The notes under the pieces: model-generated
Seen by the model: the letters and a program-made list of their open reading frames with translations, nothing else
The model's database searches: none
What the model was told of the DNA's origin: nothing
Source: a virus
Virus record (IMG/VR): IMGVR_UViG_3300032309_000931
Span: 1 to 64,000 of that record
Direction: 5' to 3' (one strand)
Length of the DNA stretch: 64,000 nucleotides
Made by a program: the position numbers and the translations under genes
Part shown: positions 1 to 64,000 of the stretch, piece by piece
Layout: the number at the start of each line of letters is the position of its first letter
Position numbering within the stretch: position 1 is the first letter of the stretch

Positions 1-743
1 ACTGCCCCAGCCCCCTGACGAGCACCTAGCTGGTTAGCATAAGAGAATGAGTCTTCAAGAAGCTTCATTACTGGAATGACCCCTGAAGACTGGTTCTCAA
101 CCTTTTTGATTGGAGCACCTGCTTCACGAAGGTTTGTTAGGTTTAGTGCTACACCACCACCACGCTTTGAAAGCTGGAGTGAGGAGTTGATTGCACGAGC
201 AATCGATTCCATATTATCCTCAATACGGAGTAGGAAGCAAGAAACAAACTCTCCCCTTTGTTTCTTTGCAGCATTGAGAAATGTTGGTGTAGCAGGTTGA
301 AAGCGACCAGAGATTAGTTCATCAACTATATCAATCGCAAGTACTTTATTTCCGTTGGCAAGCATAAGGGCTGTAACAACTACACGATCTTCAAATCGTT
401 CTAGATAGCGTGAGCCATCGAATGTCTTGAGTGCATATGAGGTATAGAACTTGTATGCTCCAAGGAATGTTGGGAAGCGGAATCGCTTTGCGTATGCGTG
501 TTGAAACGCTGACTTAATAAAAGGGAAGTCGTAGAGATCTAAAACATCCTTGTCATAGTATTCGTGTTCAACTAAATAGTCCAGCTTCTCCTGAAGGCTG
601 TGGAAGAAGACAGTATTTTGGTTCACGTGGTCAAGGAAGTATGCCTTTGCAGCCTCCTTGTCTTTGTGAAACTGAATCTGACCATTCTCGTCATAGAGAT
701 TCAGCATTGCATTTAGTTCGTGGTAACTGTAGTTACTTGTCAT
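1..743 (-). CDS. nrdE: Ribonucleotide reductase class Ib alpha subunit (runs off window edge)
   Basis: Read by hand from ATG at 743: [25 protein letters not shown]...[11 protein letters not shown]...VSCFLL...SKRGGGVA...[10 protein letters not shown], typical NrdE motifs; follows nrdI. Confidence 0.95.
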
Positions 744-1134
744 CTAGCATCGCCAGCCTTTCTTTTATAGTGTTTACATCGTGGTCTGTGCCGAATATCT
801 CTACCCTGCCTAATATGGGGACACCTGTTTTAGCTGCAATCATTTCTGCAGCTTTACAGTAGTCTTCCCCAAAGTTTGTGTTCCCAAGCCCTACAACGCC
901 TACTAGCTTGTCTCTGTTACTTGCTACATTAAGGAATGAGCGAACCTGCCTTGGAATAGCGTGGCTCTCGCTCCCACCGCCGTAGGTTGGAACAAATAGT
1001 ACATATCTATCTTGTATTATGATTGGATCATCTGGATCACTGATTGGAATCCTGACTGCTTTTAATTCTAGCTTTTCTACAAACCTTTTAGTGTTTCCAG
1101 AATAGTTAGAAAAATAAACAATGTCTAAACTCAT
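733..1134 (-). CDS. nrdI: NrdI flavodoxin
   Basis: [27 protein letters not shown] motifs; adjacent to nrdE. Confidence 0.95.
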
Positions 1135-1143
1135 TGCTTGCTC

Positions 1144-2928
1144 CTAGATTGCTTTAAATTGGTCAAGATAGTCACGGACATCGTTTGGGATAGAGTTATA
1201 TTCTATCACACCTTTAGGACGATCCGCAAGTGCAGTCTTAGGTTTTTGCTTAAACGTATGAATCTCTACCTCAAGGTTAAGGTCTTTAGGTGTATGAGAG
1301 ATTGCACCAAAGATTGCACCACACACAGCATCTGCAAGGTCCTTAGATTTCTTGCGAGGGTGGTCAACCCTGTTGTTTCTCATAATCTTAAGCTCTGTTA
1401 ACTCTTCAAAAAGTAGATCAATTGATGGCATAGCGAGACGTTCTTCGTAGACTAACATTGCCATATCTTCATAGTGCTTCTTAGCAACAGAAACAGTTTC
1501 AGTTCTCATACCCACCTGCTTTAGCTCGTTCTGAATATCGAATGATTGCCAACGGTCAAATGAGACCATACCAATATTAAATCCTAGACGACGCAGGTTC
1601 TGAATCCACTGCTTGACTTCTGACAGGTTGACAGGACCTTCTACTTTTGGCTCCCACCACGCTACCGCATCTACTACAACTACTGGTGCTACCTGCTGGT
1701 AATCCTTGATTACCTGAATGTTTACCCACTTGTCTACGTGAGCAATGGCTACAGCACACTTGTCGTGGCGTTGTGCAAGGTCAGCGTGTACAAAGTAAAT
1801 CTTATCTGGGTCAGGAACGAAGGTCTCGTCAAATCGTCTGTTGCTGTCTAGTGGGTTACGAAGTGTCATTGCATTCTGGACTTTTTCAATCTGCTTAAAG
1901 AACGCATCTGAGCTATAGGTAGGCACACAGGCGAAACGCATCATAGCGTCTCCTAGGTCTGTGTAGAATGCCAGTTTAAAATCGTCAATCTTACGAGTGG
2001 GGTTTACTACCCACGTTGGTCTCTTGATTGCAAACATACCAGGATACTTATAGTTAATAATTGTGTCTTCATCCCACGAAATTTCTAGAGTGTTTCCGTC
2101 TGCATCTTCTGGCAGGTCTGGATTCATAATAAACTTGTGAGTCTTTGTAATAATTTCTTTGTCCATAATTACATCATCATAACGTTGTGAAATAAAGTCT
2201 CCAGGATAGCGAGGGAATGACAGTAGGGCTACCTTACCCAAGTCTGGGAAACGTGAATCTACAGAGGCACGGAAGGCTTTATAGATGTTGTCTGCGGTCT
2301 TGCCTTGTTCATTCCCAGTGTTTGTTTCTTGTGCAAAACCAGAGATCTCGTCAAGCACCGCTAGGATAAGGTTGAGACCCTCGTGTGATTCTCGCTCTGA
2401 GTGACCAGAATAAACAGTAATAGCATTATCAAACTCAATGCTATCTACCTTTGCGTAGAACTTGCCAGCGAACCAGGGGGAGCGTTCGATCTTAGACTTG
2501 AAACCTTTGAAGAAGACGTTCTTGGCTTGCTGTGCGTTAATAGCCACATTAATAATATCAATAGCGTCACCAGATGGCTTACCAAAGTATCTTGCTGGAT
2601 CTTTGAGGCATAGAAGTTTGTACACGATATATGCACACGCTACTGTAGATACGAAGTCTTTGCCACTACCCTTGCCAAGCTGAAGAATGACTTCGTTCTT
2701 AGTATATTTCTTGTAGTATCGTGTACCCTCTTCAGTACCCATAATGTCAATCAAGTCTTCAAGCTTATAGATCTGGCTCATAGCCTCTACAATGTCGTAC
2801 TGGATTTGTGATAGCGGTGGCTGTCCAAGATATGCCTCACCCTCAACAAAGGTTCTGGCATCTACTGGTGTCTCTTCAAAGTTGTTATCTTTTAGAACTT
2901 CAAAGAAATCATCAAACATCTCTGACAA
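1144..2928 (-). CDS. terL: Terminase large subunit
   Basis: Walker A GKGSGKD, Walker B LAVLDE, C-terminal RNase H-like nuclease (HADLA...DHP..SKDLADA). Confidence 0.88.
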   Translation of the reverse strand: MSEMFDDFFEVLKDNNFEETPVDARTFVEGEAYLGQPPLSQIQYDIVEAMSQIYKLEDLIDIMGTEEGTRYYKKYTKNEVILQLGKGSGKDFVSTVACAYIVYKLLCLKDPARYFGKPSGDAIDIINVAINAQQAKNVFFKGFKSKIERSPWFAGKFYAKVDSIEFDNAITVYSGHSERESHEGLNLILAVLDEISGFAQETNTGNEQGKTADNIYKAFRASVDSRFPDLGKVALLSFPRYPGDFISQRYDDVIMDKEIITKTHKFIMNPDLPEDADGNTLEISWDEDTIINYKYPGMFAIKRPTWVVNPTRKIDDFKLAFYTDLGDAMMRFACVPTYSSDAFFKQIEKVQNAMTLRNPLDSNRRFDETFVPDPDKIYFVHADLAQRHDKCAVAIAHVDKWVNIQVIKDYQQVAPVVVVDAVAWWEPKVEGPVNLSEVKQWIQNLRRLGFNIGMVSFDRWQSFDIQNELKQVGMRTETVSVAKKHYEDMAMLVYEERLAMPSIDLLFEELTELKIMRNNRVDHPRKKSKDLADAVCGAIFGAISHTPKDLNLEVEIHTFKQKPKTALADRPKGVIEYNSIPNDVRDYLDQFKAI

Positions 2929-3445
2929 CGGTAATCACCTCTTGGTTTTTTGAAACCTCAGAAAGTCTACGCATAATCTTGTCACGAACTTCTGGATGTT
3001 CTGCAGCAATATCTTTAAGAATGTCTTTAAGGATATCCTGTCTACGCTCAATCTCTAGCATCTCTTCTGCTAGTTCTTTGTTCTCAAGTAGACCAGCCTT
3101 CTGTAGCATATCAATACGCTTAGACTCAATGTCAAGAACTAGTTTGATACCTGCTGTTTTTGCACCTAAGTTTGAAATAGTTGTTGCTTCTTCAATAACT
3201 TCATATGCTTTGCTAATTAGTTTATTATAGTGAGTGTCTGCAGAGACAAGTGCTTCCTTAGCACGAGCACGAATCATTGCATTGTCTGCAGCCATAAGTT
3301 GCCACTCTTTAATGTGTGCAACAACTTTCTGACGTGGCAGAGACAGCTCTTTTGAAATTTGAGTTGGATCATTACCCTGTAGGTACTTCTCAACAACCTT
3401 GTTTACTTCGTCAAGGTGCTCTACTGTCAAGTCTTCAAACGACAC
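2912..3445 (-). CDS. HTH/coiled-coil protein, terminase small subunit candidate
   Basis: N-terminal HTH (PTQISKELSLPRQKV), helical remainder, overlaps terL start. Confidence 0.55.
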   Translation of the reverse strand: MSFEDLTVEHLDEVNKVVEKYLQGNDPTQISKELSLPRQKVVAHIKEWQLMAADNAMIRARAKEALVSADTHYNKLISKAYEVIEEATTISNLGAKTAGIKLVLDIESKRIDMLQKAGLLENKELAEEMLEIERRQDILKDILKDIAAEHPEVRDKIMRRLSEVSKNQEVITVVRDV

Positions 3446-3737
3446 TTGGCTTCGCCTTTCTTGGGCGACGCTTTGGGATACGCTTTACACGGTCAATAGC
3501 GAATGAGCGGTATGCCCCTGTTCGTCCTCGCCACATCTCAAAGCAATCAACCCAGACAGCACCATTCTTGGGGTTAGTTGTAATAGACTCGAACTTAAAT
3601 TTGGTTCCATACTCGCCAGTAACCTTAATCAAATCTCCACGCTCGATTGTGAAATTACCAAATGGCATTTCATAAATACGTTCATATGGATCTTTAGTCA
3701 CAGGACCATTATACTCTGTCTTACGAAGTCTAGCCAT
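3435..3737 (-). CDS. Hypothetical protein (SH3-like beta fold)
   Basis: ORF coupled to both neighbours. Confidence 0.6.
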   Translation of the reverse strand: MARLRKTEYNGPVTKDPYERIYEMPFGNFTIERGDLIKVTGEYGTKFKFESITTNPKNGAVWVDCFEMWRGRTGAYRSFAIDRVKRIPKRRPRKAKPSVV

Positions 3738-3973
3738 TAGAATTTCCCTTCAAGTCTTTTAATTTCATCCTGAATATAGAAGATAGCTTTTTCAAGATCT
3801 TGGATTGTCTTAGCTTGGTCTTTAAGTCCTGCCCTCCACAGATACTTAAATGCGTTGCCGACATTAAAGTTGCGGTGGCGTGTTATCTGGATGCATTCAA
3901 CTCCGCTTGGGTCTTGTGTATAGTGTGGTGGGTGGTTAACTTGGTCTACTGTAATTTTAAGGTTATCACTCAT
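3737..3973 (-). CDS. DUF3310/SaV-like protein
   Basis: VNHPPHY...ECI...GNAFKYLWRAGLK...DLEKAIFY signature. Confidence 0.85.
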   Translation of the reverse strand: MSDNLKITVDQVNHPPHYTQDPSGVECIQITRHRNFNVGNAFKYLWRAGLKDQAKTIQDLEKAIFYIQDEIKRLEGKF

Positions 3974-4125
3974 CGTTTACTCTTTCTTAGTCCGAACTTT
4001 GCAAGGTATACATAGATTGTTTCAACACTCGTTCCACACTCTTTAGCAATCTCCTCTGGAGTCTTGCGATCAATGTGATAGCGTTTGCGAAGCCAAGCTT
4101 CTGATTGATATAGTTTAGCACCCAT
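3970..4125 (-). CDS. Small HTH DNA-binding protein (51 aa)
   Basis: MGAKLYQSEAWLRKRY..KTPEEIAKECGTSVETIYVYLAKFGL; ATG at 4125 preferred to the longer ORF that overlaps the resolvase. Confidence 0.75.
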   Translation of the reverse strand: MGAKLYQSEAWLRKRYHIDRKTPEEIAKECGTSVETIYVYLAKFGLRKSKR

Positions 4126-4129
4126 AAAC

Positions 4130-4705
4130 CTATTTGTCAACCTTCTCCCAATTATTAATAGCCCAGTGACCAATTCCGATAGCGTCTGCCACGTCATTAT
4201 CACTAATAGACTTATTATAATACGTACTAACATAACGTATTGTTTTGTTTTTTCTGATTTCACGTTCTTGCCCCTTATACCAAGATTCAGACTTGCCTGG
4301 ATTATCTTTGCGAAGCTGCTGCTTTTCTACCGCAGATAATTTTGTATTACCAATAAATGATTGCCAAGTAATTGGGTTAACAGATCCACCTATCCTGATA
4401 CCGTTGATCTGTGCAGCACCTAGCATAGCTCCCTGAACTAGTGCTAAGTCTGCAGCAGTCTTTGGACTATTGATAAATACTGTATGCTCAATAACTATGG
4501 AATCAATATTAAATTTTTTAAAAAATGCTACACACTTTCTTGCAGCATCTCCAACTTTTTCATATGCATTACGACCAACAAAGTTAATTTTGCCAAATCT
4601 AATAAGTGACTTGTCTTCAAAAATAGCAAAAGCCAAACTGTTGGTGCTTGCATCTATAGAACAAATAGTTTTAGGGGCTGTGTTAATCAAGCTCAATTTT
4701 ACCAT
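4130..4705 (-). CDS. RuvC-like Holliday junction resolvase
   Basis: SIDASTNSLAFAIF, IVIEH, DNDVADAIGI acidic motifs. Confidence 0.8.
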   Translation of the reverse strand: MVKLSLINTAPKTICSIDASTNSLAFAIFEDKSLIRFGKINFVGRNAYEKVGDAARKCVAFFKKFNIDSIVIEHTVFINSPKTAADLALVQGAMLGAAQINGIRIGGSVNPITWQSFIGNTKLSAVEKQQLRKDNPGKSESWYKGQEREIRKNKTIRYVSTYYNKSISDNDVADAIGIGHWAINNWEKVDK

Positions 4706-4976
4706 CAGCAATCCCCTTCAACTCTTTTAAAATTTTATTTACTTCGGATGGGTTTATATCGCATCCAGAACAAGTCTGTTCATCGTTATAGATAGATAGT
4801 GTAGACCCACAGTTTTTACATTTTCTGTTCTTGCGAGATGCCTTCTGTAATCTATTTCTTGCATAACGCTCAGCTATCTTTTCTCTAGTAGCTAGTTCCC
4901 TACATTCAGGGGAGCAGTATATCTGATAAGATACATTTGGTTTAAACTGATTATCACACCATTGACAATGCTTCAT
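4683..4976 (-). CDS. Cys-rich zinc-finger protein
   Basis: CxxC...YCSPEC...CxxC...CxxC. Confidence 0.7.
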   Translation of the reverse strand: MKHCQWCDNQFKPNVSYQIYCSPECRELATREKIAERYARNRLQKASRKNRKCKNCGSTLSIYNDEQTCSGCDINPSEVNKILKELKGIADGKIELD

Positions 4977-5757
4977 CTATTTGCTCCAGTGACTTAATTT
5001 GTATTGTCCCTGGACCAGCAATATCGCAAGTTGCCCTAACTGGACACGTCTTGCAAATTTTTGAGTTGGATCGATAGTTCTTAGTAGGAAGAGTTTTATT
5101 CTCCCAAGCACTACGAACTTGTCGCATCCAATCAAATGCGGAGTCTACCCACCCCTTAAGGTAATCGTTCAGGACTACTGGGAGTACAAGCAACTCGTGG
5201 TTATTCTTGTTCTCATAGATTAGTACTGCACGTTCCCTTCCAAGAATCTTCATATAGATAAGCAACTGTACAAGGTGACCAAGTTTTGGCTTCCCTGCGG
5301 CTTTACGATATTCAAATCCTTCATTTGGCATTGTTTTAATTTCGCCAAGCAAGTCTTCTCCACCCCATTTAAGAATTACGTCACCGTAACCAAAGATGGG
5401 TGGATCCTGACTTGTAATTTTAAATTCAGAGTCAACTAGGAGGTCTGGCACGTTTGCCATAGCTTGCTGGATACGTTCGTGTGACTTAGTTCCAGCAGTC
5501 ATATTGGCTCCACCATATGCATCTGCATTATCTGTAAATGTTGCACCCTCAAAAGCAATGTACCAGTAACGAGGACACTCTCCGTGGGAGAATGCAATTG
5601 TACTGGGGGCAAAGGTCTTCTTTTGCTGGTGCTTATCAACACGGTTAATAATATATCCGTGCTGAATCTTTTTGATTAGCTCGTCAGTGTCTAAGAACGA
5701 TGTCTTCTTGTCATTAGCACCCTTGAGCATAACCTGGTTTAGTAAATTTTTTGCCAT
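4954..5757 (-). CDS. Cas4-like PD-(D/E)xK exonuclease
   Basis: GECPR, GYGD...EIKT, QLLIY, C-terminal CxxC..C Fe-S ligands; start moved to MAKNLL. Confidence 0.8.
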   Translation of the reverse strand: MAKNLLNQVMLKGANDKKTSFLDTDELIKKIQHGYIINRVDKHQQKKTFAPSTIAFSHGECPRYWYIAFEGATFTDNADAYGGANMTAGTKSHERIQQAMANVPDLLVDSEFKITSQDPPIFGYGDVILKWGGEDLLGEIKTMPNEGFEYRKAAGKPKLGHLVQLLIYMKILGRERAVLIYENKNNHELLVLPVVLNDYLKGWVDSAFDWMRQVRSAWENKTLPTKNYRSNSKICKTCPVRATCDIAGPGTIQIKSLEQIDEALSMV

Positions 5758-5764
5758 AATGTTT

Positions 5765-6079
5765 TTAACGAGTAATATATTTAAGTGCAGCAACTAGCTC
5801 ATTGATTGAACTAGCGGCTGTAAAATAAATATTTTTCTTCGCCCTATCTCCCTTATCTACGTTTGCCATCCAAGTAGCCTTGAATGACATCTTAGCAGCA
5901 ATGGCTTGCAACCGAACAATTTCAATAGAGGCTACCTGTGCAGGAATCTCTGGCTTAAAAATGATCTTTGCAATAAACGTAAGAGCTTCGGTAAGCTCTT
6001 CATCGTTCATAAAATCAGCGATCTCACTGAGACCATTGACTCGTTCTAATGTTGTCTTTGTTTCTTCCATTGTTTCCAA
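5765..6079 (-). CDS. Hypothetical helical protein
   Basis: ORF preceded by TATAAT and AAGGA. Confidence 0.65.
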   Translation of the reverse strand: METMEETKTTLERVNGLSEIADFMNDEELTEALTFIAKIIFKPEIPAQVASIEIVRLQAIAAKMSFKATWMANVDKGDRAKKNIYFTAASSINELVAALKYITR

Positions 6080-6103
6080 CTTCTACTATCCTTCTATTAT
6101 ACA

Positions 6104-6391
6104 CTACTCAGATGGTTCAGTCAATTGTTCTAAGATACCCAGCTCAATGACTGCTAGTCTTACTTTAGAATTACCCTCGCCAAGTACAATAATAATTGCT
6201 GGGTCTTTGTTACCACGAATTGCGTCAGTCGTAGCTTTAGCCCAAACTTCCTTATTGATAGTAAATGATTTCGATACCTCTTTAAAGTCAACAACAAACT
6301 GTCCCCAAGTAGCATCACCTTTGGTCGTATTACGTCCAGAATTTTTGTGTTGTTTTGCACCAATTCTCTTACTCTCGTTCTTCTCGCTCAT
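6104..6391 (-). CDS. PD-(D/E)xK endonuclease, Hjc-like resolvase candidate
   Basis: NSGR..KGDA...VDFKE motif; start MSEKNE. Confidence 0.6.
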   Translation of the reverse strand: MSEKNESKRIGAKQHKNSGRNTTKGDATWGQFVVDFKEVSKSFTINKEVWAKATTDAIRGNKDPAIIIVLGEGNSKVRLAVIELGILEQLTEPSE

Positions 6392-6557
6392 ACTGCTCCT
6401 TACGTTTTTTAGTATTGAGATCAACCTTGCTCAAGTGTCCATCTGGGCATAGCCAGGTAAGCTCTTTTAGTGTCCAGTACCACCTAATTGATTGCACCTG
6501 TGTTTTGCAAGTATGACAACTAAATGCACCCTTATACACATCGTACTTAGCTGCCAT
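6369..6557 (-). CDS. Small zinc-ribbon protein
   Basis: CHTC...CPDGH. Confidence 0.6.
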   Translation of the reverse strand: MAAKYDVYKGAFSCHTCKTQVQSIRWYWTLKELTWLCPDGHLSKVDLNTKKRKEQYEREERE

Positions 6558-7557
6558 TTAGCTGATCCTCAATAGACTTTCTAAACTCGTCGTTTTCTTT
6601 GACATAGTTAATAAAGGCTTCTCTACCCTGAACCTTCTTATCCTCAGAGACAATGTACCAAGCACCTGTACGAGATACTATACCTGCCATCTCAGCGGTG
6701 TCCACAAGGTCTCCAATAGCATCAATTCCAACATTAGCACCACGGAAGTAGAAGTCGTATTCACCGCTCTGAAAGCCTGGAGAGGTCTTAGAGAACTGTA
6801 ATTCCCACTTGACCTTACGACCAATCTTTTCTTCAATGAGTTTGTCTCCTACTGGAATCTTGCCCTTGATAGCCTGATTGTCAGACTCAGACGAGAACAA
6901 CTTGATAACAGTTGAGGAGTAAAACTTAGTAGCCTGTCCACCTGTTGGCTGTTGCTGAGTATACATTGCAGAGATGTTGTTGCGTGACTGTGAGATCAGG
7001 ACAAATAATGTTGGCTTGACTTTGTTGTTAGCATAGTTAATCATCTTCCAAGCGTTACTAAAGTCACGAGACTCTGCACCAATTTGCTTGGTGTTTTCAA
7101 GCTGCTTAAGTTCATCAGAATCCTTCTCAAAATAGATGGCAGGTAGTAGTGATGTAATAGAATCAACCACAACCATATCTACTCCTGCATTGATTAGTGC
7201 TGTGCCTACATCTACCATCTCATTAATAGTACGAGCCTGTGAGACAATGAGGTTTTCTGTGTCTACCCCAAGCTTCTTAGCCCAAGCTTCATCATACGAC
7301 ATCTCAGCATCAATCCACGCACAAAGCTTTCCCTCTGCTTGTGCAAGACCAACCATCTGAAGACAAAGAGAAGACTTCGCACTTGACTTTGACCCCCAGA
7401 TAAGAATCTGACGACCATATGGAAGTCCACCACCCAAAGCACGATTTAGACCGTAGCTAGGGGTAGGCTGGAATTCAGTTTTAAATCCTGCACCGTTAGA
7501 TAGACGCTTGCGGATGCGTGGGTCTAGCTGTGCTAGTGCTTCTTCCATAGTTGTCAT
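6547..7557 (-). CDS. recA: RecA/UvsX-like recombinase
   Basis: LNRALGGGLPYGR, GSKSSAKS P-loop variant, WIDAE, VVVDSI, GAWY. Confidence 0.9.
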   Translation of the reverse strand: MTTMEEALAQLDPRIRKRLSNGAGFKTEFQPTPSYGLNRALGGGLPYGRQILIWGSKSSAKSSLCLQMVGLAQAEGKLCAWIDAEMSYDEAWAKKLGVDTENLIVSQARTINEMVDVGTALINAGVDMVVVDSITSLLPAIYFEKDSDELKQLENTKQIGAESRDFSNAWKMINYANNKVKPTLFVLISQSRNNISAMYTQQQPTGGQATKFYSSTVIKLFSSESDNQAIKGKIPVGDKLIEEKIGRKVKWELQFSKTSPGFQSGEYDFYFRGANVGIDAIGDLVDTAEMAGIVSRTGAWYIVSEDKKVQGREAFINYVKENDEFRKSIEDQLNGS

Positions 7558-7781
7558 TAGATAGCCAACTTGTCTAGCTTTTCTGGAATGTATCCAGACC
7601 AACTATCGTTATCTGTAATCACTACAGGTGCTGATCGATATCCCAAACTAATCAATCTATCAAGTGCCGTGACATCGTTTGTAATGTCAACAAGGTCATA
7701 CGATACATCGATCTTATCTAAGTGACGCTTGGTAGCCTCACACTGTACGCAATTTGCTTTTGTAAATACTGTTACTGCCAT
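7557..7781 (-). CDS. nrdH: NrdH-like glutaredoxin
   Basis: CVQC active site, APVV, WSGY. Confidence 0.9.
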   Translation of the reverse strand: MAVTVFTKANCVQCEATKRHLDKIDVSYDLVDITNDVTALDRLISLGYRSAPVVITDNDSWSGYIPEKLDKLAI

Positions 7782-8116
7782 TAGAATTTTACTCCGTGTT
7801 TCTGTGGTCGTGACTTATTGAAAGCCGTCTTTTTTTCAAATGCCTCGTCTAGCGAGATGTGTGTGTATTCGTGCTCTACAAGCCCAGCGTAGAGATCAAG
7901 TGTGCGGATGATAATGTCTGCCATCTCGTCTGCTACTTCTTCTGGACCCTTTGATTTACGAATAGCCTCCATAACCTCAACTGCTTCTGACACAATCATC
8001 ATTAGCTGTTTAGCCATAAAGATATCCTTCTGCTCCTGTGATGCATCTTTAATTACATCCCAGAAACCTTTCTCTACTGCAATCTCGTGCAGGTGCTTTG
8101 TTACTTCATCAAACAT
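7781..8116 (-). CDS. MazG-like NTP pyrophosphohydrolase
   Basis: SEAVEVMEAIRK...EMADIIIR motif. Confidence 0.8.
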   Translation of the reverse strand: MFDEVTKHLHEIAVEKGFWDVIKDASQEQKDIFMAKQLMMIVSEAVEVMEAIRKSKGPEEVADEMADIIIRTLDLYAGLVEHEYTHISLDEAFEKKTAFNKSRPQKHGVKF

Positions 8117-11100
8117 CGAATACATCCTCCATAATTGTTGTTCCGTCTTTTGTCTTACCAAAAGAGAATTTATATACGTTGCCTTCCCTAATCTTCATAT
8201 ATGCCTTGGCAAATGTAGTTGGGAAGATTGTGATTGAGTGCAGATCTCGTGAAGAGTCTGCCACTACCATTGATGCCATTTTCTTACCAGCTTTAGTAAT
8301 ACGTGGTCTGAATGACACAACCATCATCTGGTCGTCTGTATATGGTAGCATACGGTAATTAAGAATCTTTACAAGACCTGAATCATTACCCTTGATTTCA
8401 TCTGCAGGGATTGCCGTAACAATACGATTATCACTTGCAAGAATAAGATAGGTACGTCCTGCTTCAACCTTAGATTGTTCTTCATCAAAGATACCGATGG
8501 CACCTGTCTTGTCTAGTATCTCTACTCTTGACCAGCCCTTGCCTCGCTTGATGCCCTTGACAATTCCCATAAGAATAAACGAACCCTTTTCCTCGTACTC
8601 TTCAACGTCATTGATAAATGCGTGATAGTGCTGTGGAATTGTTGTGTTGAACTCTGGTAGGTTTAGGTACTCATACAAGTTCTCACGAATCTCTTGGTCG
8701 TTACGAGGCTGGTCTGGGAACGTTGCAGCACCAATCAGACGTAGTGCTGACAATGCACGAGAATTAACTCCGTTGCCCTTACCAAACGAGAACTCTTCAA
8801 GTTCTTTGTATGAGTTGAATGGTCGTGCAGCAATGTACTTCTCAGCAATGTTATCACTAATAAACTTAATACCACTGAGACCGAATCGAATACCCTTGCC
8901 CTCAATCTTGAAGTCAGCATCTGAATCGTTGACGTGTGGTAACTTGATTGGGATACCCATACGCTTTGCTTCGATAAGATACTCTGTACGAGCATCCTTG
9001 TCCTTCTCGTTCTTAAGAAGTGCAAACATAAACTCGATTGGGTAGTAGTACTTGAGCCAAGCAGTCCAGTAGGACAGTGTTGAGTATGCTACAGCGTGGG
9101 ACTTATTGAATGAGTACCCAGCGTGAGCCTCAAAGTCGTGCCACAGTTCTTCTGCCACTTCTGGACGAACGTGCTGAGAAGCACCCTTAACGAATCGCTC
9201 TTTGAACACATCAAACTCACGAGCGTCTTTCTTCTTACCAATGATCTTACGAACCTTGTCAGCTTCTGCCATTGACATACCGCCAAGTTCTGTACACGCA
9301 AGCATAACCTGCTCCTGGTACAAGACACAGCCGTATGTTTCATTCGTAAATGTCTTCATCTTTTCGTGCAAGAATGTAATGCGTTGTTTGCCGTGCTTGC
9401 GAGCAATGTAGTCCTTACCAATGGTGTTCATAGCACCTGGACGGACGAGAGCATTAGAAGCAGCAAGCTCTGCAAAGTTCTTGACACCCATCTTCACCAG
9501 AAGGTTGGTATATGGTGTGGCTTCACACTGGAACACACCCTTAGTGAATCCATCGGACAGCATAGCATAAACATTCTTATCTTCCATATCAATCTTAAGA
9601 AGATCAATGTCTTTGCCTTCACGATCCTTGATGATTGCAAGCGTGTCCTGAAGAACAGATAGTGTCTTGAGACCAAGAGCATCAATCTTAATAAGACCAA
9701 TACGTTCTGCCTCTGTCATATCTACCGCAACAACAGGGATACGCTCTTTAGTTCCTGGTGCTGTGCGTGTCTCCATTGGAGCAAACTTAAAGATAGGCTC
9801 CTTAGATGTAACGACACCTGCAGCGTGAATACCAGTACCACGGATACGACCACGGAGCTGTTCTCCATATTTTTCAATCTCTGGATACTTCTCACGGAAT
9901 TCTGCTGTGGATGATGAAGAGCAATAGTCTTCCCACGTATCAACAAGCTTCATAACCTTATTAACGTCAGGAAGTGGGATATTGAGTACACGAGCAATGT
10001 CTCGCACAACACCCTTATCCTTGAACTGCAAGAACGTAGCAATAGAGGCAACGTGACGGTACTGGCGTACAAGGTAGTCCTTGACTTCTTCACGTCGTGT
10101 ATCCTGAATATCTGTATCAATATCTGGGAAGTCATTACGCTCTGGGTTAATAAATCGGAAGAACAGTAGACCGTGTACGATAGGGTCAATGTCTGTGATA
10201 CCAAGTGAATAACAGAGTAGCGAACCAGCAGACGAACCACGTCCTGGTCCGACCATAATGCCTTCCTTCTTAGCCCAAGCAATCATAGAGCGTACAACGA
10301 GGAAGTATGGACCAAAGTTTTTAGCCTTAATGATCTCTAGCTCTTCGTTGAGGCGGTCAATATATTCCTGGTTCTGGTCTAGCCCCTTAGCCTTTAAGCC
10401 CTCCAGAGCGAGGCTGAGGAGCTCTCCGTCTGGGTCCTGGTACTGTACAGGGAGCAAATCACGATAGTCTTGAATGTCGTAATCCTCAATCTTGTTTACG
10501 ATTTCAATAGTTGCTTCATACATATCCTCACGGTCAATACCCTGAGCTTTCATAGCATTGTGCATCTCTTCATCGGAGAGCAGGTGGATATCAAACTTGT
10601 TAAACGACATTTGACGGTCTTCACCATAAAGGTAGTCCAGCTTGTCCATAAGGTTGTCATACTTCTTTGTACCGTTGTATGTTGCATCTCCAACAGTCTT
10701 GTTTGAGTATGAGTTAAGGATTAGTTTAAGTTCCTGGATTTCTTTCTGACTGGTATCAGAGTGGTGGCAGTCTGGTGTAACGACAGGCTTGATGCCAAAC
10801 TCGTCTGCAAACTCCAAAAGCATTTTATTGACTTCTGCAGGGTTGTGTGGCATTACCTCAATGTAGTAGTCGTCACCGAATGTTTCCTTACACCACTTAA
10901 TGTGTTCTTTGGCATAGGCTAGGTTGTCTGATTCAATTGCCTTAGCCAGTACCCCAGACAAACAGCCAGAGGTAATAATAAGACCTTCTTTATACTGTTC
11001 AAGGATCTTCCAGTCGATGCGAGGCTTCTTGTAGAACCCCTCTGTCCAAGCAAGCTCATTAAGCTTGTTAAGGTTCTCAAGACCTTTTGTATTCTTTGCA

Positions 11101-11387
11101 AGAATGATAAGGTGATTATAGTTAAGATCAAGTGGGTCGTTCTTGTCTTTTTTGTCTGTGTGGTCTAAACGGTCTTTGGTGATGTATCCCTCAATACCAA
11201 GAATTGGTTTAATACCAGCCTCTTTAGCAGAGCGATAAAGCTCACGGTGTCCTGAGAGGCTTCCGTGGTCTGTAATAGCGATGGCTGGCATTCCAAGTGC
11301 AACTGCACGATCCACATATTCCTGTGGTGTAGCAATGCCATCAAAAAGCGAGTAGTGGGTATGAACGTGAAGCCCAGCGTAACTCAT
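8109..11387 (-). CDS. dnaE: DNA polymerase III alpha subunit
   Basis: PHP domain HVHTHYSLFDG/TDHG, GRGSSAGS, PDIDTD, FNKSH, C-terminal OB fold. Confidence 0.96.
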   Translation of the reverse strand: MSYAGLHVHTHYSLFDGIATPQEYVDRAVALGMPAIAITDHGSLSGHRELYRSAKEAGIKPILGIEGYITKDRLDHTDKKDKNDPLDLNYNHLIILAKNTKGLENLNKLNELAWTEGFYKKPRIDWKILEQYKEGLIITSGCLSGVLAKAIESDNLAYAKEHIKWCKETFGDDYYIEVMPHNPAEVNKMLLEFADEFGIKPVVTPDCHHSDTSQKEIQELKLILNSYSNKTVGDATYNGTKKYDNLMDKLDYLYGEDRQMSFNKFDIHLLSDEEMHNAMKAQGIDREDMYEATIEIVNKIEDYDIQDYRDLLPVQYQDPDGELLSLALEGLKAKGLDQNQEYIDRLNEELEIIKAKNFGPYFLVVRSMIAWAKKEGIMVGPGRGSSAGSLLCYSLGITDIDPIVHGLLFFRFINPERNDFPDIDTDIQDTRREEVKDYLVRQYRHVASIATFLQFKDKGVVRDIARVLNIPLPDVNKVMKLVDTWEDYCSSSSTAEFREKYPEIEKYGEQLRGRIRGTGIHAAGVVTSKEPIFKFAPMETRTAPGTKERIPVVAVDMTEAERIGLIKIDALGLKTLSVLQDTLAIIKDREGKDIDLLKIDMEDKNVYAMLSDGFTKGVFQCEATPYTNLLVKMGVKNFAELAASNALVRPGAMNTIGKDYIARKHGKQRITFLHEKMKTFTNETYGCVLYQEQVMLACTELGGMSMAEADKVRKIIGKKKDAREFDVFKERFVKGASQHVRPEVAEELWHDFEAHAGYSFNKSHAVAYSTLSYWTAWLKYYYPIEFMFALLKNEKDKDARTEYLIEAKRMGIPIKLPHVNDSDADFKIEGKGIRFGLSGIKFISDNIAEKYIAARPFNSYKELEEFSFGKGNGVNSRALSALRLIGAATFPDQPRNDQEIRENLYEYLNLPEFNTTIPQHYHAFINDVEEYEEKGSFILMGIVKGIKRGKGWSRVEILDKTGAIGIFDEEQSKVEAGRTYLILASDNRIVTAIPADEIKGNDSGLVKILNYRMLPYTDDQMMVVSFRPRITKAGKKMASMVVADSSRDLHSITIFPTTFAKAYMKIREGNVYKFSFGKTKDGTTIMEDVFDV

Positions 11388-11456
11388 AGAATCCTTACGT
11401 TAGAAATGAAAAGTTTAAGGTGGGCAGATTATAGTGATGCCCAGCACTGTGAAATA

Positions 11457-12107
11457 TTACCAGTCAGTGTTTGTTGCTGAGGTAATTGATGGAGCATCGA
11501 AACCGAAGTAGAATGCTTCCTGTTCTGAGTAAGGAATCTCACGAAGAACGTTGTCCAAGTTGTGGAACTCGTGGGTTGACCAGTCGAAAGGCTCTGTGTC
11601 AGGTCCCTTTGGAAGAAGTGTGTAGCTGGTTTCAGTTCCCTGACCATTACGCTTGATCTTCCAAACAACGTTTGAAATACCCTTAGTGTCGTCAAAGTAC
11701 TCCATCAATGTGGGTACGGCAGACTGCTTTGAGATACCTTGTGACCATACAGCCACGTAGGGGTCTTCAAGACCGTCTTCAACGAGGACGTTGCAGTAGA
11801 AGCGGTTACGTGCTCTCCAGCCAGACTTGGGCTCCTTACGAGCCATTTCACAGCCGTAGCAGCGACCTTCCGAATCCATTGTACAAGCAGCCTTACGCTT
11901 GTAGTCCTTTGGGTTGGTGTGTTCTGCAAAGACAACAGCTTCTCCACGACTTTCATCGAAGTAGGGTGAATCTGCATCTAGCTCTTCTACGAAACGAATC
12001 GTAGCAGACTGTCCGTCAGCAAGCTTAAGCCAACGAACCTTTGTTCCTTCGAACTTTGGTTTTTCGAGTAGGGCATTTAGATTTTTAAGTCCCTTAATTG
12101 CACTCAT
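11457..12107 (-). CDS. ssDNA-binding protein (gp32-like)
   Basis: LKLADGQSATIRF, Zn-binding Cys, KRNGQGTETSY, tail ending DW; lies between primase and polymerase. Confidence 0.7.
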   Translation of the reverse strand: MSAIKGLKNLNALLEKPKFEGTKVRWLKLADGQSATIRFVEELDADSPYFDESRGEAVVFAEHTNPKDYKRKAACTMDSEGRCYGCEMARKEPKSGWRARNRFYCNVLVEDGLEDPYVAVWSQGISKQSAVPTLMEYFDDTKGISNVVWKIKRNGQGTETSYTLLPKGPDTEPFDWSTHEFHNLDNVLREIPYSEQEAFYFGFDAPSITSATNTDW

Positions 12108-12134
12108 AGTTTTCTCCTTGTGTTGTTGAGGTTA

Positions 12135-13079
12135 TCAGTTTAGCATAGATATGATGGTTTTGTCAAATGCCACATCTAGTTTGGCAATATCTTCATCCGT
12201 CATATCTCCGATATCCTTGTATTGTTTTTCTAGTGTGATTACGGATACACGAGAGCCAAGTTTCTCAATGATCTTTGACTTCATATTTCCTCCTGCTTCA
12301 TCATTATCTGCAATAACGATTATGTTATTGAAATACTTCTTAAGCAATTCAATCTGTATGTTGGATACGTTAGAACCTAAAGTTGCTACCGCTGGAAATC
12401 CAACTTGGTCAAGGCGTATGGCATCGAAAGATGATTCGACAACATATACCCTGTCTGCTGTTTTGACCCTATGTAGGTTAAACAGAAGTTTTGATTTAGG
12501 CATACCTGGAGTATTCTTAAACTCCTTGCCCTCAATGGAACGACCCACAAACCCAATTGACATACCGTCTGGAGCTTGCACAGGAATAGTTACCATATCC
12601 TGCTTCTCAGAAAAACCAAGAGCAAACTTCTTTACCGACTGCTCTGTTACTGATCGACCTGCAAAGTATCGCATAGCACGAGGTGATTCTAATGCTTGTG
12701 TGTTTAGTCTCTTAATCAGTAAATCGTCAAACTGCACATAGTCTGGCTTAGTGTAAAGCTGACGGTTAATCTCTGATGTAAGATCTGACTCTGTACCCTT
12801 AGACTTAATAAAGCGTACTGCCTCAAAGTATGTACGACCAGATGTCTTTACTACAACTTCAACTAGATCTGCAACGTGGTGACAGGAAAAACAGAAAAAT
12901 GTTCCATTACGCTTGTCGATTTCACCTGCTGGTGAGCGATGATTAGCGTGAAATGGGCAGAAGATAATGTAATCTGAATCTACTTCTGATTCAATATTTA
13001 TGCCTGATCCTGCAAGGACTCTTTTAATTTGTTCTTGTGTGTAGGAACTATTTGTGTTCCGTCTATTCCTGTTATCCAT
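12135..13079 (-). CDS. dnaG: DNA primase (CHC2 zinc finger + TOPRIM)
   Basis: CPFH...CFSC, VVESSFDA, ADNDEAG, KDIGD. Confidence 0.9.
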   Translation of the reverse strand: MDNRNRRNTNSSYTQEQIKRVLAGSGINIESEVDSDYIIFCPFHANHRSPAGEIDKRNGTFFCFSCHHVADLVEVVVKTSGRTYFEAVRFIKSKGTESDLTSEINRQLYTKPDYVQFDDLLIKRLNTQALESPRAMRYFAGRSVTEQSVKKFALGFSEKQDMVTIPVQAPDGMSIGFVGRSIEGKEFKNTPGMPKSKLLFNLHRVKTADRVYVVESSFDAIRLDQVGFPAVATLGSNVSNIQIELLKKYFNNIIVIADNDEAGGNMKSKIIEKLGSRVSVITLEKQYKDIGDMTDEDIAKLDVAFDKTIISMLN

Positions 13080-13324
13080 TGTGTTTTATTTTTTCCTAAG
13101 TATGTTCCATATAGTGATAATTGAAATTCAAAGATTTCTTTCTCGTGGTTAAAGAAGATTGTAAAGTCTGGGTCAATATCTAGTCTGGGTGCATACCCAG
13201 TTAAAATCATCTCAGTCTTTAATAGTCTAATATATTCTTGTCTAAGCCTAACAATTGCTGACTCGTCGTGAATAGTGCCATCCAGACCAAATCGTTTGAT
13301 CGGTTTGTGATGTTGATTTTGCAT
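12998..13324 (-). CDS. Hypothetical protein
   Basis: ATG 5 nt after TATAAT; overlaps the primase 5' end. Confidence 0.6.
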   Translation of the reverse strand: MQNQHHKPIKRFGLDGTIHDESAIVRLRQEYIRLLKTEMILTGYAPRLDIDPDFTIFFNHEKEIFEFQLSLYGTYLGKNKTQWITGIDGTQIVPTHKNKLKESLQDQA

Positions 13325-13336
13325 ACTCCATTATAA

Positions 13337-14557
13337 CTAGTTATCTTCAAAGTCTTTGTATTTGTACATACCCTTGTCGAAGTCAACCTGAACCATAAAT
13401 TCACCCATAAATCCATTACGGTTCTTACGGAATACGCACTCAATAACATCTGAGTTTGCACCACGACCAAGAGCCATTACCCAGTCAGCATCGTAAGCAA
13501 TCTGACGTGACCACGCTGTTTGACCAAGTGTAGGAACTGTGTCCAACTTGTTTACATCGTCAGGTGTGGCAGACGAGATGGCAATGATAGGGACTTCCTC
13601 AGAGATAGCCATAAGCTTGAGTTCACGAGAAAGGTTCTTCATACGAACAGTCTCATTATCTGACTTCTGGTTTGGTGACATAAGCTGTAGGTAGTCTACA
13701 ATTACAAAATCTGGTTTGTACTGATCAATCTTCCCTCGCATAACCGATGGAGTAACCTCTCCACCAGAATCATTAGAGATAATGTGGAACTCAGGCTTGC
13801 CTTGTAGATTTTTTTGGTGCCAAGACTTAAGCATATCTAGCTCTACCTGACCAGAGGATAGCTTACGGTGAGACCAAAGACCTTCGCCCATAATTGTGTA
13901 GACACGATTACGAACTTCTGTCTCGCTCATTTCAAGGCTTACAACCATAGGTGACTTGCCCTGCTTCCAAGCTTGTACAGCAAAGTAGAGTGACAACCAC
14001 GACTTACCAATACCTGGATAGGCAAGGAATACACCAAGCTGTCCTGGCATAATGCCAGCAGGAAGATAGTTATCAAATCCAGGAAGACCAGTCTTAATAC
14101 CAATCTGTCCTAGCTCATTCTGCTTCTGTACATTCTCATAGTATGCAATAGCATCATCAATGTCTGTAACATCAATATCACGAATTGATGCAGTATTCTT
14201 CTTAAGTTCTGAAGTCATTTGAATTAGTGATTCAAGTGCTTCGGTACCCTTGCCACCCTGCACATCTGCAGCAGTATTACGAAGGATATCCTTGAGGCTA
14301 TCGTTGAGATATTCTGCCTGTAACTCTTCTAGGTGGTGCTTAGTTGCACCTATGCCATCAACAGGCTGAAAGTCACGGAACTTGTCTACTACGAGGGTAA
14401 CAGGTGGGACAGTGCCGTTATGCTCAGAGTAATTCCTAATGAACTGCCATATGTCATTGTGAGTACGAAGAATGTTTTCGACATTCGCCTGGAGTAAAAC
14501 GTGTACTTGCTTGTCTTGTAGTACTGCTGAAATAAGCTTTGCTTCTGAATCATTCAC
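13337..14557 (-). CDS. dnaB: Replicative DNA helicase
   Basis: AYPGIGKS, SLEMS, IVDYLQLM, YDAD, KNRNG. Confidence 0.93.
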   Translation of the reverse strand: MNDSEAKLISAVLQDKQVHVLLQANVENILRTHNDIWQFIRNYSEHNGTVPPVTLVVDKFRDFQPVDGIGATKHHLEELQAEYLNDSLKDILRNTAADVQGGKGTEALESLIQMTSELKKNTASIRDIDVTDIDDAIAYYENVQKQNELGQIGIKTGLPGFDNYLPAGIMPGQLGVFLAYPGIGKSWLSLYFAVQAWKQGKSPMVVSLEMSETEVRNRVYTIMGEGLWSHRKLSSGQVELDMLKSWHQKNLQGKPEFHIISNDSGGEVTPSVMRGKIDQYKPDFVIVDYLQLMSPNQKSDNETVRMKNLSRELKLMAISEEVPIIAISSATPDDVNKLDTVPTLGQTAWSRQIAYDADWVMALGRGANSDVIECVFRKNRNGFMGEFMVQVDFDKGMYKYKDFEDN

Positions 14558-14858
14558 TTAACCACTTCCTTGCTTGTTCTCGGCGGATTGCCCTATCAAT
14601 TTGATCATTCTTTTGCATCTCTCGTGCGGAGATAATTGTGTCTGCGTAATTTGTAAAATACTTCCACGTTGGTGTTTGTGCTACGTCAAAGTAGTACTCT
14701 AGCAGGTCGTAGCACATTGGTAGACCATAAGATTCTATCAATGCATCAGCAGCCCACTGCTCTACATTTAGGTTTAATAATGGCTTCATCTCGTGCTTTA
14801 TAATGTAAAGCTTAGAGTATCTACTGAGCAAAGCCATTCGGTCTTTGCGTTCAGCCAT
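14550..14858 (-). CDS. Hypothetical protein (possible helicase loader)
   Basis: ORF coupled to dnaB; function from position only. Confidence 0.55.
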   Translation of the reverse strand: MAERKDRMALLSRYSKLYIIKHEMKPLLNLNVEQWAADALIESYGLPMCYDLLEYYFDVAQTPTWKYFTNYADTIISAREMQKNDQIDRAIRREQARKWLSE

Positions 14859-15067
14859 TACTTGCTATCGATCTCGTCTTTTGACTCATTGATCTTTTCA
14901 ACAAGTCGTGCTTCTACAAACTCGTACACACGGTCAAATGCCTGTTGTACGGTTTCTCCCTCACGGCGTGAATCTTCAACGCCTAAGTCAATGCGGAGTG
15001 ATTGAAAGTTACCAAGATTGAGCGTATAGCCCAATGCTATGTTAATCTTTGTGTTTTCGTTTTCCAT
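14858..15067 (-). CDS. Hypothetical protein
   Basis: LGYTLNLGNFQSLRIDLG; start MENEN. Confidence 0.65.
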   Translation of the reverse strand: MENENTKINIALGYTLNLGNFQSLRIDLGVEDSRREGETVQQAFDRVYEFVEARLVEKINESKDEIDSK

Positions 15068-15081
15068 CTCATACCCTTCGG

Positions 15082-15603
15082 TTAAATACTTTCGGACCAA
15101 ACAGGAACAAACCTGCCGTCTTCAGTTCTCGTATATGTCAGTATACCATCTCCCATACGCCTTGTCAACTCTTGTGGCGAAGGCGTAATGTCATTAGTAA
15201 CTAACCTGTCTTTTCTTGGTCTACCAATATGGTAGGTAGCAAGTATATCACGAATATCACGCACTTGTGATTCGGAGTAATAGCATCGCACTTGCCAGCC
15301 ACGCTCTCCGCCCTTCTGAGACCCCATAGGCTCTGGGATAACCCCACGTTTCATAAGGCTTGGCATATACTTTTTATGCCTATTTACTAGGATTGCTGTT
15401 TCTCCTACAGTGTAGGCTCTTTCACGATTACGCTTGAAGTCTACAACTAGACAGCTTTCAACCTGATCTTTAGTTATATTATATACGGACATAATTCCGT
15501 TAGATCTGTTGAAGTGGTGTATACGAACTAGGTCACCATTAATAAACCAGACCTTCTTGCTTCCTGGAATGACTGGTGACGAGTTGTATACCTCTCTGTC
15601 CAT
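15082..15603 (-). CDS. MerR-like HTH DNA-binding protein
   Basis: AYTVGETAILVNRH...GVIPEP...RCYYSESQV. Confidence 0.6.
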   Translation of the reverse strand: MDREVYNSSPVIPGSKKVWFINGDLVRIHHFNRSNGIMSVYNITKDQVESCLVVDFKRNRERAYTVGETAILVNRHKKYMPSLMKRGVIPEPMGSQKGGERGWQVRCYYSESQVRDIRDILATYHIGRPRKDRLVTNDITPSPQELTRRMGDGILTYTRTEDGRFVPVWSESI

Positions 15604-16037
15604 TAGACAGGGACACCAACAGCAATAATGTTTACAGACATATTGGAAGTTCCTGCAAGTTCAAACTTAACAAAGCCTTCAATTTTTGCTGTATCAACTG
15701 CAGTGATTACTGCATAAGTATTTTTACTAGCGTCACTAGAGTCTGTAGCAATTGGTGTTACTGTTACAATGGGTGGCAACTTAAATGGAATATCGAAAGT
15801 ATAAGAAAACTTTTGATAGTCGTTAGCCTTTACTGTTGAATTGGTAAGCTTATATTGACCAGTAACAATTTTTACCTCTGAGTTACGAATATTTTTCTTT
15901 CCTTCAGATGTCCATAGAATTGCATAAGCAGAAACATTAATTGCAATTCGATCCCAAAGGGCATTTATTGATTCAACGATTTTATAAATTAGAGATACGT
16001 CAAATGGTTGACCTCGTTGTGGGAGTGGTAGCTTCAT
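15603..16037 (-). CDS. Virion structural/tail-tip protein
   Basis: Beta-rich, FDIPFKLPPIVTVT...IIAVG resembles phage fibre C-terminal domains. Confidence 0.5.
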   Translation of the reverse strand: MKLPLPQRGQPFDVSLIYKIVESINALWDRIAINVSAYAILWTSEGKKNIRNSEVKIVTGQYKLTNSTVKANDYQKFSYTFDIPFKLPPIVTVTPIATDSSDASKNTYAVITAVDTAKIEGFVKFELAGTSNMSVNIIAVGVPV

Positions 16038-16045
16038 AGTTTCTA

Positions 16046-16507
16046 TTATACACTAAAAGATTCGGTATAAACACCAGTTCCTGGATAAACTTCTATTGTT
16101 GAGCTTAAAGCATTTTCATAGCTTGAGACCTGAACAATAAACTTCACTCTGTTTACGCCACTTGGCTTTGTTATTGAATATGCGTGTACGCTAGATGAAC
16201 CGTGATAAGTATAGCTTGAGTATGAAGACCCATTATTTGTAGAGGTTGCAATAAAAATATCATACTCTGGTCTTAAATTTGCATCATCCCAAGCAAAAGT
16301 AATAACACTACTAGCACTTGTTACCTGACCAGTTACTGCGGTAATAGCAGATCCGTCAATTTCATAAAATGGAGACCAAGACGAAACTCTAGATAAATCA
16401 TCAGTTACAATCCTAAATCTTAAATGATGTTTATTATTTGAGTTTACTTTATTTAGCTGATCTTTAAATATAAAAGCTTTTTTAATGTCTTCTTGTGATC
16501 TAGCCAT
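16046..16507 (-). CDS. Structural protein, Ig/FN3-like
   Basis: Beta-sandwich pattern; in tail operon. Confidence 0.5.
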   Translation of the reverse strand: MARSQEDIKKAFIFKDQLNKVNSNNKHHLRFRIVTDDLSRVSSWSPFYEIDGSAITAVTGQVTSASSVITFAWDDANLRPEYDIFIATSTNNGSSYSSYTYHGSSSVHAYSITKPSGVNRVKFIVQVSSYENALSSTIEVYPGTGVYTESFSV

Positions 16508-18138
16508 TATCCACCTACATTAAGCCCTAAGTTTAGTTTTACGTCAATAAGATTTTTTGAGTTTGTATCTTTTAGTGCTGGCTTACTATTTGAATCTTTT
16601 ACTGGAGAATATGTTGTCATACCATAAAGTGGATTTGCTGCAGTATCAAAGTTGTTTTCAAATCTTAGCCCATCTAGTGCAACAAACATACTTTGTCCAT
16701 CACGAGTAAGGGTTCCTGCTGGTGATACCGCAGCACTAGTAACGTTTGCATTTGTTTTTGCATAAGAAATTGTGTTGCTAGAATTAGAAACGGCGGTTAC
16801 GGTATATGTTCCATTAAAAGTTGCATCAACACCAGCAACAGTAATAGAATCACCCACCGCAACATAGTGTGCTGCTGAGGTTGTAATTGTTGCAACGTTA
16901 CTTGTAAGAGCTTTGTTTGTAATGCTGCGAGTAGTTGGAATAACTTCTACATATACCTTTGCAATTTTTACACTTTCCCACGTAAAGTTGGAACTTCTAA
17001 GTAGATCAGCTAGGGTCTTTCTTTTAACAAAATAATAGTATCCGTCATTATTTGCAAAGTCTGTAGAAGAAAGTTCTATTTGCATTTTTGCATATGCTTG
17101 ATTTGCATCATTTTCTTCTGAAGAAAACTCTACTAGAATATATACATTTGTTGGATTATCATCTGCTGGATATCTTCTAATAATAGAAAAGGCAAGAACA
17201 AGTTCGTCGGAAGAAGAATTTATATCCATTGGATAAGTTTGACCTGTAAGGTGAATATGCGGTTGATCTACACTAGAAACAACCGTTGTCCAAGTTGTAT
17301 TTGTAGTATCAATAGCAGACATATTTCCAGCAACAGTAATTGAATTCTTTAACATCCTTGGTTGTTCTTTATGTTGTAAATCAGACCTATAGGTGCTTGA
17401 AAATATACCGTCGGTATTATCTAAAAGAAAGGCAGAGCTTAGATTAGGATTAATTACGGTAGAGACTTGATAAGCTGTTCCTCCATAAGTTGCGGCTGGT
17501 GCTACTTCAAGCGGAGGAACTTCTGAGGCTGGAGCTTTAATTTCAAATATATTGCTGGCGTTATGATATTCCCAGTTTTCAGATGAAGAAAATGTAGAAA
17601 GCATTCTGCTATCTGAAGTTACAGCAATTGGGTTACTTCCTGCAGAAAAAACTCCAGCTTCTGTCATATAGTATCTTTCTTGGCTTGGAAGTTCTGCACT
17701 AAATGTTACCTGAGAAATTCCGTTTTCGTTTACAGAATAGCTTCTTGAAATAATTGGCACTCTAAACATTTCAAAATCAAGCTTTTCTTTATTCTCAAAA
17801 CTAAGTGTTGCTGAAGAAGATAAGCCAGTATTTGTTGCATTTGAAGCAACTAAGTCAAATCTAAAATTGTTTGTAGTAACATTAGTAATAAGGTGTGTGC
17901 CATTGATTGTGGAATTAACATTAGAAATAAAGACATAATCTCCCAAATTAAAACCGTGACTTGTTGCTGTAACGTTTACAACATTAGACGATATATTTGC
18001 TGCAGTTACAGTATATGGGTTGTACTTTGCAGAGGTTCTAGGATTATGCCCTCCTCCTACGGCAATATATGCGGCATAAGACGGTGCTTGATCAATAAGA
18101 TACTTAGCAATAATTGACTTTCCAGTTGTTGTAATCAT
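16507..18138 (-). CDS. Baseplate/minor tail protein with two inserted beta modules
   Basis: Modules VTATSHGFNLGDYVFISNV..NGTHLIT and ITTSAAHYVAVGDSITVAGV..NGTYTVT. Confidence 0.55.
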   Translation of the reverse strand: MITTTGKSIIAKYLIDQAPSYAAYIAVGGGHNPRTSAKYNPYTVTAANISSNVVNVTATSHGFNLGDYVFISNVNSTINGTHLITNVTTNNFRFDLVASNATNTGLSSSATLSFENKEKLDFEMFRVPIISRSYSVNENGISQVTFSAELPSQERYYMTEAGVFSAGSNPIAVTSDSRMLSTFSSSENWEYHNASNIFEIKAPASEVPPLEVAPAATYGGTAYQVSTVINPNLSSAFLLDNTDGIFSSTYRSDLQHKEQPRMLKNSITVAGNMSAIDTTNTTWTTVVSSVDQPHIHLTGQTYPMDINSSSDELVLAFSIIRRYPADDNPTNVYILVEFSSEENDANQAYAKMQIELSSTDFANNDGYYYFVKRKTLADLLRSSNFTWESVKIAKVYVEVIPTTRSITNKALTSNVATITTSAAHYVAVGDSITVAGVDATFNGTYTVTAVSNSSNTISYAKTNANVTSAAVSPAGTLTRDGQSMFVALDGLRFENNFDTAANPLYGMTTYSPVKDSNSKPALKDTNSKNLIDVKLNLGLNVGG

Positions 18139-18149
18139 AATTCTCCTAT

Positions 18150-18611
18150 CTATATTGTATCATTAAGCACAGCCCCAGCAGAAAGAATTTCTACCTCTAC
18201 AATATAATCTTGCTGTAAATTTTTTAAATTGATTGTTGTAACTCCACTATCTGTATCTGTCTCAATTATTGGATTTTCGGAAAGCTGTGGGATGTGATAG
18301 TTAAGATCGATAGTGTATGTGTTAAACACATTTTTACTTCCGTCATTAAACACAATCGATGGCTGGTTATTAAATATTGTACCTGCGTCGCTTAGTGGCG
18401 TGTATCCATCATTGTACGGACTATTGATTAGATCGTGTCTTGATGCTGATAGCAGTTCTATTCCACCAATTGATGCCAATGAGTATTGTGACATTGCATC
18501 ATATGACAAAGTTTCATTGTCAAGCAAAATATCTGGTGTAGCTATTTTTATTCCAGATTTTTCAGATACGTAAATTGGTTCTGGTAAAAATGCATTTGTG
18601 GAATCTACCAT
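18150..18611 (-). CDS. Minor tail protein
   Basis: Position in tail operon. Confidence 0.5.
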   Translation of the reverse strand: MVDSTNAFLPEPIYVSEKSGIKIATPDILLDNETLSYDAMSQYSLASIGGIELLSASRHDLINSPYNDGYTPLSDAGTIFNNQPSIVFNDGSKNVFNTYTIDLNYHIPQLSENPIIETDTDSGVTTINLKNLQQDYIVEVEILSAGAVLNDTI

Positions 18612-18613
18612 TA

Positions 18614-21600
18614 CTAAGTTATCTCCTTAACTTCTGGAATTTGACTAACATAAATAGTCATTTCTGGACCATTTACATTTCGTGAATACTCAATATTATA
18701 CACAACAAACCTAGCATTTTCATCAATAATTTGATCAATTTCTGAGTCTGTTGATTTATAGTCGAGGGTTATAATGTCCCCAAGCTGAAGTGTAGGATTT
18801 GCAAACATAGAAACTCCGAGAGAAAGTCTAGGAGCAATTACTTTATTTGTTAACCAAGACATAAGGCTATCTGCGGCATCTTGTGTCTGAATATAATCAG
18901 AGTCGATGTTGAATTCTTTCTTGCCATAAGTTATTCTACTATTTTTTATTGATTGATAATTTCTCTTATTGTTTAGTGGATCATTTGTAATAATGTTTTT
19001 AAACATTTCTGGATTAGAAAAATCACTCTTTTGTTGGAAATATTCGTCTACAGTAAAGTCGTGCTTTGCTTCTTGTGTAAACGTCACGCCCATAATTCTT
19101 AGATAGTTCCCACTTGTATTATCTAGGTTAATAATCTTATCCGTTGTATTGAATACTAAGAATTCTGCACCATAGGCATTTGCAACAAATCCAGAAATTG
19201 CATACCCTTTAAGTTTATTAAATGTTGGTGCAATTTTTGCAATTAGTGCTGGGTATGCTTTGTCATATTTAATATTAAAGTATGCTGCTTCACGCATAAT
19301 TGTTCCAAACTCTTCGTAATACATATCTGAGGATCTGGTTGATATAGGGCTAATTCCAGATAGATAGGAATCTTGAATTGCTGGTGGAAGAGAGTATTTA
19401 GAAAATGCTTCATCTGTTTCATATTCTTTGTTTAGTGAAAATGATTCTTTAAATGGTGCATTAGATACATTTGAATAGTTTGATGCTTCATTTGTTTTCA
19501 ATGCATAAAGATGTTCAAACATACACTTTGATGTACCACGAACAAATAGTGCTACATTTTGTGTTCTATTTTTTAGAGGTACTTCATCTACAACAGTTCC
19601 TACAAGTTTTCCATTAATATAAAGGTAAAACTTTATGCTCGATGTCTTGCTATCTTTAACATCTTCGCACTCTACTGATAAATCATATACGCTAGGATTT
19701 GCTTCAGCAATATCTCTATACTGTCCAGTAAATCTTCCATCGTCAACAACGATGCTGGATCTGCCCTTCCATAATGTTTTTGGTATAGACTTTACACTTG
19801 AGTTTTCACTTGTTGCTGTCTCTGCCTCAATTTTATAAAAATGAATATTGCTAATATCGTCACTATCTGTATATTTTTCAATAGAGTTTACTGTTAGTGC
19901 TGATAGTTCAAAAAAGTATCCAGTGTTGTTTGTTGGATTTACAAAAATTCCAAGACCACCGCCACCACCATTAATTATTGTTGGAACTGTTGAGTCTTTT
20001 GTGGTTGTAGCATAGTACGGCATTGATCCAGCAGGGCTTTGATATATATCTAAATTATTTTCTAATGTTCCAACGACCCTCATTCTTGTTCCAAAATGTG
20101 AGTACTTTCCGTCTAGAGTATTATAGGTATATGAAAGAAAATCTTTAGAGTTATAATTTGTTGGGAATGTCGGTCCAGACATAACTAGTGCCGAAGACTG
20201 AACTTTTCCAGTCTGTGTAGCGTTAATAGATGTTGTTTGATTTTCTGATGGATAAGAACTGCTCATAAAGTTTCTGATTAAAGAACTTCTATTTCCTTGA
20301 GCCGCTAAGTTTCTAGATGCAATATCTCCGACACTCATTCCAGAGGCATATTCACCAGTCTCTACTAGTTCAGAGTCATAAATCTTTACTCCGCTAAGAG
20401 TAATGGTTGCATCTAAAGCCCCAGTCACACTCTTGTCAAGCTTAAGACCGTAAGCTGTCTTGCTCTTTACCTTAGCTCCGTTGGGTATATTATTTCCAGA
20501 TACTTTTTGATCAACCCTAACATATTTTCTAGAATCTACGTCAAGGTAAACTTCTTTTCCATTTGTTCCAGCAATTGTAGTAACTATAAATCTTTCTTTA
20601 TATGGGTTAGCAAATGTAAAGGTTGAGTTTATTGCACAGCCAGCAATGTTATCATTTACCCACGATGGTAGTCCAACCGTATGCTCTTTAATTTCTGTAT
20701 TGAATTGTCCTCTGCCGTGCTTAGCTACAGCCCCTTCTTTCAATGTGGTGATTGCGTTAACAGTTTCGTAGTTTGGCTCCGCAAAGATCCTGACTTTGCC
20801 TGTTGGATATATTTTTCCATTAAACGGAACTTTTGAAAAATAATTTTGATAATCTTCGACATTAGCAATCCAGTAATTTGCTGAAGCAAGTTTTGCTACT
20901 GCAGTTGTGTTTCCAGCAGCAATATGATTAGACGCTAGTGTAAATGTTGAAGCGGTACTGTTTACACTGGTAACAGTAGTATTAGTACCAAATCTTCCAG
21001 GATCGGCACCTCCAGTCCTAATAACTTTATCACCAACCTTTAGTCCAGCAATACTTCCAGAAGTTACAGAAACAATGTTTGTTGATGTGTTAGCAAGGTT
21101 TACACTAAACTCAGAAGTAACGGAAGGTTGAGACACACTGTATTCAACAGCATCAAATTTAATAATTTCTCCGTTAGAATAAAAGTATCCATTATACCTT
21201 GGCATCCAATAAATAGCCTCACCCATATCAATAACATTATTAATAATATTTCCAGATTCTACAGATGGAATATTGACAGTAAGATTTGAGTTAAGTGGAA
21301 TTGCTGACAAAGCATACGCTGCCTGAGAAGTTTTTTCTTCGTTGATAGATTTTGTTTCTTCTGAAGGAGCTATTTCCCAAAGAAGTGCTGGCTTATATGT
21401 CCACACAACATCTTCGTCGACTAGGTTAGCCTGTCTAATTTCTTTATAAGTTTTTTGAATATATCGTGAAGTATAAATAATTTTGCCATCGTTAAACACA
21501 TCATTATTTTTGCTACTTACTTCTATTATGTTTGCAAGGTTAGCACCGTCTGCCGTTGCATTTTTGACACGCCCAGACCTTGTGCTATCTTGACTTCCAA

Positions 21601-23332
21601 AAAGCTGAAGATTAACTTCTGATTCAGGATCGTCTAGATTTCTGTCTCCTGCACTGGCAAGCATATAGCTCTTGCTCATAAGAACCAGGTTATTAGATTC
21701 GTCAAAGAACATCGCTGTCTGAGTAGATATAGCAAGTTGTTGAAGCACTTGTGCCACAGTCATATTTGGTCCAATATAAAAATATGGAATAATTAAATCT
21801 TTGTCTTTATTTGATTTACGATAAATATAATTAGAATAGCCCACAGAGTCTAATAGCATTGCTATAGCATAGCTAAACGATACATCTACAAACAGTGCTT
21901 CTGGTGCTGTCAATGATTCAAAGTAAAAGTACAGGTCTCTCAAATTTATAGTGGCTGTGCGGCTTTCATTATTAATTTCTGGAAAAGATTCGGCATACAT
22001 TGTTTTAATTGGAACATAAAAAGAAGTCAGTGTTGTAATTTCGTCTACTGTGACTGGAACATTTTTAATAATCTCATAAAATTTTACTTGCATATTGCGT
22101 TTCACATATGGTGCGATTACGCTGTTTGTATTATTAACATTTAAAACCTGATCAAAATCTGCTATTGTAATGGATCCAGTAGAGGCTAAGAGCTGTCCTA
22201 CTGGTAAACCACTTACTCCAAGATCAGACGCTACTTTATTAATCTTATAGTCTTCTATAATATCTGTCATATTTGTTGCTAGTCTTGGAGAAATTTCAAT
22301 TAGTTCAAATGGAACGTCTTTCTTGCTCATTGTGTCTACAACAATTCTTAGTCCTTTAATATACATAAATTGTGTCGGTGTCACATTTTCTTTTGGTTTA
22401 ACAAAGTCTGTAAGGAATGGCGTAGTCGAAGATAGCGTTTCACTTCCCTTAGACCATACCCCAGAGCTATAATGAAGTTCAATATAACCATCTCTTGGAA
22501 TAAGTGGTTCAGTAGAGTTATCGGTATTGTTAAATGTTTTTGCATTAGTCCAAGCCCCTGTATCTGGATGTAAGTACTGAATCTTCCAATTAATCGGAAC
22601 AGTCCTGTTAACGATTTGATTTGGTGCATCGTAAAGTGGATCTGAGTCAGAGGAAACACCGTTATAAACATTACCAATGGTTGCTTCTCCCACGTGAGTT
22701 TGCATCTTAATGATTATGCGATTTACTGGAATTTTATCTTTATACACAACAAATGGTGCAGCATCATCTATGTAATACTGAACACGACTATTTAGTGTTA
22801 CCGCCTTGTTTGATATTCCTCGCTCTACTGTAGCTGAAGATGTTCCAGATTGCTCTGTTCTAAATGATGTCCAATATTTAAATTTATCATCTTTGTCAGC
22901 AATATAGTATCTTGGTCTTTGCATCATACTGGTTGATGTATTGTGAGAAAAATGTCCTGCAAAATTACCATAAGATACAGCTTTATTAATGCCAGAGCGT
23001 GGTCGGAATCTTTGAATACAATCTTCTAAAGAAAACAATAATTTTTTCTTGGCATCTATAGAGCTAAAGGCTGCAGAAACATTTGCAGAAATATCGTAAC
23101 CGCCGTCAATAACAATGTCAGAGTCTGTATATCCTTCATAAAATACTTTATTTTCATTATCAGTTCCAAATACAGAATGTATTGTTTCAGAATCTGATGG
23201 GCGATTTCTATAGTTTCCAATTATGCTAATGTTTTCTGCATAGTTCATATTTATTTCTGAATATATTCCAGCTTCAACATCGATATCGCTAGAAGTATTT
23301 AGGTGTGTTTTTAAATATTGATTCTCGTACAT
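18614..23332 (-). CDS. Large minor tail/baseplate hub protein (1572 aa)
   Basis: Two genes after TMP; C-terminal NPTLQLGDIITL hub-like motif. Confidence 0.65.
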   Translation of the reverse strand: MYENQYLKTHLNTSSDIDVEAGIYSEINMNYAENISIIGNYRNRPSDSETIHSVFGTDNENKVFYEGYTDSDIVIDGGYDISANVSAAFSSIDAKKKLLFSLEDCIQRFRPRSGINKAVSYGNFAGHFSHNTSTSMMQRPRYYIADKDDKFKYWTSFRTEQSGTSSATVERGISNKAVTLNSRVQYYIDDAAPFVVYKDKIPVNRIIIKMQTHVGEATIGNVYNGVSSDSDPLYDAPNQIVNRTVPINWKIQYLHPDTGAWTNAKTFNNTDNSTEPLIPRDGYIELHYSSGVWSKGSETLSSTTPFLTDFVKPKENVTPTQFMYIKGLRIVVDTMSKKDVPFELIEISPRLATNMTDIIEDYKINKVASDLGVSGLPVGQLLASTGSITIADFDQVLNVNNTNSVIAPYVKRNMQVKFYEIIKNVPVTVDEITTLTSFYVPIKTMYAESFPEINNESRTATINLRDLYFYFESLTAPEALFVDVSFSYAIAMLLDSVGYSNYIYRKSNKDKDLIIPYFYIGPNMTVAQVLQQLAISTQTAMFFDESNNLVLMSKSYMLASAGDRNLDDPESEVNLQLFGSQDSTRSGRVKNATADGANLANIIEVSSKNNDVFNDGKIIYTSRYIQKTYKEIRQANLVDEDVVWTYKPALLWEIAPSEETKSINEEKTSQAAYALSAIPLNSNLTVNIPSVESGNIINNVIDMGEAIYWMPRYNGYFYSNGEIIKFDAVEYSVSQPSVTSEFSVNLANTSTNIVSVTSGSIAGLKVGDKVIRTGGADPGRFGTNTTVTSVNSTASTFTLASNHIAAGNTTAVAKLASANYWIANVEDYQNYFSKVPFNGKIYPTGKVRIFAEPNYETVNAITTLKEGAVAKHGRGQFNTEIKEHTVGLPSWVNDNIAGCAINSTFTFANPYKERFIVTTIAGTNGKEVYLDVDSRKYVRVDQKVSGNNIPNGAKVKSKTAYGLKLDKSVTGALDATITLSGVKIYDSELVETGEYASGMSVGDIASRNLAAQGNRSSLIRNFMSSSYPSENQTTSINATQTGKVQSSALVMSGPTFPTNYNSKDFLSYTYNTLDGKYSHFGTRMRVVGTLENNLDIYQSPAGSMPYYATTTKDSTVPTIINGGGGGLGIFVNPTNNTGYFFELSALTVNSIEKYTDSDDISNIHFYKIEAETATSENSSVKSIPKTLWKGRSSIVVDDGRFTGQYRDIAEANPSVYDLSVECEDVKDSKTSSIKFYLYINGKLVGTVVDEVPLKNRTQNVALFVRGTSKCMFEHLYALKTNEASNYSNVSNAPFKESFSLNKEYETDEAFSKYSLPPAIQDSYLSGISPISTRSSDMYYEEFGTIMREAAYFNIKYDKAYPALIAKIAPTFNKLKGYAISGFVANAYGAEFLVFNTTDKIINLDNTSGNYLRIMGVTFTQEAKHDFTVDEYFQQKSDFSNPEMFKNIITNDPLNNKRNYQSIKNSRITYGKKEFNIDSDYIQTQDAADSLMSWLTNKVIAPRLSLGVSMFANPTLQLGDIITLDYKSTDSEIDQIIDENARFVVYNIEYSRNVNGPEMTIYVSQIPEVKEIT

Positions 23333-23944
23333 TTAAACCTCTTCCAAGGTTACCGAAACATTCCAGAAGTCGTGATTGGTTGCTCCACGACTAACTATGT
23401 TATATGAAAAATCTGAAATATACATTTCTATAACCTCACTATATTCGCTGAGTCTGTCATAATCGTTGTCAAAGTTTTGTGGATTATCATATGAAAGATA
23501 AACAAAGAATGAGCCAGTATGACTGTTGTACCAATCTAGCAGGTCTGATGCACCAGCACCACCATCTACTGTATATTGTGTTGTAGATCCCGACAATGGA
23601 GATATCCCAGTAGTTGTATTAAATTGTGGATCCCCTGCAAATCTTCTAGACGGCAACATTTCCCAAGAAGTAGAAATCTTTATTTTATCTGCAACGTGAA
23701 AAGAACGCATACGACCATTAATCATACGTTTTCTAGTTTGAATTCTTTCAGTGGCTACGTCAATGTCTGATCGATTATGGTCTGAAAGTATCAAGAAGGA
23801 TTGGTCGATTGCACTGGCGGTTGACCCATATTCAAATCCAGGTGGCACTAATGGATCTTCTGCTGTGGCAGGGGCAGTATAGTTATCTGACCACAACATT
23901 CCTTGTGGACGACCATACTTCTGACGATTATTAATATATGCCAT
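23333..23944 (-). CDS. Distal tail-like protein
   Basis: Directly after TMP; RMINGRMR...WNVSVTLEEV. Confidence 0.6.
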   Translation of the reverse strand: MAYINNRQKYGRPQGMLWSDNYTAPATAEDPLVPPGFEYGSTASAIDQSFLILSDHNRSDIDVATERIQTRKRMINGRMRSFHVADKIKISTSWEMLPSRRFAGDPQFNTTTGISPLSGSTTQYTVDGGAGASDLLDWYNSHTGSFFVYLSYDNPQNFDNDYDRLSEYSEVIEMYISDFSYNIVSRGATNHDFWNVSVTLEEV

Positions 23945-26900
23945 TAGAACCTATTCCCCTTAAATCTAGTTGCTTCTACCTGTTTGATTTTTCCAATAAC
24001 GGTACGTGCAATATCATCTGCACTTGCGTTACTTCCAGCATTAACAGTTACACTATAATTATACACCGAACCGTTAAGAGATTTACCACTATTGATTGCT
24101 TGAAGATTTTTTACCCCAAAACTTTGAACAGCAGGACGCTTAATAACAAATTCTCCAGGAGTAAGCATAGCAGAAATTGTATCTGAACCAATAGATCCAC
24201 CAGATGCCATATATCTATTTCCAACCCTTCCGCCCATTGCATATCTAACAAGTCCACCCATAGCATACGCAACTGGTCCACGTCCTCCGCTGCCTGCTTG
24301 CAAACTGGTTAGTTTTGCTCTTGCATCACTTAGTGCTTGTTTTGTATATGCAAGCTGTTGTTTTTTTTCATTTAATTTTGCTTGAGCAGCACCTCTAGCA
24401 ATAACCGACATTGAAGCATCTCTTTGTTTTTCAAGTGCTGCTATTTCAGCTGCAAGGACTCCAATGCTTTGCCCTATTTGACTAACCTTAAGGTTTTGTG
24501 CGGCAATCGCTGCAGTCTTGGCTTCTGTTGCAGTTGGTGCGGCTGGTCTAGATGGTGTGGTTACTGGAGTAGTCGTGGTTGTTGGAGTAGTCGTGGTTGA
24601 CCCATTACCGCTACCACCTCCAGAGCCTCCTCCAGATGTTGCTGCACCATTAGCAAGAGCTAACTCTCGTTCAGCAATTTGAAGATTAAGTTTTGCAATT
24701 TCAGCTTCATAAGCTTCCTTTGTTTTGCCATTAACAATAATTCCGTCAAGTTCGGCTTGTCTCTTAGCTTCGAGTGCTCTCATTTGTTCTTCTTGGGCAT
24801 ATGAAGCTGCCTTAACTCTTTGATTCTGTACCGCTCGTGCTGCAGCTGCTACATCGCCAGAAGTAAGAGCAATAGCTACGTCAAGCTGGTCTTTTTGCTG
24901 GTCTGCAATGTTTGCATTAATCTTTGCAATATCCTCAAGTGCCTTTTTACGCTTGTCGTATATTTTATTAATAGCATCTTCTTTGAGTGCAATAACGTTA
25001 AGTGCTTTTTGTTGTTTATCTTTTAGGTCATTAAGCCTTACGAGCTCTGCGTCTTCTGGAGTACCTCCGCCTCCTCCACCACCACTGGAAGATGTGTCGG
25101 ACTCTGTGTCGCCACCACTACCACCGCTAGAGGTAACGCTTGATGTTGCTGCCTTATCCATAACTGCAGCAGCGTATGCTGCTGCAGAGGCATCCATACC
25201 ATATTTACGCCTTAGTGTAGCCCAACCCTTATATCCAGGGTCATTTCCATTAACTGCTGAAGAGAATACTGCGTGATATTGTGCTAGATATTCTATTTTA
25301 TTTTTCTTTGGCAATTTATTAAATGCCGCATTATCCTTTAAGGCATTTGCTGCTGCCGTACTGTTAGTATATTTTGCAATAAGCTCTGTAGTAAATTTTC
25401 CTCCATTATTTTTAAGTTCTCTTTCAATATTCTTTACATCGTCAGCAAATGCTTTAAGAACTTCTCCATTGTCAGCATTAATATTTATGCTAACATTGCC
25501 ATATGTGTTAAGCCACTCTATTGCCTGTGCTGCCCCAGCTAATTGTTCTGCAGTATACTTACTGTCGGGAGTAGAAACAATATTTAGCATAAGTGTTTGT
25601 GTTTGTACCTTTGCTCCAGCAGCCTGTAAGGAAGAAATCATATTGAGTGTTTCTACTTCTCCAGCTGCTTTAATTGCTAGGTCATATGCTGCACCAAACC
25701 CTTTATTTTTTGACGCATTGTTCATAAGGACTTCAATTGATGCTGGCGAAAGTGTTCCAGAAGCAAGTTGAGCTTGAATTCTTGTCTTAAATGTACTATT
25801 ACCAAGAGCATTAATTTTTTCTGCAGTCTTGTACATTGCACTATCAGTACTAAAGTTTTGTTTAATATTTTCTAGGAAGTTTGCATTGAAGTCAGTTTCT
25901 GTTAATATTGCTTTTTGAGACCTGATAGTTTCATATGCCTCTTTTTCAATCTTAAGTTGTTTTTCAAGCTCTAGTGTTCTGTTTTTTTCAAGAGTGTCTA
26001 TTTCATCTTGTGTCTTTGCTTGTGCAACTTGGGTGTCAAACTGTGCGTTGATTGCATCAGTAGCACCAACAGCCTGTCCATAAGTATTAATTGTTGCTGT
26101 AGAAGCTGTTCTAGCTTTATTCTTGCTTTCTTTTTGACCAAATGGACCACCCTCATAGACGGTATACCTTCCACCCATAGAGTTTATCTCACTAGACGCA
26201 ATTTGACTATTAAAATCTGATGTTGCTTGTGACAAAGCGGCGGCAGTTGTAAGTCCTGATGTTTTTGTAAGGTCTCTTGTGTATTCAGTAAATTGTTTTG
26301 ATGCAGCAGATGAAATTCCAAGATTACCACTTTCAACACCGAGAGCTGCAATAATTTGACGACCCTGCTCTTGAGTAATTACATTTTGTGCAACAGAGTT
26401 TGCAAGATCTGATGCAAGAGATGTTGCAATCTGCTCAACACTCTTTCCAGAATCTTGCATTGTTTTGGTATTAGACAGCAGCTTCTTTCCGCTCTCTGTT
26501 TCTCTAATATATTGTTGAGCAGCACTAAGCTCTTCTGCCTTAACACTAGTAAGTTTTGCAGACATTTCTGCTTCTCTGGATTGAGTAGCACTAACAGTAC
26601 CCATATCTTCAGCCATTTTGTTCATTGAGTTAATGCTCATTACCTGAGCATTTCCAAGTTCAATAGCTTTCTTACGTTGTTCTTCTTGTGCTTGAACTAA
26701 AGCAAATACTCCAGCACCGAGAGCTCCTAGAGCTACTACAGCAATACCAATTGGACCAGGTAGCATCATAAGCAATGGACCAAGAACCGATACTGCCATT
26801 CCAAGTCCTTCAAGTCCAGGGATCATAGCTACTCCCATACCTGCCATAGATAGTCCCATCCCCATACCCATACCGCCTCCACGTACACCACTAGCAATAC

Positions 26901-29900
26901 GTGAGCCAATGCTTGGTTTCTTTGGTGCTGCTGCTGGTGCTGGTGCTGGTCTGTTTGCTCTTGCTTCTCTGGCTTGTGCATTTCTATTATTTGCACTCTC
27001 TACTTTTGCAATAGCGGCTTGTCCATTTTTTGCAGAAATTTGTTTTCCATTTAAATAATATCTTTGATTTCCATTTTTATCTGTTCTTACTTCAACTTTT
27101 CGTGCTTCAGACATAGTTAAATTATTATTTTTTAAACCTTGTGTTCCTGTTGCTGCAGACTGTCCATCTGGCATTGCTCCAAATGATCTTCCAGGTGATG
27201 CTGGCTTTGAGTAGTAAATTCTTTTTTTCTTAGTTTTGCTGTCACGCTGCCTTACAACAGGCGATCCAGAGTTAAGTAGTTCTTGTCTTTCTGCGGCTGT
27301 CATACCAGCACCAGAAAATCTTACATCTCTAATTTGACCAAGAGCCGCTGCTCTCATTGCTGCAAATTTTTTATTTGTTTTTCCAACCTCTGTTGCAACT
27401 TCTCTGTCTAAAGCTTCTATTGATCTTGCAAATTTTCTTTGATTTTCTGGCAATGCCCGAACTTGTTCTTCTGTATCATAGATTGCTCTTACTCCAGCTT
27501 TTCTTAGACTAGCAATTTTTTGTTGCATAGCAGTGTCGTAAGCTTTAATTTCTTTTTGCAATTCAACATCATTTATATCAGCCTTAGCAAATTTTGCAGA
27601 CTCTCCATATCTTTCTGTTATGTTTTTACCAGAAAATTCTTTTTCAACATCTCTAATGTCAGCCCCAGATGGAAGCTTTCTGTTTGTTTTCCCAGACATT
27701 TCTGCTCCCCAAGCGTGTTTAAGATCCATAACTGCTGTTTTGCTAATTGAAACAACTTGCTCTAAGTTTCTTCTCATTGCCTGTGTCAATCTTATGTCTG
27801 ATGAAGATAGGGCATCTTGTACAGAAATTGAACTTCCAGGTCCAAAATGAGCAAAGTTGCTCTCTGATCCCTTACCCCTTGAATATCCAGGAATACTTCC
27901 AGAAATCATCCCATTAATGAGACCGCCATACTTCTTTGCCATTGCTGCAGGAATAACTGCTTCTCCTGGTGAAAGCATTGCAGGAACTATATCTCCCCTG
28001 CCTTTTGGACCAGGAACACTAACTACACCGTTTTTGTATCCAGAAGGTTTTGGCATATTCCTTAATCCAAAACCAGGAAGTCCTGTCATCCAACTAGTAA
28101 AAGCATCTCCGTGCTTATAACCTAAGTAACCTTCTTTAATCAATGCCTGAATTAATGGGTCATTATATGGTGCTCCAGATAGTCTAGAATCTACATCTTT
28201 TCCACCAACAATTACTCTTGGAAGTACTGCTCCTCTGTCTGTTCCAAGTTCTGGATTCTTTTTTATAAATTTAAATAGAGTATCTAGTGTAATATATCCT
28301 TTACTTTTTTTGACTATTTCCATTGCTTCTGGGGAAAGATCTTGCCTGTATTGATTGTCTCCGTATGCTCTAAATGTTGTGTCTGAAAGTTTTTGATTTT
28401 TTGCAAAATACATTCCTGGACCAAAAGTTCTATTGATGTCGGATTCTGGAGTATAGTCTTTGGGGTGTCCTAGATTGTTTTCAAGGTTGCTATCCTCACT
28501 TCTATGCCTCATATTTTTTGTATAGCGTAATGCCATTTGTCCAGGAAATAGTTTTGATGCAATTGTAGATGGACTCATAGATACTCGAAGTCTGTGAAGA
28601 CTATCACGTACTGCAGATCTAGGATCTTGAAGATTTGCTACCAACCTATTTAATGCAAAGAGTGGCGACTCTTGATAATCCTTTGCACCACTACTACTGT
28701 ATACACTTTGTGCGTTTAAAAGATCTTGAAGTCTATTATCTCTACCTCTTGACGTTTTTAATCTTGCAAAACTTTCTAATCCATAAGCACCAAAAGGCAT
28801 CTCCAAAGAGTGTCTTCCAACACTTCCTATTCCACCACGGTCTCTTATAATTTGTGCAAAATCTTTAGAAAATCTTGGATCTTTTTGAATAGCAGCAAGA
28901 GCTTTTTGGGGAGACATTCCACTATTAATAAGGCTGTTAAGACTTTCTAGTATTGGAAGATCTTGCTTAGATATTTTTGCACCTTGCTGTAATCTGTTTG
29001 CAGATTGTGCTGGACCACTAAACGGATTCATTCCTGAGAATCCAAAATTTCTAAATCCTTTACCTGGTGATCTTGCAAACATAAATTTAAAAGCATTCAT
29101 TGTTTGTCTGATAAAACCTCCACCAGCAAATCCAGGAAGATTTCCAGCAATCATTCCTTCAATAAGACCCCTGTATTTTTTAGTTTGTTTTGCAGGAATA
29201 ATAGCTTCACCATTTGAAAGCATTGCAGGAATTGAGTCTGATGTTCCAGATCCTGGACCACGAACTATTCCACCAGTAGCAAGATTCTTTGCTTTTGTGC
29301 TTGACCTAGATACCCTGCCTCCAGGAGTGGCAAAGCCACGTTGTGCTGTAATAGATTTTTGATATGCAGCAGTTAGAGCGTTGAGGGCTGCTGCCTCTAC
29401 GCTAAATGTTTGTGTAAGTTTGCTGTGTGACTGATTTAGTGATGCTGCTACTGCTGCTGCCTCAATTTGTTGTTGAGTCATATAGTCTGTTTGTGTGCCA
29501 AGAATTCCTGTGTCTACCCCAGTTTTTCTAAATATGCCTCCAAGAAGCTGGAACATTTTAATAAGGTTAGCTACACCGTTAGCAACAAGACCAACAGTCA
29601 TAAGTAGTATAGGACCAATACCTGCAACTACGGTTGTAAGAATAACTGTAAAGTTTTTGGCACCATCGCCCATAGAATTAAACTGATTAAGAAGCTTTGT
29701 TCCAAACTCAATCACTGGAGTAACAGCTTTAAGGAATGATTCTCCAACTGGGGCTAAGGCTGCTTGGAAATCAGCAAATGCTTTCTCAAACTTGTAGGTA
29801 GTTGTATCCTCTACCTTTTTAAGTTCTCGTTGAGACAGGATTGCAAGTTCTTGTGTTGTTGCCTTGGTTAACTCAAGAACACGAGCTGCTTGTGTACCCT

Positions 29901-31281
29901 CGCCAATTACGTTCTGAAAGAGTGTTGATAGACGTGAGAATTGGAACTTACCAAATAGTTGCTCAATTGCACGAGCACGATTAAGTGGGTCAAGAGTATC
30001 CAGTGCTGATGCAAAGTCAATAACGAGACCCTTGATGTCTCCCTTATTTGAATTAACAATTTTCTCAATGTTAATGCCAAAACCTTGAAGCATTTCTTTT
30101 GCTTTTCCAGTTGGATTAATAAGAGCAGCAAGACCAGACTTAAGTGCGTTAGCACCTTCAGATGCATTAATGCCACCCTCTTTCATAGCGGTCAGGAAGA
30201 ATGCAAGGTCTTCTACGTCTCCACCAAGTTGCTGAACAACAGGACCAGCTTTTGGGATTGCTTCGGTAAGATCTTCGATAGATGTTACCGACTGGTTTTC
30301 AACTGCGTTAAGGAAGTCGATCTTTGAGGCAAGCTGTTCTGTTGCTGTACCAAAAGCATTGGTAATAGACATAGTTGTTTCAAGAGCCTGAGTTTGTTCT
30401 ACGTTACCCAGAACTGCTAGACGAGTAGCTTCTGAAACCTGTGCAAGAAGTTCTTGTCCAGTCTTACCAGCCGCTGCTGCTTCTGAAGCAAGACCAATAG
30501 TCTTTTCAACTTCAATGCCATATTTTGTGTACTCTCCTGCAAGAGCTTTGATAGATGCAACCATATCGTCTGTTTCTTTAACTGTAGTACTAAAGTCACC
30601 ATAAACACGACGAATTTTAATTACCTGCTTTTCAATCTCCATAAAGGATTTAGCTGCAGATGTGGCAAATAGTGTAAGGGGAATAGTAAAACCAACCATA
30701 AGCTGACGACCAGCCCATTGAGTATTTTTACCAAAGTTTAGAAGGTTTGTAGAACCTTGAGTTAGAAGCTGATTAAACAACTGTTGCTTTTGTGCAGCAA
30801 CCATTGTTCTGGTAGCAAGATTATCCATATCAAGGGATAGTGGTCTAACCTTGATAGATTGCAATGCACCATTTGCGTCACGACCCATAGAAATATATTG
30901 AGTTTGTAAATCTTTAACTCGTTCTATTGCTACCTTTGAGATAGTGTCAAACTCTGACTTGAACGCTCTACCGAAAGTTTTGCTTGCTCCACCAGCATAT
31001 CTAAAGTACTGACCCATTGTCAGCTTGTTCTTTTCAAGTGCTGTGGTGAATGCTTCCGTGGTTGAATTTACACGAGTCATACTGGCTTGGAATTGACCAG
31101 TAGCATTTACTGCATTTAGAAGGGATGACTGTAGTTGGGCAGCCTGAGCATTTGCGGTTGCCCCACCACGAGCCATCTGAGTGTGAAATAGAGAAATCTC
31201 TCTTTGAAGATTTTTGAGAGAAGCAATGGCTGAAGACGTATCAATATTTACGCCAATATTAGCATTTACATCGTCAACCAT
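23944..31281 (-). CDS. Tape measure protein with internal cargo domains
   Basis: 2445 aa; TP901-like core (AIPKAGPVVQQLGG...EGANALKS), TM segments, three GG..G.G..D.IPAMLS.GE.VI motifs; follows chaperones. Confidence 0.92.
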   Translation of the reverse strand: MVDDVNANIGVNIDTSSAIASLKNLQREISLFHTQMARGGATANAQAAQLQSSLLNAVNATGQFQASMTRVNSTTEAFTTALEKNKLTMGQYFRYAGGASKTFGRAFKSEFDTISKVAIERVKDLQTQYISMGRDANGALQSIKVRPLSLDMDNLATRTMVAAQKQQLFNQLLTQGSTNLLNFGKNTQWAGRQLMVGFTIPLTLFATSAAKSFMEIEKQVIKIRRVYGDFSTTVKETDDMVASIKALAGEYTKYGIEVEKTIGLASEAAAAGKTGQELLAQVSEATRLAVLGNVEQTQALETTMSITNAFGTATEQLASKIDFLNAVENQSVTSIEDLTEAIPKAGPVVQQLGGDVEDLAFFLTAMKEGGINASEGANALKSGLAALINPTGKAKEMLQGFGINIEKIVNSNKGDIKGLVIDFASALDTLDPLNRARAIEQLFGKFQFSRLSTLFQNVIGEGTQAARVLELTKATTQELAILSQRELKKVEDTTTYKFEKAFADFQAALAPVGESFLKAVTPVIEFGTKLLNQFNSMGDGAKNFTVILTTVVAGIGPILLMTVGLVANGVANLIKMFQLLGGIFRKTGVDTGILGTQTDYMTQQQIEAAAVAASLNQSHSKLTQTFSVEAAALNALTAAYQKSITAQRGFATPGGRVSRSSTKAKNLATGGIVRGPGSGTSDSIPAMLSNGEAIIPAKQTKKYRGLIEGMIAGNLPGFAGGGFIRQTMNAFKFMFARSPGKGFRNFGFSGMNPFSGPAQSANRLQQGAKISKQDLPILESLNSLINSGMSPQKALAAIQKDPRFSKDFAQIIRDRGGIGSVGRHSLEMPFGAYGLESFARLKTSRGRDNRLQDLLNAQSVYSSSGAKDYQESPLFALNRLVANLQDPRSAVRDSLHRLRVSMSPSTIASKLFPGQMALRYTKNMRHRSEDSNLENNLGHPKDYTPESDINRTFGPGMYFAKNQKLSDTTFRAYGDNQYRQDLSPEAMEIVKKSKGYITLDTLFKFIKKNPELGTDRGAVLPRVIVGGKDVDSRLSGAPYNDPLIQALIKEGYLGYKHGDAFTSWMTGLPGFGLRNMPKPSGYKNGVVSVPGPKGRGDIVPAMLSPGEAVIPAAMAKKYGGLINGMISGSIPGYSRGKGSESNFAHFGPGSSISVQDALSSSDIRLTQAMRRNLEQVVSISKTAVMDLKHAWGAEMSGKTNRKLPSGADIRDVEKEFSGKNITERYGESAKFAKADINDVELQKEIKAYDTAMQQKIASLRKAGVRAIYDTEEQVRALPENQRKFARSIEALDREVATEVGKTNKKFAAMRAAALGQIRDVRFSGAGMTAAERQELLNSGSPVVRQRDSKTKKKRIYYSKPASPGRSFGAMPDGQSAATGTQGLKNNNLTMSEARKVEVRTDKNGNQRYYLNGKQISAKNGQAAIAKVESANNRNAQAREARANRPAPAPAAAPKKPSIGSRIASGVRGGGMGMGMGLSMAGMGVAMIPGLEGLGMAVSVLGPLLMMLPGPIGIAVVALGALGAGVFALVQAQEEQRKKAIELGNAQVMSINSMNKMAEDMGTVSATQSREAEMSAKLTSVKAEELSAAQQYIRETESGKKLLSNTKTMQDSGKSVEQIATSLASDLANSVAQNVITQEQGRQIIAALGVESGNLGISSAASKQFTEYTRDLTKTSGLTTAAALSQATSDFNSQIASSEINSMGGRYTVYEGGPFGQKESKNKARTASTATINTYGQAVGATDAINAQFDTQVAQAKTQDEIDTLEKNRTLELEKQLKIEKEAYETIRSQKAILTETDFNANFLENIKQNFSTDSAMYKTAEKINALGNSTFKTRIQAQLASGTLSPASIEVLMNNASKNKGFGAAYDLAIKAAGEVETLNMISSLQAAGAKVQTQTLMLNIVSTPDSKYTAEQLAGAAQAIEWLNTYGNVSININADNGEVLKAFADDVKNIERELKNNGGKFTTELIAKYTNSTAAANALKDNAAFNKLPKKNKIEYLAQYHAVFSSAVNGNDPGYKGWATLRRKYGMDASAAAYAAAVMDKAATSSVTSSGGSGGDTESDTSSSGGGGGGGTPEDAELVRLNDLKDKQQKALNVIALKEDAINKIYDKRKKALEDIAKINANIADQQKDQLDVAIALTSGDVAAAARAVQNQRVKAASYAQEEQMRALEAKRQAELDGIIVNGKTKEAYEAEIAKLNLQIAERELALANGAATSGGGSGGGSGNGSTTTTPTTTTTPVTTPSRPAAPTATEAKTAAIAAQNLKVSQIGQSIGVLAAEIAALEKQRDASMSVIARGAAQAKLNEKKQQLAYTKQALSDARAKLTSLQAGSGGRGPVAYAMGGLVRYAMGGRVGNRYMASGGSIGSDTISAMLTPGEFVIKRPAVQSFGVKNLQAINSGKSLNGSVYNYSVTVNAGSNASADDIARTVIGKIKQVEATRFKGNRF

Positions 31282-31304
31282 TCATTTACACCCCTATTTT
31301 AAAT

Positions 31305-31616
31305 TTAGCTAATGCCAAGTGCATCTGAGAGTCTTACTCCTGATGCGGCTTCCACAACCTGATATACCGTTGGTAGATCAATGTTGTCTTCAAGAGCAGC
31401 TAGGTCTCCTGCAAGTTCTGGCTTGTACTGCTTCATTGCAATTTGAACACATTCCATAAGAAGATTCATAGACTTTGCGTTGTCTTCTGCAACTGCTGCA
31501 ATGCCCTCAAACTTCTTCATAAAATCACGAAGTAGTGAAATCTTTAGTGGTCGAACTGTAATCTCTGTACCGTCAATTAGGACGATCTTTGATTCTTCAT
31601 TAATTGTTGTTGCCAT
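31305..31616 (-). CDS. Tail assembly chaperone (short, G-like)
   Basis: Just upstream of TMP; AAGGAGG RBS; paralog of the N-terminal half of 31662-32360. Confidence 0.75.
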   Translation of the reverse strand: MATTINEESKIVLIDGTEITVRPLKISLLRDFMKKFEGIAAVAEDNAKSMNLLMECVQIAMKQYKPELAGDLAALEDNIDLPTVYQVVEAASGVRLSDALGIS

Positions 31617-31661
31617 TGTTTCCTCCTTGTTAGGCTTATTAAATTATATCACAAAAGCCGT

Positions 31662-32360
31662 TTAGTTTTCGACTAGTTTTTCATATCCTAGCCCCATACC
31701 AATACCAAATCCAGCCTGTGCAGCATTATGTCCTTGATAAGAAACAATGTCGTTCGGGTCTCCAGTAGCACCACCACTAAAGAATTTAGCTTTCTTTTCT
31801 TCCCAGATATCCTGTCCACTCTTACCGCCATTTTGTTTATCTAAGTCTACCCCCTGAATACCTGCAAAAAATTTTTTCTCTTCGTAGTCTAAATCTCTTT
31901 TAATGTTTAAAATTGATATTAACTCTGGCATAGATATTGATTTCTCAAGTTCTTCAAAGTCTTTCCAAATACCAAGCAAAAAAACTTCAGACTCAAGCTT
32001 AGCCAGATCAAGATCTTCCCAAGTAGACCCACTTTCGACTGCTTGCTCTTTTACCGTCTCTTCTTCTTTATCATCATTAATTTTAATATCTGCACAGATA
32101 TCCAAAATCTTGTAAATAGTTGGAAGATCTACGCTATCTTCTAAGTCTTCAATTGTTTTTATTGATGGGTAGAACTGTTTCATACACACCCTTGCACACT
32201 CTGCCAATGCTGAAATTGCTTCGGCATCTCCGTTTGCAATTCTTACTTTTTCGAATGCTACCATAAACTCTCTAAGGTATTTTAATTTTAGTGGTGTTAT
32301 ATATAGCTCTGTTCCATCTATTAAATGTACAGTGCCTGATTCGTAAATTGTTGTTGCCAT
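31662..32360 (-). CDS. Tail assembly chaperone (long, GT-like)
   Basis: Between major tail and TMP; N-terminal ~100 aa align with the short chaperone, plus a C-terminal extension. Confidence 0.75.
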   Translation of the reverse strand: MATTIYESGTVHLIDGTELYITPLKLKYLREFMVAFEKVRIANGDAEAISALAECARVCMKQFYPSIKTIEDLEDSVDLPTIYKILDICADIKINDDKEEETVKEQAVESGSTWEDLDLAKLESEVFLLGIWKDFEELEKSISMPELISILNIKRDLDYEEKKFFAGIQGVDLDKQNGGKSGQDIWEEKKAKFFSGGATGDPNDIVSYQGHNAAQAGFGIGMGLGYEKLVEN

Positions 32361-32374
32361 ATATCTATTGTACC

Positions 32375-32414
32375 AAAAACAAAACTGCCCAGAGCCGAAA
32401 CCCTGAGCAGTTCT
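32375..32414 (-). terminator. Intrinsic terminator after major tail gene
   Basis: AACTGCTCAGGG-TTTCGG-CTCTGGGCAGTT followed by TTGTTTTT. Confidence 0.8.
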
Positions 32415-32426
32415 GATTGTATTAAA

Positions 32427-33128
32427 TTATGATGCGAGTGTGCGGTCTACAATCTTTCCATAAGACGCATTGTCGTTAGGAAGAAGTCTGAATGAGACTT
32501 CGAACATTGTAGCTTCGTCACGCTTAGCTGAAACTGTAACACTCTCGATTGAGAGAGCACGGTATCCAACGTAAACACGCTCGATGGATGAACCAGCTGC
32601 ACAGTCTCCTGTTCCTGGACCAACTGCAACGAGACCACGCTCAACTGGACATTCACCAATGTTTCCTGCACCAAGGTTAAGAACTCGGTCACCGTCGTAA
32701 GTTGGTGTACCGAATGCACTCTGTGATGTGGAGCTAGTGTATGTAGCTGAAAGGTCGCTTGATTGTCCTGCAATTGCGAAGAGCAAGTTGTCAAGTGTCG
32801 CTTCAGCGAATGCTGTGTTAAGGTTAACCTGCATTCCCTGCTTGTAAAGCTTTGCAACGTCGAGAACCTGGTCAACCTGTACCTCACCGAAGTCAGGCTG
32901 GAAGACAATTTCAAGACCGTTCATTGTGTAACCAACATTACGGAAGTCGACATCATTTGAGAGTGTCTCCTTGTAAGAAATGTTAGTTTGGAAGTTGGGC
33001 AAATCGAGTTCAGCCTGAGTGTTGGTAATACCACCAGTTGTGTTCTGACCGATTGGACCGTCTTCATATGTGAAAAGTGCTGCTGCACCAACGATGATGT
33101 TAGCACTTGTACCACGTGAATATGCCAT
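32427..33128 (-). CDS. Major tail protein
   Basis: NIIVGAA...VGYTMNG...AFAEATLDNL...FEVSFRLLP; good RBS and own terminator. Confidence 0.85.
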   Translation of the reverse strand: MAYSRGTSANIIVGAAALFTYEDGPIGQNTTGGITNTQAELDLPNFQTNISYKETLSNDVDFRNVGYTMNGLEIVFQPDFGEVQVDQVLDVAKLYKQGMQVNLNTAFAEATLDNLLFAIAGQSSDLSATYTSSTSQSAFGTPTYDGDRVLNLGAGNIGECPVERGLVAVGPGTGDCAAGSSIERVYVGYRALSIESVTVSAKRDEATMFEVSFRLLPNDNASYGKIVDRTLAS

Positions 33129-33193
33129 AATTATTTCACCTCTTTCTTGTTATAGATTTTGGGTGGGTGTTTCCTCTCTTTAATTATACAGGC

Positions 33194-33781
33194 TTATTGT
33201 ACAAAAGAGTCTGACTTGTGCCAATCATAGTCGATAATTATTTTATTCCCTGCATAAGTACGAGCAGTACCAAAATCAATAATGTCACGAGTTTCTTCAA
33301 GTTGATAAATCTTAATTTCGTGGAAGAAGGGAATTAAAAAGTCTGTGCCATCGAAAGTTACTTTATTATGAGTAACTCCATCTACCGTGACTGTTCCACT
33401 TACCTTAGATGCAATCCAAGCATTAAGATCTTTAGCAGAGTCGTCTCCGTTATCAAGTAAGTCTTGGATCTCTTGTGTCATTTCAATCAAGTTAACTACC
33501 GCTGTTTCTGTAAGTGCATAGAAATAATACAGTAGCTGTTCACACTTAATGTATGGGAATGGTGTGCGACGCATTTTAAACATTCTGTCAAATACCGCTG
33601 CCTGTCCTTGGAAGGTGTATCTTGCCGTAGTTCCTGCTGTTAAAACATCTAGGCTAAAGCTTTCTGCGATGCTAAAGTCGCTTGGATATGTAGGGAACAT
33701 TGGAACCGCACCAAATCCTCTACGAGCAAGTTTCTCTTGCAAGTACTTATTAATAAAAATTGGGGGATAGTATATTGCCAT
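33194..33781 (-). CDS. Tail terminator/completion protein
   Basis: Position upstream of major tail. Confidence 0.5.
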   Translation of the reverse strand: MAIYYPPIFINKYLQEKLARRGFGAVPMFPTYPSDFSIAESFSLDVLTAGTTARYTFQGQAAVFDRMFKMRRTPFPYIKCEQLLYYFYALTETAVVNLIEMTQEIQDLLDNGDDSAKDLNAWIASKVSGTVTVDGVTHNKVTFDGTDFLIPFFHEIKIYQLEETRDIIDFGTARTYAGNKIIIDYDWHKSDSFVQ

Positions 33782-34455
33782 TATGTAGTTACTCCTATGT
33801 TTGCTACCCAGGTATAGCCTGTTGAGATTCCTACAGACCTACCGCCTCGTTTACCAGCAGACAGATTCTTTTTGTATGCTACTGGATTTGTTAAATATTG
33901 CATAACGCCACTTGATTTAATAAAAGCTTGCGTAAAATAGTTATTAAAGAATGAGTCAAAGATTCTATTGAATCCACCCTGTGCCTCTGTTCCTCCAGGA
34001 TTCTCAACAACAATCGGGTTCTTGGTAAAAACCTGCTCACCAGCGTCACTGAAGGCTAGTACAGACGCTCTTACTGGTCTAATGACCACTGGGATACCAT
34101 CTTCTATGATTCTGGCTTTATTATAAAACGGAACAGTAGAACCTTCTTTAATTGAAGTAGATTGTCTGAAGGTGGACTTAATAGAAAGACCAATGCCCGA
34201 AATAGTGTAGTCTATATCAAAAAGTCTTGCTGCTGGACTTCCAGTTTGATTCCACTCGTATACGTGGTGAAGAATTGCAGGATTTGTTCTTGCAGAAGAA
34301 TCAATATACTGTTTTAAAAGCTCAATGGCATTAACACCAATTGCAGATAGAATGTGCTTTTTACCTCGCTTAACTCCTTCTGTAAATCCAATTGAATACT
34401 GAATAATGTTATTCATTTCTTTTAAGAATAGTTGATCGTTGAATGTAGTTTGCAC
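33781..34455 (-). CDS. Neck/tail completion protein
   Basis: Position in head-tail block. Confidence 0.5.
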   Translation of the reverse strand: MQTTFNDQLFLKEMNNIIQYSIGFTEGVKRGKKHILSAIGVNAIELLKQYIDSSARTNPAILHHVYEWNQTGSPAARLFDIDYTISGIGLSIKSTFRQSTSIKEGSTVPFYNKARIIEDGIPVVIRPVRASVLAFSDAGEQVFTKNPIVVENPGGTEAQGGFNRIFDSFFNNYFTQAFIKSSGVMQYLTNPVAYKKNLSAGKRGGRSVGISTGYTWVANIGVTT

Positions 34456-34904
34456 TAGACATCTACCCCCTGATTTTCAGAGCGTCTTAGAACAACTTTG
34501 TGATACTCAACTGTTCCAAAAGGATTAACGAATGGTGCCTGAGTTGCAATTTCAAAAAGGGTAGACTTTCCATTTCTAGGTCCAGATGTTTCTATATAAA
34601 TTGGATTCTCAAATCTGTCACGAATATTTGTTATAAGAATATTGGTAGCTGCATTCTTTGCATCTACGCTTGAAATACGAATATCTTTTTTAACTCTACC
34701 CAAAAGAATCGTATCTGTTTTTATGTCTGGGTCTGGCTTAATGTCTTCTTTATAAGAAACACCAGCATCATTAAAAGAACAGACAATTGTTTTGTCCAAT
34801 ACCCAAGACTTTGTTACGTTTCCGTATGCGGTTGTTTCAACAATTGGGTAGTAGATATCCGCCATCATTGGGAACATAAAGTCTGGTGTTTCACAAATAG
34901 ACAC
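34455..34904 (-). CDS. Head-to-tail stopper
   Basis: Size, beta-rich, synteny. Confidence 0.55.
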   Translation of the reverse strand: MSICETPDFMFPMMADIYYPIVETTAYGNVTKSWVLDKTIVCSFNDAGVSYKEDIKPDPDIKTDTILLGRVKKDIRISSVDAKNAATNILITNIRDRFENPIYIETSGPRNGKSTLFEIATQAPFVNPFGTVEYHKVVLRRSENQGVDV

Positions 34905-35815
34905 TACAGCACCCCTAGTCTTGTAATAGACTTAGCATACTTAGAAAGTATCTTGTCTACAAGAATATTACCTGTTCCTTCGAATGACTGCTTGTCGAAT
35001 TGTAGTTTGTACTGATCGGTATTGTAGGCTGTGACATATCGCTTGTAGTAGTCAAGCTGACCGCATTCAATGTCTGTAATCAAAAGATTGACAGCACGAG
35101 CAATATCAGATGGTACCGCTGTATACCCAGATTCTACAATAACTCTATAGTCATATGTTTTAGGGAATCCACCCCATACACCAAAGTTTAAATCTAGATA
35201 ATCTGTGCTTCCAGCAGGAAGAATTAAGTCTGCACTTTCACTTCTATTTAGCTCACCTGTATAGGTTTGAGTTATAGCAGTCTTATCTTTTGTAATCTCA
35301 AAATTACGTACATAAGCTGTTGGGTTACTTGCATCATAAATAAGAACGTTGTTCTCATATACCTGCAAAATTTTCTTTGCGTCTACCCATAGTGGTAAGT
35401 AATCTGCCCCAAGACCAGTAGTCTCAAAAGTTGTTTTCTTGTAGTAAAATCCTTGAGGAATTACAGAGTCAACAATTGCTCTTGCTAATTCTTCATTAAC
35501 TGTTTTTGTAGCTATGTCAGACGCTGTGTCTGCTAGTGTGTTTGGGTCTAGGTATGGTCTACGAACCTGATAGGTATCGTCGTGAATAATATCACCTGAT
35601 GCATCAGTAATTACAACTCTATAGTCTGTGTCATACTTTCCTGGTAGTGTAATTGTCCACACATAGGCTGCATTGTCTGTTACGGTTTGTGTAGTTGAGC
35701 TAAGGTCTGCCAAGTCAGTAATGGTTGCTGTAAACACCTCATTAGTTGTATAAGTCGCTGGGATAGTGTATGTAAACCCAACGCTAGTGTATGGCGATAA
35801 CCTTAGTAATTCCAT
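34904..35815 (-). CDS. Head-to-tail adaptor
   Basis: C-terminal GYTAVPSDIARAV...TGNILVDKIL motif. Confidence 0.65.
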   Translation of the reverse strand: MELLRLSPYTSVGFTYTIPATYTTNEVFTATITDLADLSSTTQTVTDNAAYVWTITLPGKYDTDYRVVITDASGDIIHDDTYQVRRPYLDPNTLADTASDIATKTVNEELARAIVDSVIPQGFYYKKTTFETTGLGADYLPLWVDAKKILQVYENNVLIYDASNPTAYVRNFEITKDKTAITQTYTGELNRSESADLILPAGSTDYLDLNFGVWGGFPKTYDYRVIVESGYTAVPSDIARAVNLLITDIECGQLDYYKRYVTAYNTDQYKLQFDKQSFEGTGNILVDKILSKYAKSITRLGVL

Positions 35816-36279
35816 TAAACTCCGTACTCCCTTGCAACCTCTTCTGGGGTTGCGGTACGCACGTGATCTCGCTTAAGCCACTTTTCAGCCTCTGCTTTGT
35901 CTACTATATTGTACCCTTTGTCAATCTTCCCTACGCCTTCCCACAAGACATTTCGTGTAGAGAACAATGCTACTGTTTCTTTCTTAACAACTTCAGGCTC
36001 TACCACCTTTACTTTTGGTGATTTACTTGCGGCTCCTGAGCCGATAGCACCACTTTCTGTTGGTGTAATTGAACCAGACTTTTTGCCACCTTTGGCAACG
36101 GTACGAGATGAACCGATTACGTTATCTTCATCTGTTTCTGGCATACCCTTTGACTTTTGTTTTAAATCTGCAATTGATTCTTCTAGTGCTTCTACAGAAT
36201 TGTCTACTATTTCTTCAATTGTTTCTAGTACTTCTTCAACTGTCTCTTCGACTGTTTCGATAATTGTTTCATTTGACAT
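35815..36279 (-). CDS. Acidic hypothetical protein after capsid gene
   Basis: TGATATAAT promoter and AAGGAGG RBS. Confidence 0.65.
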   Translation of the reverse strand: MSNETIIETVEETVEEVLETIEEIVDNSVEALEESIADLKQKSKGMPETDEDNVIGSSRTVAKGGKKSGSITPTESGAIGSGAASKSPKVKVVEPEVVKKETVALFSTRNVLWEGVGKIDKGYNIVDKAEAEKWLKRDHVRTATPEEVAREYGV

Positions 36280-36313
36280 TAGAAACCTCCTTCAATAATT
36301 ATATCAGATAGTA

Positions 36314-36346
36314 AGAGAGGCAAGGACCGAAATCCCTGCCTCCCCT
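36314..36346 (-). terminator. Hairpin terminator after major capsid gene
   Basis: AGGGGAGGCAGGGA-TTTCGG-TCCTTGCCTCTCT. Confidence 0.7.
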
Positions 36347-36362
36347 AAGAGTTGAACTCAAA

Positions 36363-37457
36363 TTATGAAGATGAGTCCTGGCTGTCGCTGTCAACCCAAG
36401 CTACAGCGTCTTCCTCTTCCCACTGAAGTCCGAAACGAACGAATACGGTGTATTCGATTGTGTCTTTCTTCGCTACGTATTCACGGTTTACAGTGATGTC
36501 TCGCTGGAAACCCCAAATGCGGTTTGAAGGGAATGTAAGGTCAACGTAGTTGTCTGGGTAGTAAGGAACTTCCATTACTGGAATACCTAGTACACGAGTT
36601 GTACGACCCTCTCCTAGAACCTGGTCAGTACCTGCAAGGTATGCATTACGGTACTGCTCGGTCCAGATGTTGTTTGCTGCTGTACCATTTTGCTTAACGA
36701 TGTCAGCAAATGTGTCGGTGCTTGCATAGAACTTAAGACCATTCTTGAGAGCACGATACTTTCTTGGTAGAGCAGAAATGACACCCTGAAGAACCTCTGG
36801 AGTCCACGCACCGCTTGTAACGGTTGCAGAATACTCGTGAGCATCTCCACCGAAACGAACCTTGCGAACGAATCCTTCCATAATGTTAAGGAATGAGTTT
36901 CCCCCAGTTCCTGTACCATTGATGGCAAGATCTTCAATGTCATTTGCGAATGCGTTGGTCATTAGACGAACAAGGTGGTCCTCAAGGGCTGCACCTTCAA
37001 TGTTGTCTTCTAATGCCTCAGCAGAAACTTCCCAGTCAAGGCGAAGCTTCTTTGTTGTTAGTTCAACCTTAGCAAAGGTTGCACCTGCGTTTGTGTATGT
37101 CGCATCAGCCTGGTTAGCAGCACGAATAACTCGTTCTCCAACGTTGACTTTTTCGAGTTCCATTGTATTGGCTCTCATTGTGACACGACGACCATCTTTA
37201 GCGAGAATAGTACCGTCCCAAACGTAGTCAATAAATCTACGAGCCTGTTCAGGTCGTAGAATACCACTACCTGCATCACCCGAAGGATTTACGGCGTTTG
37301 ATCCAGTTGTAACACCAAAGTTTGCGGTGGGGATGTTTCCAAGTGTATCTGCACCTGGGTTAGCAACACCACCAATTCCTCCAGACGCGAATGCACCCTC
37401 ACCATTGGTTTCGTTTGCACCAGCTCCTGGATAGTTTTTAATAATTTCTTCCGACAT
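36363..37457 (-). CDS. Major capsid protein (HK97 fold)
   Basis: GILRPEQARRFID, LEDNIEG, VLGIPVMEVPY; start MSEEII after AGGAGGTG. Confidence 0.9.
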   Translation of the reverse strand: MSEEIIKNYPGAGANETNGEGAFASGGIGGVANPGADTLGNIPTANFGVTTGSNAVNPSGDAGSGILRPEQARRFIDYVWDGTILAKDGRRVTMRANTMELEKVNVGERVIRAANQADATYTNAGATFAKVELTTKKLRLDWEVSAEALEDNIEGAALEDHLVRLMTNAFANDIEDLAINGTGTGGNSFLNIMEGFVRKVRFGGDAHEYSATVTSGAWTPEVLQGVISALPRKYRALKNGLKFYASTDTFADIVKQNGTAANNIWTEQYRNAYLAGTDQVLGEGRTTRVLGIPVMEVPYYPDNYVDLTFPSNRIWGFQRDITVNREYVAKKDTIEYTVFVRFGLQWEEEDAVAWVDSDSQDSSS

Positions 37458-37480
37458 TTTGTCACCTCCTAAGTGATTTT

Positions 37481-37987
37481 TTATTTGAATAGATCGGCTG
37501 TTTTGAGGAAACGTCCGTCCCATAGGGATTTCTCAATCTTGTCTGATTGAGCTTCCTGTACGATCTCGCCTAGATCGCCAGACTTGCGGAAAGCGGTATC
37601 TGCCTCAACAGCATCAACTCTCTTTCCAAACTCATTAAACTCGCCCTTGGCTTCTGTTACCTCATTTTTTACAGAGTCAATTGACTTGCTTAGTTGTGCA
37701 ATTTGTTCGGCTTGTGCCTGAACAACTGCGGTTAGATCGCTAAAGGCTTTTGTAACGGTATCCTTGATTTCAGCAACTGCGTCTACAAGAACCTCGTCTG
37801 ACTTGGATACTGAATCAGCCTTTTCAGCAACTTCTTCATCAGCAACAACCTCTTCAGCTGCCACCTCTTCAGTTACTTCTTCAGCTACTTCTTCTGCTAC
37901 TTCAATATCTGCCTCTGGAGCGACCTCTGCTTCAACAGCGACTTCTTCTACTGTCTCAGCGACTGTTTCATTTACTTCATCAGTCAT
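37481..37987 (-). CDS. Nested in-frame scaffolding protein
   Basis: Internal ATG (MTDEVNE) preceded by AAGGAGGT. Confidence 0.6.
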   Translation of the reverse strand: MTDEVNETVAETVEEVAVEAEVAPEADIEVAEEVAEEVTEEVAAEEVVADEEVAEKADSVSKSDEVLVDAVAEIKDTVTKAFSDLTAVVQAQAEQIAQLSKSIDSVKNEVTEAKGEFNEFGKRVDAVEADTAFRKSGDLGEIVQEAQSDKIEKSLWDGRFLKTADLFK

Positions 37988-38746
37988 AGGACTTACCTCC
38001 TTAGTTATCTTAGAAGTATTAATGCCTTTAGCACTATCTACTAAGAACTTCACCATTTCTGGTTTTTCTGCATCTGACTTCTCCACAAAGCCGATGTTCT
38101 TCATTGTTGCACCACTAGTGGGGCTAACCTCTGAATCGTTTTCTGAAAGCATTACAATACCGTTTGCTTCATCCCAGAAAACATTTTCAATTTCTACGTC
38201 CACGCCATCTCCCTTGATTACGTCAACTCCGTCTACTTTTTCGACAGATAAAACATTTGCAAACTGATTTGCAGGTGTGTCAACTAGTGACAACTCAATG
38301 AGGTCGTAGTCTTTAATAATACGGATAGTTGCATCCATCTTTTCATCGAATGCGTCGTCCCACTTATTCATTCTACCGCCAATTGAGAAGCCTGAGAGTG
38401 TTCCGTCTAGAACCTTCTCCCAAGTGTCTTGAGCACCCTTTGAAATATATGTAGAGACATAAACTCCTGCATAAAACTTTTTTGACTCTGGGTCAAAGAA
38501 CTTGTCCTCTTTGAATGAAACCATTTTGCCTACTGCTTTTGGCTGGTGCATTTCACGAATGTTGCCACGGAATTTTTCAAAAGCTTTCATTGAAGCTTCT
38601 GGAGTAACAATGTCATTCTGCTTGTCGACGTTATCTAGGGTTGCAAAACCAGAGACGATACGTCGCTCTTCGTCAACTTTTGAGAATGGCATTGAAAGGC
38701 GAACGTTTTCGCCTTCAGTGTCCCAGTGGGCTTTAGAAATAGTCAT
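37481..38746 (-). CDS. Prohead protease fused to scaffold
   Basis: HK97 protease motifs REMH, GFSIGG, ELSLVD.PAN; acidic coiled-coil C-terminus. Confidence 0.88.
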   Translation of the reverse strand: MTISKAHWDTEGENVRLSMPFSKVDEERRIVSGFATLDNVDKQNDIVTPEASMKAFEKFRGNIREMHQPKAVGKMVSFKEDKFFDPESKKFYAGVYVSTYISKGAQDTWEKVLDGTLSGFSIGGRMNKWDDAFDEKMDATIRIIKDYDLIELSLVDTPANQFANVLSVEKVDGVDVIKGDGVDVEIENVFWDEANGIVMLSENDSEVSPTSGATMKNIGFVEKSDAEKPEMVKFLVDSAKGINTSKITKEVSPMTDEVNETVAETVEEVAVEAEVAPEADIEVAEEVAEEVTEEVAAEEVVADEEVAEKADSVSKSDEVLVDAVAEIKDTVTKAFSDLTAVVQAQAEQIAQLSKSIDSVKNEVTEAKGEFNEFGKRVDAVEADTAFRKSGDLGEIVQEAQSDKIEKSLWDGRFLKTADLFK

Positions 38747-38815
38747 ATTAATTAATTATATACTGTTTTTTACAACAATGTAATATTGTTCTTACATTTA
38801 AAATTATAGCACAAT

Positions 38816-40420
38816 TTATGCAGATGATCTGCCTTCGCCCTGAGCGTTTCTTCCAGTAGTTGTTGATAGACTATCTGAATTATTATTTGTTCGTTCAGCA
38901 TCACGCTGTCTATTGTTTGCCAAGTTAGCACGAGCATCCGTTGCTTGACGTGGTGTCATTTGAAATACTTCGTCTCCGTCTGCACGTTGAGGAAGTCCAA
39001 GCTGATCTCTAGCCTCGTTAGGAGTAATAATCTGTGTCTTAACATAGCGTTCTAGAATTTGTGACTGTGAAATCTCGTCTGTAAGAGTTAACTCATTAAA
39101 CTTAAACTCTAGGATGTCTGTCTTCTCTTTAATAATCTTGCTAAGAACTTTCTCAAGATTGGTTTGTGCAGGACGTGCAACCTGTTCCTTAAATGTGCGG
39201 TCCTGTGCAAGAGCAGCAGCGATACTTGCGGCATCTCCACCACCGATCTTAGAGAGTGGAACTTGGTGAGCAACAAGAATGTCGTCACGGTTACGAATGC
39301 GGTATTGGTTGAATGATGCTTCCTGTACGCCATTCTCAATTGGCTCCATCTTGAACTCAACCTTGTTTGTATCTGAGTCGCCAGGAAGTGGAATGTAGAG
39401 TGTTCTGTGTGACTGCCCCTTTAGGCTTGTCTGTAGGAAGCGGAACATCTTGTCTTCTGCATCGTCTGAAAGTTTTGCACCTTTAAGAGTTACGACATAA
39501 CGAGGTACAGCTTTGTTGCTAAAGTAGTCAATGTTGTATTGTGAAGCAAGCTGATCTCCGTGAAGAGAAGAGATTGCAGACATAATATCTGGGATTCCGT
39601 AGTATGTGTTGAGTGGAGAATATTCCTTGTAATGAATAATCTCATTGGGTCGTGGGTCGTCAGTTACTGGGTTTGGGTTAACTGCCCCGAAATTTCTGAA
39701 GTAGACAACCTTGTTACCGATAATCTGAACGTAGCCATCTTTTAGTCTACGGACTCGCATTGTGGTTGAGGGAATGTGACCAACGTATCCAATCTCACCT
39801 GTTACTGTGCGACCAACCTCAAGGTATCCATTTCCTGTAGCCTGAACATCTGTATAAAATTTCATCATTGTGTTTGTAAAAGAATCATCATCGTTGAGTG
39901 TTTCTATCCATTCACGCATTGCAATTCTTGCACGTTCAATACGCTTACGTGCTTTTTCTGCAGCCGAATCTGTAGAACCTTCAATAGCAAACATTGTGCT
40001 TTTTGTTGGTTGAAAGTCATAGCCAAGACCAACAATGTTTTCTACCTTTGCATCGATAGCAGCGTGGTTAGCAAAAGATGTGTCGTAGTAGTTTGCAAGT
40101 TCGTAAAGATTCCAGGGTGGGGTAATGACATCAAAAAGACCGTAGCCATTGTGGTAGACAGTTCCAGGATTAATTTCCTTTGAACGTGCTCCATTAACAC
40201 CTGAGCTTGTAGCCATTGCACTGTCAAGATATGCTGGTGTAATATCTACAGCTTTTGACATTCTTGTTGCACGACGCTTAAAGTTTGCGTTGAGACCAGA
40301 TAGTGACTTGATACCCTCCCAATCTTTAATGAATGGATCTTGTGCTTTAAACACATTCTCTTCTTCTGCAAGACTATCCATCTTTGCACGAATAATGTGT
40401 TCCATAGGTTCTTCTCTCAT
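38816..40420 (-). CDS. Portal protein
   Basis: TGNGYLEV, EIIHYK.YSP...YYGIP, AHQVP, TPNEAR. Confidence 0.9.
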   Translation of the reverse strand: MREEPMEHIIRAKMDSLAEEENVFKAQDPFIKDWEGIKSLSGLNANFKRRATRMSKAVDITPAYLDSAMATSSGVNGARSKEINPGTVYHNGYGLFDVITPPWNLYELANYYDTSFANHAAIDAKVENIVGLGYDFQPTKSTMFAIEGSTDSAAEKARKRIERARIAMREWIETLNDDDSFTNTMMKFYTDVQATGNGYLEVGRTVTGEIGYVGHIPSTTMRVRRLKDGYVQIIGNKVVYFRNFGAVNPNPVTDDPRPNEIIHYKEYSPLNTYYGIPDIMSAISSLHGDQLASQYNIDYFSNKAVPRYVVTLKGAKLSDDAEDKMFRFLQTSLKGQSHRTLYIPLPGDSDTNKVEFKMEPIENGVQEASFNQYRIRNRDDILVAHQVPLSKIGGGDAASIAAALAQDRTFKEQVARPAQTNLEKVLSKIIKEKTDILEFKFNELTLTDEISQSQILERYVKTQIITPNEARDQLGLPQRADGDEVFQMTPRQATDARANLANNRQRDAERTNNNSDSLSTTTGRNAQGEGRSSA

Positions 40421-40803
40421 TAGTCTTCAGCTCCGTATAGGTCTAGAGTTTTCTTTGCAGCAATGACTGCTCCAAGGTCATTCATATTTGGAATGAATCC
40501 CTGCTTCATACGGTCAATTTGTTCGGAGTGTGTCTCGTCTGAAATCTGTCGTGTATTTGGGTAGAAGATAGCCTGACCCTCTGCTTCTCCATAATATGCA
40601 GCGGCATCCATAAGCTTCTTTACACGTTCGTGATCATTCTTGTATGCCTCGATAGAAAGAACGTTGTTGTCGCCATCAGTAAATGGCTTGCCGTTTGCTT
40701 TTACCCAAATATATGTGCCGAAGTCTGAGTATTCTTCTTTGACCACTGTTAGTCTAGCTTTTCCAAGAGCTTCCTCAATTGGATCTATTTTTTCCTGTTC
40801 CAT
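40420..40803 (-). CDS. Hypothetical protein
   Basis: ATG 7 nt after TGGTATACT; coupled to portal. Confidence 0.65.
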   Translation of the reverse strand: MEQEKIDPIEEALGKARLTVVKEEYSDFGTYIWVKANGKPFTDGDNNVLSIEAYKNDHERVKKLMDAAAYYGEAEGQAIFYPNTRQISDETHSEQIDRMKQGFIPNMNDLGAVIAAKKTLDLYGAED

Positions 40804-40821
40804 AACCACCAGTATACCATA

Positions 40822-43800
40822 TTATAGCGGTGACACCTTAATTAGTGACGATCTAATACCAAGATATGTGCTATAGTCATCCTGAGCCATCTCTATAATA
40901 TACTGATCTTCGTTTGCAACTATTCTACTATTTCCAACATATGCACCATAAATTGCATTAGCATCTAGTTTAATATCAATACTTCCCTCGCCACTGATTA
41001 GCTGTTGTTCCCATCCACCAGCTGCATCTAAAACTTGTTGCCAAGTATTATTATCTGTATCTGACCAAAGATAAAAAGAGAAGTTGCTGTTTTCTGTTGA
41101 TTCATCAATTTGATAATCTGAAATATTGTTTATTATAAATGGACCAGTAATGTCAATTCTATTTGTTGATGCCCCACCAAAATCTAGTAAGCCATTAAAG
41201 AGTATTCCAATCATATTCCATTCACCATATCTGATTGTTGCGTCTTCTGTTCCATTAACAAAAAATTTAACAACTGGACTTCCCCCTGTACTTATGATTG
41301 TTCCGTTGCTTAATTTTGCTGTTAGTTCTGCATAGTTTGAATCTGTACGGTCTGCATAAACAGTAATGGTATCTTCATTATATTTAATTCTAAATAACTC
41401 TACGTCAGCGGCAAACGGTTTTTCGTACATAGCTGATACAGATAAAACGCTAACCTTATAGTAATCTTTTGCAGATTCATTGATCGGAATTTCAATTCCT
41501 CTTGTACCGTCAAAAGTTGATCCTAGTAGCTTAACTCCACTTTGCTTAGTAAGATATAAATATGGAGTAGTTCCTTTATAGATTGAGTATGGATTTTTCT
41601 TAGAGTAGTCTCTTGTTCCAGAAGTAGTACCAAATGAATAAATATCTTTTCCAAACCTAGTTCCGATTGGTGTCTTTGTCGGTGAATAGTTTAGTGCTTG
41701 TGATGCAACCTGTAACATTTTTATTTTTACTGGATTTCTTATTATTCCAGGGACAAAAAATTCTATGTGAGTTACTAGTCCTAAGTCATTATAATCTCCA
41801 TATCCACCAGTTGGAAGATATACAATACTTCCATTTATAAACTCATATTTATTATTTAGCCACTCAGTCAACGGATCAATAACATTGGTTGATTGAACTG
41901 ATATGTTTGTTTTTGTTATTTGATTTGTGGATACAACAGAGGTTGCTATTTCTGAAAACTCTACATATGATCTAACTGATGAATTAACAACATTGCTCAT
42001 TTGCGGAACATCAATGTTAAGCTGAAGAAAATCTATAGAGTATGCAGTATTTCCAGACTGGTCGATAGATATATTTTTATCCATCTGACTTAAAGATATA
42101 TAGTCTCGCCAGGTTCCATTAACGGCTATGTCTAAACTAAAAGTATTTAAGGTATTGATTCCAAAAAGAGTATAGCTTGCAATATGCGAATCAAACTCTG
42201 AGGTAGTTGCGGTATCGGCTACACCATCAACAAAGTTGTTGCTAATCTTGTTGAGATTGTTTTGATTACAGAATCCAAACTTGTAAATGTTACCGCTAAA
42301 AAGTTTTGGGCTGTCTTCACTGATTGCAGTGCCGCCATTGAATGAAGGTGGTCCACCAAGAAAAACCTTTAACTCTGATGCGTTATTGAAGAATTTTGAC
42401 ATTTGCCCATTTTCTTCTTCTGTAACGATTGCATCTATATCGATGCCAACAGTAAACTTATTGTTTATTGTAACCACGTTAGCAGATACTTTTTCATATG
42501 TTGTTATTGCTGGTGAGACAAATCTATATGTAATATCGTTATTATCTAACACTACCTCAAAGTATTCATTTGAAGAATTAGATATTCTAAAAAGAAGTTC
42601 TTCTGATGTTGGAAGAGAGGAAACGGAGAATACTCCATATACTGATTTTACTGGGTCTTGTAATAAGTTAAACTTATCGAAATATAAATACCCAGCATAA
42701 TTAAATGTTGTGTTTGCAACGTTATCTGGAACTATTTTAAAGAAAACATCATTATCTATTAATTCGCCATTAGATAGATTAATAGAATTTGATTGACCAG
42801 AAAGATTTCTTTGAAGATCATTCCAGTCAGAAACTGTGCGATAATTATCTTCTAGTATAAGTTGTGGCAATTGATAGTTTGGTGCAGAAAGAACATTGTT
42901 GTCTGTTGAAATATTATCTATAACCCCATTTCTCCATCTACCAGTTCCAGGATAAGTGTAGTTATTTGCATACTTTGACATTTGATAATCTATAATAACT
43001 GGTACGTCAAAATATGAAGAGTTTTTTATTTCTGGCGACTCTACCGATTGCCCTTTTACAAAATGAAGCTTAGCTTTCTCTATTGGTATTTGATATGGGT
43101 AAATAGAAACACAGTCAATCTGGAATGGAACAATATCTGAATATGCATAAAATCCAATCCAGTCTTGATCTTCTGATGCAGCATTTAATTTTGTAGGAAA
43201 CTCAATAGTTCGGTAATCATAGTTAATAGATATTACGGATTCTCCGTTTAAAATTACACCTGCAGAAGTTCCTGTATAGTATATGTGAACAAGCATTGGT
43301 CTGCCCCACTCACCCACATAGTGAGAGCAAATGTTTTCTCCAATCTTTAAAGATAGAAATCCACCGCTCACATATAGCCCATTGTCTCCAGTTATTGGAC
43401 CAATAATTCTTCTTGGGGTTTGTGTTGAAGGAGAAACTCTAATCCAAGCTTCAAGTGTTAGTCTTTTATTTTTGCCATTTTCATTTAAAAATCCAAATCC
43501 AGGAATTATTAATGATGGGTCTGGAATGTTTGCAAGACTTTGGCTATAATTTTCAGTTCCTGACCACACAAAATCTATAATGCCTATATCAGTTGAAGAA
43601 CCGTCAAAGTATGTCCCTGGTGAGCTTGCTCTTTCAAACAAGACAGCATCTACATAATGATTATTATCTGTGGTTCCAGAAGATGTTTTTTCTATTATTA
43701 TTCTTACATACTCAGCATTGTTTGGCAAAGTAGATGTTACGGAAATTCTTCTCCAGGCTGTTCTGGATGAAGTAACAGTTGTTCCAGAGCTTGTCCCAAC

Positions 43801-44385
43801 TGTTGTAATGCCATTACTGCCAATCCACGTAATGTTAGCCCTAAAATCTTCCGCTGCCTGATCTGATCTAACGTATGCACTAAAAGTATAGTCTTCTGTG
43901 TCACCAGATGTGAGTGTGATCAGTTCAGATCGAACATTCCAGCTAGTGGTTGACTGAGTAACCTTTAGAGAATGTGTTCCAGAATAAGATTGATCTGTTG
44001 ACAAAACATTTGATAAGGCACCATTTACTGTCCAGCCAGTAACATTAGCCTCAAATGATGGATTTCTCTGTATGTTTGTTGCTATAGTAATTGTGTTTGG
44101 ATCAATGCTTGTTACGTTTGTTGCTCCGTATACCATCGGAATACCAGAAGATCTTGCCTTTAGTGTTGATGTTGTTGCAGATGTTCCCAAGTAATACCCT
44201 TGGTTTTTTTCAGATCCATAAGCTAATGCAGGTACTCCATAACTACTGTATGCAACATTTGATGATCCATTAAGTGCAATGTTTGAGGGAATTGCAGAAA
44301 GAGATCCTACTGCAAGATCATCATCTAATGCCCATAGTGCTGTTGGGTTTTCTGCAAAGATTGCATCTGCATATAAATTAGTCAT
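40822..44385 (-). CDS. Large virion protein with LamG-like and carbohydrate-binding modules
   Basis: PTALWALDD start, NPSFE..GW CBM4-like module, TLEAWIR LamG motif. Confidence 0.65.
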   Translation of the reverse strand: MTNLYADAIFAENPTALWALDDDLAVGSLSAIPSNIALNGSSNVAYSSYGVPALAYGSEKNQGYYLGTSATTSTLKARSSGIPMVYGATNVTSIDPNTITIATNIQRNPSFEANVTGWTVNGALSNVLSTDQSYSGTHSLKVTQSTTSWNVRSELITLTSGDTEDYTFSAYVRSDQAAEDFRANITWIGSNGITTVGTSSGTTVTSSRTAWRRISVTSTLPNNAEYVRIIIEKTSSGTTDNNHYVDAVLFERASSPGTYFDGSSTDIGIIDFVWSGTENYSQSLANIPDPSLIIPGFGFLNENGKNKRLTLEAWIRVSPSTQTPRRIIGPITGDNGLYVSGGFLSLKIGENICSHYVGEWGRPMLVHIYYTGTSAGVILNGESVISINYDYRTIEFPTKLNAASEDQDWIGFYAYSDIVPFQIDCVSIYPYQIPIEKAKLHFVKGQSVESPEIKNSSYFDVPVIIDYQMSKYANNYTYPGTGRWRNGVIDNISTDNNVLSAPNYQLPQLILEDNYRTVSDWNDLQRNLSGQSNSINLSNGELIDNDVFFKIVPDNVANTTFNYAGYLYFDKFNLLQDPVKSVYGVFSVSSLPTSEELLFRISNSSNEYFEVVLDNNDITYRFVSPAITTYEKVSANVVTINNKFTVGIDIDAIVTEEENGQMSKFFNNASELKVFLGGPPSFNGGTAISEDSPKLFSGNIYKFGFCNQNNLNKISNNFVDGVADTATTSEFDSHIASYTLFGINTLNTFSLDIAVNGTWRDYISLSQMDKNISIDQSGNTAYSIDFLQLNIDVPQMSNVVNSSVRSYVEFSEIATSVVSTNQITKTNISVQSTNVIDPLTEWLNNKYEFINGSIVYLPTGGYGDYNDLGLVTHIEFFVPGIIRNPVKIKMLQVASQALNYSPTKTPIGTRFGKDIYSFGTTSGTRDYSKKNPYSIYKGTTPYLYLTKQSGVKLLGSTFDGTRGIEIPINESAKDYYKVSVLSVSAMYEKPFAADVELFRIKYNEDTITVYADRTDSNYAELTAKLSNGTIISTGGSPVVKFFVNGTEDATIRYGEWNMIGILFNGLLDFGGASTNRIDITGPFIINNISDYQIDESTENSNFSFYLWSDTDNNTWQQVLDAAGGWEQQLISGEGSIDIKLDANAIYGAYVGNSRIVANEDQYIIEMAQDDYSTYLGIRSSLIKVSPL

Positions 44386-44459
44386 TTTTCTCCTAATTAA
44401 GTTTACCACAATACGTGTTTCGTGGTATACTATTAATACAATTAACAGATGGAGAGACA

Positions 44460-45233
44460 ATGCATTTACACATTGCTACCCCTATGTATGGGGGAAACTG
44501 TAAAGGCGTTTACGTTGACGGTCTAATGGCTCTAACCTTTGAGCTTGCACGAAAGGGATATCAAGTATCCTTTTCCAAGATCTACAACGAAAGCCTTATC
44601 ACTCGTGCTCGTAACAACCTTGTTTATGAGTTCGAAAAGTCTGGTGCCGACGCACTACTATTCATTGATGCCGATGAAGGCTTTAATCATATGGATGTTA
44701 TCAAGATGATTGAGTCCGACAAAGAAGTTATCGGTGCTATCTACCCAATGAAGAATATCAACTGGGAACAAGTTCGACAGGCTGCTCTTGAAGGTAAAGA
44801 GAATCTTTCTGATTACTCTGGATTCTTTGCTATGAATATGCTACCTGGCGAAAATACGTTTAAGCTTGGTGACCCAGTTCCTGTAACTGAGGTTGGCACT
44901 GGAATGCTTTTCATTAACAAAGAAGTGTTTGAGCTAATGAAGCCACACTGCCCACAGTATATGTTAAATACGTCTACTGGAGCATTTAATCCAGATGCAA
45001 TGGTTACTGAATACTTTGCTACTAGTATTACTGATACTGGGGTATTGTTATCAGAGGATTACCACTTCTGCCGTAAGTACCGTGAACTTGGAGGTACTGT
45101 ATATGCAGCTCCTTGGGTAGACATTGTACACGCAGGAGAATATATCTTTAATGGTAAGTTTGCTCACCAGATTATGCTTACCGCAGAAAAGGTAGAAGAA
45201 GATCCACCAAAGCATAAAACTAAAAAGAAGTAA
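44460..45233 (+). CDS. GT-A fold glycosyltransferase-like protein
   Basis: IATPMYGG, ESLITRARN, FIDAD (DxD), GTGML, SEDYHFC, HAG; GGAG RBS. Confidence 0.8.
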   Translation: MHLHIATPMYGGNCKGVYVDGLMALTFELARKGYQVSFSKIYNESLITRARNNLVYEFEKSGADALLFIDADEGFNHMDVIKMIESDKEVIGAIYPMKNINWEQVRQAALEGKENLSDYSGFFAMNMLPGENTFKLGDPVPVTEVGTGMLFINKEVFELMKPHCPQYMLNTSTGAFNPDAMVTEYFATSITDTGVLLSEDYHFCRKYRELGGTVYAAPWVDIVHAGEYIFNGKFAHQIMLTAEKVEEDPPKHKTKKK

Positions 45234-45235
45234 AA

Positions 45236-45266
45236 GAGAAGCCAGGATTAATTTCCTGGCTTTTTC
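45236..45266. terminator. Bidirectional terminator between convergent genes
   Basis: AAGCCAGGA-TTAATT-TCCTGGCTT flanked by A-rich and T-rich runs. Confidence 0.75.
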
Positions 45267-45267
45267 T

Positions 45268-45459
45268 TTATTCTTCTATAATGTCTGGCTCTTCTGGTGG
45301 GGTAAAAGTATTTCCATTCCAATACCATCCAATGCCAAAGTCTAAGTCTTCTGCAACTGGAACTAGTGTACAGAACAAATCTTGTTCAGACTTTTCCTTA
45401 TCATCTGTAACAATTATGTTTACTACTTGACTGCCCTTAATCATAATGTATTTATTCAT
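45268..45459 (-). CDS. Small tail-fibre-associated protein
   Basis: VVNIIV...IGWYWNGNTFTPP, a type often found after Gly-rich fibre genes. Confidence 0.65.
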   Translation of the reverse strand: MNKYIMIKGSQVVNIIVTDDKEKSEQDLFCTLVPVAEDLDFGIGWYWNGNTFTPPEEPDIIEE

Positions 45460-45467
45460 AGTTTCTC

Positions 45468-46373
45468 CTAATAGTATAAAAGTATAGCCCCACTACCACC
45501 AGAGCCTCCAGTTCCAGAAGTTCCACCTCCGCCACCTCCACCGCCCAAGCCGCCGTCACCGCCAGCCCCTGCAGTTGCGTTTGAGCCAGGTGCAAGATAT
45601 CCAGCACCGCCACCGCCTCTAGAAGTTCCATTTACAACTGCTGTATATGCATTTCCTCCAGCACCACCATAGCCAGCCCCTCCATTTCCACCATAAGCAG
45701 TTCCAGTAGAGGTTGTTCTTCCAGCTCCACCGCCACCTCCAACAAATCCATTACCGCCAGTACCACCAGTAACAGTTCCTGAAGATTTTGTATTAGGAGC
45801 ACCACCACCACCGCCACTAAATCCATTACCACCAGAGCCTCCAACAGTATTAGTAGCAGTAATGTTTGATGTGTATCCACCACCAGTACCAGCCCACGAA
45901 GAGAAACCGTTAATGGCGTTTTCTGTGGCTACAACACCTGGACCACTAAGTGAGAATCCTGCTCCAAATATGTTTTTTGTAACTGCGGTAGGATTAGCAG
46001 ACGTACCTGCACCACTGGTTCCAGCTGCAAAAAAACTTGTTGATGCGTAAGTACCGCCTCCAGCAATTAAATGACCATAGCTTGATTGTCCACCGACTGC
46101 GGCACCGCTGAATGCTCCAGTGCCTCCAGCACCAACTATACAAGTGTTTGCTGCAAATGTCCATCCCCAGATAATTCCGCCAGCACCTCCGCCACCACCA
46201 TTACCAGATCCAGCACTAATTCCTCCACCAGCACCACCACCAATTACTATTGCAAAAACAAGATCAACTCCGTTCGGTATTGTTACGGATGTTCCAGAAG
46301 TAATTGTTTGACGAAGAACAAGACCTTCAGGCACTATGCTGTTGTCAAAACTTTTTGATATGTTAATTGTCAT
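45468..46373 (-). CDS. Glycine-rich tail/fibre protein
   Basis: GGGAGG repeats, ends GSGAILLYY. Confidence 0.75.
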   Translation of the reverse strand: MTINISKSFDNSIVPEGLVLRQTITSGTSVTIPNGVDLVFAIVIGGGAGGGISAGSGNGGGGGAGGIIWGWTFAANTCIVGAGGTGAFSGAAVGGQSSYGHLIAGGGTYASTSFFAAGTSGAGTSANPTAVTKNIFGAGFSLSGPGVVATENAINGFSSWAGTGGGYTSNITATNTVGGSGGNGFSGGGGGAPNTKSSGTVTGGTGGNGFVGGGGGAGRTTSTGTAYGGNGGAGYGGAGGNAYTAVVNGTSRGGGGAGYLAPGSNATAGAGGDGGLGGGGGGGGTSGTGGSGGSGAILLYY

Positions 46374-46381
46374 ATTTTATC

Positions 46382-47341
46382 CTAATAGTATATATATAAT
46401 ATACCATTTCCTCCGTTGCCGCCTGTCCCACCAGTTGTTCCATTCGTACCAGCTCCACCACCACCACCGCCACCTTCTCCGCCTGTACCACCGTTAAGAC
46501 CAGAGGCATCTCCTCCAACTGCATAAAAACCAGCTCCTCCACCTCCACCGCCATTGGTATTTGATCCAGTAGTTCCTGCTCCTCCAGCACCACTGTAACC
46601 AGAACCACCAGTTCCACCTACACGAGTACTCCCTGCAACGTTTGTTTGTGCTCCACCAGCTCCTCCACCAATAAGACCGCTGCCTCCGTTGCCGCCAGTA
46701 GCTGTAGTTCCAGCGGTTGTTAGAGGGATATTAGATCCCCCACCTCCACCAGAGATATATCCTCCACCAGCACCACCAGCTCCTGTTACTGTAGCACTAG
46801 ATTTTGAGCCACCACCACCGCCGTTGACAGCATTTCCACCAGCGTTTCCACCTGACCCTCCACTACTCCCAGCACCTCCAGCTGGATAACCACTTTCTGA
46901 AATACTACCTGCTGATGCACTTAAATTTATACTAATAAATGCACCACCACCGCCGCCGCCACCAATAGTTCCATATGTAGTATTGCTTGCATTTGCAATA
47001 CCACTTGCTCCAGTAGATCCACCAGGAGCAAGTAATCCTCCGTAAAGAGTTGTTTGACCAACTGTTGCGTTTGTACTAGCAGACCCACCACTACCACCCA
47101 GTCCAATAAAGCATACAGTGTCTGAATTAGCCCAACCAGCACTAAATGCTCCTGCTCCTCCGCCGCCAAGAGCTCCTCCGCCTCCAGCACCAACCAGCAC
47201 AGCCCAAACTGTTTTTATATTTTCTGGAATAGCAACAGTACCAACACCATTTGTTGTGTTTGCATAGCGAATAGTATGCCTTAATTTAAATCCATAAGGA
47301 GTTCCTGGAATAGACTGTGGAGGATAAGAACTAGTTGACAC
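46382..47341 (-). CDS. Glycine-rich tail/fibre protein (paralog)
   Basis: GGGGGG repeats, ends GNGILYIYY. Confidence 0.75.
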   Translation of the reverse strand: MSTSSYPPQSIPGTPYGFKLRHTIRYANTTNGVGTVAIPENIKTVWAVLVGAGGGGALGGGGAGAFSAGWANSDTVCFIGLGGSGGSASTNATVGQTTLYGGLLAPGGSTGASGIANASNTTYGTIGGGGGGGAFISINLSASAGSISESGYPAGGAGSSGGSGGNAGGNAVNGGGGGSKSSATVTGAGGAGGGYISGGGGGSNIPLTTAGTTATGGNGGSGLIGGGAGGAQTNVAGSTRVGGTGGSGYSGAGGAGTTGSNTNGGGGGGAGFYAVGGDASGLNGGTGGEGGGGGGGAGTNGTTGGTGGNGGNGILYIYY

Positions 47342-47673
47342 TATGAAATCTCACTTCCAAAAGCGGTAAATGTTAGATAGTTAGCTACGTTTGTACGGAC
47401 TGTTAATACATCTGCTGCAGCTAGTGTAATACCAAGTGTAAAGGTTACTGTTGAGTTACCTGCAATTGGTGTGTCATAAATAATTGCATTAGAGGTTGCT
47501 GCTGCTGCCCCAGCAATTCGTGCAAAAACACGAGCTGAAGCTGTATTAGCATTTGTATTTGTAATTACGAGTGTTGAAACAATTTCTGATTGTCCAGCAC
47601 TAACAGTAATAAGATCAGCGTTTGATGTATTACTAGGTGCTGATTGACCTAAAATTTTATATGCGATTGCCAT
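47341..47673 (-). CDS. Small virion protein
   Basis: YKILGQSAP...LGITL...AFGSEI; AAGGAGG RBS. Confidence 0.65.
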   Translation of the reverse strand: MAIAYKILGQSAPSNTSNADLITVSAGQSEIVSTLVITNTNANTASARVFARIAGAAAATSNAIIYDTPIAGNSTVTFTLGITLAAADVLTVRTNVANYLTFTAFGSEIS

Positions 47674-47698
47674 AATTCCTCCTTATCTAAGTATATCA

Positions 47699-50600
47699 TT
47701 ATCCACCCATCAAAAGGAAGGGGGAGATTGGTTCTACGTATGCACCCTTAATTTTAACATCTCCAGTAAAATTATTAGCACCTGAAAGATAGGATACCCC
47801 GATTGAACCTATAGCACCAGATGTAGATGCATTGGCTGTGCCTGTCCACGCATAATCGATACCGTTGGCATCTGGTGTATTTCCATCAAAGAATGTTCCA
47901 GTGTAAGTAGAGGTTAGTTCAAGAATTAGCGAGTCAACAAACAGCGTTACATTATCTCCAGAAACGCTCATTTGAAAAGTAGTATTACCAGCAGCAGTTG
48001 TTGCTGGTGCTTCAATAAACTGCCAAGAAGTAGTTGCGGTAAAATAAACTGTTCTGTTTGCACCATTTCCAAAATAAAAATCTACTGTTATGGGTGCAGT
48101 TCCAGACTCAATTCTGACCCAAACACCAGCACGATAACTAGTTCCAATTACAACTGCATTTGCTTGGGTATACTGCATAAGAACGTATGGGTCTTCGCCG
48201 TTAGTCATTGCACGTACAGAATAAGTGCCAGATTGAGGATTTTCTGTGACTCTATCTGTACCACTGTACCCCGAAGCCCAGCCAGCCACATTTGTTTCAA
48301 GATTAGGGTTTGTGATAAGATTGGTGCGAGTAAATGGAGTAAGGAAAGACTGGGCATTAACATTGCCGCTCATACTTATATTAGTACCAGCAACATTGCC
48401 AGTAAATGTAGCACCTGAAAGATTGGCTACCCCAGCTTCTTCAGCTGTTTGATTAATCCAAAGACTAGATGCAGAGTTATAAGCTAAAAGTTCGTTGTCT
48501 GCTGGCGTACCGTCAATCGCTACGTCGTGTAACCACTCAAGGTGGTGATTTCCTGGAATAATACGTACAGCAATCTGTCCAGTTGATGCGTGTCTAATAG
48601 TAATAAATGCAACTGCAAGGTCGTGCTGTGGACGAACCTTAGTTAGTTTTCCTGCAACGGTGGGGTGTGCATAAAGAATATCCCCCTCTGCCCAAGTTTC
48701 GTCACCAACAGCGATAGCACTGGCAGTATCTCCTCTTGTGTCTATTCCAACAAGAGTTCCAAAACTAATAACTTCACCATTTACACCATTAGAAATGTTT
48801 GCTGTTGCCATTCCCATTACACGAAGTTCAGAGTCTTGTGTTCCAGTAGTTGAATGTGGTGCTACGTCAATGCGACCACTTGGTTCCGCACCTGAAGCTG
48901 ATACTAGTGTTCCCTTGGAAATTGTTGAGCCAGTGTTGTTACGAACTAAGTAATAAATTTTTTCAGCATAATCAACTGAGAATGTTACTGTGTCTGATGT
49001 TGCATTGCCAACAATTGACATTCCACTACCAGGAGTAATTGTGAGGGTATCTGTAGAAGAGTCGGCAACTACTGAAGTACCGTTTGCAGAAATGGTTTCA
49101 AATGAATTTCCACTACTACCAGCAATAGTAATGTTACCACCAAGGGCAACAGCATTTCCATTAATAGTAATAGAGTTGTTTACTAATGAAGAGTTTGGAA
49201 TTGATGTAAGACTTGCACCGCTACCGCTAAAAGTTGTAGCACTAACCACGTTTGCAGCAAAACTACCATTTGCATCACGAGCAACGATAGTTGAAGCACC
49301 GTTAGCAGAGTTTGCTGATGTACGTGCATTTGCAATAGTTCCAGTTGTGATTGTAGAGGCGTTAGTGTTTCCGATCAGGGTAGTTGCATTTACTGTTACT
49401 GCATTAACATTGCCACTCATACTTATGTTAGTACCAGCAATATTTCCAGTAAAAGTACCACCTGCAAGTGTTGCCAATCCTACTGCTGACCCTGTAGCGG
49501 TTGATGTTGAAGCATTGGCTGTGCCAGTCCAAGCATAATCTACAATGCTAGTATCTGGAGTATTACCGTCAAAGAATGTGCCATTATATGTTGAAGATAG
49601 TTCTACAATTGCTGAGTCAGCAAAAAGTGTTCCGCTAAAACCTGCATAAGTATTTGGTGGAGTTACCCTTAATTGTAAGTTACCATTAGAGGTGGCGGTC
49701 ACAGGACCTACTTGAACAAACTGCCACGAAGTAGTTGCAGTAAAATTAGTAAATGATGATGAAGCTCCTGCTTCAAGAGTAAGTCGCATACCAAAAGTTC
49801 CAGAAGCAATTCTTACCCAGATACCAGCACGGTAACTTGTTCCAACTGTTAAAGCATTTGCTCTAGTATAGATGGGACCAAGGTCACCATCTTCGTCTGG
49901 TGTTGCTGCTAGACACCAAGAGCCAGTTTGTGGCGTTGTGCTGACCCGACTAACAGAACCGTAAAAAGCTGTCCAATCAGTTGCGTTTGTTTCAAAATTA
50001 GGATTTGCAACAAGGTTAGTGCGAGTAAAAGCTGCAGTGCTAAAAGACTGGGCAGAAACAGAGGTCGCAGAAACAGATGGGGCAGTAATAAGATTAGCAG
50101 TAACATTACCAGTAACATTTACAGATGTTCCAATTGCTGCCCCAATATTTGGGGTAGTTAAAACTGGACTTGTAGAAAATACTAATGTGCCAGTACCAGA
50201 CTCGTCTGTAACAGCATTTAAAAGATTTGTGCTTGAAGGACTAGCAAGGAATGTTGAAACATTAAATCCAAGACCAGTTACATTTGCAAGTGCCACGTTT
50301 CCATTAAAGTTAGGTGCAGTAACATTACCAGCAAAAGTAGCACCAGAAAGATTTGCCACACTAACTGTGCCTGTGCCTGTGGTAGTTGATGTAGATGCAT
50401 TTGCTGTACCAGTCCACGCAGCACCTGGGGTATTGCCATCAAAGAAGCCTTCGTAACTTGATGTTGTTTCAACTATTACAGAGTCAACAAAAGTTACTGC
50501 ATAGTCTGAACCGCTTGCTGGTCTAAGTGTAATGTAGCAAACGCCAGACCCTCCAGCAACAACAGTTGATGTAATTTGTGTCCAACTTGTTCCAACAGAA

Positions 50601-50983
50601 ACAATACTTTCTGATGTAGTAGAGCCTCCATAAAAACTAAAGCTAATATTCTTTGTTCCAGAATCAATTCTCACCCACAAAGAAACGGTATATGAAACAC
50701 CTGAAATTAAAGTTCCAGCACCTGCGGTGTATCCTAAAAATGTTGGATAGTCAGCCTGAGCACACCACGTGCCATTTTTAGGATTTGTACTTGTTCTTAC
50801 CAGGGTTGACTCATCGTCAACGCCCCAGCCAGTTAGGTTTGTTTCAAAGTTAGGATTTATAACAAGATTAGTACGAGGAGATGGAACGTTAAAAGACTGG
50901 GCAGAAACAGCACCATCAAAAGTACCGTTTCCTCCAACCTCTAAGCCATTTTTGACCTTAAAGTTTTTATTAGTAGTTGCCAA
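47699..50983 (-). CDS. Tail fibre with three repeated CBM-like modules
   Basis: Three RTNL..NPN.ETN...W ... FFDGNTP...AWTGTANASTS repeats; TTG start. Confidence 0.75.
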   Translation of the reverse strand: MATTNKNFKVKNGLEVGGNGTFDGAVSAQSFNVPSPRTNLVINPNFETNLTGWGVDDESTLVRTSTNPKNGTWCAQADYPTFLGYTAGAGTLISGVSYTVSLWVRIDSGTKNISFSFYGGSTTSESIVSVGTSWTQITSTVVAGGSGVCYITLRPASGSDYAVTFVDSVIVETTSSYEGFFDGNTPGAAWTGTANASTSTTTGTGTVSVANLSGATFAGNVTAPNFNGNVALANVTGLGFNVSTFLASPSSTNLLNAVTDESGTGTLVFSTSPVLTTPNIGAAIGTSVNVTGNVTANLITAPSVSATSVSAQSFSTAAFTRTNLVANPNFETNATDWTAFYGSVSRVSTTPQTGSWCLAATPDEDGDLGPIYTRANALTVGTSYRAGIWVRIASGTFGMRLTLEAGASSSFTNFTATTSWQFVQVGPVTATSNGNLQLRVTPPNTYAGFSGTLFADSAIVELSSTYNGTFFDGNTPDTSIVDYAWTGTANASTSTATGSAVGLATLAGGTFTGNIAGTNISMSGNVNAVTVNATTLIGNTNASTITTGTIANARTSANSANGASTIVARDANGSFAANVVSATTFSGSGASLTSIPNSSLVNNSITINGNAVALGGNITIAGSSGNSFETISANGTSVVADSSTDTLTITPGSGMSIVGNATSDTVTFSVDYAEKIYYLVRNNTGSTISKGTLVSASGAEPSGRIDVAPHSTTGTQDSELRVMGMATANISNGVNGEVISFGTLVGIDTRGDTASAIAVGDETWAEGDILYAHPTVAGKLTKVRPQHDLAVAFITIRHASTGQIAVRIIPGNHHLEWLHDVAIDGTPADNELLAYNSASSLWINQTAEEAGVANLSGATFTGNVAGTNISMSGNVNAQSFLTPFTRTNLITNPNLETNVAGWASGYSGTDRVTENPQSGTYSVRAMTNGEDPYVLMQYTQANAVVIGTSYRAGVWVRIESGTAPITVDFYFGNGANRTVYFTATTSWQFIEAPATTAAGNTTFQMSVSGDNVTLFVDSLILELTSTYTGTFFDGNTPDANGIDYAWTGTANASTSGAIGSIGVSYLSGANNFTGDVKIKGAYVEPISPFLLMGG

Positions 50984-51036
50984 GTATCATCACCTTAGTA
51001 AATTATACCAGATAATGATACTCGACAACTAACTAA

Positions 51037-52332
51037 TTAGAGTTCGATGTATGTTTTGATTACTTTAAATGTAGTTCCAGCTGTGGTTGTAGCAGTTAAA
51101 CGAACATATGATGCTTCTCCACTTTCGTAGGCTGCAGTATATTCTGCAAGAGATGCATTTGAGAACATATTTGCATACTCAGTAATGTATACATTATTGC
51201 CTGAATCATAAGTTACAAGTAATTCTGTAACTTCAACATCACCAGCTTTGTAAGCCTGAATAATGTATTTTGCTGTTCTATAAACATCAACATCAAATGC
51301 GTCTACACTAACTGTTGTGCTTGATGATGTTACTGTTCTACTGTCAATAAGCCCATTTACTAACTCTACCGACCCAACCTGAAGTTGTGCAGTAGCATTT
51401 GTACCAATTGTAACTGTGTCACTTGTTGAATTTACATTTACTGTAATAGCACCAGAACCAGTGAAGGTTAGAGTATCGTTTGAGCTATCTGGTGTTGCAG
51501 TTGTTGCCCCATCTGAAATAGTGTTGAATAGGTTAACACTTCCACTAGTTGTAATTGCTGCTTCTGTGGCTGCACCTGCACTATCTCCAGGTGTTGAAAG
51601 ATACCAAGCGTTCGCTGTCTCATTCCAGTAAATTTTTGCATTGGTATAAGATCCACGCTCAACTTCAATACCAGCGTCAAGATTTGGTACTCCAGTAAAG
51701 TTGGTGTTAAGCATAACAATGTTATCTTCAACAGCAAGGGTATCTGTATTAAGAGTTGTAGTTGTACCACTAACTGTTAGGTTTCCTGTAACAGTAAGGT
51801 TGTTACCAATTGTTACGTTGTCTGGAAGACCGATTGTTACTGAACCAGTACCTGCAGAAACTTCAATCTCATTTGCAGTTCCAGAAACTCCTGTTACACC
51901 AGAGTTGGTAATTGTAATGGTATCGCTTGTTGCATTTCCTGCAATGGTAATACCAGTGCTTGGTGTAATGGTAATTGTGTCAGAGTTATTAGCTGCGACA
52001 ATTGATGTTCCATTTGCAATGAATGTTTTAAAGATGTTTTGCGATGAACCAAGGTCTGAGTTAGAAATTGTGATTGTATCGCTTGTTGCGTTACCCACAA
52101 TTGTAATTCCAGTGCTTGGTGTGAGTGTAAGTGTATCAGTGCTGCTATCTGCAACTACTGATGTTCCGTTAGCACTAATTGTTCCAAATGTGTTTGGAGC
52201 AGCTGGATATGCTACGGTAGCTTCGGTAAGAATGTTTGAGCTGTTGATGGTTCCGTTTGTACCTGTAATGGTTACGTTACCGTCAACAGTCAGACCGTTC
52301 TTAACTCTAAAGTTTTTGTTTACGGTTGCCAT
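51037..52332 (-). CDS. Tail fibre protein
   Basis: N-terminus KNF.VKNGL shared with the neighbouring fibre; GNLTVSGTTTT..AGIEVERG; C-terminal YRTAKYIIQ. Confidence 0.75.
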   Translation of the reverse strand: MATVNKNFRVKNGLTVDGNVTITGTNGTINSSNILTEATVAYPAAPNTFGTISANGTSVVADSSTDTLTLTPSTGITIVGNATSDTITISNSDLGSSQNIFKTFIANGTSIVAANNSDTITITPSTGITIAGNATSDTITITNSGVTGVSGTANEIEVSAGTGSVTIGLPDNVTIGNNLTVTGNLTVSGTTTTLNTDTLAVEDNIVMLNTNFTGVPNLDAGIEVERGSYTNAKIYWNETANAWYLSTPGDSAGAATEAAITTSGSVNLFNTISDGATTATPDSSNDTLTFTGSGAITVNVNSTSDTVTIGTNATAQLQVGSVELVNGLIDSRTVTSSSTTVSVDAFDVDVYRTAKYIIQAYKAGDVEVTELLVTYDSGNNVYITEYANMFSNASLAEYTAAYESGEASYVRLTATTTAGTTFKVIKTYIEL

Positions 52333-52347
52333 TTTATTATCTCCTTA

Positions 52348-52794
52348 TTATGCCTTTAATCCCATACGAGCGAATCGTACAGTGATTGGCGTTACGGCAG
52401 GATTTGGGGTAACTACAAGAGTTACGTTTGCTCCTACCTGAGAGACGCTAACGGTTCCAATATCCCCATCATTGTCTATTGATCCATATTGACTAACGTT
52501 AACGTTTGTTCCGTCAATAAGGATTGTTAATTCGGTTGCAAAGAATTTATTTGCACCGCCTGTAATTTTAGAAATAGAAACTATGTACTTAACCATTCTC
52601 CAACTAGATGCTGGGAAGGTGTCTACTGTAGTTGCATTCTCAATTCCATTAATTGTTTCTTCGTTATTACCACTTGACCCAAGCTCTGTTGCTTGAGCTG
52701 CAAGTGTGTCAATTAATAGTGCGTAGTCGGCACCGTTTGGGACATCACCAGTTTCAAACTTAGCTTTAATTTCTGCGAGGGTAGGTCTAGGCAT
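52348..52794 (-). CDS. Virion/fibre-associated protein
   Basis: FETGDVP..DY..LID start; WRMVKYIV domain similar to the C-terminus of 51037-52332. Confidence 0.6.
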   Translation of the reverse strand: MPRPTLAEIKAKFETGDVPNGADYALLIDTLAAQATELGSSGNNEETINGIENATTVDTFPASSWRMVKYIVSISKITGGANKFFATELTILIDGTNVNVSQYGSIDNDGDIGTVSVSQVGANVTLVVTPNPAVTPITVRFARMGLKA

Positions 52795-52821
52795 AATACA
52801 TTAATTATATCATTAATGTTT

Positions 52822-53130
52822 TTATAAAATGTAGTTACTTACACCAACAATAGCAATACCAATGGGTGCTGGATTTCCTGGTCCATACCCTGCGATTCCA
52901 ATGTCTGTAAATCTTACATAAAAAGGAATAACATCAATAGCTCTGGCGGTATAAACAATATCTTGAACTGTTGTAAGTGGATATCCCACTGTTGTAACTT
53001 TTGCATCGTGAATAATGTCTGTAATCTTTGCAGAATGTGCCTCACCTGTTACAGAAGTATTTGAGTATGAGGTTTGTACCACGGAACCAAGGTATCCAGG
53101 CTTAATGTCACTAATAACTGCTTTAGCCAT
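52822..53130 (-). CDS. Hypothetical virion protein
   Basis: Coupled ORF. Confidence 0.55.
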   Translation of the reverse strand: MAKAVISDIKPGYLGSVVQTSYSNTSVTGEAHSAKITDIIHDAKVTTVGYPLTTVQDIVYTARAIDVIPFYVRFTDIGIAGYGPGNPAPIGIAIVGVSNYIL

Positions 53131-53534
53131 TAGCTCATTCCTGAATTAGTAATATCCTCAATTACAATCATACTGCCCTGGCAGACTGTCCAAATTCTTG
53201 TAGCATCTTTAATTTCAATATCAAACAGGTCGCCAGTCTCTAGACGGTTTGTTTGTGATGCGGTTAGCTTTACTGTAAATTCTCCAACACCATCTCCTGC
53301 AACTGCAGCAGGTGTAACAGTTGTAATAAGTGTGGCAGCGTCTGTCATTTCTGGTACTGTCTGTTCTACTGTTGGACGTTTAATCTGCATTGATTTAGTC
53401 CAAGATGTAACATTGAGTGCAGCCTTTGTATCGTCAGTTACATAGACACGAAATGCGGCGGTATCTCCACGAACTACAGTCCAAGTTACAAGTGGTGGAA
53501 CATTTCCAACAGGATAATTTTTACGAGTTGCCAT
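53130..53534 (-). CDS. BppU-like Ig-fold structural protein
   Basis: WTVVRGDT...FDIEI...WTVCQG. Confidence 0.55.
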   Translation of the reverse strand: MATRKNYPVGNVPPLVTWTVVRGDTAAFRVYVTDDTKAALNVTSWTKSMQIKRPTVEQTVPEMTDAATLITTVTPAAVAGDGVGEFTVKLTASQTNRLETGDLFDIEIKDATRIWTVCQGSMIVIEDITNSGMS

Positions 53535-53554
53535 AGTATTTAAATTATATCACA

Positions 53555-54532
53555 CTATGTGATGTTAGACCATCCAGAGCCATTCCAAATTTTTATTTGA
53601 GCACCAGATGTCCAGGTACTGCCATTCCAAACCTTTATTTCACTTTGTGACCAACCTGACCCATTCCAAACTTTTGGACCACCAGGAAGTGTTTGTGCGG
53701 TAACAGTAGAACTTCTTTGTCCAACCACTGCTGTTATAGAAGCATAGTTAGATGATGTATGATCATTGGTAACAGCGTTAAGTGCGGCAATTTGAAAATC
53801 ATAAGATGTATTTCTTGTAAGACCAGTTACATTATAAGATCTTGTAGTACTTCCAGTATTTCCAACTAAAACTGACCAGGCACTTGATGAAGATAGCTTA
53901 TAGTTAATTCTATATCCAGTAATTGCAGTACCACCATTATCTGACGGAGCATTCCAGGAAAGTGTAAGTGTATTTATCGAAACATTTGATGATGTTGGTG
54001 ATAGTGGTGCAGATGGTATTGTTTGAAACGCCAGGTAACCACTAATGCTACCAGTATGGGTTGTTGCAGATGGAAGGGTTCGATATGTAGCTCCAGTAGC
54101 ATTTGCAGATCTAGCAAAAGTAAATGTCGAGCCAGAAGTAGTTCTAACTCCATATCCATACTCTGTACCAGCATTAAGAATATATCCAGTCATACCAGAG
54201 TCTGTATATGTTGTAGTTGTATTTGTTAACGCCTTAGCACTACCATAATATGTTCCAGTTATACCCATCTGTACTGATATTCCTGAACCATATGCACCAG
54301 CTGTAGAGTTGTAGCCACCTAATCTTAAAGATATTTCAGAAAGTCTAATTGGATAATTTGTGGCTGCTACCGTTCCTCCAGACTGAAATGCACCAGACTG
54401 AATGGCATCGGTTGTTAGAGGTGTTATTACTGAATAAGCCTCATCCCCAGCACCAAGGCTAAAAATATATGCCGCAGACGATCCAGTTGTATCCCCAGTA
54501 CCATCTCCAACACTATATCCAAATGTAGCCAT
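53555..54532 (-). CDS. Fibronectin type III domain virion protein
   Basis: PSAP...LSWNAPSDNGGTAITGYRINY...YDFQIAALN; three WNGS.W repeats. Confidence 0.8.
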   Translation of the reverse strand: MATFGYSVGDGTGDTTGSSAAYIFSLGAGDEAYSVITPLTTDAIQSGAFQSGGTVAATNYPIRLSEISLRLGGYNSTAGAYGSGISVQMGITGTYYGSAKALTNTTTTYTDSGMTGYILNAGTEYGYGVRTTSGSTFTFARSANATGATYRTLPSATTHTGSISGYLAFQTIPSAPLSPTSSNVSINTLTLSWNAPSDNGGTAITGYRINYKLSSSSAWSVLVGNTGSTTRSYNVTGLTRNTSYDFQIAALNAVTNDHTSSNYASITAVVGQRSSTVTAQTLPGGPKVWNGSGWSQSEIKVWNGSTWTSGAQIKIWNGSGWSNIT

Positions 54533-54540
54533 TGATTATC

Positions 54541-54921
54541 CTAGTAGTCTACCCAGATATCTCCAGCTGTAAGATTTGCTGTAGCTGGTTCATTTGTAGA
54601 AACAATAATTTTTCTAGTTTCGCCAATAGCTGTTGTATTAACATTAAATCCAGCAGTGGTTGTTCCATACCAGATGGCACCCTTGATTGCTGAAGATGCC
54701 TGTCCAACTAAATTAATTGCAGTATTTGCTGAAGTAGCTGAAGACGTAATTGTTCCTGTAGACGAAATTGCACCAGTAAAAGCTTGACCAGCAGTATTTG
54801 CTTTTGATGCAATGTCGTCAGCAATACTTACGTGATAATTTGAGAATGCTGCAACAATATTAGCATTTTCTCCTAGATCTGGAATAGTTCCAGTAATTCC
54901 TGAGCTTGTGTTTGATCCCAT
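54541..54921 (-). CDS. Small fibre-like protein
   Basis: Ends EPATANLTAGDIWVDY. Confidence 0.6.
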   Translation of the reverse strand: MGSNTSSGITGTIPDLGENANIVAAFSNYHVSIADDIASKANTAGQAFTGAISSTGTITSSATSANTAINLVGQASSAIKGAIWYGTTTAGFNVNTTAIGETRKIIVSTNEPATANLTAGDIWVDY

Positions 54922-54934
54922 AAAATTAATTATA

Positions 54935-55048
54935 TCAGAAAACTAGAGATGTAGTTTTGTTTTTGTAAACTGTAGGAACTCCGCCTACTGTTACTTTAAT
55001 TACTGGAGGTAATGAGGTTTTAGAATCTACAATTTTGATAACTGCCAT
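54935..55048 (-). CDS. 37-aa microprotein (not in ORF track)
   Basis: MAVIKIVDSKTSLPPVIKVTVGGVPTVYKNKTTSLVF; TAATG coupling to upstream gene. Confidence 0.5.
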   Translation of the reverse strand: MAVIKIVDSKTSLPPVIKVTVGGVPTVYKNKTTSLVF

Positions 55049-55419
55049 TAGAGGCTACCCCCAACATCTCCAACTACACTAATAGTTCCAACGATAGGAG
55101 TCCAGATTTCTGTACCAGTATCTATCTGTAGGTCGAATAATAATTCTGCTACGATTGATCCGTATGTGTTACCCCACTCAACAGTAACATCTGATGGTGC
55201 TGTAATTGTCAAAACGTTTGCAGCAAAAGAAGTTTCAAGCTCATACTCTGTATCTGTCTTTGGGTTAAAGGCAACTGCCACAAAGTCCCAACCAGTTGTT
55301 GTATAAGATGTAGTTTCATCATCATTTAAAAATGAAACTTTAATAGAAGAGCTATCACCACGGACAACTTTCCAGGTAACACGAGCAGGGTCAGACCCAA
55401 AGAATTCTTGAAGTGCCAT
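55048..55419 (-). CDS. BppU-like structural protein (paralog of 53130-53534)
   Basis: WKVVRGDS...FDLQI...WTPIVG. Confidence 0.55.
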   Translation of the reverse strand: MALQEFFGSDPARVTWKVVRGDSSSIKVSFLNDDETTSYTTTGWDFVAVAFNPKTDTEYELETSFAANVLTITAPSDVTVEWGNTYGSIVAELLFDLQIDTGTEIWTPIVGTISVVGDVGGSL

Positions 55420-55442
55420 ACCTTTATTATAACATAATTAAA

Positions 55443-55491
55443 GACTGACACTCAGGATGGTGGGTATGAGAGACGAACCTGAGTGCCAGCC
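55443..55491 (-). ncRNA. Candidate small stem-loop RNA
   Basis: 12-14 bp stem with 21-nt loop, starting just downstream of TGATATAAT (-10 at 55500-55505); no ORF. Confidence 0.35.
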
Positions 55492-55510
55492 ATTATTTAA
55501 TTATATCAGA

Positions 55511-56209
55511 TCAATCAATAGTTATGTAAAACAAAGAACTACCTTTTTCCATCTGAATAAGAGTTCGTTGATGAGCATCAAAATTTCTGTCTGCTTCTAT
55601 AACTCTAACAAATGTTGGTCTACCAAGCCAGGAATTTAGTAGTTCTAAATCTCTAACATAAGTATCCCTATAAGGATTAAGTGCGTCAATCACTTTACCG
55701 TCACCGATATAAATACCGATGTGGTGGAAGTAACGCCCCCATCCCCATCCTACAAGGTCTCCAGGTAGAACATTTGCTTGATCAACTCTTGGACCCAAAG
55801 CCATAATTGATGAAGCTGAATGCCTAACATCAATTCCTAGCTGATTTGCCAAGACGTGTTTAACAAATCCACTACAGTCAAAACCTCTTGTAGTTGAACC
55901 ACCATACCAGTATGGAGTTCCTTGGAAAGATACAGCGTATGCAACAAATTTTGACTGTACAGATTCAGGATCAGCAATGCGATCTGCTTCTGCTTTCATA
56001 ACTTGTTCATATGCTGCGTCATATTTAATTTTATATTCTGCTTGTGCAGATTGTACTGTCTCTCGTAATTCAGCTCCCGAAAGAACTGACCTAGAAATAG
56101 TGACATCATCTGCCACGGCATCTGGAGAAGAGCATACGCTCAGCCCAAATAGTATTGATAAAACAATAGAACTTAATAAAAAGCTCTTTAGTCTAGGATT
56201 TGTTTTCAT
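55511..56209 (-). CDS. NlpC/P60 peptidoglycan endopeptidase with signal peptide
   Basis: GTPYWYGG...FDCSGF, HIGIYIGDG; N-terminal signal-like segment; AGGAGG RBS. Confidence 0.9.
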   Translation of the reverse strand: MKTNPRLKSFLLSSIVLSILFGLSVCSSPDAVADDVTISRSVLSGAELRETVQSAQAEYKIKYDAAYEQVMKAEADRIADPESVQSKFVAYAVSFQGTPYWYGGSTTRGFDCSGFVKHVLANQLGIDVRHSASSIMALGPRVDQANVLPGDLVGWGWGRYFHHIGIYIGDGKVIDALNPYRDTYVRDLELLNSWLGRPTFVRVIEADRNFDAHQRTLIQMEKGSSLFYITID

Positions 56210-56273
56210 ATTTCAGATACCTCCTCCTCTTATAAAGAGAAAACACCTTATTGGCTAAGGCGTTGTAGGTTCA

Positions 56274-56326
56274 AGTATAACAGAGTTTATTCGATATTGC
56301 AAATTGCAACTGTTACGAAATGTTAC
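56274..56326 (-). promoter_or_regulatory. SigA-type promoter for NlpC/P60 with GTAAC-N5-GTAAC repeat upstream of -35
   Basis: TTGCAA-17-TATACT with extended TG; repeat at 56312-56326. Confidence 0.55.
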
Positions 56327-56500
56327 ACCAGTAATTTACAGGTATTTTGATATCAGAGTTGACAGGGGTTGCTGAGGTGTGTTATATTACTATAATGGGG
56401 GGGAATAGAAGTATAAGAAAAAACAAAATAGAAGAAAGAAACCCCTAAGAAAAGTTCTTCGAAAACAAGTCAAATCAAGTCCGAAGGACATTAGTGTTAC

Positions 56501-56791
56501 TTATTTTTTGCTAATGTAATTGACGAACATCTCAGTTAACTTGTCAATCTTATCATCTAGCTTTTCGTGAAATTTTTCACCTTGTTGATTCTGAACTTTT
56601 AAATCTAGAATATCTTGTTCAAGTCTAGTTACTTGATCTTTCATTGATGAACCACTATTAGGTTTAAGTTCTTTTTTGATATCATCGAAGTAGTGTCTGA
56701 CTAACCATCTTACTCCTGTTGCTGTGATAGTAATAATAGTAGCAGCACTAATTGTTATACCAAGAATCATCTGAAAAACCTCTAAAGCCAT
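56501..56791 (-). CDS. Single-TM membrane protein, holin candidate
   Basis: N-terminal TM, PNSGSSMKD motif, coiled coil; next to a cell-wall hydrolase. Confidence 0.6.
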   Translation of the reverse strand: MALEVFQMILGITISAATIITITATGVRWLVRHYFDDIKKELKPNSGSSMKDQVTRLEQDILDLKVQNQQGEKFHEKLDDKIDKLTEMFVNYISKK

Positions 56792-56995
56792 AGTATAACT
56801 ATTATAAACTATCTTTTACTACATCTTGATATAAAGTTCTCCGACAATAACTAGATATAGTGTCATTAAAGCGAAGCGGAAAATTCGGCGGCGAATAGAG
56901 TATCCCAAACACCCTATCCCCAAACAAGGATAAAGAAACATCCAATACAGGGGCAATATGTGTTAACACACCGAATGTGTTGATATACTAGATAT

Positions 56996-57205
56996 ATGAC
57001 CGATGAACAAAAGCCTGTAATGCCTTGGGACCTACTTAATCCAAACCAGCCTCGTAGCACAAAAGAACTTAAAGCAGAGCGTCTTGCCATATGTGCAGAA
57101 TGTCCTTTATATAATTCATTTGCCCATACGTGTACAATATGTAAATGTTTTATGAAGATGAAGACTAAACTTGCTCACGCTTATTGTCCTATACATAAAT
57201 GGTGA
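56996..57205 (+). CDS. Cys-rich small protein
   Basis: RLAICAECP...CTICKCFM..KT.L....CP..KW; ATG 6 nt after TGATATACT. Confidence 0.75.
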   Translation: MTDEQKPVMPWDLLNPNQPRSTKELKAERLAICAECPLYNSFAHTCTICKCFMKMKTKLAHAYCPIHKW

Positions 57206-57328
57206 ATACACATCAGGCAAGCGTTGCTTGCTGTATACCGTTGAAAAATAGACCATCTCGTATCCAAGTACCAAAATATATTCTAGCTCGTTAGAGAGCC
57301 TCTGAGAGCTTTATGATATAATTATTCT

Positions 57329-57502
57329 ATGGAAACAAATTATATGCACAAGGACTGGCTCACCGAACAATTTGTAGAGCTAAAGAAAACATCTCGTCAG
57401 ATCTCAAGAGAGATTAATGTATCAAGAAAGATTATTAACGTATGTCTATTGAACTTTGGTCTTATTACAAGAGATGAATTGGAAGATTCTGATCTACCGT
57501 GA
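57329..57502 (+). CDS. Small HTH protein (57 aa, not in ORF track)
   Basis: METNYMHKDWLTEQFVELKKTSRQISREINVSRKIINVCLLNFGL; ATG 6 nt after TGATATAAT. Confidence 0.65.
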   Translation: METNYMHKDWLTEQFVELKKTSRQISREINVSRKIINVCLLNFGLITRDELEDSDLP

Positions 57503-57645
57503 CAAATAGTGACATCTTCATTTTGATCATTTGCTTTGCACCTGTTGCAGCAGTGGCTATTGGGTTATTGTCTTTCTATTATGCATTTAGAGTTGATCAG
57601 GATGTATTTAGTGGAGATCTAGACTTCGATACCGTCGATTTCTAA
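57499..57645 (+). CDS. 48-aa single-TM protein
   Basis: GTGA overlap; IFILIICFAPVAAVAIGLLSFYYAF. Confidence 0.5.
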   Translation: MTNSDIFILIICFAPVAAVAIGLLSFYYAFRVDQDVFSGDLDFDTVDF

Positions 57646-57655
57646 AACATCCAAA

Positions 57656-57880
57656 TCTGAATAATTTTTTATTTGTCGTATGCGACGAATTCTGAATATT
57701 TTTTTTTATTTTTGGATTTAGACATTTTCTGAATAATTTGATTATGTGTATGATACACGATCTGAGAGAATAAAACACTAAATCTTAGTGAGCACACTGC
57801 CTAAGCACTGCCTCTAATCGAGAATTGACTACTGGTGCCACCTAATAAATAGGAATAGTACTAGTGACTAGTGCCACCTA
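57656..57880. repeat. Short direct repeats at the strand-switch junction
   Basis: TCTGAATA x3 (57656, 57691, 57728), CACTGCCT x2, GTGCCACCTA x2 (57835, 57871). Confidence 0.6.
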
Positions 57881-57885
57881 GTAAT

Positions 57886-58047
57886 CTAGGCTAGTGGAAT
57901 CCAAGACCCACACTCTAGGCACGTGTCCGTAGCAACGTGGAACCAAGATTCTTCGTCACACACTACGCAGTCAGCGATAGCGTATCCTTCAACGTGCTGT
58001 CCACTAGCGAGCATTTCGTCACATTCTTCTGAGAGTAGCATTTCCAT
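57886..58047 (-). CDS. 53-aa zinc-ribbon microprotein
   Basis: MEMLLSEECDEML...CVVC...CLECG; AAAGGACA RBS; own promoter at 58084-58105. Confidence 0.65.
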   Translation of the reverse strand: MEMLLSEECDEMLASGQHVEGYAIADCVVCDEESWFHVATDTCLECGSWIPLA

Positions 58048-58288
58048 TTGTCTGTCCTTTGTTTGTGTTTCTTTGATATCTAAATACTATGTCATAGCAC
58101 GGACATATAACTACCAATACCGCACATATTTAGGTGAACAATAGGTTAACAAATTTTGCGCCCCCCACGCAACATTCTTGCGTGTTTTTACGACTTACGC
58201 AATAAATCCCCAAATAGCCTGTTTTTAGCCCTATTCTGGTAGTTTTATGTCGGTGGTCGATGTTACACTAAATATATAAACAAACAGA

Positions 58289-58370
58289 GAAACCAAAGAG
58301 AGTGAGCCTCTCAGAGCAAATAAGACCCAAAGGGTATGAGCCTCTCAGAGCAAATAAATCTCAAGGTTTC
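58289..58370 (+). ncRNA. Structured leader with two copies of the RUGAGC/CAAAUAAR motif
   Basis: GAAACC..GAGA GTGAGC CTCTCAGAG CAAATAAG ACCC-AAA-GGGT ATGAGC CTCTCAGAG CAAATAAA TCTC..GGTTTC. Confidence 0.55.
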
Positions 58371-58388
58371 AGATAAGGATAGAAAATA

Positions 58389-58499
58389 ATGAATGAATTT
58401 CACGGAAATTGCCAAAAGTGTGGCACTTGGAATCGAATTGCGTTTGTAGGTTCGATGTCCCTTAGCCAATTGCTTTGCAAGGCTTGCCGTAACAAGTAA
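58389..58499 (+). CDS. 36-aa zinc-ribbon microprotein
   Basis: MNEFHGNCQKCGTWNRIAFVGSMSLSQLLCKACRNK; AAGGA RBS. Confidence 0.7.
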   Translation: MNEFHGNCQKCGTWNRIAFVGSMSLSQLLCKACRNK

Positions 58500-58691
58500 G
58501 CCCCATAGCTTGTGCATAAGTTATCCACAGGCGGCGCACCACCATATCTAGTAACATACTGACATTTACGTACTACATATAGATTCCCCTGAATTATAAC
58601 AAAATGGTAACATAGCGTAACAATAGGGCATATCGATTAGTTATATGTCGGTGGTCTGTGTTAGGCTGTAGACATAAAGAAAGGAAATGAA

Positions 58692-58814
58692 ATGAACGAA
58701 TTTCACGGTAACTGCCAGAACTGTAAGGTCTGGACAAAGGTAGCCTTCAATGGCTCAATGGGTCTGAGTGAGTTGCTCTGCTCGCTCTGCCGTATGACAC
58801 AGGCTACCAAGTAG
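58692..58814 (+). CDS. 40-aa zinc-ribbon microprotein (paralog of 58389)
   Basis: MNEFHGNCQNCKVWTKVAFNGSMGLSELLCSLCRMTQATK. Confidence 0.7.
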   Translation: MNEFHGNCQNCKVWTKVAFNGSMGLSELLCSLCRMTQATK

Positions 58815-58866
58815 TTTCGTGTCGTACCTCTAGGCTATACTGATAACAACAAGTAAGGACAAACAA

Positions 58867-59046
58867 ATGGAAATCGAAAACGAAATCGACATCAACGAAG
58901 TTGAGGACATCAACATCAACACTCTCACGCCTAAGCAAATGGCACTACGCCTAAACGCTCTCGTTCGTTTGGCTCAGGGTGAAACATTCACTACCCACGA
59001 TTTTGAGGAAGCCCTAACGCTCACTCGCAAACTGGCTAAGCGATAG
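58867..59046 (+). CDS. 59-aa microprotein with acidic N-terminus
   Basis: MEIENEIDINEVEDININ...; AAGGACA RBS after promoter. Confidence 0.65.
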   Translation: MEIENEIDINEVEDININTLTPKQMALRLNALVRLAQGETFTTHDFEEALTLTRKLAKR

Positions 59047-59054
59047 GGGAACCA

Positions 59055-59144
59055 ATGCTAGTCTCAAACATCGCCACAGTAATTTGTGTGCTACTAATCG
59101 GATACCTAATAATCTACATCGCTCAGGAGATAAGCAATGACTAA
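59055..59144 (+). CDS. 29-aa TM microprotein
   Basis: MLVSNIATVICVLLIGYLIIYIAQEISND. Confidence 0.5.
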   Translation: MLVSNIATVICVLLIGYLIIYIAQEISND

Positions 59145-59226
59145 ATGTAAAGAGTGTAAGCGTAACCTAACTGTAATAATCGAAAACTATCCTGATTTGT
59201 GTTGGTCGTGTGTGATGGAACAGTAG
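59137..59226 (+). CDS. 29-aa CxxC/CxxC microprotein
   Basis: MTKCKECKRNLTVIIENYPDLCWSCVMEQ; AGGAG RBS. Confidence 0.55.
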   Translation: MTKCKECKRNLTVIIENYPDLCWSCVMEQ

Positions 59227-59395
59227 GCGGATCGACTTATCCACAGCCCCCGAAAAGTTATCCACAGGGGGGCGCAAACTTATCCACAGCCTGTTAGTAA
59301 CTTAGTTACGAATTGTTACGAACTTTCCCTAAAATTCCCTAGTTTTATGTCGGTGGTCAATGATAAAATGTAAACATACAAGCAAAGGACAAAAA

Positions 59396-59512
59396 ATGAA
59401 CTGGTATCAAGTACTCGTAGAGTATGATGAAATGATTGGCACAATCTATGTTGCGGCAGATGAATTGGAAGCATTCAAGGCAAAGTATAAAGTGCTAAGC
59501 GTAATCATCTAG
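59396..59512 (+). CDS. 38-aa microprotein
   Basis: MNWYQVLVEYDEMIG...; AAAGGACA RBS. Confidence 0.65.
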   Translation: MNWYQVLVEYDEMIGTIYVAADELEAFKAKYKVLSVII

Positions 59513-59568
59513 GGTTTCGTGTCGGTGGTCGCTGGTATACTAATAACATAAACAAGAAAAGGACAATA

Positions 59569-59709
59569 ATGACAAAGAGTCGATACACAACCGTACTGGT
59601 GGAAATGCCAGACAAGATTTTTTTCCAAGCAATCCACATCTATGATTGGGCTAAGGAAATCGAATACTTGAAATCTCAGGGTGCTACTTCTATCACTATA
59701 GCCAAGTAG
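59569..59709 (+). CDS. 46-aa microprotein
   Basis: MTKSRYTTVLVEMPDK...; AAAGGACA RBS. Confidence 0.65.
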   Translation: MTKSRYTTVLVEMPDKIFFQAIHIYDWAKEIEYLKSQGATSITIAK

Positions 59710-59718
59710 TTATCCACA

Positions 59719-59768
59719 GGGGTATCGAATGAGCCTGTAGTTATCCACAGCAAATAAGTCGATACCCC
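59719..59768 (+). ncRNA. RUGAGC/CAAAUAAR motif copy 3
   Basis: GGGGTATCGA ATGAGC CTGT-AGTTATCC-ACAG CAAATAAG TCGATACCCC. Confidence 0.55.
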
Positions 59769-59901
59769 CAAAGTTATCCACAGGCTGCGCCCCACGCAAG
59801 TTTATTGCGTCTTTATGAAGATAGTTGCGTTTTCCCTGAATTGGGGGGTTTTATGTCGGTGGTCGGCTGTATACTGATAACATAGACAGAAAAGGACAAC
59901 T

Positions 59902-60081
59902 ATGACAAATCAACTCCCAGAAAACAAGGCAACTGCCGAACAGTATGAAACTCTCAAATCGCTTATCACAAAGCGTTACCCTGACGCAGACCTGCTTCAC
60001 ATCTACGCTTCACTCTCAGGCGTACTTTCAGTAGGCGTATCTGAAGAGGCTATGGCACGACTTATCGAACTACACCAGTAG
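59902..60081 (+). CDS. 59-aa microprotein
   Basis: MTNQLPENKATAEQYE...; AAAGGACA RBS. Confidence 0.65.
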   Translation: MTNQLPENKATAEQYETLKSLITKRYPDADLLHIYASLSGVLSVGVSEEAMARLIELHQ

Positions 60082-60133
60082 TTTCGTGTCGGTGCTCACC
60101 AGTATAATTGTAATACAAGCAGAAAAGGAAAAA

Positions 60134-60367
60134 ATGGAACAACTAATCGGAACAAACGTAAAAACACACAACCACGCTTATCTTGGTGAGGTTCGCAACG
60201 TGTCTAGACTGTTTGTAAAGCCTATCTATCGTCACCTGAGAGGCATTGAGGCTAACGAGCCTTATGTTGCCTACGCTGTCGAAATCGAAGGCTCGGACAG
60301 TCCTAAAGGCTGGACAACGCTTATCGCTCGTGATGAAGCAGACATCCTGAAGCGTTACGCAGTCTAA
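60134..60367 (+). CDS. Small hypothetical protein
   Basis: Start MEQLIG after AAAGGA. Confidence 0.65.
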   Translation: MEQLIGTNVKTHNHAYLGEVRNVSRLFVKPIYRHLRGIEANEPYVAYAVEIEGSDSPKGWTTLIARDEADILKRYAV

Positions 60368-60374
60368 TCCGTAA

Positions 60375-60416
60375 GGGGAGAGAGTGAGCCTCGCAAGAGC
60401 AAATAAATCTCTCCCC
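60375..60416 (+). ncRNA. RUGAGC/CAAAUAAR motif copy 4
   Basis: GGGGAGAGA GTGAGC CTC-GCAA-GAG CAAATAAA TCTCTCCCC. Confidence 0.55.
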
Positions 60417-60579
60417 AAACAGGATACATTCCAAAATGGGAATGTGTGTCAATCTCAAAAAAATGCGCCCCCCCCCACCCCTAGCCTTAATTACGAATTA
60501 AGAAAACAAATCCCAGATTCCCGAATTAGATGTCGGTGGTCAATGTTATACTGTATACATAACGAAAGGACATAAGCAA

Positions 60580-60846
60580 ATGGCTTACTCAAACACTCAC
60601 GCAGATTTCTACCAGACGGCTATGGGGACTATGGTCACAGAGCCTCAGTCGGCTTGGGATACCTCTACTCACTGTGCAGACTGTGGCGTTCAGTACGCTT
60701 ACTGTGGCTGCCCCAACGAGGACATTGACGAGCCTGTTGATGGCTTTGCTGTCTGTGCTGTCTGCGACTATACCGTTCGTGGACTATTCTATCTCAATGG
60801 GGATTCAACTGGTCGCTGTGCTGGATGCCATAACTCTATTCGATAG
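60580..60846 (+). CDS. Cys-rich zinc-binding protein
   Basis: CADC..CGC..CAVC..CAGC; AAAGGACA RBS. Confidence 0.7.
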   Translation: MAYSNTHADFYQTAMGTMVTEPQSAWDTSTHCADCGVQYAYCGCPNEDIDEPVDGFAVCAVCDYTVRGLFYLNGDSTGRCAGCHNSIR

Positions 60847-60985
60847 GAGTTATCCACAGGCTGGGGCGCAGCTTTTGATCCTAGACATAATTACGTAAGC
60901 ATTAAAAATACCCTGGAAATTTCCCTAGTTTTATGTCGGTGCTCAGATGTATAATTATATTATCAACCAAACAAAGGACAAAGTA

Positions 60986-61537
60986 ATGACTACTCTCACC
61001 GCTAACGAAATTCACACCGCAACTGCTACAGATTTGTACCGTGACCTGATTGTTCGTGCTACTCTTGGACAGGTCGAACAGGCTAGTGTCTGGTATCACG
61101 AAGCACAAGAAGTTGCCCAAGAGGTTGCTCGTAATCTGGACACAACGCTAGAGGTTGGTGCTAGTGTCGTATCTGCGTTTTCTCCTCGTGAGCGTTGGGC
61201 AAGCAACATCGAAAAGGCTGTGGCGTTCTCACTTGGACACACGCCTAAAGGATTGGGCAACAACCTCAAAATGGCACAGTCCTCGCTGACTGCTGGATTC
61301 TATGCCCTCAAGGGTCTCAAGACTAATGCGTTTGCTCGTGCCATTGCTGGAGATACTGACGCTGTTGTGATTGACATTTGGATGATGAGAGCGGCAGGTA
61401 TGGAAACTGATAGCCCAACTCAAGGACAGTATTTCGCACTCTCACTTGCTTGCCGTAATGTCGCTAAAGAATTTGGGCTTACTCCTCGCACCGCACAGGC
61501 TCTGATTTGGATTCTCGTGAGAGGCTCAGCAATCTAA
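60986..61537 (+). CDS. HhH-GPD/DNA glycosylase-like helical protein
   Basis: WY..A..VA, SAFSP..RW..N, GLKTNAF, VVIDIW..RA, P..AQALIW. Confidence 0.55.
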   Translation: MTTLTANEIHTATATDLYRDLIVRATLGQVEQASVWYHEAQEVAQEVARNLDTTLEVGASVVSAFSPRERWASNIEKAVAFSLGHTPKGLGNNLKMAQSSLTAGFYALKGLKTNAFARAIAGDTDAVVIDIWMMRAAGMETDSPTQGQYFALSLACRNVAKEFGLTPRTAQALIWILVRGSAI

Positions 61538-61653
61538 GGGCTACCCCGAAAGGGGTTGCGCCCCACGCAGCTTTCTTGCGTAATTACGAACAATTTTTGT
61601 TTTTCCCTAAATTTGGGTAGTTATGTGTCGGTGCTCTGATGTATACTAATACT

Positions 61654-61818
61654 ATGAAGAAAAAGAACCCAACTCACAAAGGTATTGAGAACAAGCCCTA
61701 CATTGAGGCTATGCGTGAATTGCGTAGGTCTAACGCAGCCACTACCCACGACAACCGCCCTAACCGTTTGCGTACTCGCAAAGCAATCAAAACCCAAGCA
61801 ATCAAGGAGAACGAATAA
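61654..61818 (+). CDS. 54-aa basic microprotein, leaderless
   Basis: MKKKNP...MRELRRSNAATTH..R.RTR; ATG 6 nt after TATACT. Confidence 0.65.
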   Translation: MKKKNPTHKGIENKPYIEAMRELRRSNAATTHDNRPNRLRTRKAIKTQAIKENE

Positions 61819-61985
61819 TGGAATGTGAATTCTGCACTAATGAAAAACTGGCTACCGTTTCGGTTATGCACCTGCGTGACCGTATCGAACAAGCCGCCTG
61901 TGGCAAGTGTGCCAACGACCTATCTGATGAAAAGTGGGTAGTCACTCACGAATTCGACACATCTATCTGGGATTTTGCAGGGTAG
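61818..61985 (+). CDS. 55-aa zinc-finger microprotein
   Basis: MECEFC...ACGKC; TAATG coupling, AAGGAG RBS. Confidence 0.6.
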   Translation: MECEFCTNEKLATVSVMHLRDRIEQAACGKCANDLSDEKWVVTHEFDTSIWDFAG

Positions 61986-62040
61986 TTATGTGTCGGTGGT
62001 CTAGGTTATAATAGTAATACGAACAAAGAAAAGGACAGAA

Positions 62041-62214
62041 ATGAAAAAGTACAACTTCACTGGTTTCGCATTCGGTAGTAACGGAGAAATGGTTTTCCGT
62101 ATTGAGGTTCTGAACCACACCGAAAACGGAACAAATGTTTCCACCCAAATCGATTTGGAACTCACACCAGAGGAACGAACCGAACTCATCACCCAACTTA
62201 TCTCAATCAAGTAG
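62041..62214 (+). CDS. 57-aa microprotein
   Basis: MKKYNFTGFAFGSNG...; AAAGGACA RBS. Confidence 0.65.
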   Translation: MKKYNFTGFAFGSNGEMVFRIEVLNHTENGTNVSTQIDLELTPEERTELITQLISIK

Positions 62215-62265
62215 TTTGGTGTCGGTGCTTCACGCTATAATAGAACTACGAACAAAGGACAATAA

Positions 62266-62445
62266 ATGAAAGACACAATCAACCGTTCAGGTGAGGTAAT
62301 CGAAAATCTCACAATCGCACAGGGTGACCGCCGTTATGCTTACGCATTTGCGTTTGGATTTGCGTGGTCTTTGCTCTCGGAAAAGAACCGTAAAGAGTTG
62401 CTGAAAATCTCAGAACGAAAAGCACAAGAAAAGGACAACGACTAA
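62266..62445 (+). CDS. 59-aa microprotein
   Basis: MKDTINRSGEVIENL...YAFAFGFAWSLL; AAAGGACA RBS. Confidence 0.6.
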   Translation: MKDTINRSGEVIENLTIAQGDRRYAYAFAFGFAWSLLSEKNRKELLKISERKAQEKDND

Positions 62446-62642
62446 TGACAAAGTATCCAGAAATCGAAGTACAACTTACAGGACAAGACGGCAACGCATT
62501 CGCAATTATGGGTGCGGTATCTCGTGAACTCCGCAAGGCTGGGGTATCCAAAGAGGAAATCAACGAATACACTACGCAATCTATGTCTGGCGACTATGAC
62601 AACCTTTTGCGTACTGCTATGGCTTGGGTGAGTGTATCCTAA
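62445..62642 (+). CDS. Conserved phage hypothetical protein
   Basis: LTGQDGNAFAIMG.V...LR.AG...SGDYDNLL. Confidence 0.75.
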   Translation: MTKYPEIEVQLTGQDGNAFAIMGAVSRELRKAGVSKEEINEYTTQSMSGDYDNLLRTAMAWVSVS

Positions 62643-62821
62643 TGATGACACGCAAAGACTATGTAGCCGTTTCAGAATTGCTGAACACCTACGCTCTCAA
62701 AATAGATGAGCAAACATTCGACCTACTCATTCACGACTTTGCTGGACTGATGGCAAAGGACAATGAGCGTTTCATCGCTGACCGTTTCATCTCCGCTTGC
62801 TGGAATGGCGAGAATGCTTGA
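62642..62821 (+). CDS. Conserved phage hypothetical protein
   Basis: MTRKDY...DNERF..DRF..AC. Confidence 0.7.
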   Translation: MMTRKDYVAVSELLNTYALKIDEQTFDLLIHDFAGLMAKDNERFIADRFISACWNGENA

Positions 62822-62879
62822 GATTATTGTTATCACGCTGGGGGTATTGGCAGTACTCCTGGCGTGGTTCAATGACTAA
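62814..62879 (+). CDS. 21-aa TM peptide
   Basis: MLEIIVITLGVLAVLLAWFND; overlaps upstream stop. Confidence 0.35.
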   Translation: MLEIIVITLGVLAVLLAWFND

Positions 62880-62998
62880 AATTTTGCGCCCCCCTGCCCT
62901 CACAAACCTATTACTAACCTTACGATCTTTTTCCCGAAATTCACAGAGTTTGATGTCGGTGGTACTTGGTATAATAGAAACATAACGAAAGGACACTA

Positions 62999-63304
62999 AT
63001 GAACGACGGAACATACCTCAACCTTGACGGAAAGTTTATTCTCTCTCACGCCAAGTCTGGCTATTGGGTAGCCGTTCACAAGTACGACAGCCTTGACGAC
63101 ACTATTTCAGGGGATTACGTAGGCGTGTGGACAAATCCCGAAACTGGCGTTATGTACCTTGACCGTAGCGTTTGGGTGTCTGACTTGGACAACGCTATCG
63201 CTCTGGGTAAGTCACAAGGACAATTGGCTATCTGGGACTGTGCCAATGAAACAGAAATCTGGCTCAACGAATACTTTGCCGATGTATTCAAAGACGAAGT
63301 TTGA
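62999..63304 (+). CDS. Hypothetical protein
   Basis: YVGVW...YLDRS...A..LG..GQLAIWD; AAAGGACA RBS. Confidence 0.75.
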   Translation: MNDGTYLNLDGKFILSHAKSGYWVAVHKYDSLDDTISGDYVGVWTNPETGVMYLDRSVWVSDLDNAIALGKSQGQLAIWDCANETEIWLNEYFADVFKDEV

Positions 63305-63332
63305 TGTCGGTACTCCCCTGTATAATTAGACT

Positions 63333-63443
63333 ATGAACGAACAATTTATCGAATGCCCCCAATGTGGCGACACAGTAATCGAATCCGATATGCGTGAGGT
63401 AGGCGTATGTTGGGAATGTGACTATCTACCAGAGGAGAAATAA
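63333..63443 (+). CDS. 36-aa zinc-ribbon microprotein, leaderless
   Basis: MNEQFIECPQCG...VCWECD; ATG 6 nt after TATAAT. Confidence 0.6.
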   Translation: MNEQFIECPQCGDTVIESDMREVGVCWECDYLPEEK

Positions 63444-63722
63444 ATGGGAAGAATGTTTGTAGAGAGTATCAAGGAACTTGGCGATATCGAATTAGAGGAT
63501 ATGGTGAGTATGCACTTCAGTAGCAATTGCTACCCCCCAATTCCACAGTTTATGGTGCAGTCAGCGGTAGCCGCTATCAACGCTTGCAACTATGGTGACT
63601 ACAATGAGGTAATCCAATTGCCACACGGAGTCACTTACAGGGGTAGTGAGTTTGTTGATGCAGCCACCTATGTCGAAGCACACCGCCTTGAGGGATTCGT
63701 AGAATGGGAGTATGAGGACTAA
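63444..63722 (+). CDS. Hypothetical protein
   Basis: HFSSNCYPPIP...LPHGVTYRG...HRLEGF; AGGAG RBS. Confidence 0.75.
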   Translation: MGRMFVESIKELGDIELEDMVSMHFSSNCYPPIPQFMVQSAVAAINACNYGDYNEVIQLPHGVTYRGSEFVDAATYVEAHRLEGFVEWEYED

Positions 63723-63811
63723 TGGACTGGGAAAACGTAATTGACTGGAAAGTTGTTGACAGGTTGACAGACGAACAGGTATCCGCTATACTGGATATGT
63801 TCGACAAGTAA
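63722..63811 (+). CDS. 29-aa microprotein
   Basis: MDWENVIDWKVVDRLTDEQVSAILDMFDK; TAATG coupling. Confidence 0.5.
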   Translation: MDWENVIDWKVVDRLTDEQVSAILDMFDK

Positions 63812-63818
63812 GGATAAA

Positions 63819-63992
63819 ATGACTGACTATATACTCAAATATCAGGTATGGAATGGACACGAGGACGGTAAGTTGGCAACGTTCCGTCACTTGGAACAGG
63901 CACAACTGTTTGTCGATAGCGTGAGAGCATTCTATCCCAAGGTATTTGTTTATGATGTTTTGACTGGACAACGATTGGTGAGTGCAGACTAG
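63819..63992 (+). CDS. 57-aa microprotein
   Basis: MTDYILKYQVWNG...; AAGGA RBS. Confidence 0.55.
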   Translation: MTDYILKYQVWNGHEDGKLATFRHLEQAQLFVDSVRAFYPKVFVYDVLTGQRLVSAD

Positions 63993-64000
63993 GAGCTGCG

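Follow-up and report, generated by a model that had tools for sequence, protein, structure and literature searches.

What switches on a block of very small phage genes whose short transcription units are headed, one after another, by copies of the same promoter-like element? Phage early promoters are usually either plain host promoters or promoters read by factors that the phage makes. The locus considered here lies at the end of the window (the whole stretch of DNA analyzed, which is the first 64,000 nt of a virus record of 93,875 bp that is 87% complete). A preliminary description had proposed that it is driven by copies of the host PafBC (RecA-NDp) DNA-damage promoter, which would wire the first-expressed genes of the phage into a host damage sensor.

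The array and its promoter anatomy

The small-gene block extends to ~71.2 kb of the record, spanning ~13 kb with ~22 short transcription units and some 45 small genes. Scanning the whole window yields 12 exact copies of TGTCGGTG-N8-TAnnnT, all on the plus strand between 58248 and 62975, against an expectation of 0.01 from dinucleotide shuffles. Three variant copies accompany them in the window (TGTCGTAC at 58820, TGTCGGTA at 63305 and, on the minus strand, TGTCCGTG at 58105-58084), so that our recount returns the 14 plus-strand and 1 minus-strand copies, the 12 exact octamers and all of the named variants first described. Beyond the window, further PafBC-type copies lie at 64064, 64516, 65544, 65942, 66904, 68142 and 68800, and the full record holds 22 (21 plus strand and 1 minus strand), the last at 68.8 kb. 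The octamer is exactly TGTCGGTG in 16 of these 22; TGTC is fixed in all of them, and variation is confined to octamer positions 5 to 8. The spacing from the octamer to the -10 (10 nt from GG to the TA of TAnnnT) is identical in every copy, as had been claimed, and TGTCGGTGG is the 9-mer with the strongest over-representation in the phage genome. Scanning found no PafBC-type copy upstream of structural or replication genes, again in agreement with the preliminary description. The features of the window are as follows.

58084..58105, minus strand: PafBC-type promoter TGTCCGTG-N8-TAGTAT, divergent from the array, heading a 53-aa Cys-rich ORF (57886-58047, minus strand)
58248..58269, plus strand: PafBC-type promoter, exact octamer, -10 TACACT
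Leader of the 58248 copy: GAGCCTCTCAGAGCAAATAA repeat, twice, then a 36-aa ORF (58389-58499)
58646..58667, plus strand: PafBC-type promoter, exact octamer, heading ORF 58692-58814
58820..58841, plus strand: degenerate copy TGTCGTAC-N8-TATACT, TGTC retained, heading ORFs 58867-59226
59348..59369, plus strand: PafBC-type promoter, exact octamer
59520..59541, plus strand: PafBC-type promoter, exact octamer
59854..59875, plus strand: PafBC-type promoter, exact octamer
60087..60108, plus strand: PafBC-type promoter, exact octamer, -10 TATAAT
60531..60552, plus strand: PafBC-type promoter, exact octamer, heading an 88-aa Cys-rich ORF (60580-60846)
60934..60955, plus strand: PafBC-type promoter, exact octamer, heading a DUF7178 gene (60986-61537)
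61626..61647, plus strand: PafBC-type promoter, exact octamer; leaderless gene, ATG 7 nt past the -10 on the predicted start base
61991..62012, plus strand: PafBC-type promoter, exact octamer
62220..62241, plus strand: PafBC-type promoter, exact octamer, heading four ORFs (62266-62879)
62954..62975, plus strand: PafBC-type promoter, exact octamer, heading ORF 62999-63304
63305..63326, plus strand: variant promoter TGTCGGTA-N8-TATAAT; leaderless ATG at 63333
58389..64000, plus strand: small-gene block, in-window part, ~22 ORFs of 29-183 aa, nearly all without known family
63764..63792, plus strand: canonical sigma-70-type look-alike TTGACA-17-TATACT inside the array
58521..60858, plus strand: eight co-oriented AGTTATCCACAGG elements in inter-unit spacers (8 found, 0.81 expected); TTATCCACA is the E. 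coli DnaA-box consensus

Some adjacent units are paralogous, as with the ORFs at 58389 and 58692, whose first 34 nt are 85% identical.

Judged by their sequence, the PafBC-type copies look like real promoters. All 22 copies have an A 7 nt past the -10, and the ATG of both leaderless genes (copies 61626 and 63305) begins on that A, with exactly 6 nt intervening. In most copies, an AAAGGA-type ribosome-binding site and an ATG come 23 to 30 nt later, and the 58248 copy has a leader of 119 nt; the copies do head units with a ribosome-binding site or a leaderless ATG, as first stated. The -35 position is filled by GTTTTA-like sequence, and a sigma-70 scan flags a -35 hexamer in one copy only, that at 68142 (TTGTTA-18-TATAAT).

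Co-oriented arrays of the same kind occur in more than 20 other lake viral contigs, which have 34 to 46% GC, with one at 55%. Could the repeats be a mere by-product of cassette duplication, with the box itself unselected? Paralogous neighbors such as ORFs 58389/58692 would fit that origin, which we nonetheless find scarcely credible: what stays constant from copy to copy is the box, the -10 and the start A, against 8-nt spacers and flanks that diverge, and the same pattern recurs across 150 distinct instances (84% of them with the A 7 nt past the -10) at 22 other viral loci. Duplication alone is contradicted by this pattern of conservation.

Likeness to PafBC-dependent host promoters

The preliminary description had identified the element as RecA-NDp-like, and the geometry of the phage copies indeed equals the consensus obtained for PafBC by ChIP, tGTCgg(N10)tA(N3)T, in which the -26 element lies at -23 to -28 and the GTC triplet is read by PafB (PMC8635444). 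Like PafBC-dependent promoters of the recA P1 type, the phage copies have a TGTCGG(TG) -26 element, a 10-nt GG-to-TA spacing, no -35 hexamer and an invariant GTC, and their leaderless genes start 7 nt past the -10, as host DUF222 genes do. The identification is further borne out by a match to the octamer upstream of recA in actinobacterial genomes: xGTCxx-N10-TAnnnT lies at most 300 nt upstream of recA in 8 of 8 larger Actinomycetota genomes, 6 of which have exactly TGTCGGTG. In two large genomes, the exact 22-nt pattern was found 32 times versus 0 for a reversed control (G387) and 24 times versus 2 (G058).

PafC presence tracks the recA-upstream box in actinobacterial genomes. Among 27 small genomes, strong HTH_PafC matches were found only in G314, G341, G363 and G024, and a GTC-type box upstream of recA was found only in those same four; a PafC match was absent from 20 of the 27, many of them low-GC actinobacterial genomes. 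The PafB-PafC gene pair is present in G363, G024 and G341 (38 to 42% GC) and also in an Aquiluna metagenome-assembled genome (MAG), G003. No genome-wide enrichment of the box was found in the low-GC PafBC-bearing genomes or in four MAGs. The missing PafC matches and the lack of enrichment in PafBC-bearing genomes speak against PafBC dependence of the phage promoters.

The phage copies differ from host PafBC promoters in several respects. They form 22 tandem, co-oriented copies (one on the opposite strand) and serve tiny genes without known function instead of genes for repair; an A/T-rich flank (GTTTTA) precedes them; and their -10 is near consensus (TATAAT/TATACT), whereas that of a host PafBC promoter may read, for example, TAGCGT.

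In total, we posit that a lytic-type actinophage has here a set of functional promoters that copy the PafBC-dependent (RecA-NDp, recA P1-type) promoters of its host, a reading to which we assign a probability of roughly 0.6. Because promoter sequence and spacing are the same as in PafBC-activated promoters, the phage probably borrows the host PafBC switch. PafBC is activated by single-stranded DNA (ssDNA) of at least 6 nt, with no free end required, and joins only RNA polymerase already bound at such a promoter (PMC11804915). In the mechanism that we propose, host RNA polymerase with SigA would sit on the -10, and ssDNA-loaded host PafBC would insert between sigma region 4 and the TGTC box ("sigma adaptation"), an insertion that would turn on the ~22 short transcription units. 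Candidate sources of the ssDNA are end resection of incoming DNA, phage replication and host DNA breakdown. In this reading, binding by PafBC, expression timing, the origin of the ssDNA and the host are all points that we infer.

Is it possible that these are instead constitutive, -10-only SigA promoters, in which the octamer serves as a shut-off operator or as a sponge, titrating PafBC away from the repair/defence regulon of the host? The -10 elements, much nearer to consensus than those of host PafBC promoters, suggest that the array promoters might fire without any activator, and structural genes of the same phage already use -10-only (extended -10) promoters; as for a sponge, the phage sites, at least 22, would be more numerous than those of a host with a streamlined genome, which has few. 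We consider this arrangement improbable, given that in all copies the box and the -10 are separated by precisely the distance that allows activation, and that no repressor candidate was found. Moreover, PafBC joins only promoter-bound polymerase (PMC11804915), so that being a sponge and being a promoter would be one act.

If the array is indeed built of PafBC-dependent promoters, could the phage supply the activating ssDNA itself? GCGC occurs in the genome only within GCGCCCC elements (13 copies, strand specific), 8 of which stand 66 to 68 nt upstream of a PafBC-type box. T5 nicks at R/GCGCRGG, and by analogy GCGCCCC might mark nick or gap sites that give local ssDNA and load PafBC at phage promoters, such that incoming DNA would self-activate the early module; we regard this as very improbable. 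If it were true, infection would trip the host damage sensor deliberately and at phage genes only. GCGC is wholly absent from 5 of the 22 related array loci, and GCGCCCC, not being kept in all related arrays, is ruled out as a general requirement.

The phage, its host and the reader of the box

By its genes, the phage is an uncultured freshwater actinophage. The record encodes a WhiB protein (41 bits), and the portal and DnaE proteins have 46 to 56% identity to those of Streptomyces BE/BK phages, the nearest isolates, in keeping with the actinobacterial host group first suggested. WhiB relatives within bacterial genome bins prove to be phage-like contigs in freshwater MAGs. For the small subunit of the phage ribonucleotide reductase (RNR), the sole match is a small contig of an Aquiluna MAG (84% identity); that contig is probably another misbinned phage piece. 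Megablast with the array as query gave no match in 50,697 phage records. Our literature search found no paper describing such PafBC-type phage promoter arrays, and searching for the bare octamer returned primer sequences only.

Does the phage encode a reader of its own? As the preliminary description had reported, there is no WYL protein in the window; nor was a WYL domain found elsewhere in the 93,875-bp record or in 22 related array-bearing records, and no sigma-70 region 2 was found in the record. One could nonetheless suppose that the box is read by a phage factor, whether a small protein or WhiB acting on sigma region 4, in middle promoters of the T4 MotA/AsiA kind whose likeness to PafBC sites is mimicry or coincidence. 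WhiB is encoded here and in 7 of 8 array-bearing contigs of at least 37 kb, consensus -35/-10 promoters in the 72- to 90-kb block could express such a factor first, and a reader of the phage's own could be hidden in the part missing from the record (87% complete) or among the small proteins of the array, most of them without a known family. We hold this to be possible although unlikely. All informative positions of the host element recur in the box, as does its spacing, with GTC invariant, and neither a WYL nor a sigma gene was found; a scan of proteins from the 72- to 94-kb block turned up WhiB as the only DNA-binding family; and the Streptomyces phages Jay2Jay and BillNye own WhiB homologues (34 to 40% identity) and do not carry the motif, the whole genome of Jay2Jay having a single TGTCGG-N10-TAnnnT match. 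Since these two phages lack it, the motif is not a family-wide trait. T4 middle promoters (a MotA box at -30 plus a -10) resemble the array promoters in having no -35, a conserved box above a normal -10 and an adaptor on sigma region 4. They differ in that their adaptors, MotA and AsiA, are phage encoded and remodel sigma ("sigma appropriation"), whereas here no such adaptor was found and the box equals the site of a host activator.

The proposal that the phage is wired into the host damage sensor is favored in part by the motif match, the actinophage identity and the lack of a phage WYL protein. Calling the array "first expressed" calls for caution, since the record also has canonical -35/-10 and extended -10 promoters elsewhere. 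Perfect (12/12) copies of TTGACA-17-TATAAT, all outside the window, lie at 65633 (plus strand) and at 72909, 73904 and 89429 (minus strand), and those of the other block, needing no activator, could fire before the array.

If the PafBC-dependent reading is correct, a host ssDNA sensor would gate an entire block of genes through the recently described sigma adaptation, and phage gene timing would be tied to the damage and defence alarm of the host. What is known of PafBC in mycobacteria would then extend to lake actinobacteria, which are abundant, and to the viruses that infect them. The phage offers a set of natural, near-consensus PafBC-type promoters suited to the published in vitro transcription assay.

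Comparison with terminal-repeat gene modules

Based on synteny with Jay2Jay (Stanwilliamsviridae), the small-gene block probably corresponds to a terminal repeat that holds genes of the host-takeover kind. Portal, DnaE and WhiB lie 18, 47 and 13 kb from the array here, similar to the 15, 46 and 8 kb in BE-cluster phages (Jay2Jay supplied portal, WhiB and the repeat edges, and other BE phages supplied DnaE). Jay2Jay likewise has a small-gene array, there in an 11,438-bp terminal repeat, and it occupies the same place on the map, with the WhiB arm on one side and the structural arm on the other; in both phages the array lies on the strand opposite to the remaining genome, each unit has one terminator and one promoter, and the ribosome-binding site is AAGGACAA. 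The Jay2Jay array differs in having a CCGGACA element and promoters with a TAGACT-type -10. The nearest isolates infect PafBC-bearing Streptomyces, yet their equivalent array runs on ordinary promoters, a point against the PafBC-dependent reading.

The host-takeover modules in the terminal repeats of SPO1, the pre-early genes of T5 and the T4-type PeSL early-gene cassettes all use ordinary host sigma-70/SigA promoters. The block described here shares with them many very short genes, a strong promoter and a boundary element for each unit and, probably, a place in a terminal repeat; it would differ from them in the wiring of its promoters to a damage-sensing activator.

The array and its promoters

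The promoter array itself is a solid observation. Twelve copies of TGTCGGTG-N8-TAnnnT lie in the window, all on the plus strand between 58248 and 62975, against 0.01 expected from dinucleotide shuffles; the bare octamer TGTCGGTG was found 15 times versus 1.03 expected, and TGTCGGTGG is the top over-represented 9-mer of the record. A preliminary description had reported these 12 exact copies and three variants, all of which were recovered when mismatches were permitted. In total, the record holds 21 copies on the plus strand and one on the minus strand, including the following.

58820, plus strand: variant copy TGTCGTAC (mismatch search)
63305, plus strand: variant copy TGTCGGTA (mismatch search)
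58105, minus strand: variant copy TGTCCGTG (mismatch search)
64064, 64516, 65544, 66904, 68142 and 68800, plus strand: copies past the window, same array
65942, plus strand: copy with TGTCAGAC past the window, same array

The copies show the traits of promoters: the 8-nt spacer and flanks differ among them, and the box and the -10 (TATAAT or TATACT in most) stay fixed; that such repeats are a by-product of duplication alone is barely credible. Exactly 7 nt past the -10, each copy carries an A. In two units that have no ribosome-binding site (61626 and 63305), the ATG begins on that A, and these units would therefore give leaderless messages from the predicted start site. The remaining units have 23-30 nt to the ATG and an AAAGGA site, so that the unit heads are of the two kinds, ribosome-binding site or leaderless, described earlier. 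Elsewhere, 22 other viral loci yielded 150 distinct instances; 84% of these have the same A, and positions 9-10 (G, T) are likewise conserved among them.

PafBC as the candidate reader

The in vivo PafBC consensus is tGTCgg(N10)tA(N3)T, with its 5' part at -23 to -28, no -35, and a GTC triplet read by PafB (PMC8635444). The phage motif is identical to this published consensus in letters and in spacing, which upholds the proposed likeness to RecA-NDp promoters and makes for a strong sequence-level match to the PafBC class. In an unbiased scan that left any octamer position free to vary, TGTC was unchanged in all array copies, and variation was confined to positions 5-8.

On the host side, we searched 401 Actinomycetota genomes for the exact 22-nt pattern and a reversed control. 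The pattern is strongly enriched over the control in large genomes (32 versus 0 in G387, 24 versus 2 in G058, and 18 versus 1 in G143). Genomes marked as unpublished in this search underlie no statement made here. All eight larger genomes have a single xGTCxx-N10-TAnnnT in the 300 nt upstream of recA, and in six of these the box is exactly TGTCGGTG. Of 27 small genomes (1.2-1.5 Mb), only G314, G341, G363, and G024 give strong HTH_PafC matches, and the same four alone have a GTC-type box upstream of recA. G363 (42% GC) carries TGTCGGATGGCTGTTTTATAAT upstream of recA together with two tandem genes, each the counterpart of one of the PafB and PafC genes adjoining pafA in another sampled genome, G051. 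It is therefore possible for low-GC streamlined actinobacteria to possess PafBC and to use its box. Many such genomes in the sample have neither.

Two side observations concern the actinobacterial genomes. The PafB-PafC pair is retained in G363, G024, G341, and G003 (an Aquiluna metagenome-assembled genome [MAG]), all low-GC or streamlined, and no Pup ligase was found in these four; the regulator seems to outlive the Pup-proteasome locus that gave it its name. Also, multi-copy DUF222/HNH-like genes of G101, G115, G260, G051, and G143 (loci L168-L172) bear TGTCGGTG(G/T)TCGAA(C/T)GTATGTT, in which a PafBC box and a LexA-type palindrome are fused, and their leaderless start lies 7 nt past the -10.

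We posit, with a probability of roughly 60%, that host RNA polymerase-SigA together with PafBC loaded with single-stranded DNA would drive transcription of the block. Activation of PafBC takes single-stranded DNA of at least 6 nt, and a free end is dispensable (PMC11804915). It is unlikely that the box is instead recognized by a phage-made reader. WhiB is encoded in this record (85395-85715, minus strand; 41 bits, cut-off 23.6) and in seven of the eight other array contigs of at least 37 kb, but the Streptomyces phages Jay2Jay and BillNye have WhiB homologues without the motif, which weakens this idea. No WYL domain or sigma-70 region 2 was found in the record (87% complete), which extends the reported absence of a WYL protein beyond the window, and none of the 22 array-bearing records searched encodes WYL. 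Even more doubtful are constitutive promoters that use the -10 only, with the box acting as an operator or a PafBC sponge.

Other promoters and repeated elements

Two further classes of promoter occur in this genome. TTGACA-17-TATAAT sites are enriched (15 at 11/12 or better versus 3.35 in shuffles) and define a second class in which no activator is needed; most head the minus-strand block at about 72-90 kb, which encodes ThyX, dCMP deaminase, WhiB, lysin, and ribonucleotide reductase. Extended -10 promoters, TGATATAATTA, precede the structural genes, often without a leader; at several of them an ATG follows after 6-9 nt, as would be expected of leaderless late messages. Other blocks are thus served by other classes and the PafBC type is confined to one, in agreement with its noted absence ahead of the structural genes.

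65633, plus strand: perfect TTGACA-17-TATAAT, inside the array, outside the window
72909, 73904 and 89429, minus strand: perfect TTGACA-17-TATAAT, head genes of the 72-94 kb block, outside the window
31651, 36306, 52812, 53552, 54937 and 55508, minus strand: extended -10 promoters TGATATAATTA ahead of structural genes
58158, 58534, 59272, 59787, 60465, 60866, 61558, 62886 and 63998: GCGC sites in the window
65478, 66827, 68055 and 71245: GCGC sites past the window
71199 and 71220: further AGTTATCCACAGG elements, outside the window

GC-only 4-base palindromes are nearly purged from the 94-kb genome (about 159 expected of each): the whole record has no GGCC or CCGG, one CGCG, and 13 GCGC. All 13 lie within the small-gene array, 10 as GCGCCC(C) on the plus strand and 3 as GCGCA, and in 8 cases a PafBC-type box follows 66-68 nt downstream. 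Some related arrays lack the element, and any likeness to the T5 nick consensus R/GCGCRGG (PMC3517423) is speculative.

Eight co-oriented AGTTATCCACAGG elements (58521-60858) occupy spacers between array units. Each contains the E. coli-type DnaA box TTATCCACA (8 found versus 0.81 expected); they may act as a sponge for DnaA, as a sensor, or as the binding site of a phage protein. Another element, GAGTGAGCCTCTCAGAGCAAATAA, is repeated three to four times (58293-58362 and 60379-60411), with two tandem copies inside the 119-nt leader of the array's first unit; its role may be that of a structured RNA or of a site for a protein.

The phage and its relatives

The IMG/VR record (93,875 bp, 40.6% GC, estimated completeness 87%), whose bases 1-64000 make up the window, also codes for a DnaE-type polymerase, a portal protein, and an HK97-type capsid protein. 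Its closest isolates infect Streptomyces and belong to clusters BE and BK (Stanwilliamsviridae), sharing 46-56% protein identity with it, and WhiB relatives in bacterial bins lie on phage-like contigs of freshwater MAGs; we conclude that this is a freshwater actinophage not yet in culture. The motif is present in many IMG/VR contigs, with co-oriented arrays of 5-18 copies in more than 20 contigs of 34-46% GC and one of 55%. We found no description of PafBC-type phage promoters in the literature.

Terminal repeats are the usual site of host-takeover genes. Jay2Jay has a perfect direct terminal repeat of 11,438 bp (1-11438), which holds a small-gene array oriented against the rest of the genome, its unit boundaries marked by a terminator hairpin, a CCGGACA element, and a TAGACT-type promoter. 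These unit heads follow one stereotyped order: a hairpin of the GGGCCCTTCGGGGCCC type, next CCGGACA (minus strand; 15 copies within the first 14 kb), and last the TAGACT-type -10. The lake phage shares the AAGGACAA ribosome-binding site with Jay2Jay, and its 13-kb array likewise sits on the opposite strand, with the WhiB arm on one side and the structural arm on the other. The distances from the array to portal, DnaE, and WhiB are 18, 47, and 13 kb here and similar, at 15, 46, and 8 kb, in BE-cluster phages (Jay2Jay for portal, WhiB, and repeat edges; other BE phages for DnaE). Based on this synteny, the array of the lake phage is probably a collapsed terminal repeat.

Follow-up and report, generated by a model that had tools for sequence, protein, structure and literature searches.

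How a phage would read a long series of tiny genes, each set apart from the next, and how their order and content come to differ between relatives, is the question raised by the locus described here. The window (the whole stretch of DNA analysed, positions 1 to 64,000) covers the initial 64 kb of the genome of an uncultured phage; the assembled genome measures 93.9 kb and is estimated to be only ~87% complete. From 58.1 kb to ~68.2 kb of that genome, 19 small transcription units follow one another on the plus strand, together forming an array of ~10 kb that overruns the window end by ~4.2 kb and in which tiny genes are packed as self-contained cassettes. We infer that this is the early-gene region of a siphophage. 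The explanation that we consider rather probable is a joint one, namely that early genes are organized as autonomous cassettes, that their promoters are read by PafBC, and that the cassettes are exchanged at the repeated modules between them.

The cassettes and their probable host

Within the window the array holds 22 small ORFs of 29-183 aa on the plus strand (58389..63992), one to four to a cassette, that have an AAAGGA-type Shine-Dalgarno sequence or are leaderless (61654, 63333). One of these is a DUF7178 gene (60986-61537) and several encode zinc-ribbon-like peptides, whereas searches against Pfam and PHROGs, with sub-threshold Pfam matches disregarded, left most of them without a known family. 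The left edge of the array is formed by a divergent PafBC-type promoter, TGTCCG-N10-TAGTAT, read from the sequence (58084..58105, minus strand), which serves a 53-aa minus-strand ORF (57886-58047). A blastn comparison of the region with GenBank phages yielded zero matches, and Rfam yielded nothing within 57-64 kb and only tRNAs beyond the window. After an exact 14-mer scan of IMG/VR using TTATGTCGGTGGTC had given single chance matches only, relatives were retrieved via a DUF7178 protein search. Three long assemblies are circularly permuted and both ends of the contig itself lie inside the gene of the RNR large subunit; termini or terminal repeats are not placeable from these assemblies.

A freshwater Luna-cluster actinobacterium (Aquiluna/Rhodoluna) is the probable host, as the RNR small subunit of the phage has 79-87% identity to its chromosomal counterparts in Aquiluna, Rhodoluna and other Microbacteriaceae. 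Moreover, the phage encodes WhiB, and its portal is nearest to the portals of Streptomyces and Rhodococcus phages. The first 16 kb of Streptomyces phage Jay2Jay, which has the nearest portal, contain zero PafBC-type promoters and zero DnaA boxes, and thus the feature is not common to that group. The phage also encodes RecA, DnaB, DnaG and DnaE. Searches of its proteins for a WYL protein and for DnaA domain IV found neither, so that the reader of the promoter elements and boxes discussed below would not be self-encoded.

PafBC-type promoters and their proposed reader

The published consensus of PafBC promoters is tGTCgg(N10)tA(N3)T, with the -26 element at its 5' side (PMC8635444; see also PMC5656591 for the motif), and the R published at the variable position admits both TGTCAG and TGTCGG. 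The form TGTCGG-N10-TAnnnT, of invariant spacing and without a -35 element, occurs 13 times in the window against 0.29 expected from shuffles, always on the plus strand and between 58248 and 63326. Together with one variant, the motif scan lists 14 promoters of the form TGTCGG(TG)-N10(N8)-TAnnnT (58248..63326), the -26 elements of which start at 58248, 58646, 58820 (the variant, TGTCGT), 59348, 59520, 59854, 60087, 60531, 60934, 61626, 61991, 62220, 62954 and 63305, most of them preceded by (T)AGTTWnn. Genome-wide there are 17 strict copies, the last at 68142, all co-oriented with the ORFs, and a further variant (TGTCAG) is found at genome position 65942; the spacing is invariant in both variants. 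A scan for sigma-70 promoters returned 7 -35/-10 sites against 13.2 in shuffles, with zero at the PafBC-type promoters. On the level of sequence and spacing the array promoters thus match the PafBC consensus, and the GTC core is exact in all copies.

The likeness extends to the PafBC-dependent promoters of Mycobacterium and other Actinobacteria (RecA-NDp, recA P1-type; 'sigma adaptation'), which likewise have TGTCGG exactly 10 nt before TAnnnT, an invariant GTC core and no -35 element. Those promoters serve repair genes, whereas the phage has 19 copies in 10 kb that drive tiny orphan genes; moreover, its conserved flanks are longer and the PafBC dependence of its copies is putative. In the literature searched, no description of phage promoters of the PafBC class was found.

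The likely host clade appears equipped for such a system. Two adjacent WYL ORFs are present in all four Aquiluna/Microbacteriaceae genomes, the pair of G007 having WYL and WCX domains and, in one member, HTH_PafC. GTC-N12-TAnnnT is found 5' of recA in three of the four (including TGTCGGTAGCCAAAAGTAATGT), and in the fourth the TGTCGG upstream of recA is paired with a poor -10. In the host genomes sampled, strict copies of TGTCGG-N10-TAnnnT occur at about the control frequency, so that the host regulon is not definable from the motif. The initial annotation had proposed PafBC sites in the spacers, and the match to the consensus and the pafB-pafC-like pair in the probable host clade agree with this. 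Its addition that PafBC would be recruited before any phage protein is made presupposes that PafBC is already active, yet PafBC is inactive without single-stranded DNA and is switched on by short local ssDNA (PMC11804915). We envisage that host RNA polymerase with SigA would read the promoters only when ssDNA-activated PafBC is present and forms a bridge between the -26 element and domain 4 of sigma, and that the phage would thus tie its first genes to the DNA alarm of the host.

Spacers, boxes and the boundary motif

The order of elements in the long spacers is stop codon, TTATCCACA (DnaA-type) boxes and/or hairpins, GC motif, TTACGA, TCCC..RAW, promoter, and a Shine-Dalgarno sequence or leaderless ATG that opens the tiny genes. 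From the GC motif onwards, through ~66 nt with TTACGA and TCCC..RAW to the -26 TGTCGG and -10 TAnnnT, the long boundary is one fixed-length module. All elements named in the initial annotation were recovered where it had placed them, and the recurring order that it described holds: the strict succession GC motif-TTACG-TCCC..RAW-promoter is found in 9 of the 12 long spacers of this genome and, when seven genomes are pooled, in 46 of 75. In 7 of the 12 the GC motif precedes TGTCGG by 66-68 nt, and in the others by 76-112 nt; across the seven genomes its distance from the promoter is fixed at 65-70 nt. Short spacers, TAG-TTTCG-TGTCG at 58812 and 60079 with variants at 59510 and 62212, retain only TAG-TTnnn-TGTCGG, the stop codon being part of the 5' edge of the promoter.

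The upstream elements of the long spacers (58188..62937, plus strand) are also present in distant relatives. TTACG(A) occurs at 58188, 58566, 59306/59316, 60491, 60891, 61584 and 62920, 32-60 nt 5' of TGTCGG (80 nt in one spacer), and TCCC..RAWT at 59326, 59833, 60511, 61604 and 62932, ~20-22 nt 5' of it. The OmpR-family site proposed earlier relies on TTACGA, which is conserved across lineages, and is putative. Sites of the OmpR/PhoB family are expected to be tandem direct repeats of 10-11 nt period at a fixed distance from the promoter; TTACGA is tandemly repeated in only ~3 of 12 spacers and single in most. Tandem copies were seen at 59306/59316, at genome position 65503 (second copy degenerate) and in the relative L118. 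Hairpins of the form ACGCAR-N5-YTGCGT are found at 58167, 59794 and 61565. The first (CACGCAA-N5-TTGCGTG, 58166..58184, from pattern scan and fold) is followed by TTTTT and is terminator-like, and its sisters span 59794-59810 and 61565-61581; one hairpin only passed the terminator scan. The first 5' UTR contains two copies of a structured motif (58293..58362, plus strand) composed of a stem, RUGAGCC, an inner hairpin, CAAAUAAR and the closing stem; it recurs at 59719-59768 and 60375-60416 and was picked out as repeat families D14, D16 and D18. Its fold z-scores are -2.0 to -3.8 and it corresponds to no Rfam family. Mutual insulation of the units might be provided by the hairpins and C-rich tracts and possibly by bound DnaA.

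In the window TTATCCACA is found 8 times against 0.81 expected (58521-60858). The co-oriented TTATCCACA(G) boxes, all on the plus strand, start at 58521, 59237/59258/59280, 59710/59741/59774 and 60850, and the sets begin 1-22 nt past a stop codon; relatives have kept them as singles and triplets. The initial annotation had regarded the boxes as DnaA sites, and in fact they are identical to those of the likely host clade itself: the same 9-mer clusters around position 1 in the record of an Aquiluna chromosome, where 8 of the 15 copies fall into two clusters. A second box cluster of the phage flanks an AT-rich 0.7-kb region. The boxes admit at least four readings, and the DnaA titration that had also been proposed is in no way favoured among them. 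DatA of E. coli, which titrates DnaA, is similarly a cluster of consensus boxes outside the origin, whereas the array boxes are phage-borne, co-oriented and directly past stop codons, and titration by them is only putative.

The GC boundary motif, TGCGCC(CC), lies at 58157, 59786, 60464, 61557, 62885 and 63997 (cut by the window end) on the plus strand and inverted at 58533, 59271 and 60865; these copies (within 58157..64000) account for all GCGC of the window. The number of TGCGCC (8 versus 11 expected) is not above chance, and all copies fall within 58157-62890. The 93.9-kb genome contains 13 GCGC where ~159 are expected, every copy being in a spacer between 58.1 and 71.3 kb. The motif is uniform inside one genome and different among genomes. 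A Chi-like hotspot was considered and rejected, as the host counts show neither strong over-representation nor strand skew: per 1.2-1.4 Mb host genome there are 13-30 copies of TGCGCCCC, 2-3x control, and 29-60 of CCCGAGCC, which is control level, and neither is skewed.

Who reads the promoters, and what the boxes do, can be answered in other ways. A phage-encoded or virion-delivered factor, or SigA alone with a strong -10, might read the promoters without host PafBC, the likeness to the PafBC motif then being convergence or mimicry of another kind. The phage motif AGTTWnnTGTCGGTGGTC is longer and more uniform than the host consensus, with conserved flanks before (AGTTWnn) and after (GTC) that exceed it, which may be due either to shared ancestry of the copies or to another reader; the ssDNA signal may be lacking when the injected genome is double-stranded; and in a genome of this completeness a factor gene could be missed. 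However, the spacing and GTC core are exact in every copy, the phage has no detectable WYL protein, the likely hosts have the pafB-pafC-like pair and the same recA promoter form, and the TGTCAG and TGTCGG variants of the relatives fit the published R. We regard reading without host PafBC as unlikely. More credit, though still short of an even chance, goes to the view that the boxes are no sponge for DnaA. They might act in a T5-like way, stopping injection or anchoring the DNA that enters first to the membrane; they might be roadblocks, dependent on orientation, at which transcription of each cassette ends; or they might serve as auxiliary sites when DnaA loads the phage DnaB at an oriC-like region. 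In T5-like phages 8 DnaA boxes are present in the untranslated first-step-transfer region (bioRxiv 10.1101/866236), which resembles the array in its small early genes and untranslated DNA, but there they form one large block inside the terminal repeat instead of being spread over four spacers. The common orientation and the position of the boxes just past stop codons, the second cluster around the AT-rich region, and a replication set of DnaB, DnaG and DnaE without a DnaA domain are in line with these possibilities. Nevertheless, nothing separates them from titration, and with 11 perfect boxes in the phage against 11-15 in a whole host chromosome some titration must occur if DnaA binds.

The remaining spacer motifs (GC motif, TTACGA and TCCC..RAW) may bind nothing specific and be inherited parts of one duplicated boundary module that is homogenized by recombination, a possibility that we take seriously but hold to be the lesser one. 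It accords with the constant distance between GC motif and promoter and with the finding that the GC motif and the -26 element each vary in concert within genomes. On the other hand, TTACGA(A) and TCCCC.GAAATT keep their positions in distant lineages with an altered promoter variant and GC motif, and TTACGA is present five times in the oriC-like region (71.2-71.8 kb). The palindromes likewise speak against mere inheritance: GCGC in this genome, CCCGAG in G001 and CCGG in G010 are purged genome-wide and survive only at boundaries, although 54% of GC-rich 8-mers are expected to hold a purged palindrome by chance. The same pattern, together with a motif that varies by genome and keeps its orientation at orthologous sites, would suit a site at which a restriction enzyme of the host cuts or a nickase of the phage nicks, purposely kept between autonomous cassettes, and short local ssDNA does activate PafBC. 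Such a site is nevertheless improbable, given that coincidence could explain the palindromes, that the motifs are asymmetric and longer than these, and that, short of a duplicated array, the genome would not survive being cut. Differential gene content of this genome, G001 and G002 disclosed glycosyltransferases, a TIM-barrel enzyme, tail-fibre variants and one HNH gene but no cognate nuclease gene, the only HNH gene being absent from G002, which has the same motif. Still slightly less credible is the extension that cleavage or nicking by either enzyme at the purged palindrome would make local ssDNA and switch on PafBC at the adjacent promoters; as every cassette is autonomous, the early genes would then still be expressed from fragments. 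If true, the restriction and DNA-alarm systems of the host would become the phage's own ignition switch. In any case, a genome-specific boundary motif with a purged palindrome is a testable puzzle that joins restriction avoidance, recombination and regulation.

Exchange of cassettes among relatives

Six close IMG/VR relatives have 8-14 such promoters per locus and the same spacer order. Distant relatives have the TGTCAG variant; one of them, of 99.6 kb, contains a cluster of 10 TGTCAG-N10-TAnnnT promoters where the control has 0. Cassette order and content vary among relatives, and many cassettes are genome-specific. For instance, the DUF7178 cassette precedes the leaderless-gene cassette in this genome, L120 and L122 and follows the 62212-62883 block in L118, L119, L121 and L123. 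In junction alignments the homology changes over at three kinds of site, the GC motif, the TAGTT edge of the promoter and the start codon, the DNA 3' of the GC motif going with the downstream gene and the DNA 5' of it with the upstream gene. The ends of HSPs are concentrated at the GC motif, at the start codon and at a point 8 nt 5' of TGTCG; 13% of them have a GCGC no more than 15 nt away, versus 3.7% at random (maximum 10% in 2000 trials), counted over six related genomes with non-independent events.

The comparison of related phages proposed by the initial annotation thus reveals that cassettes have been gained, lost and transposed and that the breakpoints fall on the repeated elements; on this comparison the modules are the sites where such exchange and movement take place. 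Of the overall interpretation given there, the cassettes, the PafBC-type promoters, the host-like boxes and the breakpoints at repeats stand, and the OmpR assignment and DnaA titration are putative. The likely route is homologous recombination, in which the phage-encoded RecA may act, and the same process would homogenize the modules within a genome. Integron cassettes with attC are likewise short genes bounded by a recurring exchange junction, but each array cassette has its own promoter, exchange looks homology-driven, and no integrase or site-specific recombinase was found in the phage.

A closer precedent is provided by the promoter-early stem-loop cassettes (PeSLs) in the hyperplastic regions of T4-type phages, which mediate modular shuffling (PMC4122927). 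There too, small variable ORFs lie between composite terminator/promoter repeats, and it is at the repeats that related phages differ by insertions, deletions and swaps. The array differs in its actinobacterial host, in a promoter class that is putatively activator-dependent and lacks a -35, and in a longer module (~90 nt) that adds the genome-specific GC motif, the TTACGA/TCCC elements and the DnaA boxes. If the promoters are PafBC-dependent, a group of abundant lake phages would start infection via the ssDNA alarm of the host and not via housekeeping promoters, and the promoter modules could become compact damage-inducible parts for actinobacterial genetics. Moreover, the array shows the shuffling of orphan genes in actinophages, which extends the PeSL idea beyond the T4-type phages.

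Gene layout and probable host

The elements named in the initial annotation are all present, and the array reaches past the window end. In the source record (93,875 bp, ~87% complete, with the window as its first 64 kb), the genes for tape measure, capsid, portal, tail fibre, DnaB, DnaG, DnaE, RecA and terminase occupy the minus strand up to ~57 kb. The small-gene block lies on the plus strand from 58.1 kb to ~68.2 kb and is continued without the repeated promoters from ~68.2 to ~71.2 kb. Just left of the array, between convergent gene ends, an AT-rich non-coding stretch (57650-57900) carries a direct repeat of 2 x 37 nt at 57665-57738 along with the repeated sequence AGTGCCACCTA. It may represent a genome terminus or a packaging site. 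A tRNA gene is located within one long spacer of the array (genome 66582-66653), and two further tRNAs lie on the minus strand at genome 76198-76359.

The phage encodes WhiB, and the portals closest to its own (46% aa) are found in Streptomyces and Rhodococcus phages. For its small subunit of ribonucleotide reductase (RNR), the matches are chromosomal genes of Aquiluna, Rhodoluna and other Microbacteriaceae (79-87% identity), some of them within contigs of 1.2-1.4 Mb. These similarities of WhiB, portal and RNR point to a Luna-cluster actinobacterium as the most likely host.

Promoters of the array and their probable relation to PafBC

The window holds 13 copies of the promoter TGTCGG-N10-TAnnnT, all on the plus strand (0.29 in shuffled sequences), and the whole genome has 17 strict copies with invariant spacing. 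Variants are present at 58820 (TGTCGT) and at genome position 65942 (TGTCAG), and a divergent copy lies on the minus strand at 58084-58105. A sigma-70 scan retrieved fewer -35/-10 pairs than in shuffled sequences, and none at the TGTCGG promoters. The short spacers consist of TAG-TTnnn-TGTCGG only, so that the stop codon falls within the 5' edge of the promoter. The genes at 61654 and 63333 are probably leaderless, since they begin 6 nt past the -10 hexamer; leaderless genes are common in actinobacteria. The array also contains a single canonical TTGACA-N17-TATAAT promoter (genome about 65634), so dependence on the -26 element TGTCGG would not extend to every unit.

The in vivo motif of PafBC is tGTCgg(N10)tA(N3)T, with its 5' part at -23 to -28 and no -35 element; the GTC triplet is strictly conserved across actinobacteria, and PafBC slots between the 5' element and domain 4 of SigA (PMC8635444). 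An older form of the motif reads tTGTCRgtg-8nt-TAnnnT (PMC5656591). The phage promoters match the PafBC motif exactly in both sequence and spacing. Four genomes from the likely host clade each have two adjacent WYL ORFs of ~320-350 aa; in the pair examined, that of genome G007, WYL and WCX domains are present in both proteins and HTH_PafC in one of them. GTC-N12-TAnnnT precedes recA in three of these genomes, once as TGTCGGTAGCCAAAAGTAATGT; in the fourth, TGTCGG is followed by a poor -10. No WYL protein is encoded by the phage. There is, on sequence grounds, a strong case that the phage promoters are linked to PafBC, and we infer that their transcription would depend on it. PafBC is activated by single-stranded DNA, to some extent even by 6-nt pieces, and it has been argued that the source of this DNA must be local (PMC11804915). 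Our literature search yielded no paper on phage promoters of the PafBC class.

In the Aquiluna MAG G008 a perfect GTTATCCACAG, an 11-mer that the phage spacers also contain, lies immediately 5' of the recA TGTCGG element; it is absent there in the other genomes of the clade.

Elements of the long spacers

Within the 12 long spacers the GC motif lies 66-68 nt 5' of TGTCGG in seven cases, TTACG mostly 32-60 nt and TCCC..RAW mostly ~20-22 nt 5' of it. A small structured motif (stem, RUGAGCC, inner hairpin, CAAAUAAR, stem) is present at 58293-58362, 59719-59768 and 60375-60416, and occurs in relatives too. Its stems vary between copies, one copy surrounds a DnaA box, and the fold z-scores range from -2.0 to -3.8; Rfam holds no family for it.

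The DnaA-type box TTATCCACA is found eight times in the window, in one orientation (0.81 expected). The boxes start 1-22 nt past stop codons, and both singles and triplets are preserved in relatives. A complete Aquiluna chromosome record has 15 copies of this 9-mer, eight of which form two clusters near its position 1, at 1.5-1.6 kb and at ~14.6 kb before the record end; the first is probably the dnaA-dnaN oriC, judging by actinobacterial origins in general. The phage total of 11 copies matches the number in the whole host genome. The phage lacks a DnaA domain, though DnaB, DnaG and DnaE are present. Outside the window, 0.7 kb of AT-rich non-coding DNA (genome 71150-71950) is edged by TTATCCACA boxes in opposite orientations, contains five copies of TTACGA and one GC motif, and looks like an origin. 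Origin support is one of several putative roles of the boxes, next to DnaA titration, an injection stop or a transcription roadblock. The eight boxes in the window spacers resemble the situation in T5-like phages, which have eight DnaA boxes in the untranslated region of the first-step-transfer DNA (bioRxiv 10.1101/866236).

The layout recurs in relatives. Of 13 IMG/VR loci retrieved with the DUF7178 protein, six are close (76-93% aa) and show 8-14 promoters each, the same spacer order and a distance of 65-70 nt between GC motif and promoter. More distant relatives have TGTCAG-N10-TAnnnT promoters instead (10 clustered copies in a 99.6-kb genome versus 0 in the control) and retain both TTACGAAG and TCCCC.GAAATT in unchanged positions. 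None of these array features was found in the first 16 kb of Streptomyces phage Jay2Jay. The small-gene array of Jay2Jay superficially resembles that of our phage, and GATC is wholly missing from its positions 1-16000.

Boundary motifs and the exchange of cassettes

GCGC is strongly depleted in the phage genome (13 copies versus ~159 expected), and all 13 lie within TGCGCC, in spacers at boundaries. The GC motif is uniform within a genome. Between genomes it changes at orthologous sites and keeps its orientation. It reads TGCGCC(CC) in our phage, in the relative genome G002 and in locus L122, CGCGCC(CC) in L118, CCCGAGCC in genome G001 and loci L119 and L123, GGGGCGCCCC in L126 and (G)GCC(C)GG(C) in genome G010. 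Each type holds a palindrome that is elsewhere purged from its genome. More specifically, all 14 copies of CCCGAG in G001 are at boundaries, and four other genomes lack this sequence; the seven copies of CCGG in G010 (126 expected) are likewise all at boundaries. The three close genomes examined (our phage, G001 and G002) contain no GGCC or CCGG and almost no CGCG. CATG is counted 1, 93 and 0 times in them, respectively (~330 expected), and CGATCG, CTCGAG, GCTAGC and GTGCAC do not occur. Such extreme palindrome avoidance points to hosts with many restriction systems.

The palindrome in each GC motif could be there by chance, a reading that stands because 54% of GC-rich 8-mers would hold one of these palindromes. 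The -26 element also changes in concert: in locus L120 four orthologous promoters carry TGTCGTAG and a fifth carries TGTCATAG. Recombination among modules therefore homogenises them, and this may be enough to explain the pattern of the GC motif. Alternatively, the GC motif may serve as a site of cutting, nicking or binding; a comparison of gene content among our phage, G001 and G002 gave no cognate phage gene. A Chi-like element was ruled out on the basis of host genome counts.

The order of the cassettes is not constant. In our phage, L120 and L122, the DUF7178 cassette comes before the leaderless-gene cassette; in L118, L119, L121 and L123 it comes after the 62212-62883 block. Many cassettes are genome-specific. 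At the junctions, the DNA on the 3' side of the GC motif moves with the downstream gene and that on its 5' side with the upstream gene. The ends of blastn matches accumulate in three places, namely the GC motif, a point 8 nt 5' of TGTCG and the start codon. Of these ends, which are not independent events, 13% lie within 15 nt of GCGC, versus 3.7% for random positions (maximum 10% in 2000 trials). The proposed OmpR-family regulator did not find support. To a large extent the evidence supports the proposal that the cassettes are autonomous, recombine and carry control sites of host type, and these cassettes show the same exchange behaviour as the PeSLs of T4-type phages, which mediate shuffling (PMC4122927).

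What the first reader, a model, noticed from the sequence alone, without database searches (positions are those of the whole stretch)
58158..62889. GCGC appears absent from the first 58 kb yet recurs between early cassettes
Seen by eye, not computed: I found no GCGC in 1-58,100, even in Gly/Ala-rich genes. It occurs at 58158, 58534, 59272, 59787, 60465, 60866, 61558 and 62886, and the window ends in an intergenic TGCG. Each is in the context TGCGCC or its complement GGCGCA, and each lies between transcription units. Inference: GCGC is purged as a host restriction target but kept where a cut would leave each cassette intact. The sites could be restriction decoys, methylation sensors, or breaks whose resection supplies the ssDNA that activates PafBC. 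A simpler alternative is a binding site for a phage regulator.
Basis: partly seen in the sequence, partly recalled or inferred. Interest (0 to 1): 0.7.

Follow-up and report, generated by a model that had tools for sequence, protein, structure and literature searches.

The report
Strain-specific GC box between early phage genes
The only GCGC sites in this phage lie in an 8-base box (TGCGCCCC) in front of early promoters, and close relatives carry a different box at the same spots, so it looks like a strain-specific protein-binding site, not a kept restriction site.

Summary
The window has 8 GCGC at the stated coordinates. The whole 93,875-bp phage genome has 13, against 73-114 expected. All 13 are intergenic, at 58.1-71.3 kb, and all read TGCGCC. 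CATG, CCGG, GGCC, CGCG and CYCGRG are purged too, and selection against GCGC outside the boxes was still acting while this lineage diverged.

GCGC is not the functional unit. It is part of an 8-bp box, TGCGCCCC, whose centre lies about 65 bp upstream of repeated TGTCGGTG-N8-TAnnnT early promoters (RecA-NDp/PafBC-like). In relatives that also purge GCGC, the same cassettes carry another box at the same position: CGCGCCCC, CCCGAGCC, GCCGACC, GGGCGGCC or GGGGCCCC. Each genome holds one type only, although neighbouring genes are mosaic.

Best reading (about 50%): a lineage-specific recognition site for an unidentified DNA-binding factor. But 78% of GC-only 8-mers would do so by chance, and other types hold none. 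Decoy, sensor and break models are unsupported but not excluded.

The scan has already noted kindred junction motifs in related phage genomes (GGCGCC, e1-5915413; GATC, e1-5965532).

The parts
58157..58164 (+). Box 1, TGCGCCCC. It abuts the hairpin CACGCAA-CATTC-TTGCGTG-TTTTT (58166-58184).
58531..58538 (-). Box 2, in reverse orientation (TGCGCCGC on the minus strand), 2 nt after TTATCCACAGG.
59269..59276 (-). Box 3, in reverse orientation (TGCGCCCC on the minus strand), with TTATCCACAG on both sides.
59786..59793 (+). Box 4, TGCGCCCC, lying between TTATCCACAGGC and the hairpin ACGCAAG..TTGCGT.
60464..60471 (+). Box 5, TGCGCCCC, followed by a run of C.
60863..60870 (-). Box 6, in reverse orientation. 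The orthologous cassette in relatives carries CCGAGCC (type B) or GCGCCCC preceded by C (type E).
61557..61564 (+). Box 7, TGCGCCCC, after the hairpin CCCCGAAAGGGG. Orthologues carry CCCGAGCC (type B) or GGGCGCGGC (type E).
62885..62892 (+). Box 8, TGCGCCCC, directly after the stop codon of a small ORF.
63997..64000 (+). First four bases of box 9, which the window end cuts off. In the genome it reads CTGCGCCCCCC. Four more boxes follow at 65477, 66826, 68054 and 71244.
58248..58269 (+). The first of 8 long-spacer early promoters in the window, of form TGTCGGTG-N8-TAnnnT. The others start at 58646, 59348, 59854, 60531, 60934, 61626 and 62954. Each has a box 66-112 bp upstream.
59520..59541 (+). 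One of the 'in-line' promoters of the same type. These follow a stop codon directly and have no box. Others start at 60087, 61991, 62220 and 63305.
58521..60858 (+). Eight co-oriented TTATCCACA words (DnaA-box-like) in the same spacers, often 1-6 nt from a box.

Best explanation
The GCGC sites are the core of an 8-bp box, TGCGCCCC. The box is one module of a stereotyped spacer between early-gene cassettes. The usual order is: terminator hairpin, DnaA-box-like TTATCCACAGG, box, TGTnnnnACA-like element, TTACGAA, TCCCnnAAWT, then the promoter TGTCGGTG-N8-TAnnnT.

The box most likely acts as a DNA-level recognition site for a sequence-specific factor whose specificity differs between closely related phage lineages. 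It would work like an operator, or like the specificity positions of phage promoters, tuning or insulating the early promoters about 100 bp downstream. It carries GCGC only because this lineage's version of the box happens to contain it. The 13 sites are tolerated despite a genome-wide purge, perhaps because the bound factor covers them.

Shown here: the box, its fixed position, its in-place replacement in relatives, and one box type per genome.
For: (1) The box is a sharp island of conservation. Eight positions carry about 1.5-2.1 bits and the flanks about 0-0.5 bits, in G000 and in five relatives. T at position 1 and CC at positions 7-8 are conserved beyond the GCGC core.

(2) Position is fixed. 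The distance from box centre to TGTCGG is 63-67 bp in 38 of 87 cassettes, with smaller groups at 72-75 and 82-86. Both orientations occur at the same distance.

(3) Orthologous cassettes, with alignable flanks and the same downstream gene, carry TGCGCCCC, CGCGCCCC or CCCGAGCC according to genome.

(4) Types never mix within a genome: TGCGCC/CGCGCC/CCCGAGC counts are 13/0/0, 0/10/0 and 0/0/14. Yet the early genes are mosaic. The DUF7178 gene of G000 is 92-93% identical to those of type-E and type-B genomes but only 76-78% identical to those of type-A genomes. Uniformity despite exchange implies selection for a match to something acting in trans.

(5) The box is not part of a conserved fold: its pairing probability is 0.58, against 0.59 for flank-shuffled controls. 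It occurs in both orientations (9 forward, 4 reverse), which fits a duplex DNA site.

(6) Relatives purge GCGC equally (0-1 copies in G001-G005), yet their boxes work without it.
Against: No reader was found. No phage protein tracks box type. The candidates that did show type association are spurious overlapping ORFs or a lysin. The conserved 57-aa protein with a helix-turn-helix-like stretch at 57329-57502 has nearly the same putative recognition stretch in types A and B. Pfam finds no DNA-binding domain in the lineage-specific genes.

In-line promoters of the same type work without a box, so the box is not needed for promoter activity as such.

Why 13 copies of a strictly purged word are tolerated remains unexplained.

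The cassettes are related by descent, so the position statistics are not independent samples.
Confidence: 0.5

Rival explanations
1. No sequence-specific reader exists. The box is just a short GC-rich segment of a repeated spacer, for example a GC clamp or insulator. Gene conversion or copy-and-paste of cassettes keeps it uniform within a genome, as in the promoter/stem-loop cassettes of T4-type phages.
For: All seven box types are GC-rich and many carry C or G runs. Cassettes are clearly repeated and reshuffled. No reader was found.
Against: Conservation falls to background within 1-2 nt of the box, while neighbouring spacer sequence differs between cassettes of one genome. Conversion tracts would not be that short. 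Types A and E differ by one base, and that base is fixed at all 10-13 sites of a genome. A pure composition requirement would allow mixtures.
Confidence: 0.17
2. The boxes are kept because they are host restriction or modification targets. They would act as decoys, as methylation sensors, or as cut sites whose processing yields ssDNA that switches on the PafBC-type early promoters, while leaving each cassette intact.
For: Three box types hold words that are otherwise absent from the genome: GCGC; CGCG with GCGC; and CYCGRG. They occur at 10-14 copies each. All sites are intergenic, next to promoters that match the RecA-NDp pattern. The phages have their own RecA and a nuclease. They have no WYL protein or sigma factor of their own, so they would depend on the host activator.
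Against: The conserved unit is 8 bp and asymmetric, longer than any of the palindromes. Types C and D hold no word purged in their own genome. Chance alone predicts a purged word in 51-78% of such boxes. All relatives purge GCGC, yet only some keep it. This arrangement is the opposite of T5, where the first-entering DNA is the part kept free of sites (from memory).
Confidence: 0.1
3. The boxes are recognition sites for a phage site-specific nicking system, like the localized single-strand interruptions of T5, phiKMV-like and tf/LUZ24-like phages.
For: Those systems use 7-9-bp asymmetric consensus sites. Relatives carry variant consensus sequences at similar genome positions. The T5 major-nick consensus is R/GCGCRGG (PMC3517423). 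An HNH endonuclease specific to G000 lies at 88,866-89,258.
Against: In the known systems all sites lie on one strand. Here the orientation is 9 forward to 4 reverse in G000 and is mixed in every relative. The flank differs from T5's. No read data could be obtained to look for ends.
Confidence: 0.08
4. The boxes are read by a host factor whose specificity varies from strain to strain, and box type tracks host strain rather than a phage gene.
For: No phage gene co-varies with box type. Purge profiles differ with lineage: CATG is 0-1 in all three type-A genomes, but 93 in G001 and 61 in G007. Tail-fibre genes differ strongly between genomes.
Against: Tail genes also differ within type A. The only host DNA specificities known to vary this fast are those of defence systems, and displaying their targets offers no clear benefit. 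The host is not identified.
Confidence: 0.12

Closest known systems
PeSLs (promoter-early stem-loops), the mobile regulatory cassettes of T4-type phages (Arbiol et al. 2010; recalled from memory and named by another agent's note, e1-5915413)
   Same: Both are arrays of small early genes, each with its own repeated promoter and a nearby hairpin. Gene content is mosaic between relatives.
   Different: The promoter here is of the RecA-NDp/PafBC pattern, not sigma-70 early. The spacer has several modules. One of them is a lineage-specific 8-bp box that is swapped in place. No such element is described for PeSLs.
Promoter or operator specificity classes in phages: T7/T3/SP6 promoter specificity positions and lambdoid heteroimmune operators (established knowledge, from memory)
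   Same: There are many sites per genome, all of one type, with a different type at the same positions in close relatives. That implies co-evolution with a reader.
   Different: The box lies about 100 bp upstream of the start site, works in either orientation, and is absent from some promoters of the same class.
Restriction-site avoidance in phage genomes
   Same: Palindromic 4-6-mers are depleted to 0-1 copies: CATG, CCGG, GGCC, CGCG, GCGC and CYCGRG. Non-palindromic words of the same composition are not depleted.
   Different: One purged word survives at 13 copies, confined to one regulatory element, and relatives keep a different purged word there.
Localized nick sites of T5, phiKMV-like and tf/LUZ24-like phages (PMC3517423)
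   Same: Both involve a short asymmetric consensus, with variant consensus sequences at similar positions in relatives. The T5 consensus contains GCGC.
   Different: Known nick sites lie on one strand only. These boxes lie in both orientations, and no nicks have been shown.
Pre-early (first-step-transfer) region of T5-like phages (from memory)
   Same: Both have a block of small early genes with repeats and DnaA-box-like words.
   Different: In T5 the first-entering DNA is the part kept free of restriction sites. Here the early block is the only part that holds them. Physical genome ends are not known for this phage.

Membership tests
Restriction-site avoidance | Palindromic words are far below Markov expectation, while non-palindromic words of the same composition are not. 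| tested here: met
   GCGC is 13 seen/73 expected, CGCG 1/44, CCGG 0/59, GGCC 0/103, CATG 1/300 and CYCGRG 0/26. GGCG, GCGG, CGCC and CCGC are at 1.6-1.7 times expectation.
Restriction-site avoidance | Selection against the word is still ongoing. | tested here: met
   Between G000 and G001 or G006, 0-2 of 74-78 substitutions at critical positions create GCGC, against 25-37% for control words.
Restriction-site avoidance | The host encodes matching restriction-modification systems. | not testable with these tools
   The host is unidentified. The GroES search gave only about 50% matches, to unrelated phyla.
PeSL-type mobile regulatory cassettes | A repeated early promoter plus a stem-loop flank small ORFs. 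| tested here: met
   There are 18 promoters of one pattern at 58-68 kb. Hairpins such as CCCCGAAAGGGG and CACGCAA..TTGCGTG lie in the spacers.
PeSL-type mobile regulatory cassettes | Cassette content is shuffled between relatives. | tested here: met
   Identities of early genes do not follow box type or backbone, and many early ORFs have no counterpart in G001.
PeSL-type mobile regulatory cassettes | T4-type phage with a sigma-70 early promoter. | tested here: not met
   The nearest named kin are Streptomyces siphoviruses of the Stanwilliamsviridae. The promoter has no -35 hexamer; it has TGTCGGTG 8 nt upstream of the -10 element.
Operator/reader specificity system | Sites are uniform within a genome and differ between close relatives at the same positions. 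| tested here: met
Operator/reader specificity system | A cognate DNA-binding protein co-varies with site type. | tested here: inconclusive
   No convincing candidate emerged among the ORFs of seven genomes. Most of those genomes are incomplete.
Localized phage nick sites | A short asymmetric consensus is repeated in the genome. | tested here: met
Localized phage nick sites | All sites lie on one strand. | tested here: not met
   Orientation is 9 forward and 4 reverse in G000, and is mixed in all relatives. The one-strand rule comes from PMC3517423.
Localized phage nick sites | Physical single-strand breaks are present in virion DNA. | not testable with these tools
RecA-NDp / PafBC-dependent promoters (context of the boxes) | The sequence follows the pattern TGTCRGTG-N8-TAnnnT, with no -35 hexamer. 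This consensus is recalled from memory; the family itself is documented in PMC6789036 and PMC5087735. | tested here: met
   G000 has 18 matches, all on the + strand at 58-68 kb. The backwards-read control pattern found almost nothing in relatives.
RecA-NDp / PafBC-dependent promoters (context of the boxes) | The promoter depends on host PafBC. | not testable with these tools
   The phages themselves encode no WYL protein and no sigma factor.
Phage self-methylation of the sites | The phage encodes a C5 or N4/N6 DNA methyltransferase. | tested here: not met
   PF00145 and PF01555 are absent from G000, G001, G003, G005 and G007, while the control genomes were positive.

The most novel reading that the evidence does not exclude
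The early-gene spacers carry a swappable 8-bp 'address' read by an unknown factor, and it defines mutually exclusive specificity classes among otherwise near-identical lytic phages. This would be a heteroimmunity-like or exclusion-group system acting on a whole array of host-PafBC-type promoters. In its boldest form, the box is a programmed nick or cut site whose processing provides the DNA-damage signal that fires those promoters.
Probability: 0.2. Interest if true: 0.8.

Novelty: new variant of a known kind. Interest (0 to 1): 0.6.

Why it matters
These phages form a large uncultured group, with more than 400 IMG/VR contigs whose DnaE is 80-97% identical. Their early genes appear to be driven by an actinobacterial DNA-damage-type promoter.

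A short element that is switched at every cassette between sister lineages points to a reader/site pair evolving as fast as immunity or restriction specificities. It could also show whether related phages exclude one another.

The finding is also a clean natural case of a regulatory site overriding strong selection against a restriction word. That bears on how far avoidance patterns can be used to infer host defence repertoires.

Tried and rejected
(1) Searching viral contigs for the promoter word TTATGTCGGTGGTC gave only single chance matches.

(2) No phage record resembles the early region at the DNA level.

(3) The Streptomyces phage BillNye is the nearest named kin (DnaE 56% identical). 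It has no such promoters or boxes and purges only GATC, so it is too distant to help.

(4) The hunt for a protein linked to box type found nothing convincing. It covered best hits across seven genomes, a within-type versus between-type identity test, type-only genes, small zinc-ribbon ORFs, and ORFs next to the first box.

(5) Genes present only in type A are a pyrimidine-dimer glycosylase, ThyX and GroES. None is a plausible reader.

(6) No methyltransferase of the two families searched, no sigma factor and no WYL protein was found in the phages.

(7) A hairpin role for the box was rejected.

(8) A test for helical periodicity in box-to-promoter spacing gave only a weak signal (R about 0.35 at periods of 9-11 bp), and the cassettes are not independent.

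(9) Host inference from the phage GroES gene failed.

(11) More distant relatives (L264-L267, L273-L279) gave no clear box type with my promoter pattern. L263 did, with GGGGCCCC.


Full report
OBSERVATION

A direct count finds exactly eight GCGC in the 64-kb window. They lie at 58158, 58534, 59272, 59787, 60465, 60866, 61558 and 62886, with none before 58,158. The second-order Markov expectation is 55.7. Each copy reads TGCGCC or its complement GGCGCA.

The window is the first 64 kb of a 93,875-bp virus record. The whole genome has 13 GCGC, all between 58,158 and 71,245, and all in the same context. The expectation is 73 by Markov-2 or 114 by a dinucleotide model. The TGCG at the window's end is the start of the ninth box.

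GCGC is not the only purged word. CATG is 1 seen against 300 expected, CCGG 0/59, GGCC 0/103, CGCG 1/44 and CYCGRG 0/26. Non-palindromic GC words such as GGCG and CCGC are over-represented. That is the usual signature of restriction avoidance.

WHAT SURROUNDS THE SITES

From about 58.2 kb the genes switch to the + strand and become very small. Eighteen copies of TGTC[GA]G[TG][GA]-N8-TAnnnT lie on the + strand between 58 and 68 kb. This matches the RecA-NDp, PafBC-dependent promoter type of actinobacteria. The family is documented in PMC6789036 and PMC5087735. The consensus letters are from my memory, and another first-stage note (e1-6007403) gave me the lead.

Twelve promoters have a long spacer, and every one of these has a box 66-112 bp upstream. 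Six or so 'in-line' promoters follow a stop codon directly and have no box.

The usual module order in a long spacer is:
- a hairpin, for example CCCCGAAAGGGG or CACGCAA..TTGCGTG-TTTTT;
- zero to three copies of TTATCCACAGG;
- the box;
- often a TGTnnnnACA-like element;
- TTACGAA;
- TCCCnnAAWT;
- the promoter.

The order and orientation of the first three modules vary.

THE BOX IS LONGER THAN GCGC

Aligned on the core, the 13 sites give TGCGCCCC, with about 1.5-2.1 bits at eight positions and about 0-0.5 bits in the flanks. Eleven of the 13 read GCGCCCC. The box occurs nine times forward and four times reversed relative to the promoters.

The distance from box centre to TGTCGG is 63-67 bp in 38 of 87 cassettes pooled over eight genomes, with smaller groups at 72-75 and 82-86. 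Both orientations occur at the same distance. Predicted pairing of the box bases equals that of flank-shuffled controls, 0.58 against 0.59. The box is therefore not part of a conserved hairpin.

RELATIVES

The nearest named phages are Streptomyces siphoviruses of the Stanwilliamsviridae, with portal 47% and DnaE 56% identical. One of them, BillNye, has none of these features.

IMG/VR holds more than 400 contigs with DnaE 80-97% identical. I fetched ten of them whole or nearly whole. All purge CCGG, CGCG and GCGC to 0-3 copies outside the boxes, except that G006 keeps 7 CGCG. Most purge GGCC. CATG is purged fully only in G000, G006 and G008.

At the position of the G000 box they carry:
- TGCGCCCC (type A) in G006 and G008;
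- CGCGCCCC (type E) in G007 and L268;
- CCCGAGCC (type B) in G001, G009 and G010;
- GCCGACC (type C) in G003 and G002;
- GGGCGGCC (type D) in G005;
- GGGGCCCC in L263.

G001, whose DnaE is 95% identical to that of G000, has no GCGC at all. It has 14 CCCGAG sites, all in its early spacers. CYCGRG is absent from G000, G002, G003, G004, G006 and G008.

IN-PLACE SWAP AND NO MIXING

Orthologous spacers align through their flanks, promoter and downstream gene, while the box itself differs. Upstream of the DUF7178 gene, type A has GGGGCGCA, type B has CCGAGCC and type E has C-GCGCCCC. Downstream of that gene the boxes are TGCGCCCC, CCCGAGCC and GGGCGCGGC. Orientation can differ between orthologues.

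Box types are mutually exclusive. Counts of TGCGCC/CGCGCC/CCCGAGC are 13/0/0 in G000, 0/10/0 in G007 and 0/0/14 in G001, and the pattern is the same elsewhere.

Yet the early genes are mosaic. The G000 DUF7178 protein is 92-93% identical to those of a type-E and a type-B genome, but only 76-78% identical to those of the other type-A genomes. Exchange of cassettes without mixing of box types argues for selection to match something acting in trans.

IS THE PURGE STILL ACTIVE?

G000 differs from G001 and G006 at 16-17% of aligned bases. I looked at 4-mers that are one change away from GCGC in the partner genome. At these, 74-78 changed at the critical base, but only 0-2 became GCGC. For control words 25-37% did. 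Selection against GCGC outside the boxes therefore continued while these lineages diverged. The 13 box copies are a real exception, not a leftover.

IS HOLDING A PURGED WORD SPECIAL?

This holds for type B (CYCGRG) and type E (CGCG plus GCGC). It does not hold for type C. For type D the contained GGCC is not purged in that genome, at 173 seen/188 expected.

By enumeration, 78% of GC-only 8-mers and 51% of 8-mers with seven G/C contain one of the purged words. Holding one is therefore what chance predicts for any GC-rich box. The notable fact is the reverse: the purge does not reach into the box.

WHO READS IT?

I could not find out. The phages encode no C5 or N4/N6 methyltransferase, no sigma factor and no WYL protein. 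No ORF family tracks box type. Type-only genes are metabolic or repair genes. The many tiny zinc-ribbon ORFs show no pattern. The conserved 57-aa protein with a helix-turn-helix-like stretch, just upstream of the array, is nearly the same in types A and B. Most of the genomes compared are incomplete, so this result is inconclusive.

RIVALS

A composition-only 'GC clamp' kept uniform by gene conversion fits poorly. Conservation has a very sharp edge, and a single base fixed at all sites separates types A and E.

Nick sites like those of T5 (consensus R/GCGCRGG) or tf are similar in form, but those lie on one strand only (PMC3517423). The boxes here do not.

COMPARISON AND NOVELTY

Repeated promoter/hairpin cassettes around small early genes are known from T4-type phages (PeSLs). 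Site classes that co-vary with a reader are known from T7-group promoters and lambdoid operators. Restriction avoidance is also well known.

What is new here is the combination:
- a lineage-specific 8-bp module inside such cassettes;
- replacement in place at every cassette between sister phages;
- a location in front of PafBC-type promoters;
- exemption from an otherwise strict purge.

Other agents of this scan reported related junction motifs in kindred genomes: GGCGCC in a phage of about 92 kb (e1-5915413) and GATC at cassette joints (e1-5965532). I did not check those genomes.

VERDICT

The restriction-centred interpretation is only partly supported. The most likely meaning is a strain-specific recognition box whose reader is unknown.

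Noticed in passing
window 58521, 59237, 59258, 59280, 59710, 59741, 59774, 60850 (+ strand); genome 71199 (+); 71824 and 71836 (- strand): There are nine perfect TTATCCACA words (DnaA-box consensus) co-oriented in the early spacers, usually as TTATCCACAGG and 1-6 nt from a box. Two inverted copies lie just past the last box. They are conserved in relatives of all box types.
   Followed up: partly
whole window and genome: The CATG purge depends on lineage. CATG is 1 seen/300 expected in G000 and 0 in G006 and G008, but 93 in G001 and 61 in G007. In G001, 53 of 295 critical changes create CATG. This suggests different host defence repertoires among near-identical phages. GGYRCC and GRGCYC are also depleted to varying degrees.
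   Followed up: partly
window 58389-58499, 58692-58814, 59137-59226, 61818-61985, 63333-63443, 56996-57205, 57886-58047 (-): Many tiny ORFs (29-69 aa) carry two CxxC pairs, like zinc ribbons. Two are paralogues at the start of the array. One is a G000-only ORF transcribed divergently from the first cassette.
   Followed up: partly
window 57329-57502 (+): A 57-aa protein with a helix-turn-helix-like stretch (TSRQISREINVSRKIINVCLLNFGL) lies just upstream of the early array and is conserved in all close relatives. It is a candidate reader of the conserved spacer modules (TTACGAA, TGTnnnnACA), but not of the variable box.
   Followed up: partly
spacers, e.g. genome 66837-66850, 71252-71265; relatives: A near-palindromic element, TTGTYATAACAWAC (TGT-N4-ACA), follows many boxes by 3-8 nt. 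TTACGAA (one or two copies) and TCCCnnAAWT lie between it and the promoter. All three are conserved across box types.
   Followed up: no
window 1-200 versus genome 93,676-93,875: The two ends of the record carry versions of the same ribonucleotide-reductase sequence that are similar by eye but not identical. This probably reflects a circular or permuted assembly closed over strain variants, not a true terminal repeat.
   Followed up: no
genome 73371-73850, 77013-77988: A T4 endonuclease V-like pyrimidine-dimer glycosylase, ThyX and a GroES homologue are present in the three type-A genomes but were not found in the type-B or type-E contigs.
   Followed up: partly
genome 80205-84447: A run of four or five glycosyltransferase-like genes lies on the + strand in the middle of a region that is otherwise on the minus strand.
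   Followed up: no
window 58289-58360 and 60376-60410: The word GAGTGAGCCTC..AGAGCAAATAA recurs after some early ORFs. Another first-stage note reads it as an RNA motif. I did not examine it.
   Followed up: no
relatives G002, G005, L263: In more distant lineages the box sits 15-17 nt after TTGACA, often with TGTCAA further on, instead of next to TTATCCACAGG. The spacer architecture itself differs between sub-groups.
   Followed up: no

Follow-up and report, generated by a model that had tools for sequence, protein, structure and literature searches.

A portable internal-loop RNA module in uncultured freshwater phages and its predicted place in early leaders

Four copies of a conserved loop motif found in the DNA of a virus (IMG/VR record IMGVR_UViG_3300032309_000931, the first 64,000 nucleotides of which constitute the window analysed here) very probably belong to a genuine structured RNA family. 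Large and undescribed, the family is absent from every catalogue checked, and its members are restricted to one abundant clade of freshwater phages that have not been cultured. Its unit is an asymmetric internal loop, in which 5'-(R)UGAGC-3' lies opposite 5'-C(A/G)AAUAA(R/Y)-3', placed between two helices of free sequence, and its build is unusual insofar as an internal loop of 12-13 nt serves as a portable module, one to three of which can be stacked in a hairpin with either orientation, the purine pair that closes the loop being A.G in some copies and G.A in others. The hairpins built in this way, hereafter referred to as rods, would be part of the first RNA made after infection.

Extent, fold and covariation of the family

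The motif family is present on at least well over 100 IMG/VR stretches and, among the matches listed, at least 159 distinct rods were parsed from 135 of these stretches plus the present record; these homologs bear out the setting in actinophage and freshwater viromes that the original prediction had envisaged. The same prediction had proposed a comparison with Rfam, and no family was matched: Rfam 15, which includes the hammerhead, twister, pistol, hatchet and HDV-like ribozymes as well as riboswitches, gave no match for the whole window at the gathering threshold, only a chance snoRNA match elsewhere when the region 58100-60600 was searched at E values up to 10, and nothing other than tRNAs for eight homologous loci. 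The motif was found in none of 50,697 GenBank phages and no cultured phage has it; a literature search by sequence words returned nothing relevant to the motif, and the literature on conserved hairpins or intergenic repeats in the early genes of freshwater actinophages gave no match by keyword. Within cellular genomes the tandem form was encountered only in a handful of MAG contigs, namely four short ones (1.1-9.7 kb) and another of 85 kb, each of which is probably phage DNA, while the single-module model R1 had no match in 151 genomes (G006 and others of its phylum), an empty result that carries little weight.

The two loop strands are near-invariant, the sole recurrent variant being CGAAUAA, in which the second base of the 3' strand is G in place of A, and every flanking helix covaries. 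In the alignment of tandem rods (A1) 84.7% of the cells are paired compared to 63.0% in shuffles, and 208 double-sided changes are seen compared to 67, neither value being reached in any of 500 shuffles; if the registers are slid, the paired fraction amounts to 22-58%. The alignment of single modules (A2) behaves likewise, with 92.0% of the cells paired versus 74.1% in shuffles (0 of 500 reaching this level), and eight complementary variants of the central helix occur among the homologs. These homolog alignments bear out what had been proposed from the four copies, namely an unrecognised structured motif with invariant loop strands and covarying helices. The purines closing the loop are A..G in 63 cases, G..A in 25 and G..G in none, as expected of the covarying non-canonical G.A/A.G pair that had likewise been suggested.

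A rod may contain one, two or three modules, in direct or inverted order, the architectures being ab, abab, aabb and aababb with variable caps; the commonest form is dyad-symmetric and consists of two identical 16-nt strands. The length of the outer helix varies freely between 4 and 12 bp, the inner or central helices beside the loops are mostly of 3-5 bp, and two loops are spaced by 4, 5 or 9 bp. Many of the caps are GNRA tetraloops and, as the loop has about the size of a tetraloop receptor, the module could be imagined to be a self-assembling RNA, e.g., a receptor for the GNRA caps, or else a self-cleaving ribozyme. Both are very improbable, inasmuch as many other caps are not GNRA, no ribozyme family was matched even at E values up to 10, and no known ribozyme core is as small as a single 12-nt loop flanked by two short helices. 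Indeed, a ribozyme is the least likely of the functions originally suggested, because no known class matches and because copy number and orientation are modular.

Two known internal loops invite comparison. [quoted passage not shown] The kink-turn, defined by tandem sheared G.A pairs (PMC12510878), is also asymmetric, one of its strands being longer by about three bases and the shorter one having GA beside a G-C pair. However, the tandem sheared G.A pairs cannot both form in the module because the longer strand, which reads C(A/G)AAUAA in all members, has UA where the kink-turn needs GA, and the record contains no gene of the L7Ae family.

The three rods of the window

The combination UGAGC…CAAAUAA occurs exactly four times in the window, always on the + strand, where 0.04 occurrences are expected; the pattern TGAGCC-N(3-20)-GCAAATAA is matched at 58303-58323, 58337-58357, 59730-59757 and 60385-60406, all on the + strand, and none of 100 shuffles gives four matches, so that the number of copies originally counted is upheld. 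No further copies are present elsewhere in the 93,875-bp (93.9-kb) virus record. Two weak model matches were taken as chance, one at 56239-56282 on the - strand (14.9 bits), which begins right at a -10 hexamer and deviates from the loop at two positions, and the other at 57779-57809 on the + strand (15.6 bits), which is devoid of the 3' strand.

The four copies make up three hairpin rods, located at 58289-58371, 59719-59768 and 60375-60416, which fold more stably than shuffled sequence, with z values of -2.9, -4.5 and -4.0, respectively. The outer stems described at the outset (GAGA at 58298 with TCTC at 58359, ACCC at 58325 with GGGT at 58332, and stems of 10 and 9 bp) agree in their coordinates with the sequence, the inner hairpins are present as they had been given, and the closing purines of copies 1 to 4 are G..A, G..A (written 3'G / 5'A at the cap), A..G and G..A.

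Rod 1 (58289-58371, + strand) comprises copies 1 and 2 as two modules, one of which is inverted. Its outer helix is formed by 58289-58294/58366-58371 plus 58298-58301/58359-58362, a GAAACC/GGUUUC helix lengthening the rod, and is followed by module A (5' strand 58302-58307, 3' strand 58351-58358), by a central helix of 9 bp with one C.C mismatch (58308-58316 with 58342-58350), by the inverted module B (58317-58324 with 58336-58341) and by the cap hairpin at 58325-58335. This rod scores 41.6 bits with the tandem model R2, in the seed of which it is itself included, and it is kept in the orthologs L337, L343 and L185, the central helix being reduced in L185 to the 4-bp CUAG. The rod lies in the leader of the first + strand gene, the ATG of which is at about 58389. 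The original prediction had likewise placed copies 1 and 2 in the leader of the first plus-strand transcript, and had folded them as a symmetric four-way junction. The latter structure is rejected: the inner segments of the homologs are either too short to fold alone (CUAG) or not self-complementary (CUUAG/CUAAG, CUAC/GUAG) and, because they can pair only with each other, copies 1 and 2 must form one rod with two inverted loops, which is also the minimum-energy structure given by RNAfold.

Rod 2 (59719-59768, + strand; copy 3) is a single module that lies directly after the stop codon of the ORF 59569-59709 and consists of a 10-bp outer helix (59719-59728/59759-59768), an A-UGAGC / CAAAUAA-G loop and a 4-bp inner helix, whose cap is an 8-nt loop holding a DnaA-box-like word. 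Its orthologs include L352, in which the outer stem is compensated, and L415, which has a different inner hairpin. Three co-oriented TTATCCACAG boxes are found on the + strand within 59710-59783, starting at 59710 before the rod, at 59741 inside it and at 59774 behind it; the first (59710-59719) abuts the outer stem and the second (59741-59750) falls inside the inner hairpin, confirming the overlap of copy 3 with a DnaA box. As the L415 ortholog is without the box, a DnaA-type box is not part of the RNA family. A predicted terminator-like hairpin with a U-rich tail (59794-59816, + strand) follows 26 nt downstream of the rod and a second terminator-like site is predicted at 59832-59848, a strong U tract being present in just one of the predicted downstream hairpins.

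Rod 3 (60375-60416, + strand; copy 4), also a single module, starts 8 nt past the stop codon of the ORF 60086-60367. It is formed by a 9-bp outer helix (60375-60383/60408-60416), a G-UGAGC / CAAAUAA-A loop and a 3-bp inner helix capped by a GCAA tetraloop; its covariance-model score is 44.6 bits (rod 3 itself being in the seed) and its orthologs occupy the corresponding gene end in L352, L415 and L185.

Early leaders and PafBC-type promoters

Of 143 rods, 100 are followed within 100 nt by the start of an RBS-led ORF of at least 35 amino acids, compared to 1 of 143 on the antisense side. This sense orientation in leaders (100 to 1) favours RNA over ssDNA, the two alternatives that had initially been offered. 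As a check of the single-strand sense fold, G.U was compared with A.C; the counts, which are small, are 13 and 13 in all and 4 and 3 at internal positions. Upstream of the rods a sigma-70-like promoter is found within 90 nt in 87 of 159 cases, compared to 98 of 795 positions chosen at random, the -10 element mostly ending 20-35 nt before the rod, and a TGTC(A/G)G-N10-TAnnnT promoter is found within 40 nt in 61 of the 159. Judging from these sequence data, rods occur mainly in the 5' leader, on the sense strand, right where early transcripts begin. Genomes of 90-112 kb carry only one to three rods, which in G002, G003 and L221 include divergent pairs 1.3-1.7 kb apart, and in the sublineage of the present phage rods are found additionally at two early gene ends. 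The genes beside the rods are unrelated small early genes to which no family was assigned and, since the first gene downstream differs between sublineages, a rod serves the transcript and not one gene. Type III antitoxins (ToxI-like) are head-to-tail repeats of about 34-36 nt beside the gene of a toxin endoribonuclease; the modules are instead nested or inverted inside one hairpin, with neighbours of the kind just described.

The conserved internal-loop pocket, the 5' leader position and the tandem copies would be compatible with a sensor of small molecules or ions, i.e., a riboswitch aptamer arranged in tandem for cooperativity. We consider this highly unlikely: an expression platform is missing, the outer helix, with its length of 4 to 12 bp, never overlapping an RBS or a terminator, the downstream genes are unrelated, and copies are present at gene ends too.

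The promoter feeding rod 1 (58248-58269, + strand) consists of TGTCGGTG and TACACT, 8 nt apart, and has a geometry that we take to be that of the PafBC-dependent RecA-NDp promoter of actinobacteria. The RecA-NDp motif, through which PafBC acts, is non-palindromic (PMC6789036). The strict form TGTC(A/G)GTG-N8-TAnnnT is present in 98 of 135 rod-bearing stretches and in 6 of 103 control IMG/VR stretches, its density being 18 times higher in the former, and the rod-bearing phages appear, as far as promoter sequences tell, to express their early genes with the help of PafBC-type promoters, i.e., those of the host DNA-damage response. Because the record encodes a WhiB gene and arrays of PafBC-type promoters, an actinobacterial host is probable, and the rod-bearing clade probably infects Actinomycetota.

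This abundance of PafBC-type motifs, together with the position of the rods in the first RNA made and the restriction of the family to phages, raises the question of whether the rods might be a decoy or ligand RNA that, being made first after infection, binds and switches a host protein, either a defence or toxin nuclease or the WYL-domain activator PafBC, on which the promoter array of the phage itself seems to rely. The WYL domains of PafBC do need a nucleic-acid effector and accept single-stranded stretches flanked by hairpins (PMC11804915). In vitro, however, ssDNA activated PafBC, whereas a 12-nt ssRNA of identical sequence did not (PMC11804915); furthermore, the co-occurrence of rods and motif may only mirror the shared ancestry of one phage clade, and a decoy for a single defence is not expected to be invariant over so broad a clade, so that a decoy or ligand role is improbable. 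The more specific proposal that the module is an RNA effector which, made first, switches on the host PafBC, either by mimicking the ssDNA damage signal or by binding PafBC or RNA polymerase in some other way, is a long shot; were it true, the array of PafBC-type promoters would fire without DNA damage, and the module, as an RNA agonist of a WYL regulator, would be the first of its kind and would represent a new viral takeover of a stress regulon.

The sensing of ssDNA by PafBC (PMC11804915) and the DnaA-box words that flank and enter rod 2 could also speak for an element acting as DNA, i.e., an extruded or single-stranded hairpin involved in replication, DnaA loading or PafBC activation. This reading is scarcely credible: extrusion from duplex DNA of helices of 3-5 bp with 12-24 unpaired bases per strand is energetically implausible, the orientation is tied to transcription and the DnaA word is missing from orthologs.

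Possible roles on early RNA and candidate partners

The reading towards which we lean, tentatively and by analogy, is that the module is a factor-recognition site on nascent early RNA, comparable in role to lambda nut or HK022 put. The invariant loop would be bound by a single conserved partner that acts in trans and encounters the early RNA while it is being made; the folded module, by itself or together with a small phage protein, would contact the host RNA polymerase during elongation, shortly after promoter escape, early transcription would thereby stay processive across the terminator-like hairpins that separate the numerous small early cassettes, and extra modules would raise occupancy. 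We know of no nut/put-like system in Actinomycetota; the partner of the module would reveal by what means these phages regulate or safeguard early transcription in these hosts, and the module could yield a compact recognition pair of RNA with either a protein or RNA polymerase.

Like put and nut, the rods are phage-encoded, would act in cis on nascent early RNA just downstream of early promoters, combine a conserved structure with free helix sequences and are present in small numbers in a genome, in some cases with one for each of two divergent early operons. The low number of rods per genome, the divergent pairs, the change of the first downstream gene between sublineages, the location of rod 2 just upstream of terminator-like hairpins and the restriction of the family to phages were counted in favour of such a role. 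On the other hand, there is neither sequence nor architectural likeness, the rods displaying neither the two-stem put fold nor the boxA and boxB pentaloop hairpin of which nut consists. HK022 has two put RNAs of roughly 70 nt, one just downstream of PL and the other about 270 nt past PR, which need no protein in order to act on RNA polymerase and have the fixed shape of a V made of two long stem-loops with a triplex (PMC9378689), whereas a rod contains one, two or three copies of a single internal loop, in either orientation. Both the single, double or triple use of the module and the occurrence of both orientations with 3-9 bp between the loops fit poorly with a put-like docking on the polymerase in one fixed shape. 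Furthermore, most early cassettes of this phage have their own promoter, which makes a need for read-through less evident, and all but one of the predicted downstream hairpins are devoid of a strong U tract, which also speaks against this reading.

The RNase III signals of the T7 early region are reported (Dunn and Studier 1983) to be hairpins with a conserved asymmetric internal loop that lie in the leader and between the early genes. As the main rival to the recognition site, a possible, if less likely, role of the rods is that of processing or stability sites resembling these signals, either cut or bound by an RNase that is specific for double strands or for the loop (host RNase III or a phage enzyme) or blocking RNase J/E and 3' exonucleases. 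Their anatomy is that of the T7 signals, a sequence-conserved asymmetric internal loop between free, covarying helices, and their placement matches too, in the leader of the first early gene everywhere and at two gene ends in this sublineage; moreover, the rods are very stable, and the two identical 16-nt strands of the commonest rod, with their dyad symmetry, would suit a homodimeric nuclease. RNase III, however, prefers roughly two turns of duplex, and the helices of 3-5 bp beside the loops are far shorter than this and than those of T7, even if a rod, with its outer helix of 4-12 bp, might stack to about 20 layers. The loop sequence is also unrelated to that of T7, up to three loops are present per rod at variable spacing (4, 5 or 9 bp), a plain stabiliser has no need of 12 invariant loop bases, and the record encodes no RNase III.

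For the recognition site that we tentatively favour, partner candidates were sought by the co-occurrence of early proteins with rods at 136 loci. The most widespread early protein, present at 80 of the 136, has 59 amino acids, begins with MMTRKDY and is encoded in the window at 62642-62818. It is acidic, has three helices in its predicted fold (pLDDT 87) and gave no match in Pfam, PHROG, PDB sequences or Foldseek; it is unlikely to be an RNA-binding partner. What may be offered as a generic lead, as distinct from evidence, is a basic protein of ~50 amino acids, often duplicated and found at 53 loci (G000 65718-65864, outside the window), the predicted fold of which is an SH3/Tudor/KOW-like barrel with weak matches (E 0.07-0.3, TM about 0.7).

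Modular loops arranged in rods

The sequence UGAGC followed by a short hairpin and CAAAUAA occurs at four sites in the region 58000–60700; exact matches begin at 58303, 58337, 59730 and 60385, all on the + strand (chance expectation 0.04), and neither pattern search nor relaxed regular expression nor covariance model disclosed an additional copy in the full 93,875-bp record, whose first 64 kb constitute the window. The original prediction had listed these same four copies and no others, and its stem coordinates and inner hairpins proved right throughout when compared with the sequence. The unit is an internal loop in which 5′-(R)UGAGC-3′ (strand a) is opposite 5′-CAAAUAA(R/Y)-3′ (strand b), flanked by two helices of free sequence. 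When up to one change per strand was allowed and the helices were required (136 hits vs 9 in a reversed-sequence control), CGAAUAA was the sole recurrent loop variant, the others being no commoner than in the control. One, two or three modules make up a hairpin, hereafter a rod, either nested with all modules pointing the same way or inverted about a short central helix; the 159 listed rods comprise 56 of type ab, 84 abab, 6 aabb and 13 aababb.

The two “inner” segments of abab rods pair with each other, since neither can self-fold, and the resulting central helices include CUAG/CUAG, CUUAG/CUAAG, CUAAG/CUUAG, CUAC/GUAG, CUAAU/AUUAG, CUAGG/CCUAG, AUAG/CUAU and CUGAG/CUCAG. In the close relative L185, the ortholog of copies 1 and 2 has a 4-bp CUAG central helix, and the RNAfold minimum-energy structure of 58289–58371 is that same two-loop rod. 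Thus, copies 1 and 2, for which a four-way junction had been proposed, constitute a single rod with two inverted loops (rod 1, 58289–58371), as the homologous inner segments also indicate. Copies 3 and 4 correspond to rod 2 (59719–59768) and rod 3 (60375–60416), and the fold energies of all three structures are well under those of shuffled controls (z −2.9 to −4.5).

RNAfold centroids contain an additional G-C pair, with the last C of UGAGC bulged. A K-turn was rejected because that motif, as defined in PMC12510878, needs GA on the longer strand at a position where this loop has UA. The loop carries the sequence signature of the UAA/GAN motif, with UAA on one strand and GAG on the other, which amounts to a resemblance only.

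Covariation and distribution

In the tandem alignment (84 sequences) 84.7% of the cells are paired vs 63.0% in shuffles, double-sided changes amount to 208 cells vs 67, and the covariation score is 0.345 vs 0.086, a value matched by 0/500 shuffles; pairing falls to 22–58% when the partner is slid by 1–3 columns. The single-module alignment (48 sequences) is 92.0% paired vs 74.1% when shuffled, a level reached by 0/500 shuffles, and in the 90 listed tandem rods the outer stem comes in 45 different versions and the cap in 53. The outer loop-closing position has two forms. One has a purine on both strands (A/G 63, G/A 25, A/A a few, G/G never), which bears out the covarying non-canonical pair previously suggested; the other lacks the extra 5′ base and has one additional pyrimidine on the 3′ strand. 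The rods are a genuine, strongly covarying phage RNA family of modular internal-loop design.

This family is apparently undescribed. The Rfam scan that had been recommended was run against Rfam 15 with the window at gathering thresholds, the region at E up to 10 and eight homologous loci, and returned no family, in keeping with the claim that the motif is unrecognised; likewise, 50,697 GenBank phage records yielded no match. IMG/VR is rich in the motif, about 120 or more stretches carrying each of three different exact patterns, and structural filtering left a sample of at least 159 distinct rods from 135 IMG/VR stretches and this record. The family may be among the 10,006 unnamed candidates that were predicted from IMG/VR (PMC10690425). 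Across 596 Gb of bacterial and archaeal genomes, paired copies of the 16-nt tandem word were confined to five MAG contigs, four of them short (1.1–9.7 kb); the fifth (L315, CAZCDW010000001.1; 85 kb), binned as Bifidobacterium, has three tandem rods within 4 kb and is most likely a phage of the rod-bearing clade. From this count and from the absence of matches to the single-module covariance model in 151 genomes (the cellular genome G006 and others of its phylum), the element is phage-specific as far as visible.

Leader position and candidate functions

The rods belong to leaders and lie on the sense strand: 100/143 rods have the start of an RBS-led ORF no more than 100 nt downstream (1/143 on the opposite strand), and a sigma-70-like promoter lies within 90 nt upstream of 87/159 listed rods vs 12% of random positions, the distance from the end of the −10 element being mostly 20–35 nt. 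Near-complete genomes (90–112 kb) contain only 1–3 rods, and G002, G003 and L221, among the genomes and stretches compared, have two on opposite strands 1.3–1.7 kb apart, as in divergent early units. The rods are placed in the first RNA made after infection, and since the first downstream gene varies between sublineages, the module serves transcripts and no one gene.

Rod 1 lies downstream of the first promoter (58248) of the + strand early array; rods 2 and 3, also +, follow the stops of ORFs 59569–59709 and 60086–60367, respectively, the next promoter being 86–115 nt further on. Only about eight listed rods likewise come after an ORF, lack an upstream promoter and have no gene starting immediately downstream; most belong to the sublineage of this phage (this record, L352, L415, L185 and L076), and L131 and L426 also have rods of this kind. 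Those of the relatives correspond to copies 3 and 4. An ACGCAA...TTGCG hairpin with a U-rich tail, likely a terminator, recurs at cassette boundaries (58166–58189 and 59794–59816, +), and in L352, L415 and L185 the same hairpin lies downstream of the rod 3 ortholog.

Twelve loop bases are frozen while all their surroundings drift, which points to one conserved partner, either a protein or the machinery of transcription or decay. A single module suffices, and neither the number of modules nor their orientation or spacing is constrained, which argues against a rigid dimer as the binder and against one fixed shape formed by RNA alone; a ribozyme or self-assembling RNA is highly improbable, as is an action of the element at the DNA level. 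A riboswitch, too, deserves very little credence because an expression platform is absent. Our tentative preference is that the rods would be recognized on the nascent RNA as nut/put-like signals, given that their placement mirrors that of HK022 putL/putR (PMC9378689) and that terminator-like hairpins lie downstream of rod 2. The chief alternative, a rather doubtful one, is a processing or stabilising site in the style of T7, which would share both the anatomy (a conserved asymmetric loop with covarying stems) and the leader and intercistronic positions, but for RNase III the helices of the rods are very short.

Promoters, host and neighbouring genes

The portal protein shares 47% identity with Streptomyces phage portals, and a WhiB-family gene (41.3 bits, above cut-off) lies outside the window at 85488–85661 (−) of the full record; the WhiB family serves as a marker for Actinomycetota and for the phages that infect them. 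The record contains 16 strict copies of TGTCGGTG-N8-TAnnnT, all +, forming an array from 58248 to 63315 and onward to 68142 and 87584 of the full record, with one copy ahead of nearly every small early gene. The array looks like the promoter recognized by PafBC, a WYL-domain transcription activator of Actinobacteria, and its geometry presumably matches the RecA-NDp consensus. The promoter motif is present in 98/135 rod-bearing stretches vs 6/103 control IMG/VR stretches, at an 18x higher density, and TGTC(A/G)G-N10-TAnnnT is found within 40 nt upstream of 61/159 listed rods. This enrichment, together with several small early proteins common to rod-bearing phages, indicates that the rod motif characterizes a single broad clade, probably one of actinophages.

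PafBC acts via the non-palindromic RecA-NDp motif (PMC6789036). A decoy or effector role for the rod RNA seems unlikely; one form of it would be an RNA that engages PafBC, in line with the strong association of rods with PafBC-type promoters and with the acceptance by PafBC of single-stranded stretches between hairpins, but a 12-nt ssRNA did not activate PafBC in vitro (PMC11804915).

The first genes downstream of rod 1 encode two paralogous 36–40 aa proteins (MNEFHGNC...; 58389–58499 and 58692–58814, +) with CxxC...CxxC zinc-ribbon signatures and no family match. The most widespread early protein of the clade (80/136 loci) is a 59-aa acidic three-helix protein starting MMTRKDY (62642–62818, +), which has no match in Pfam, PHROG or by fold. 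A basic protein of ~48 aa encoded outside the window (65718–65864 of the full record, +; 5718–5864 of the stretch L437), common to 53 loci and frequently represented by two paralogs in the same phage, is predicted to form an SH3/Tudor/KOW-like barrel and is a possible nucleic-acid binder.

Between early cassettes there are eight perfect TTATCCACAG (DnaA-box) words, all in one orientation, at 58521, 59237, 59258, 59280, 59710, 59741, 59774 and 60850, with further ones at 71199 (+), 71824 and 71836 (both −) of the full record and similar boxes in the relatives L352, L076 and L221; the cluster may be an origin, or may serve in DnaA titration or sensing. Eight phage tRNA genes (Asp, Arg, Met, Lys, Tyr, Ser, Thr and Asn) are located outside the window at 66582–66654, 76197–76359 and 88554–89371 of the full record.
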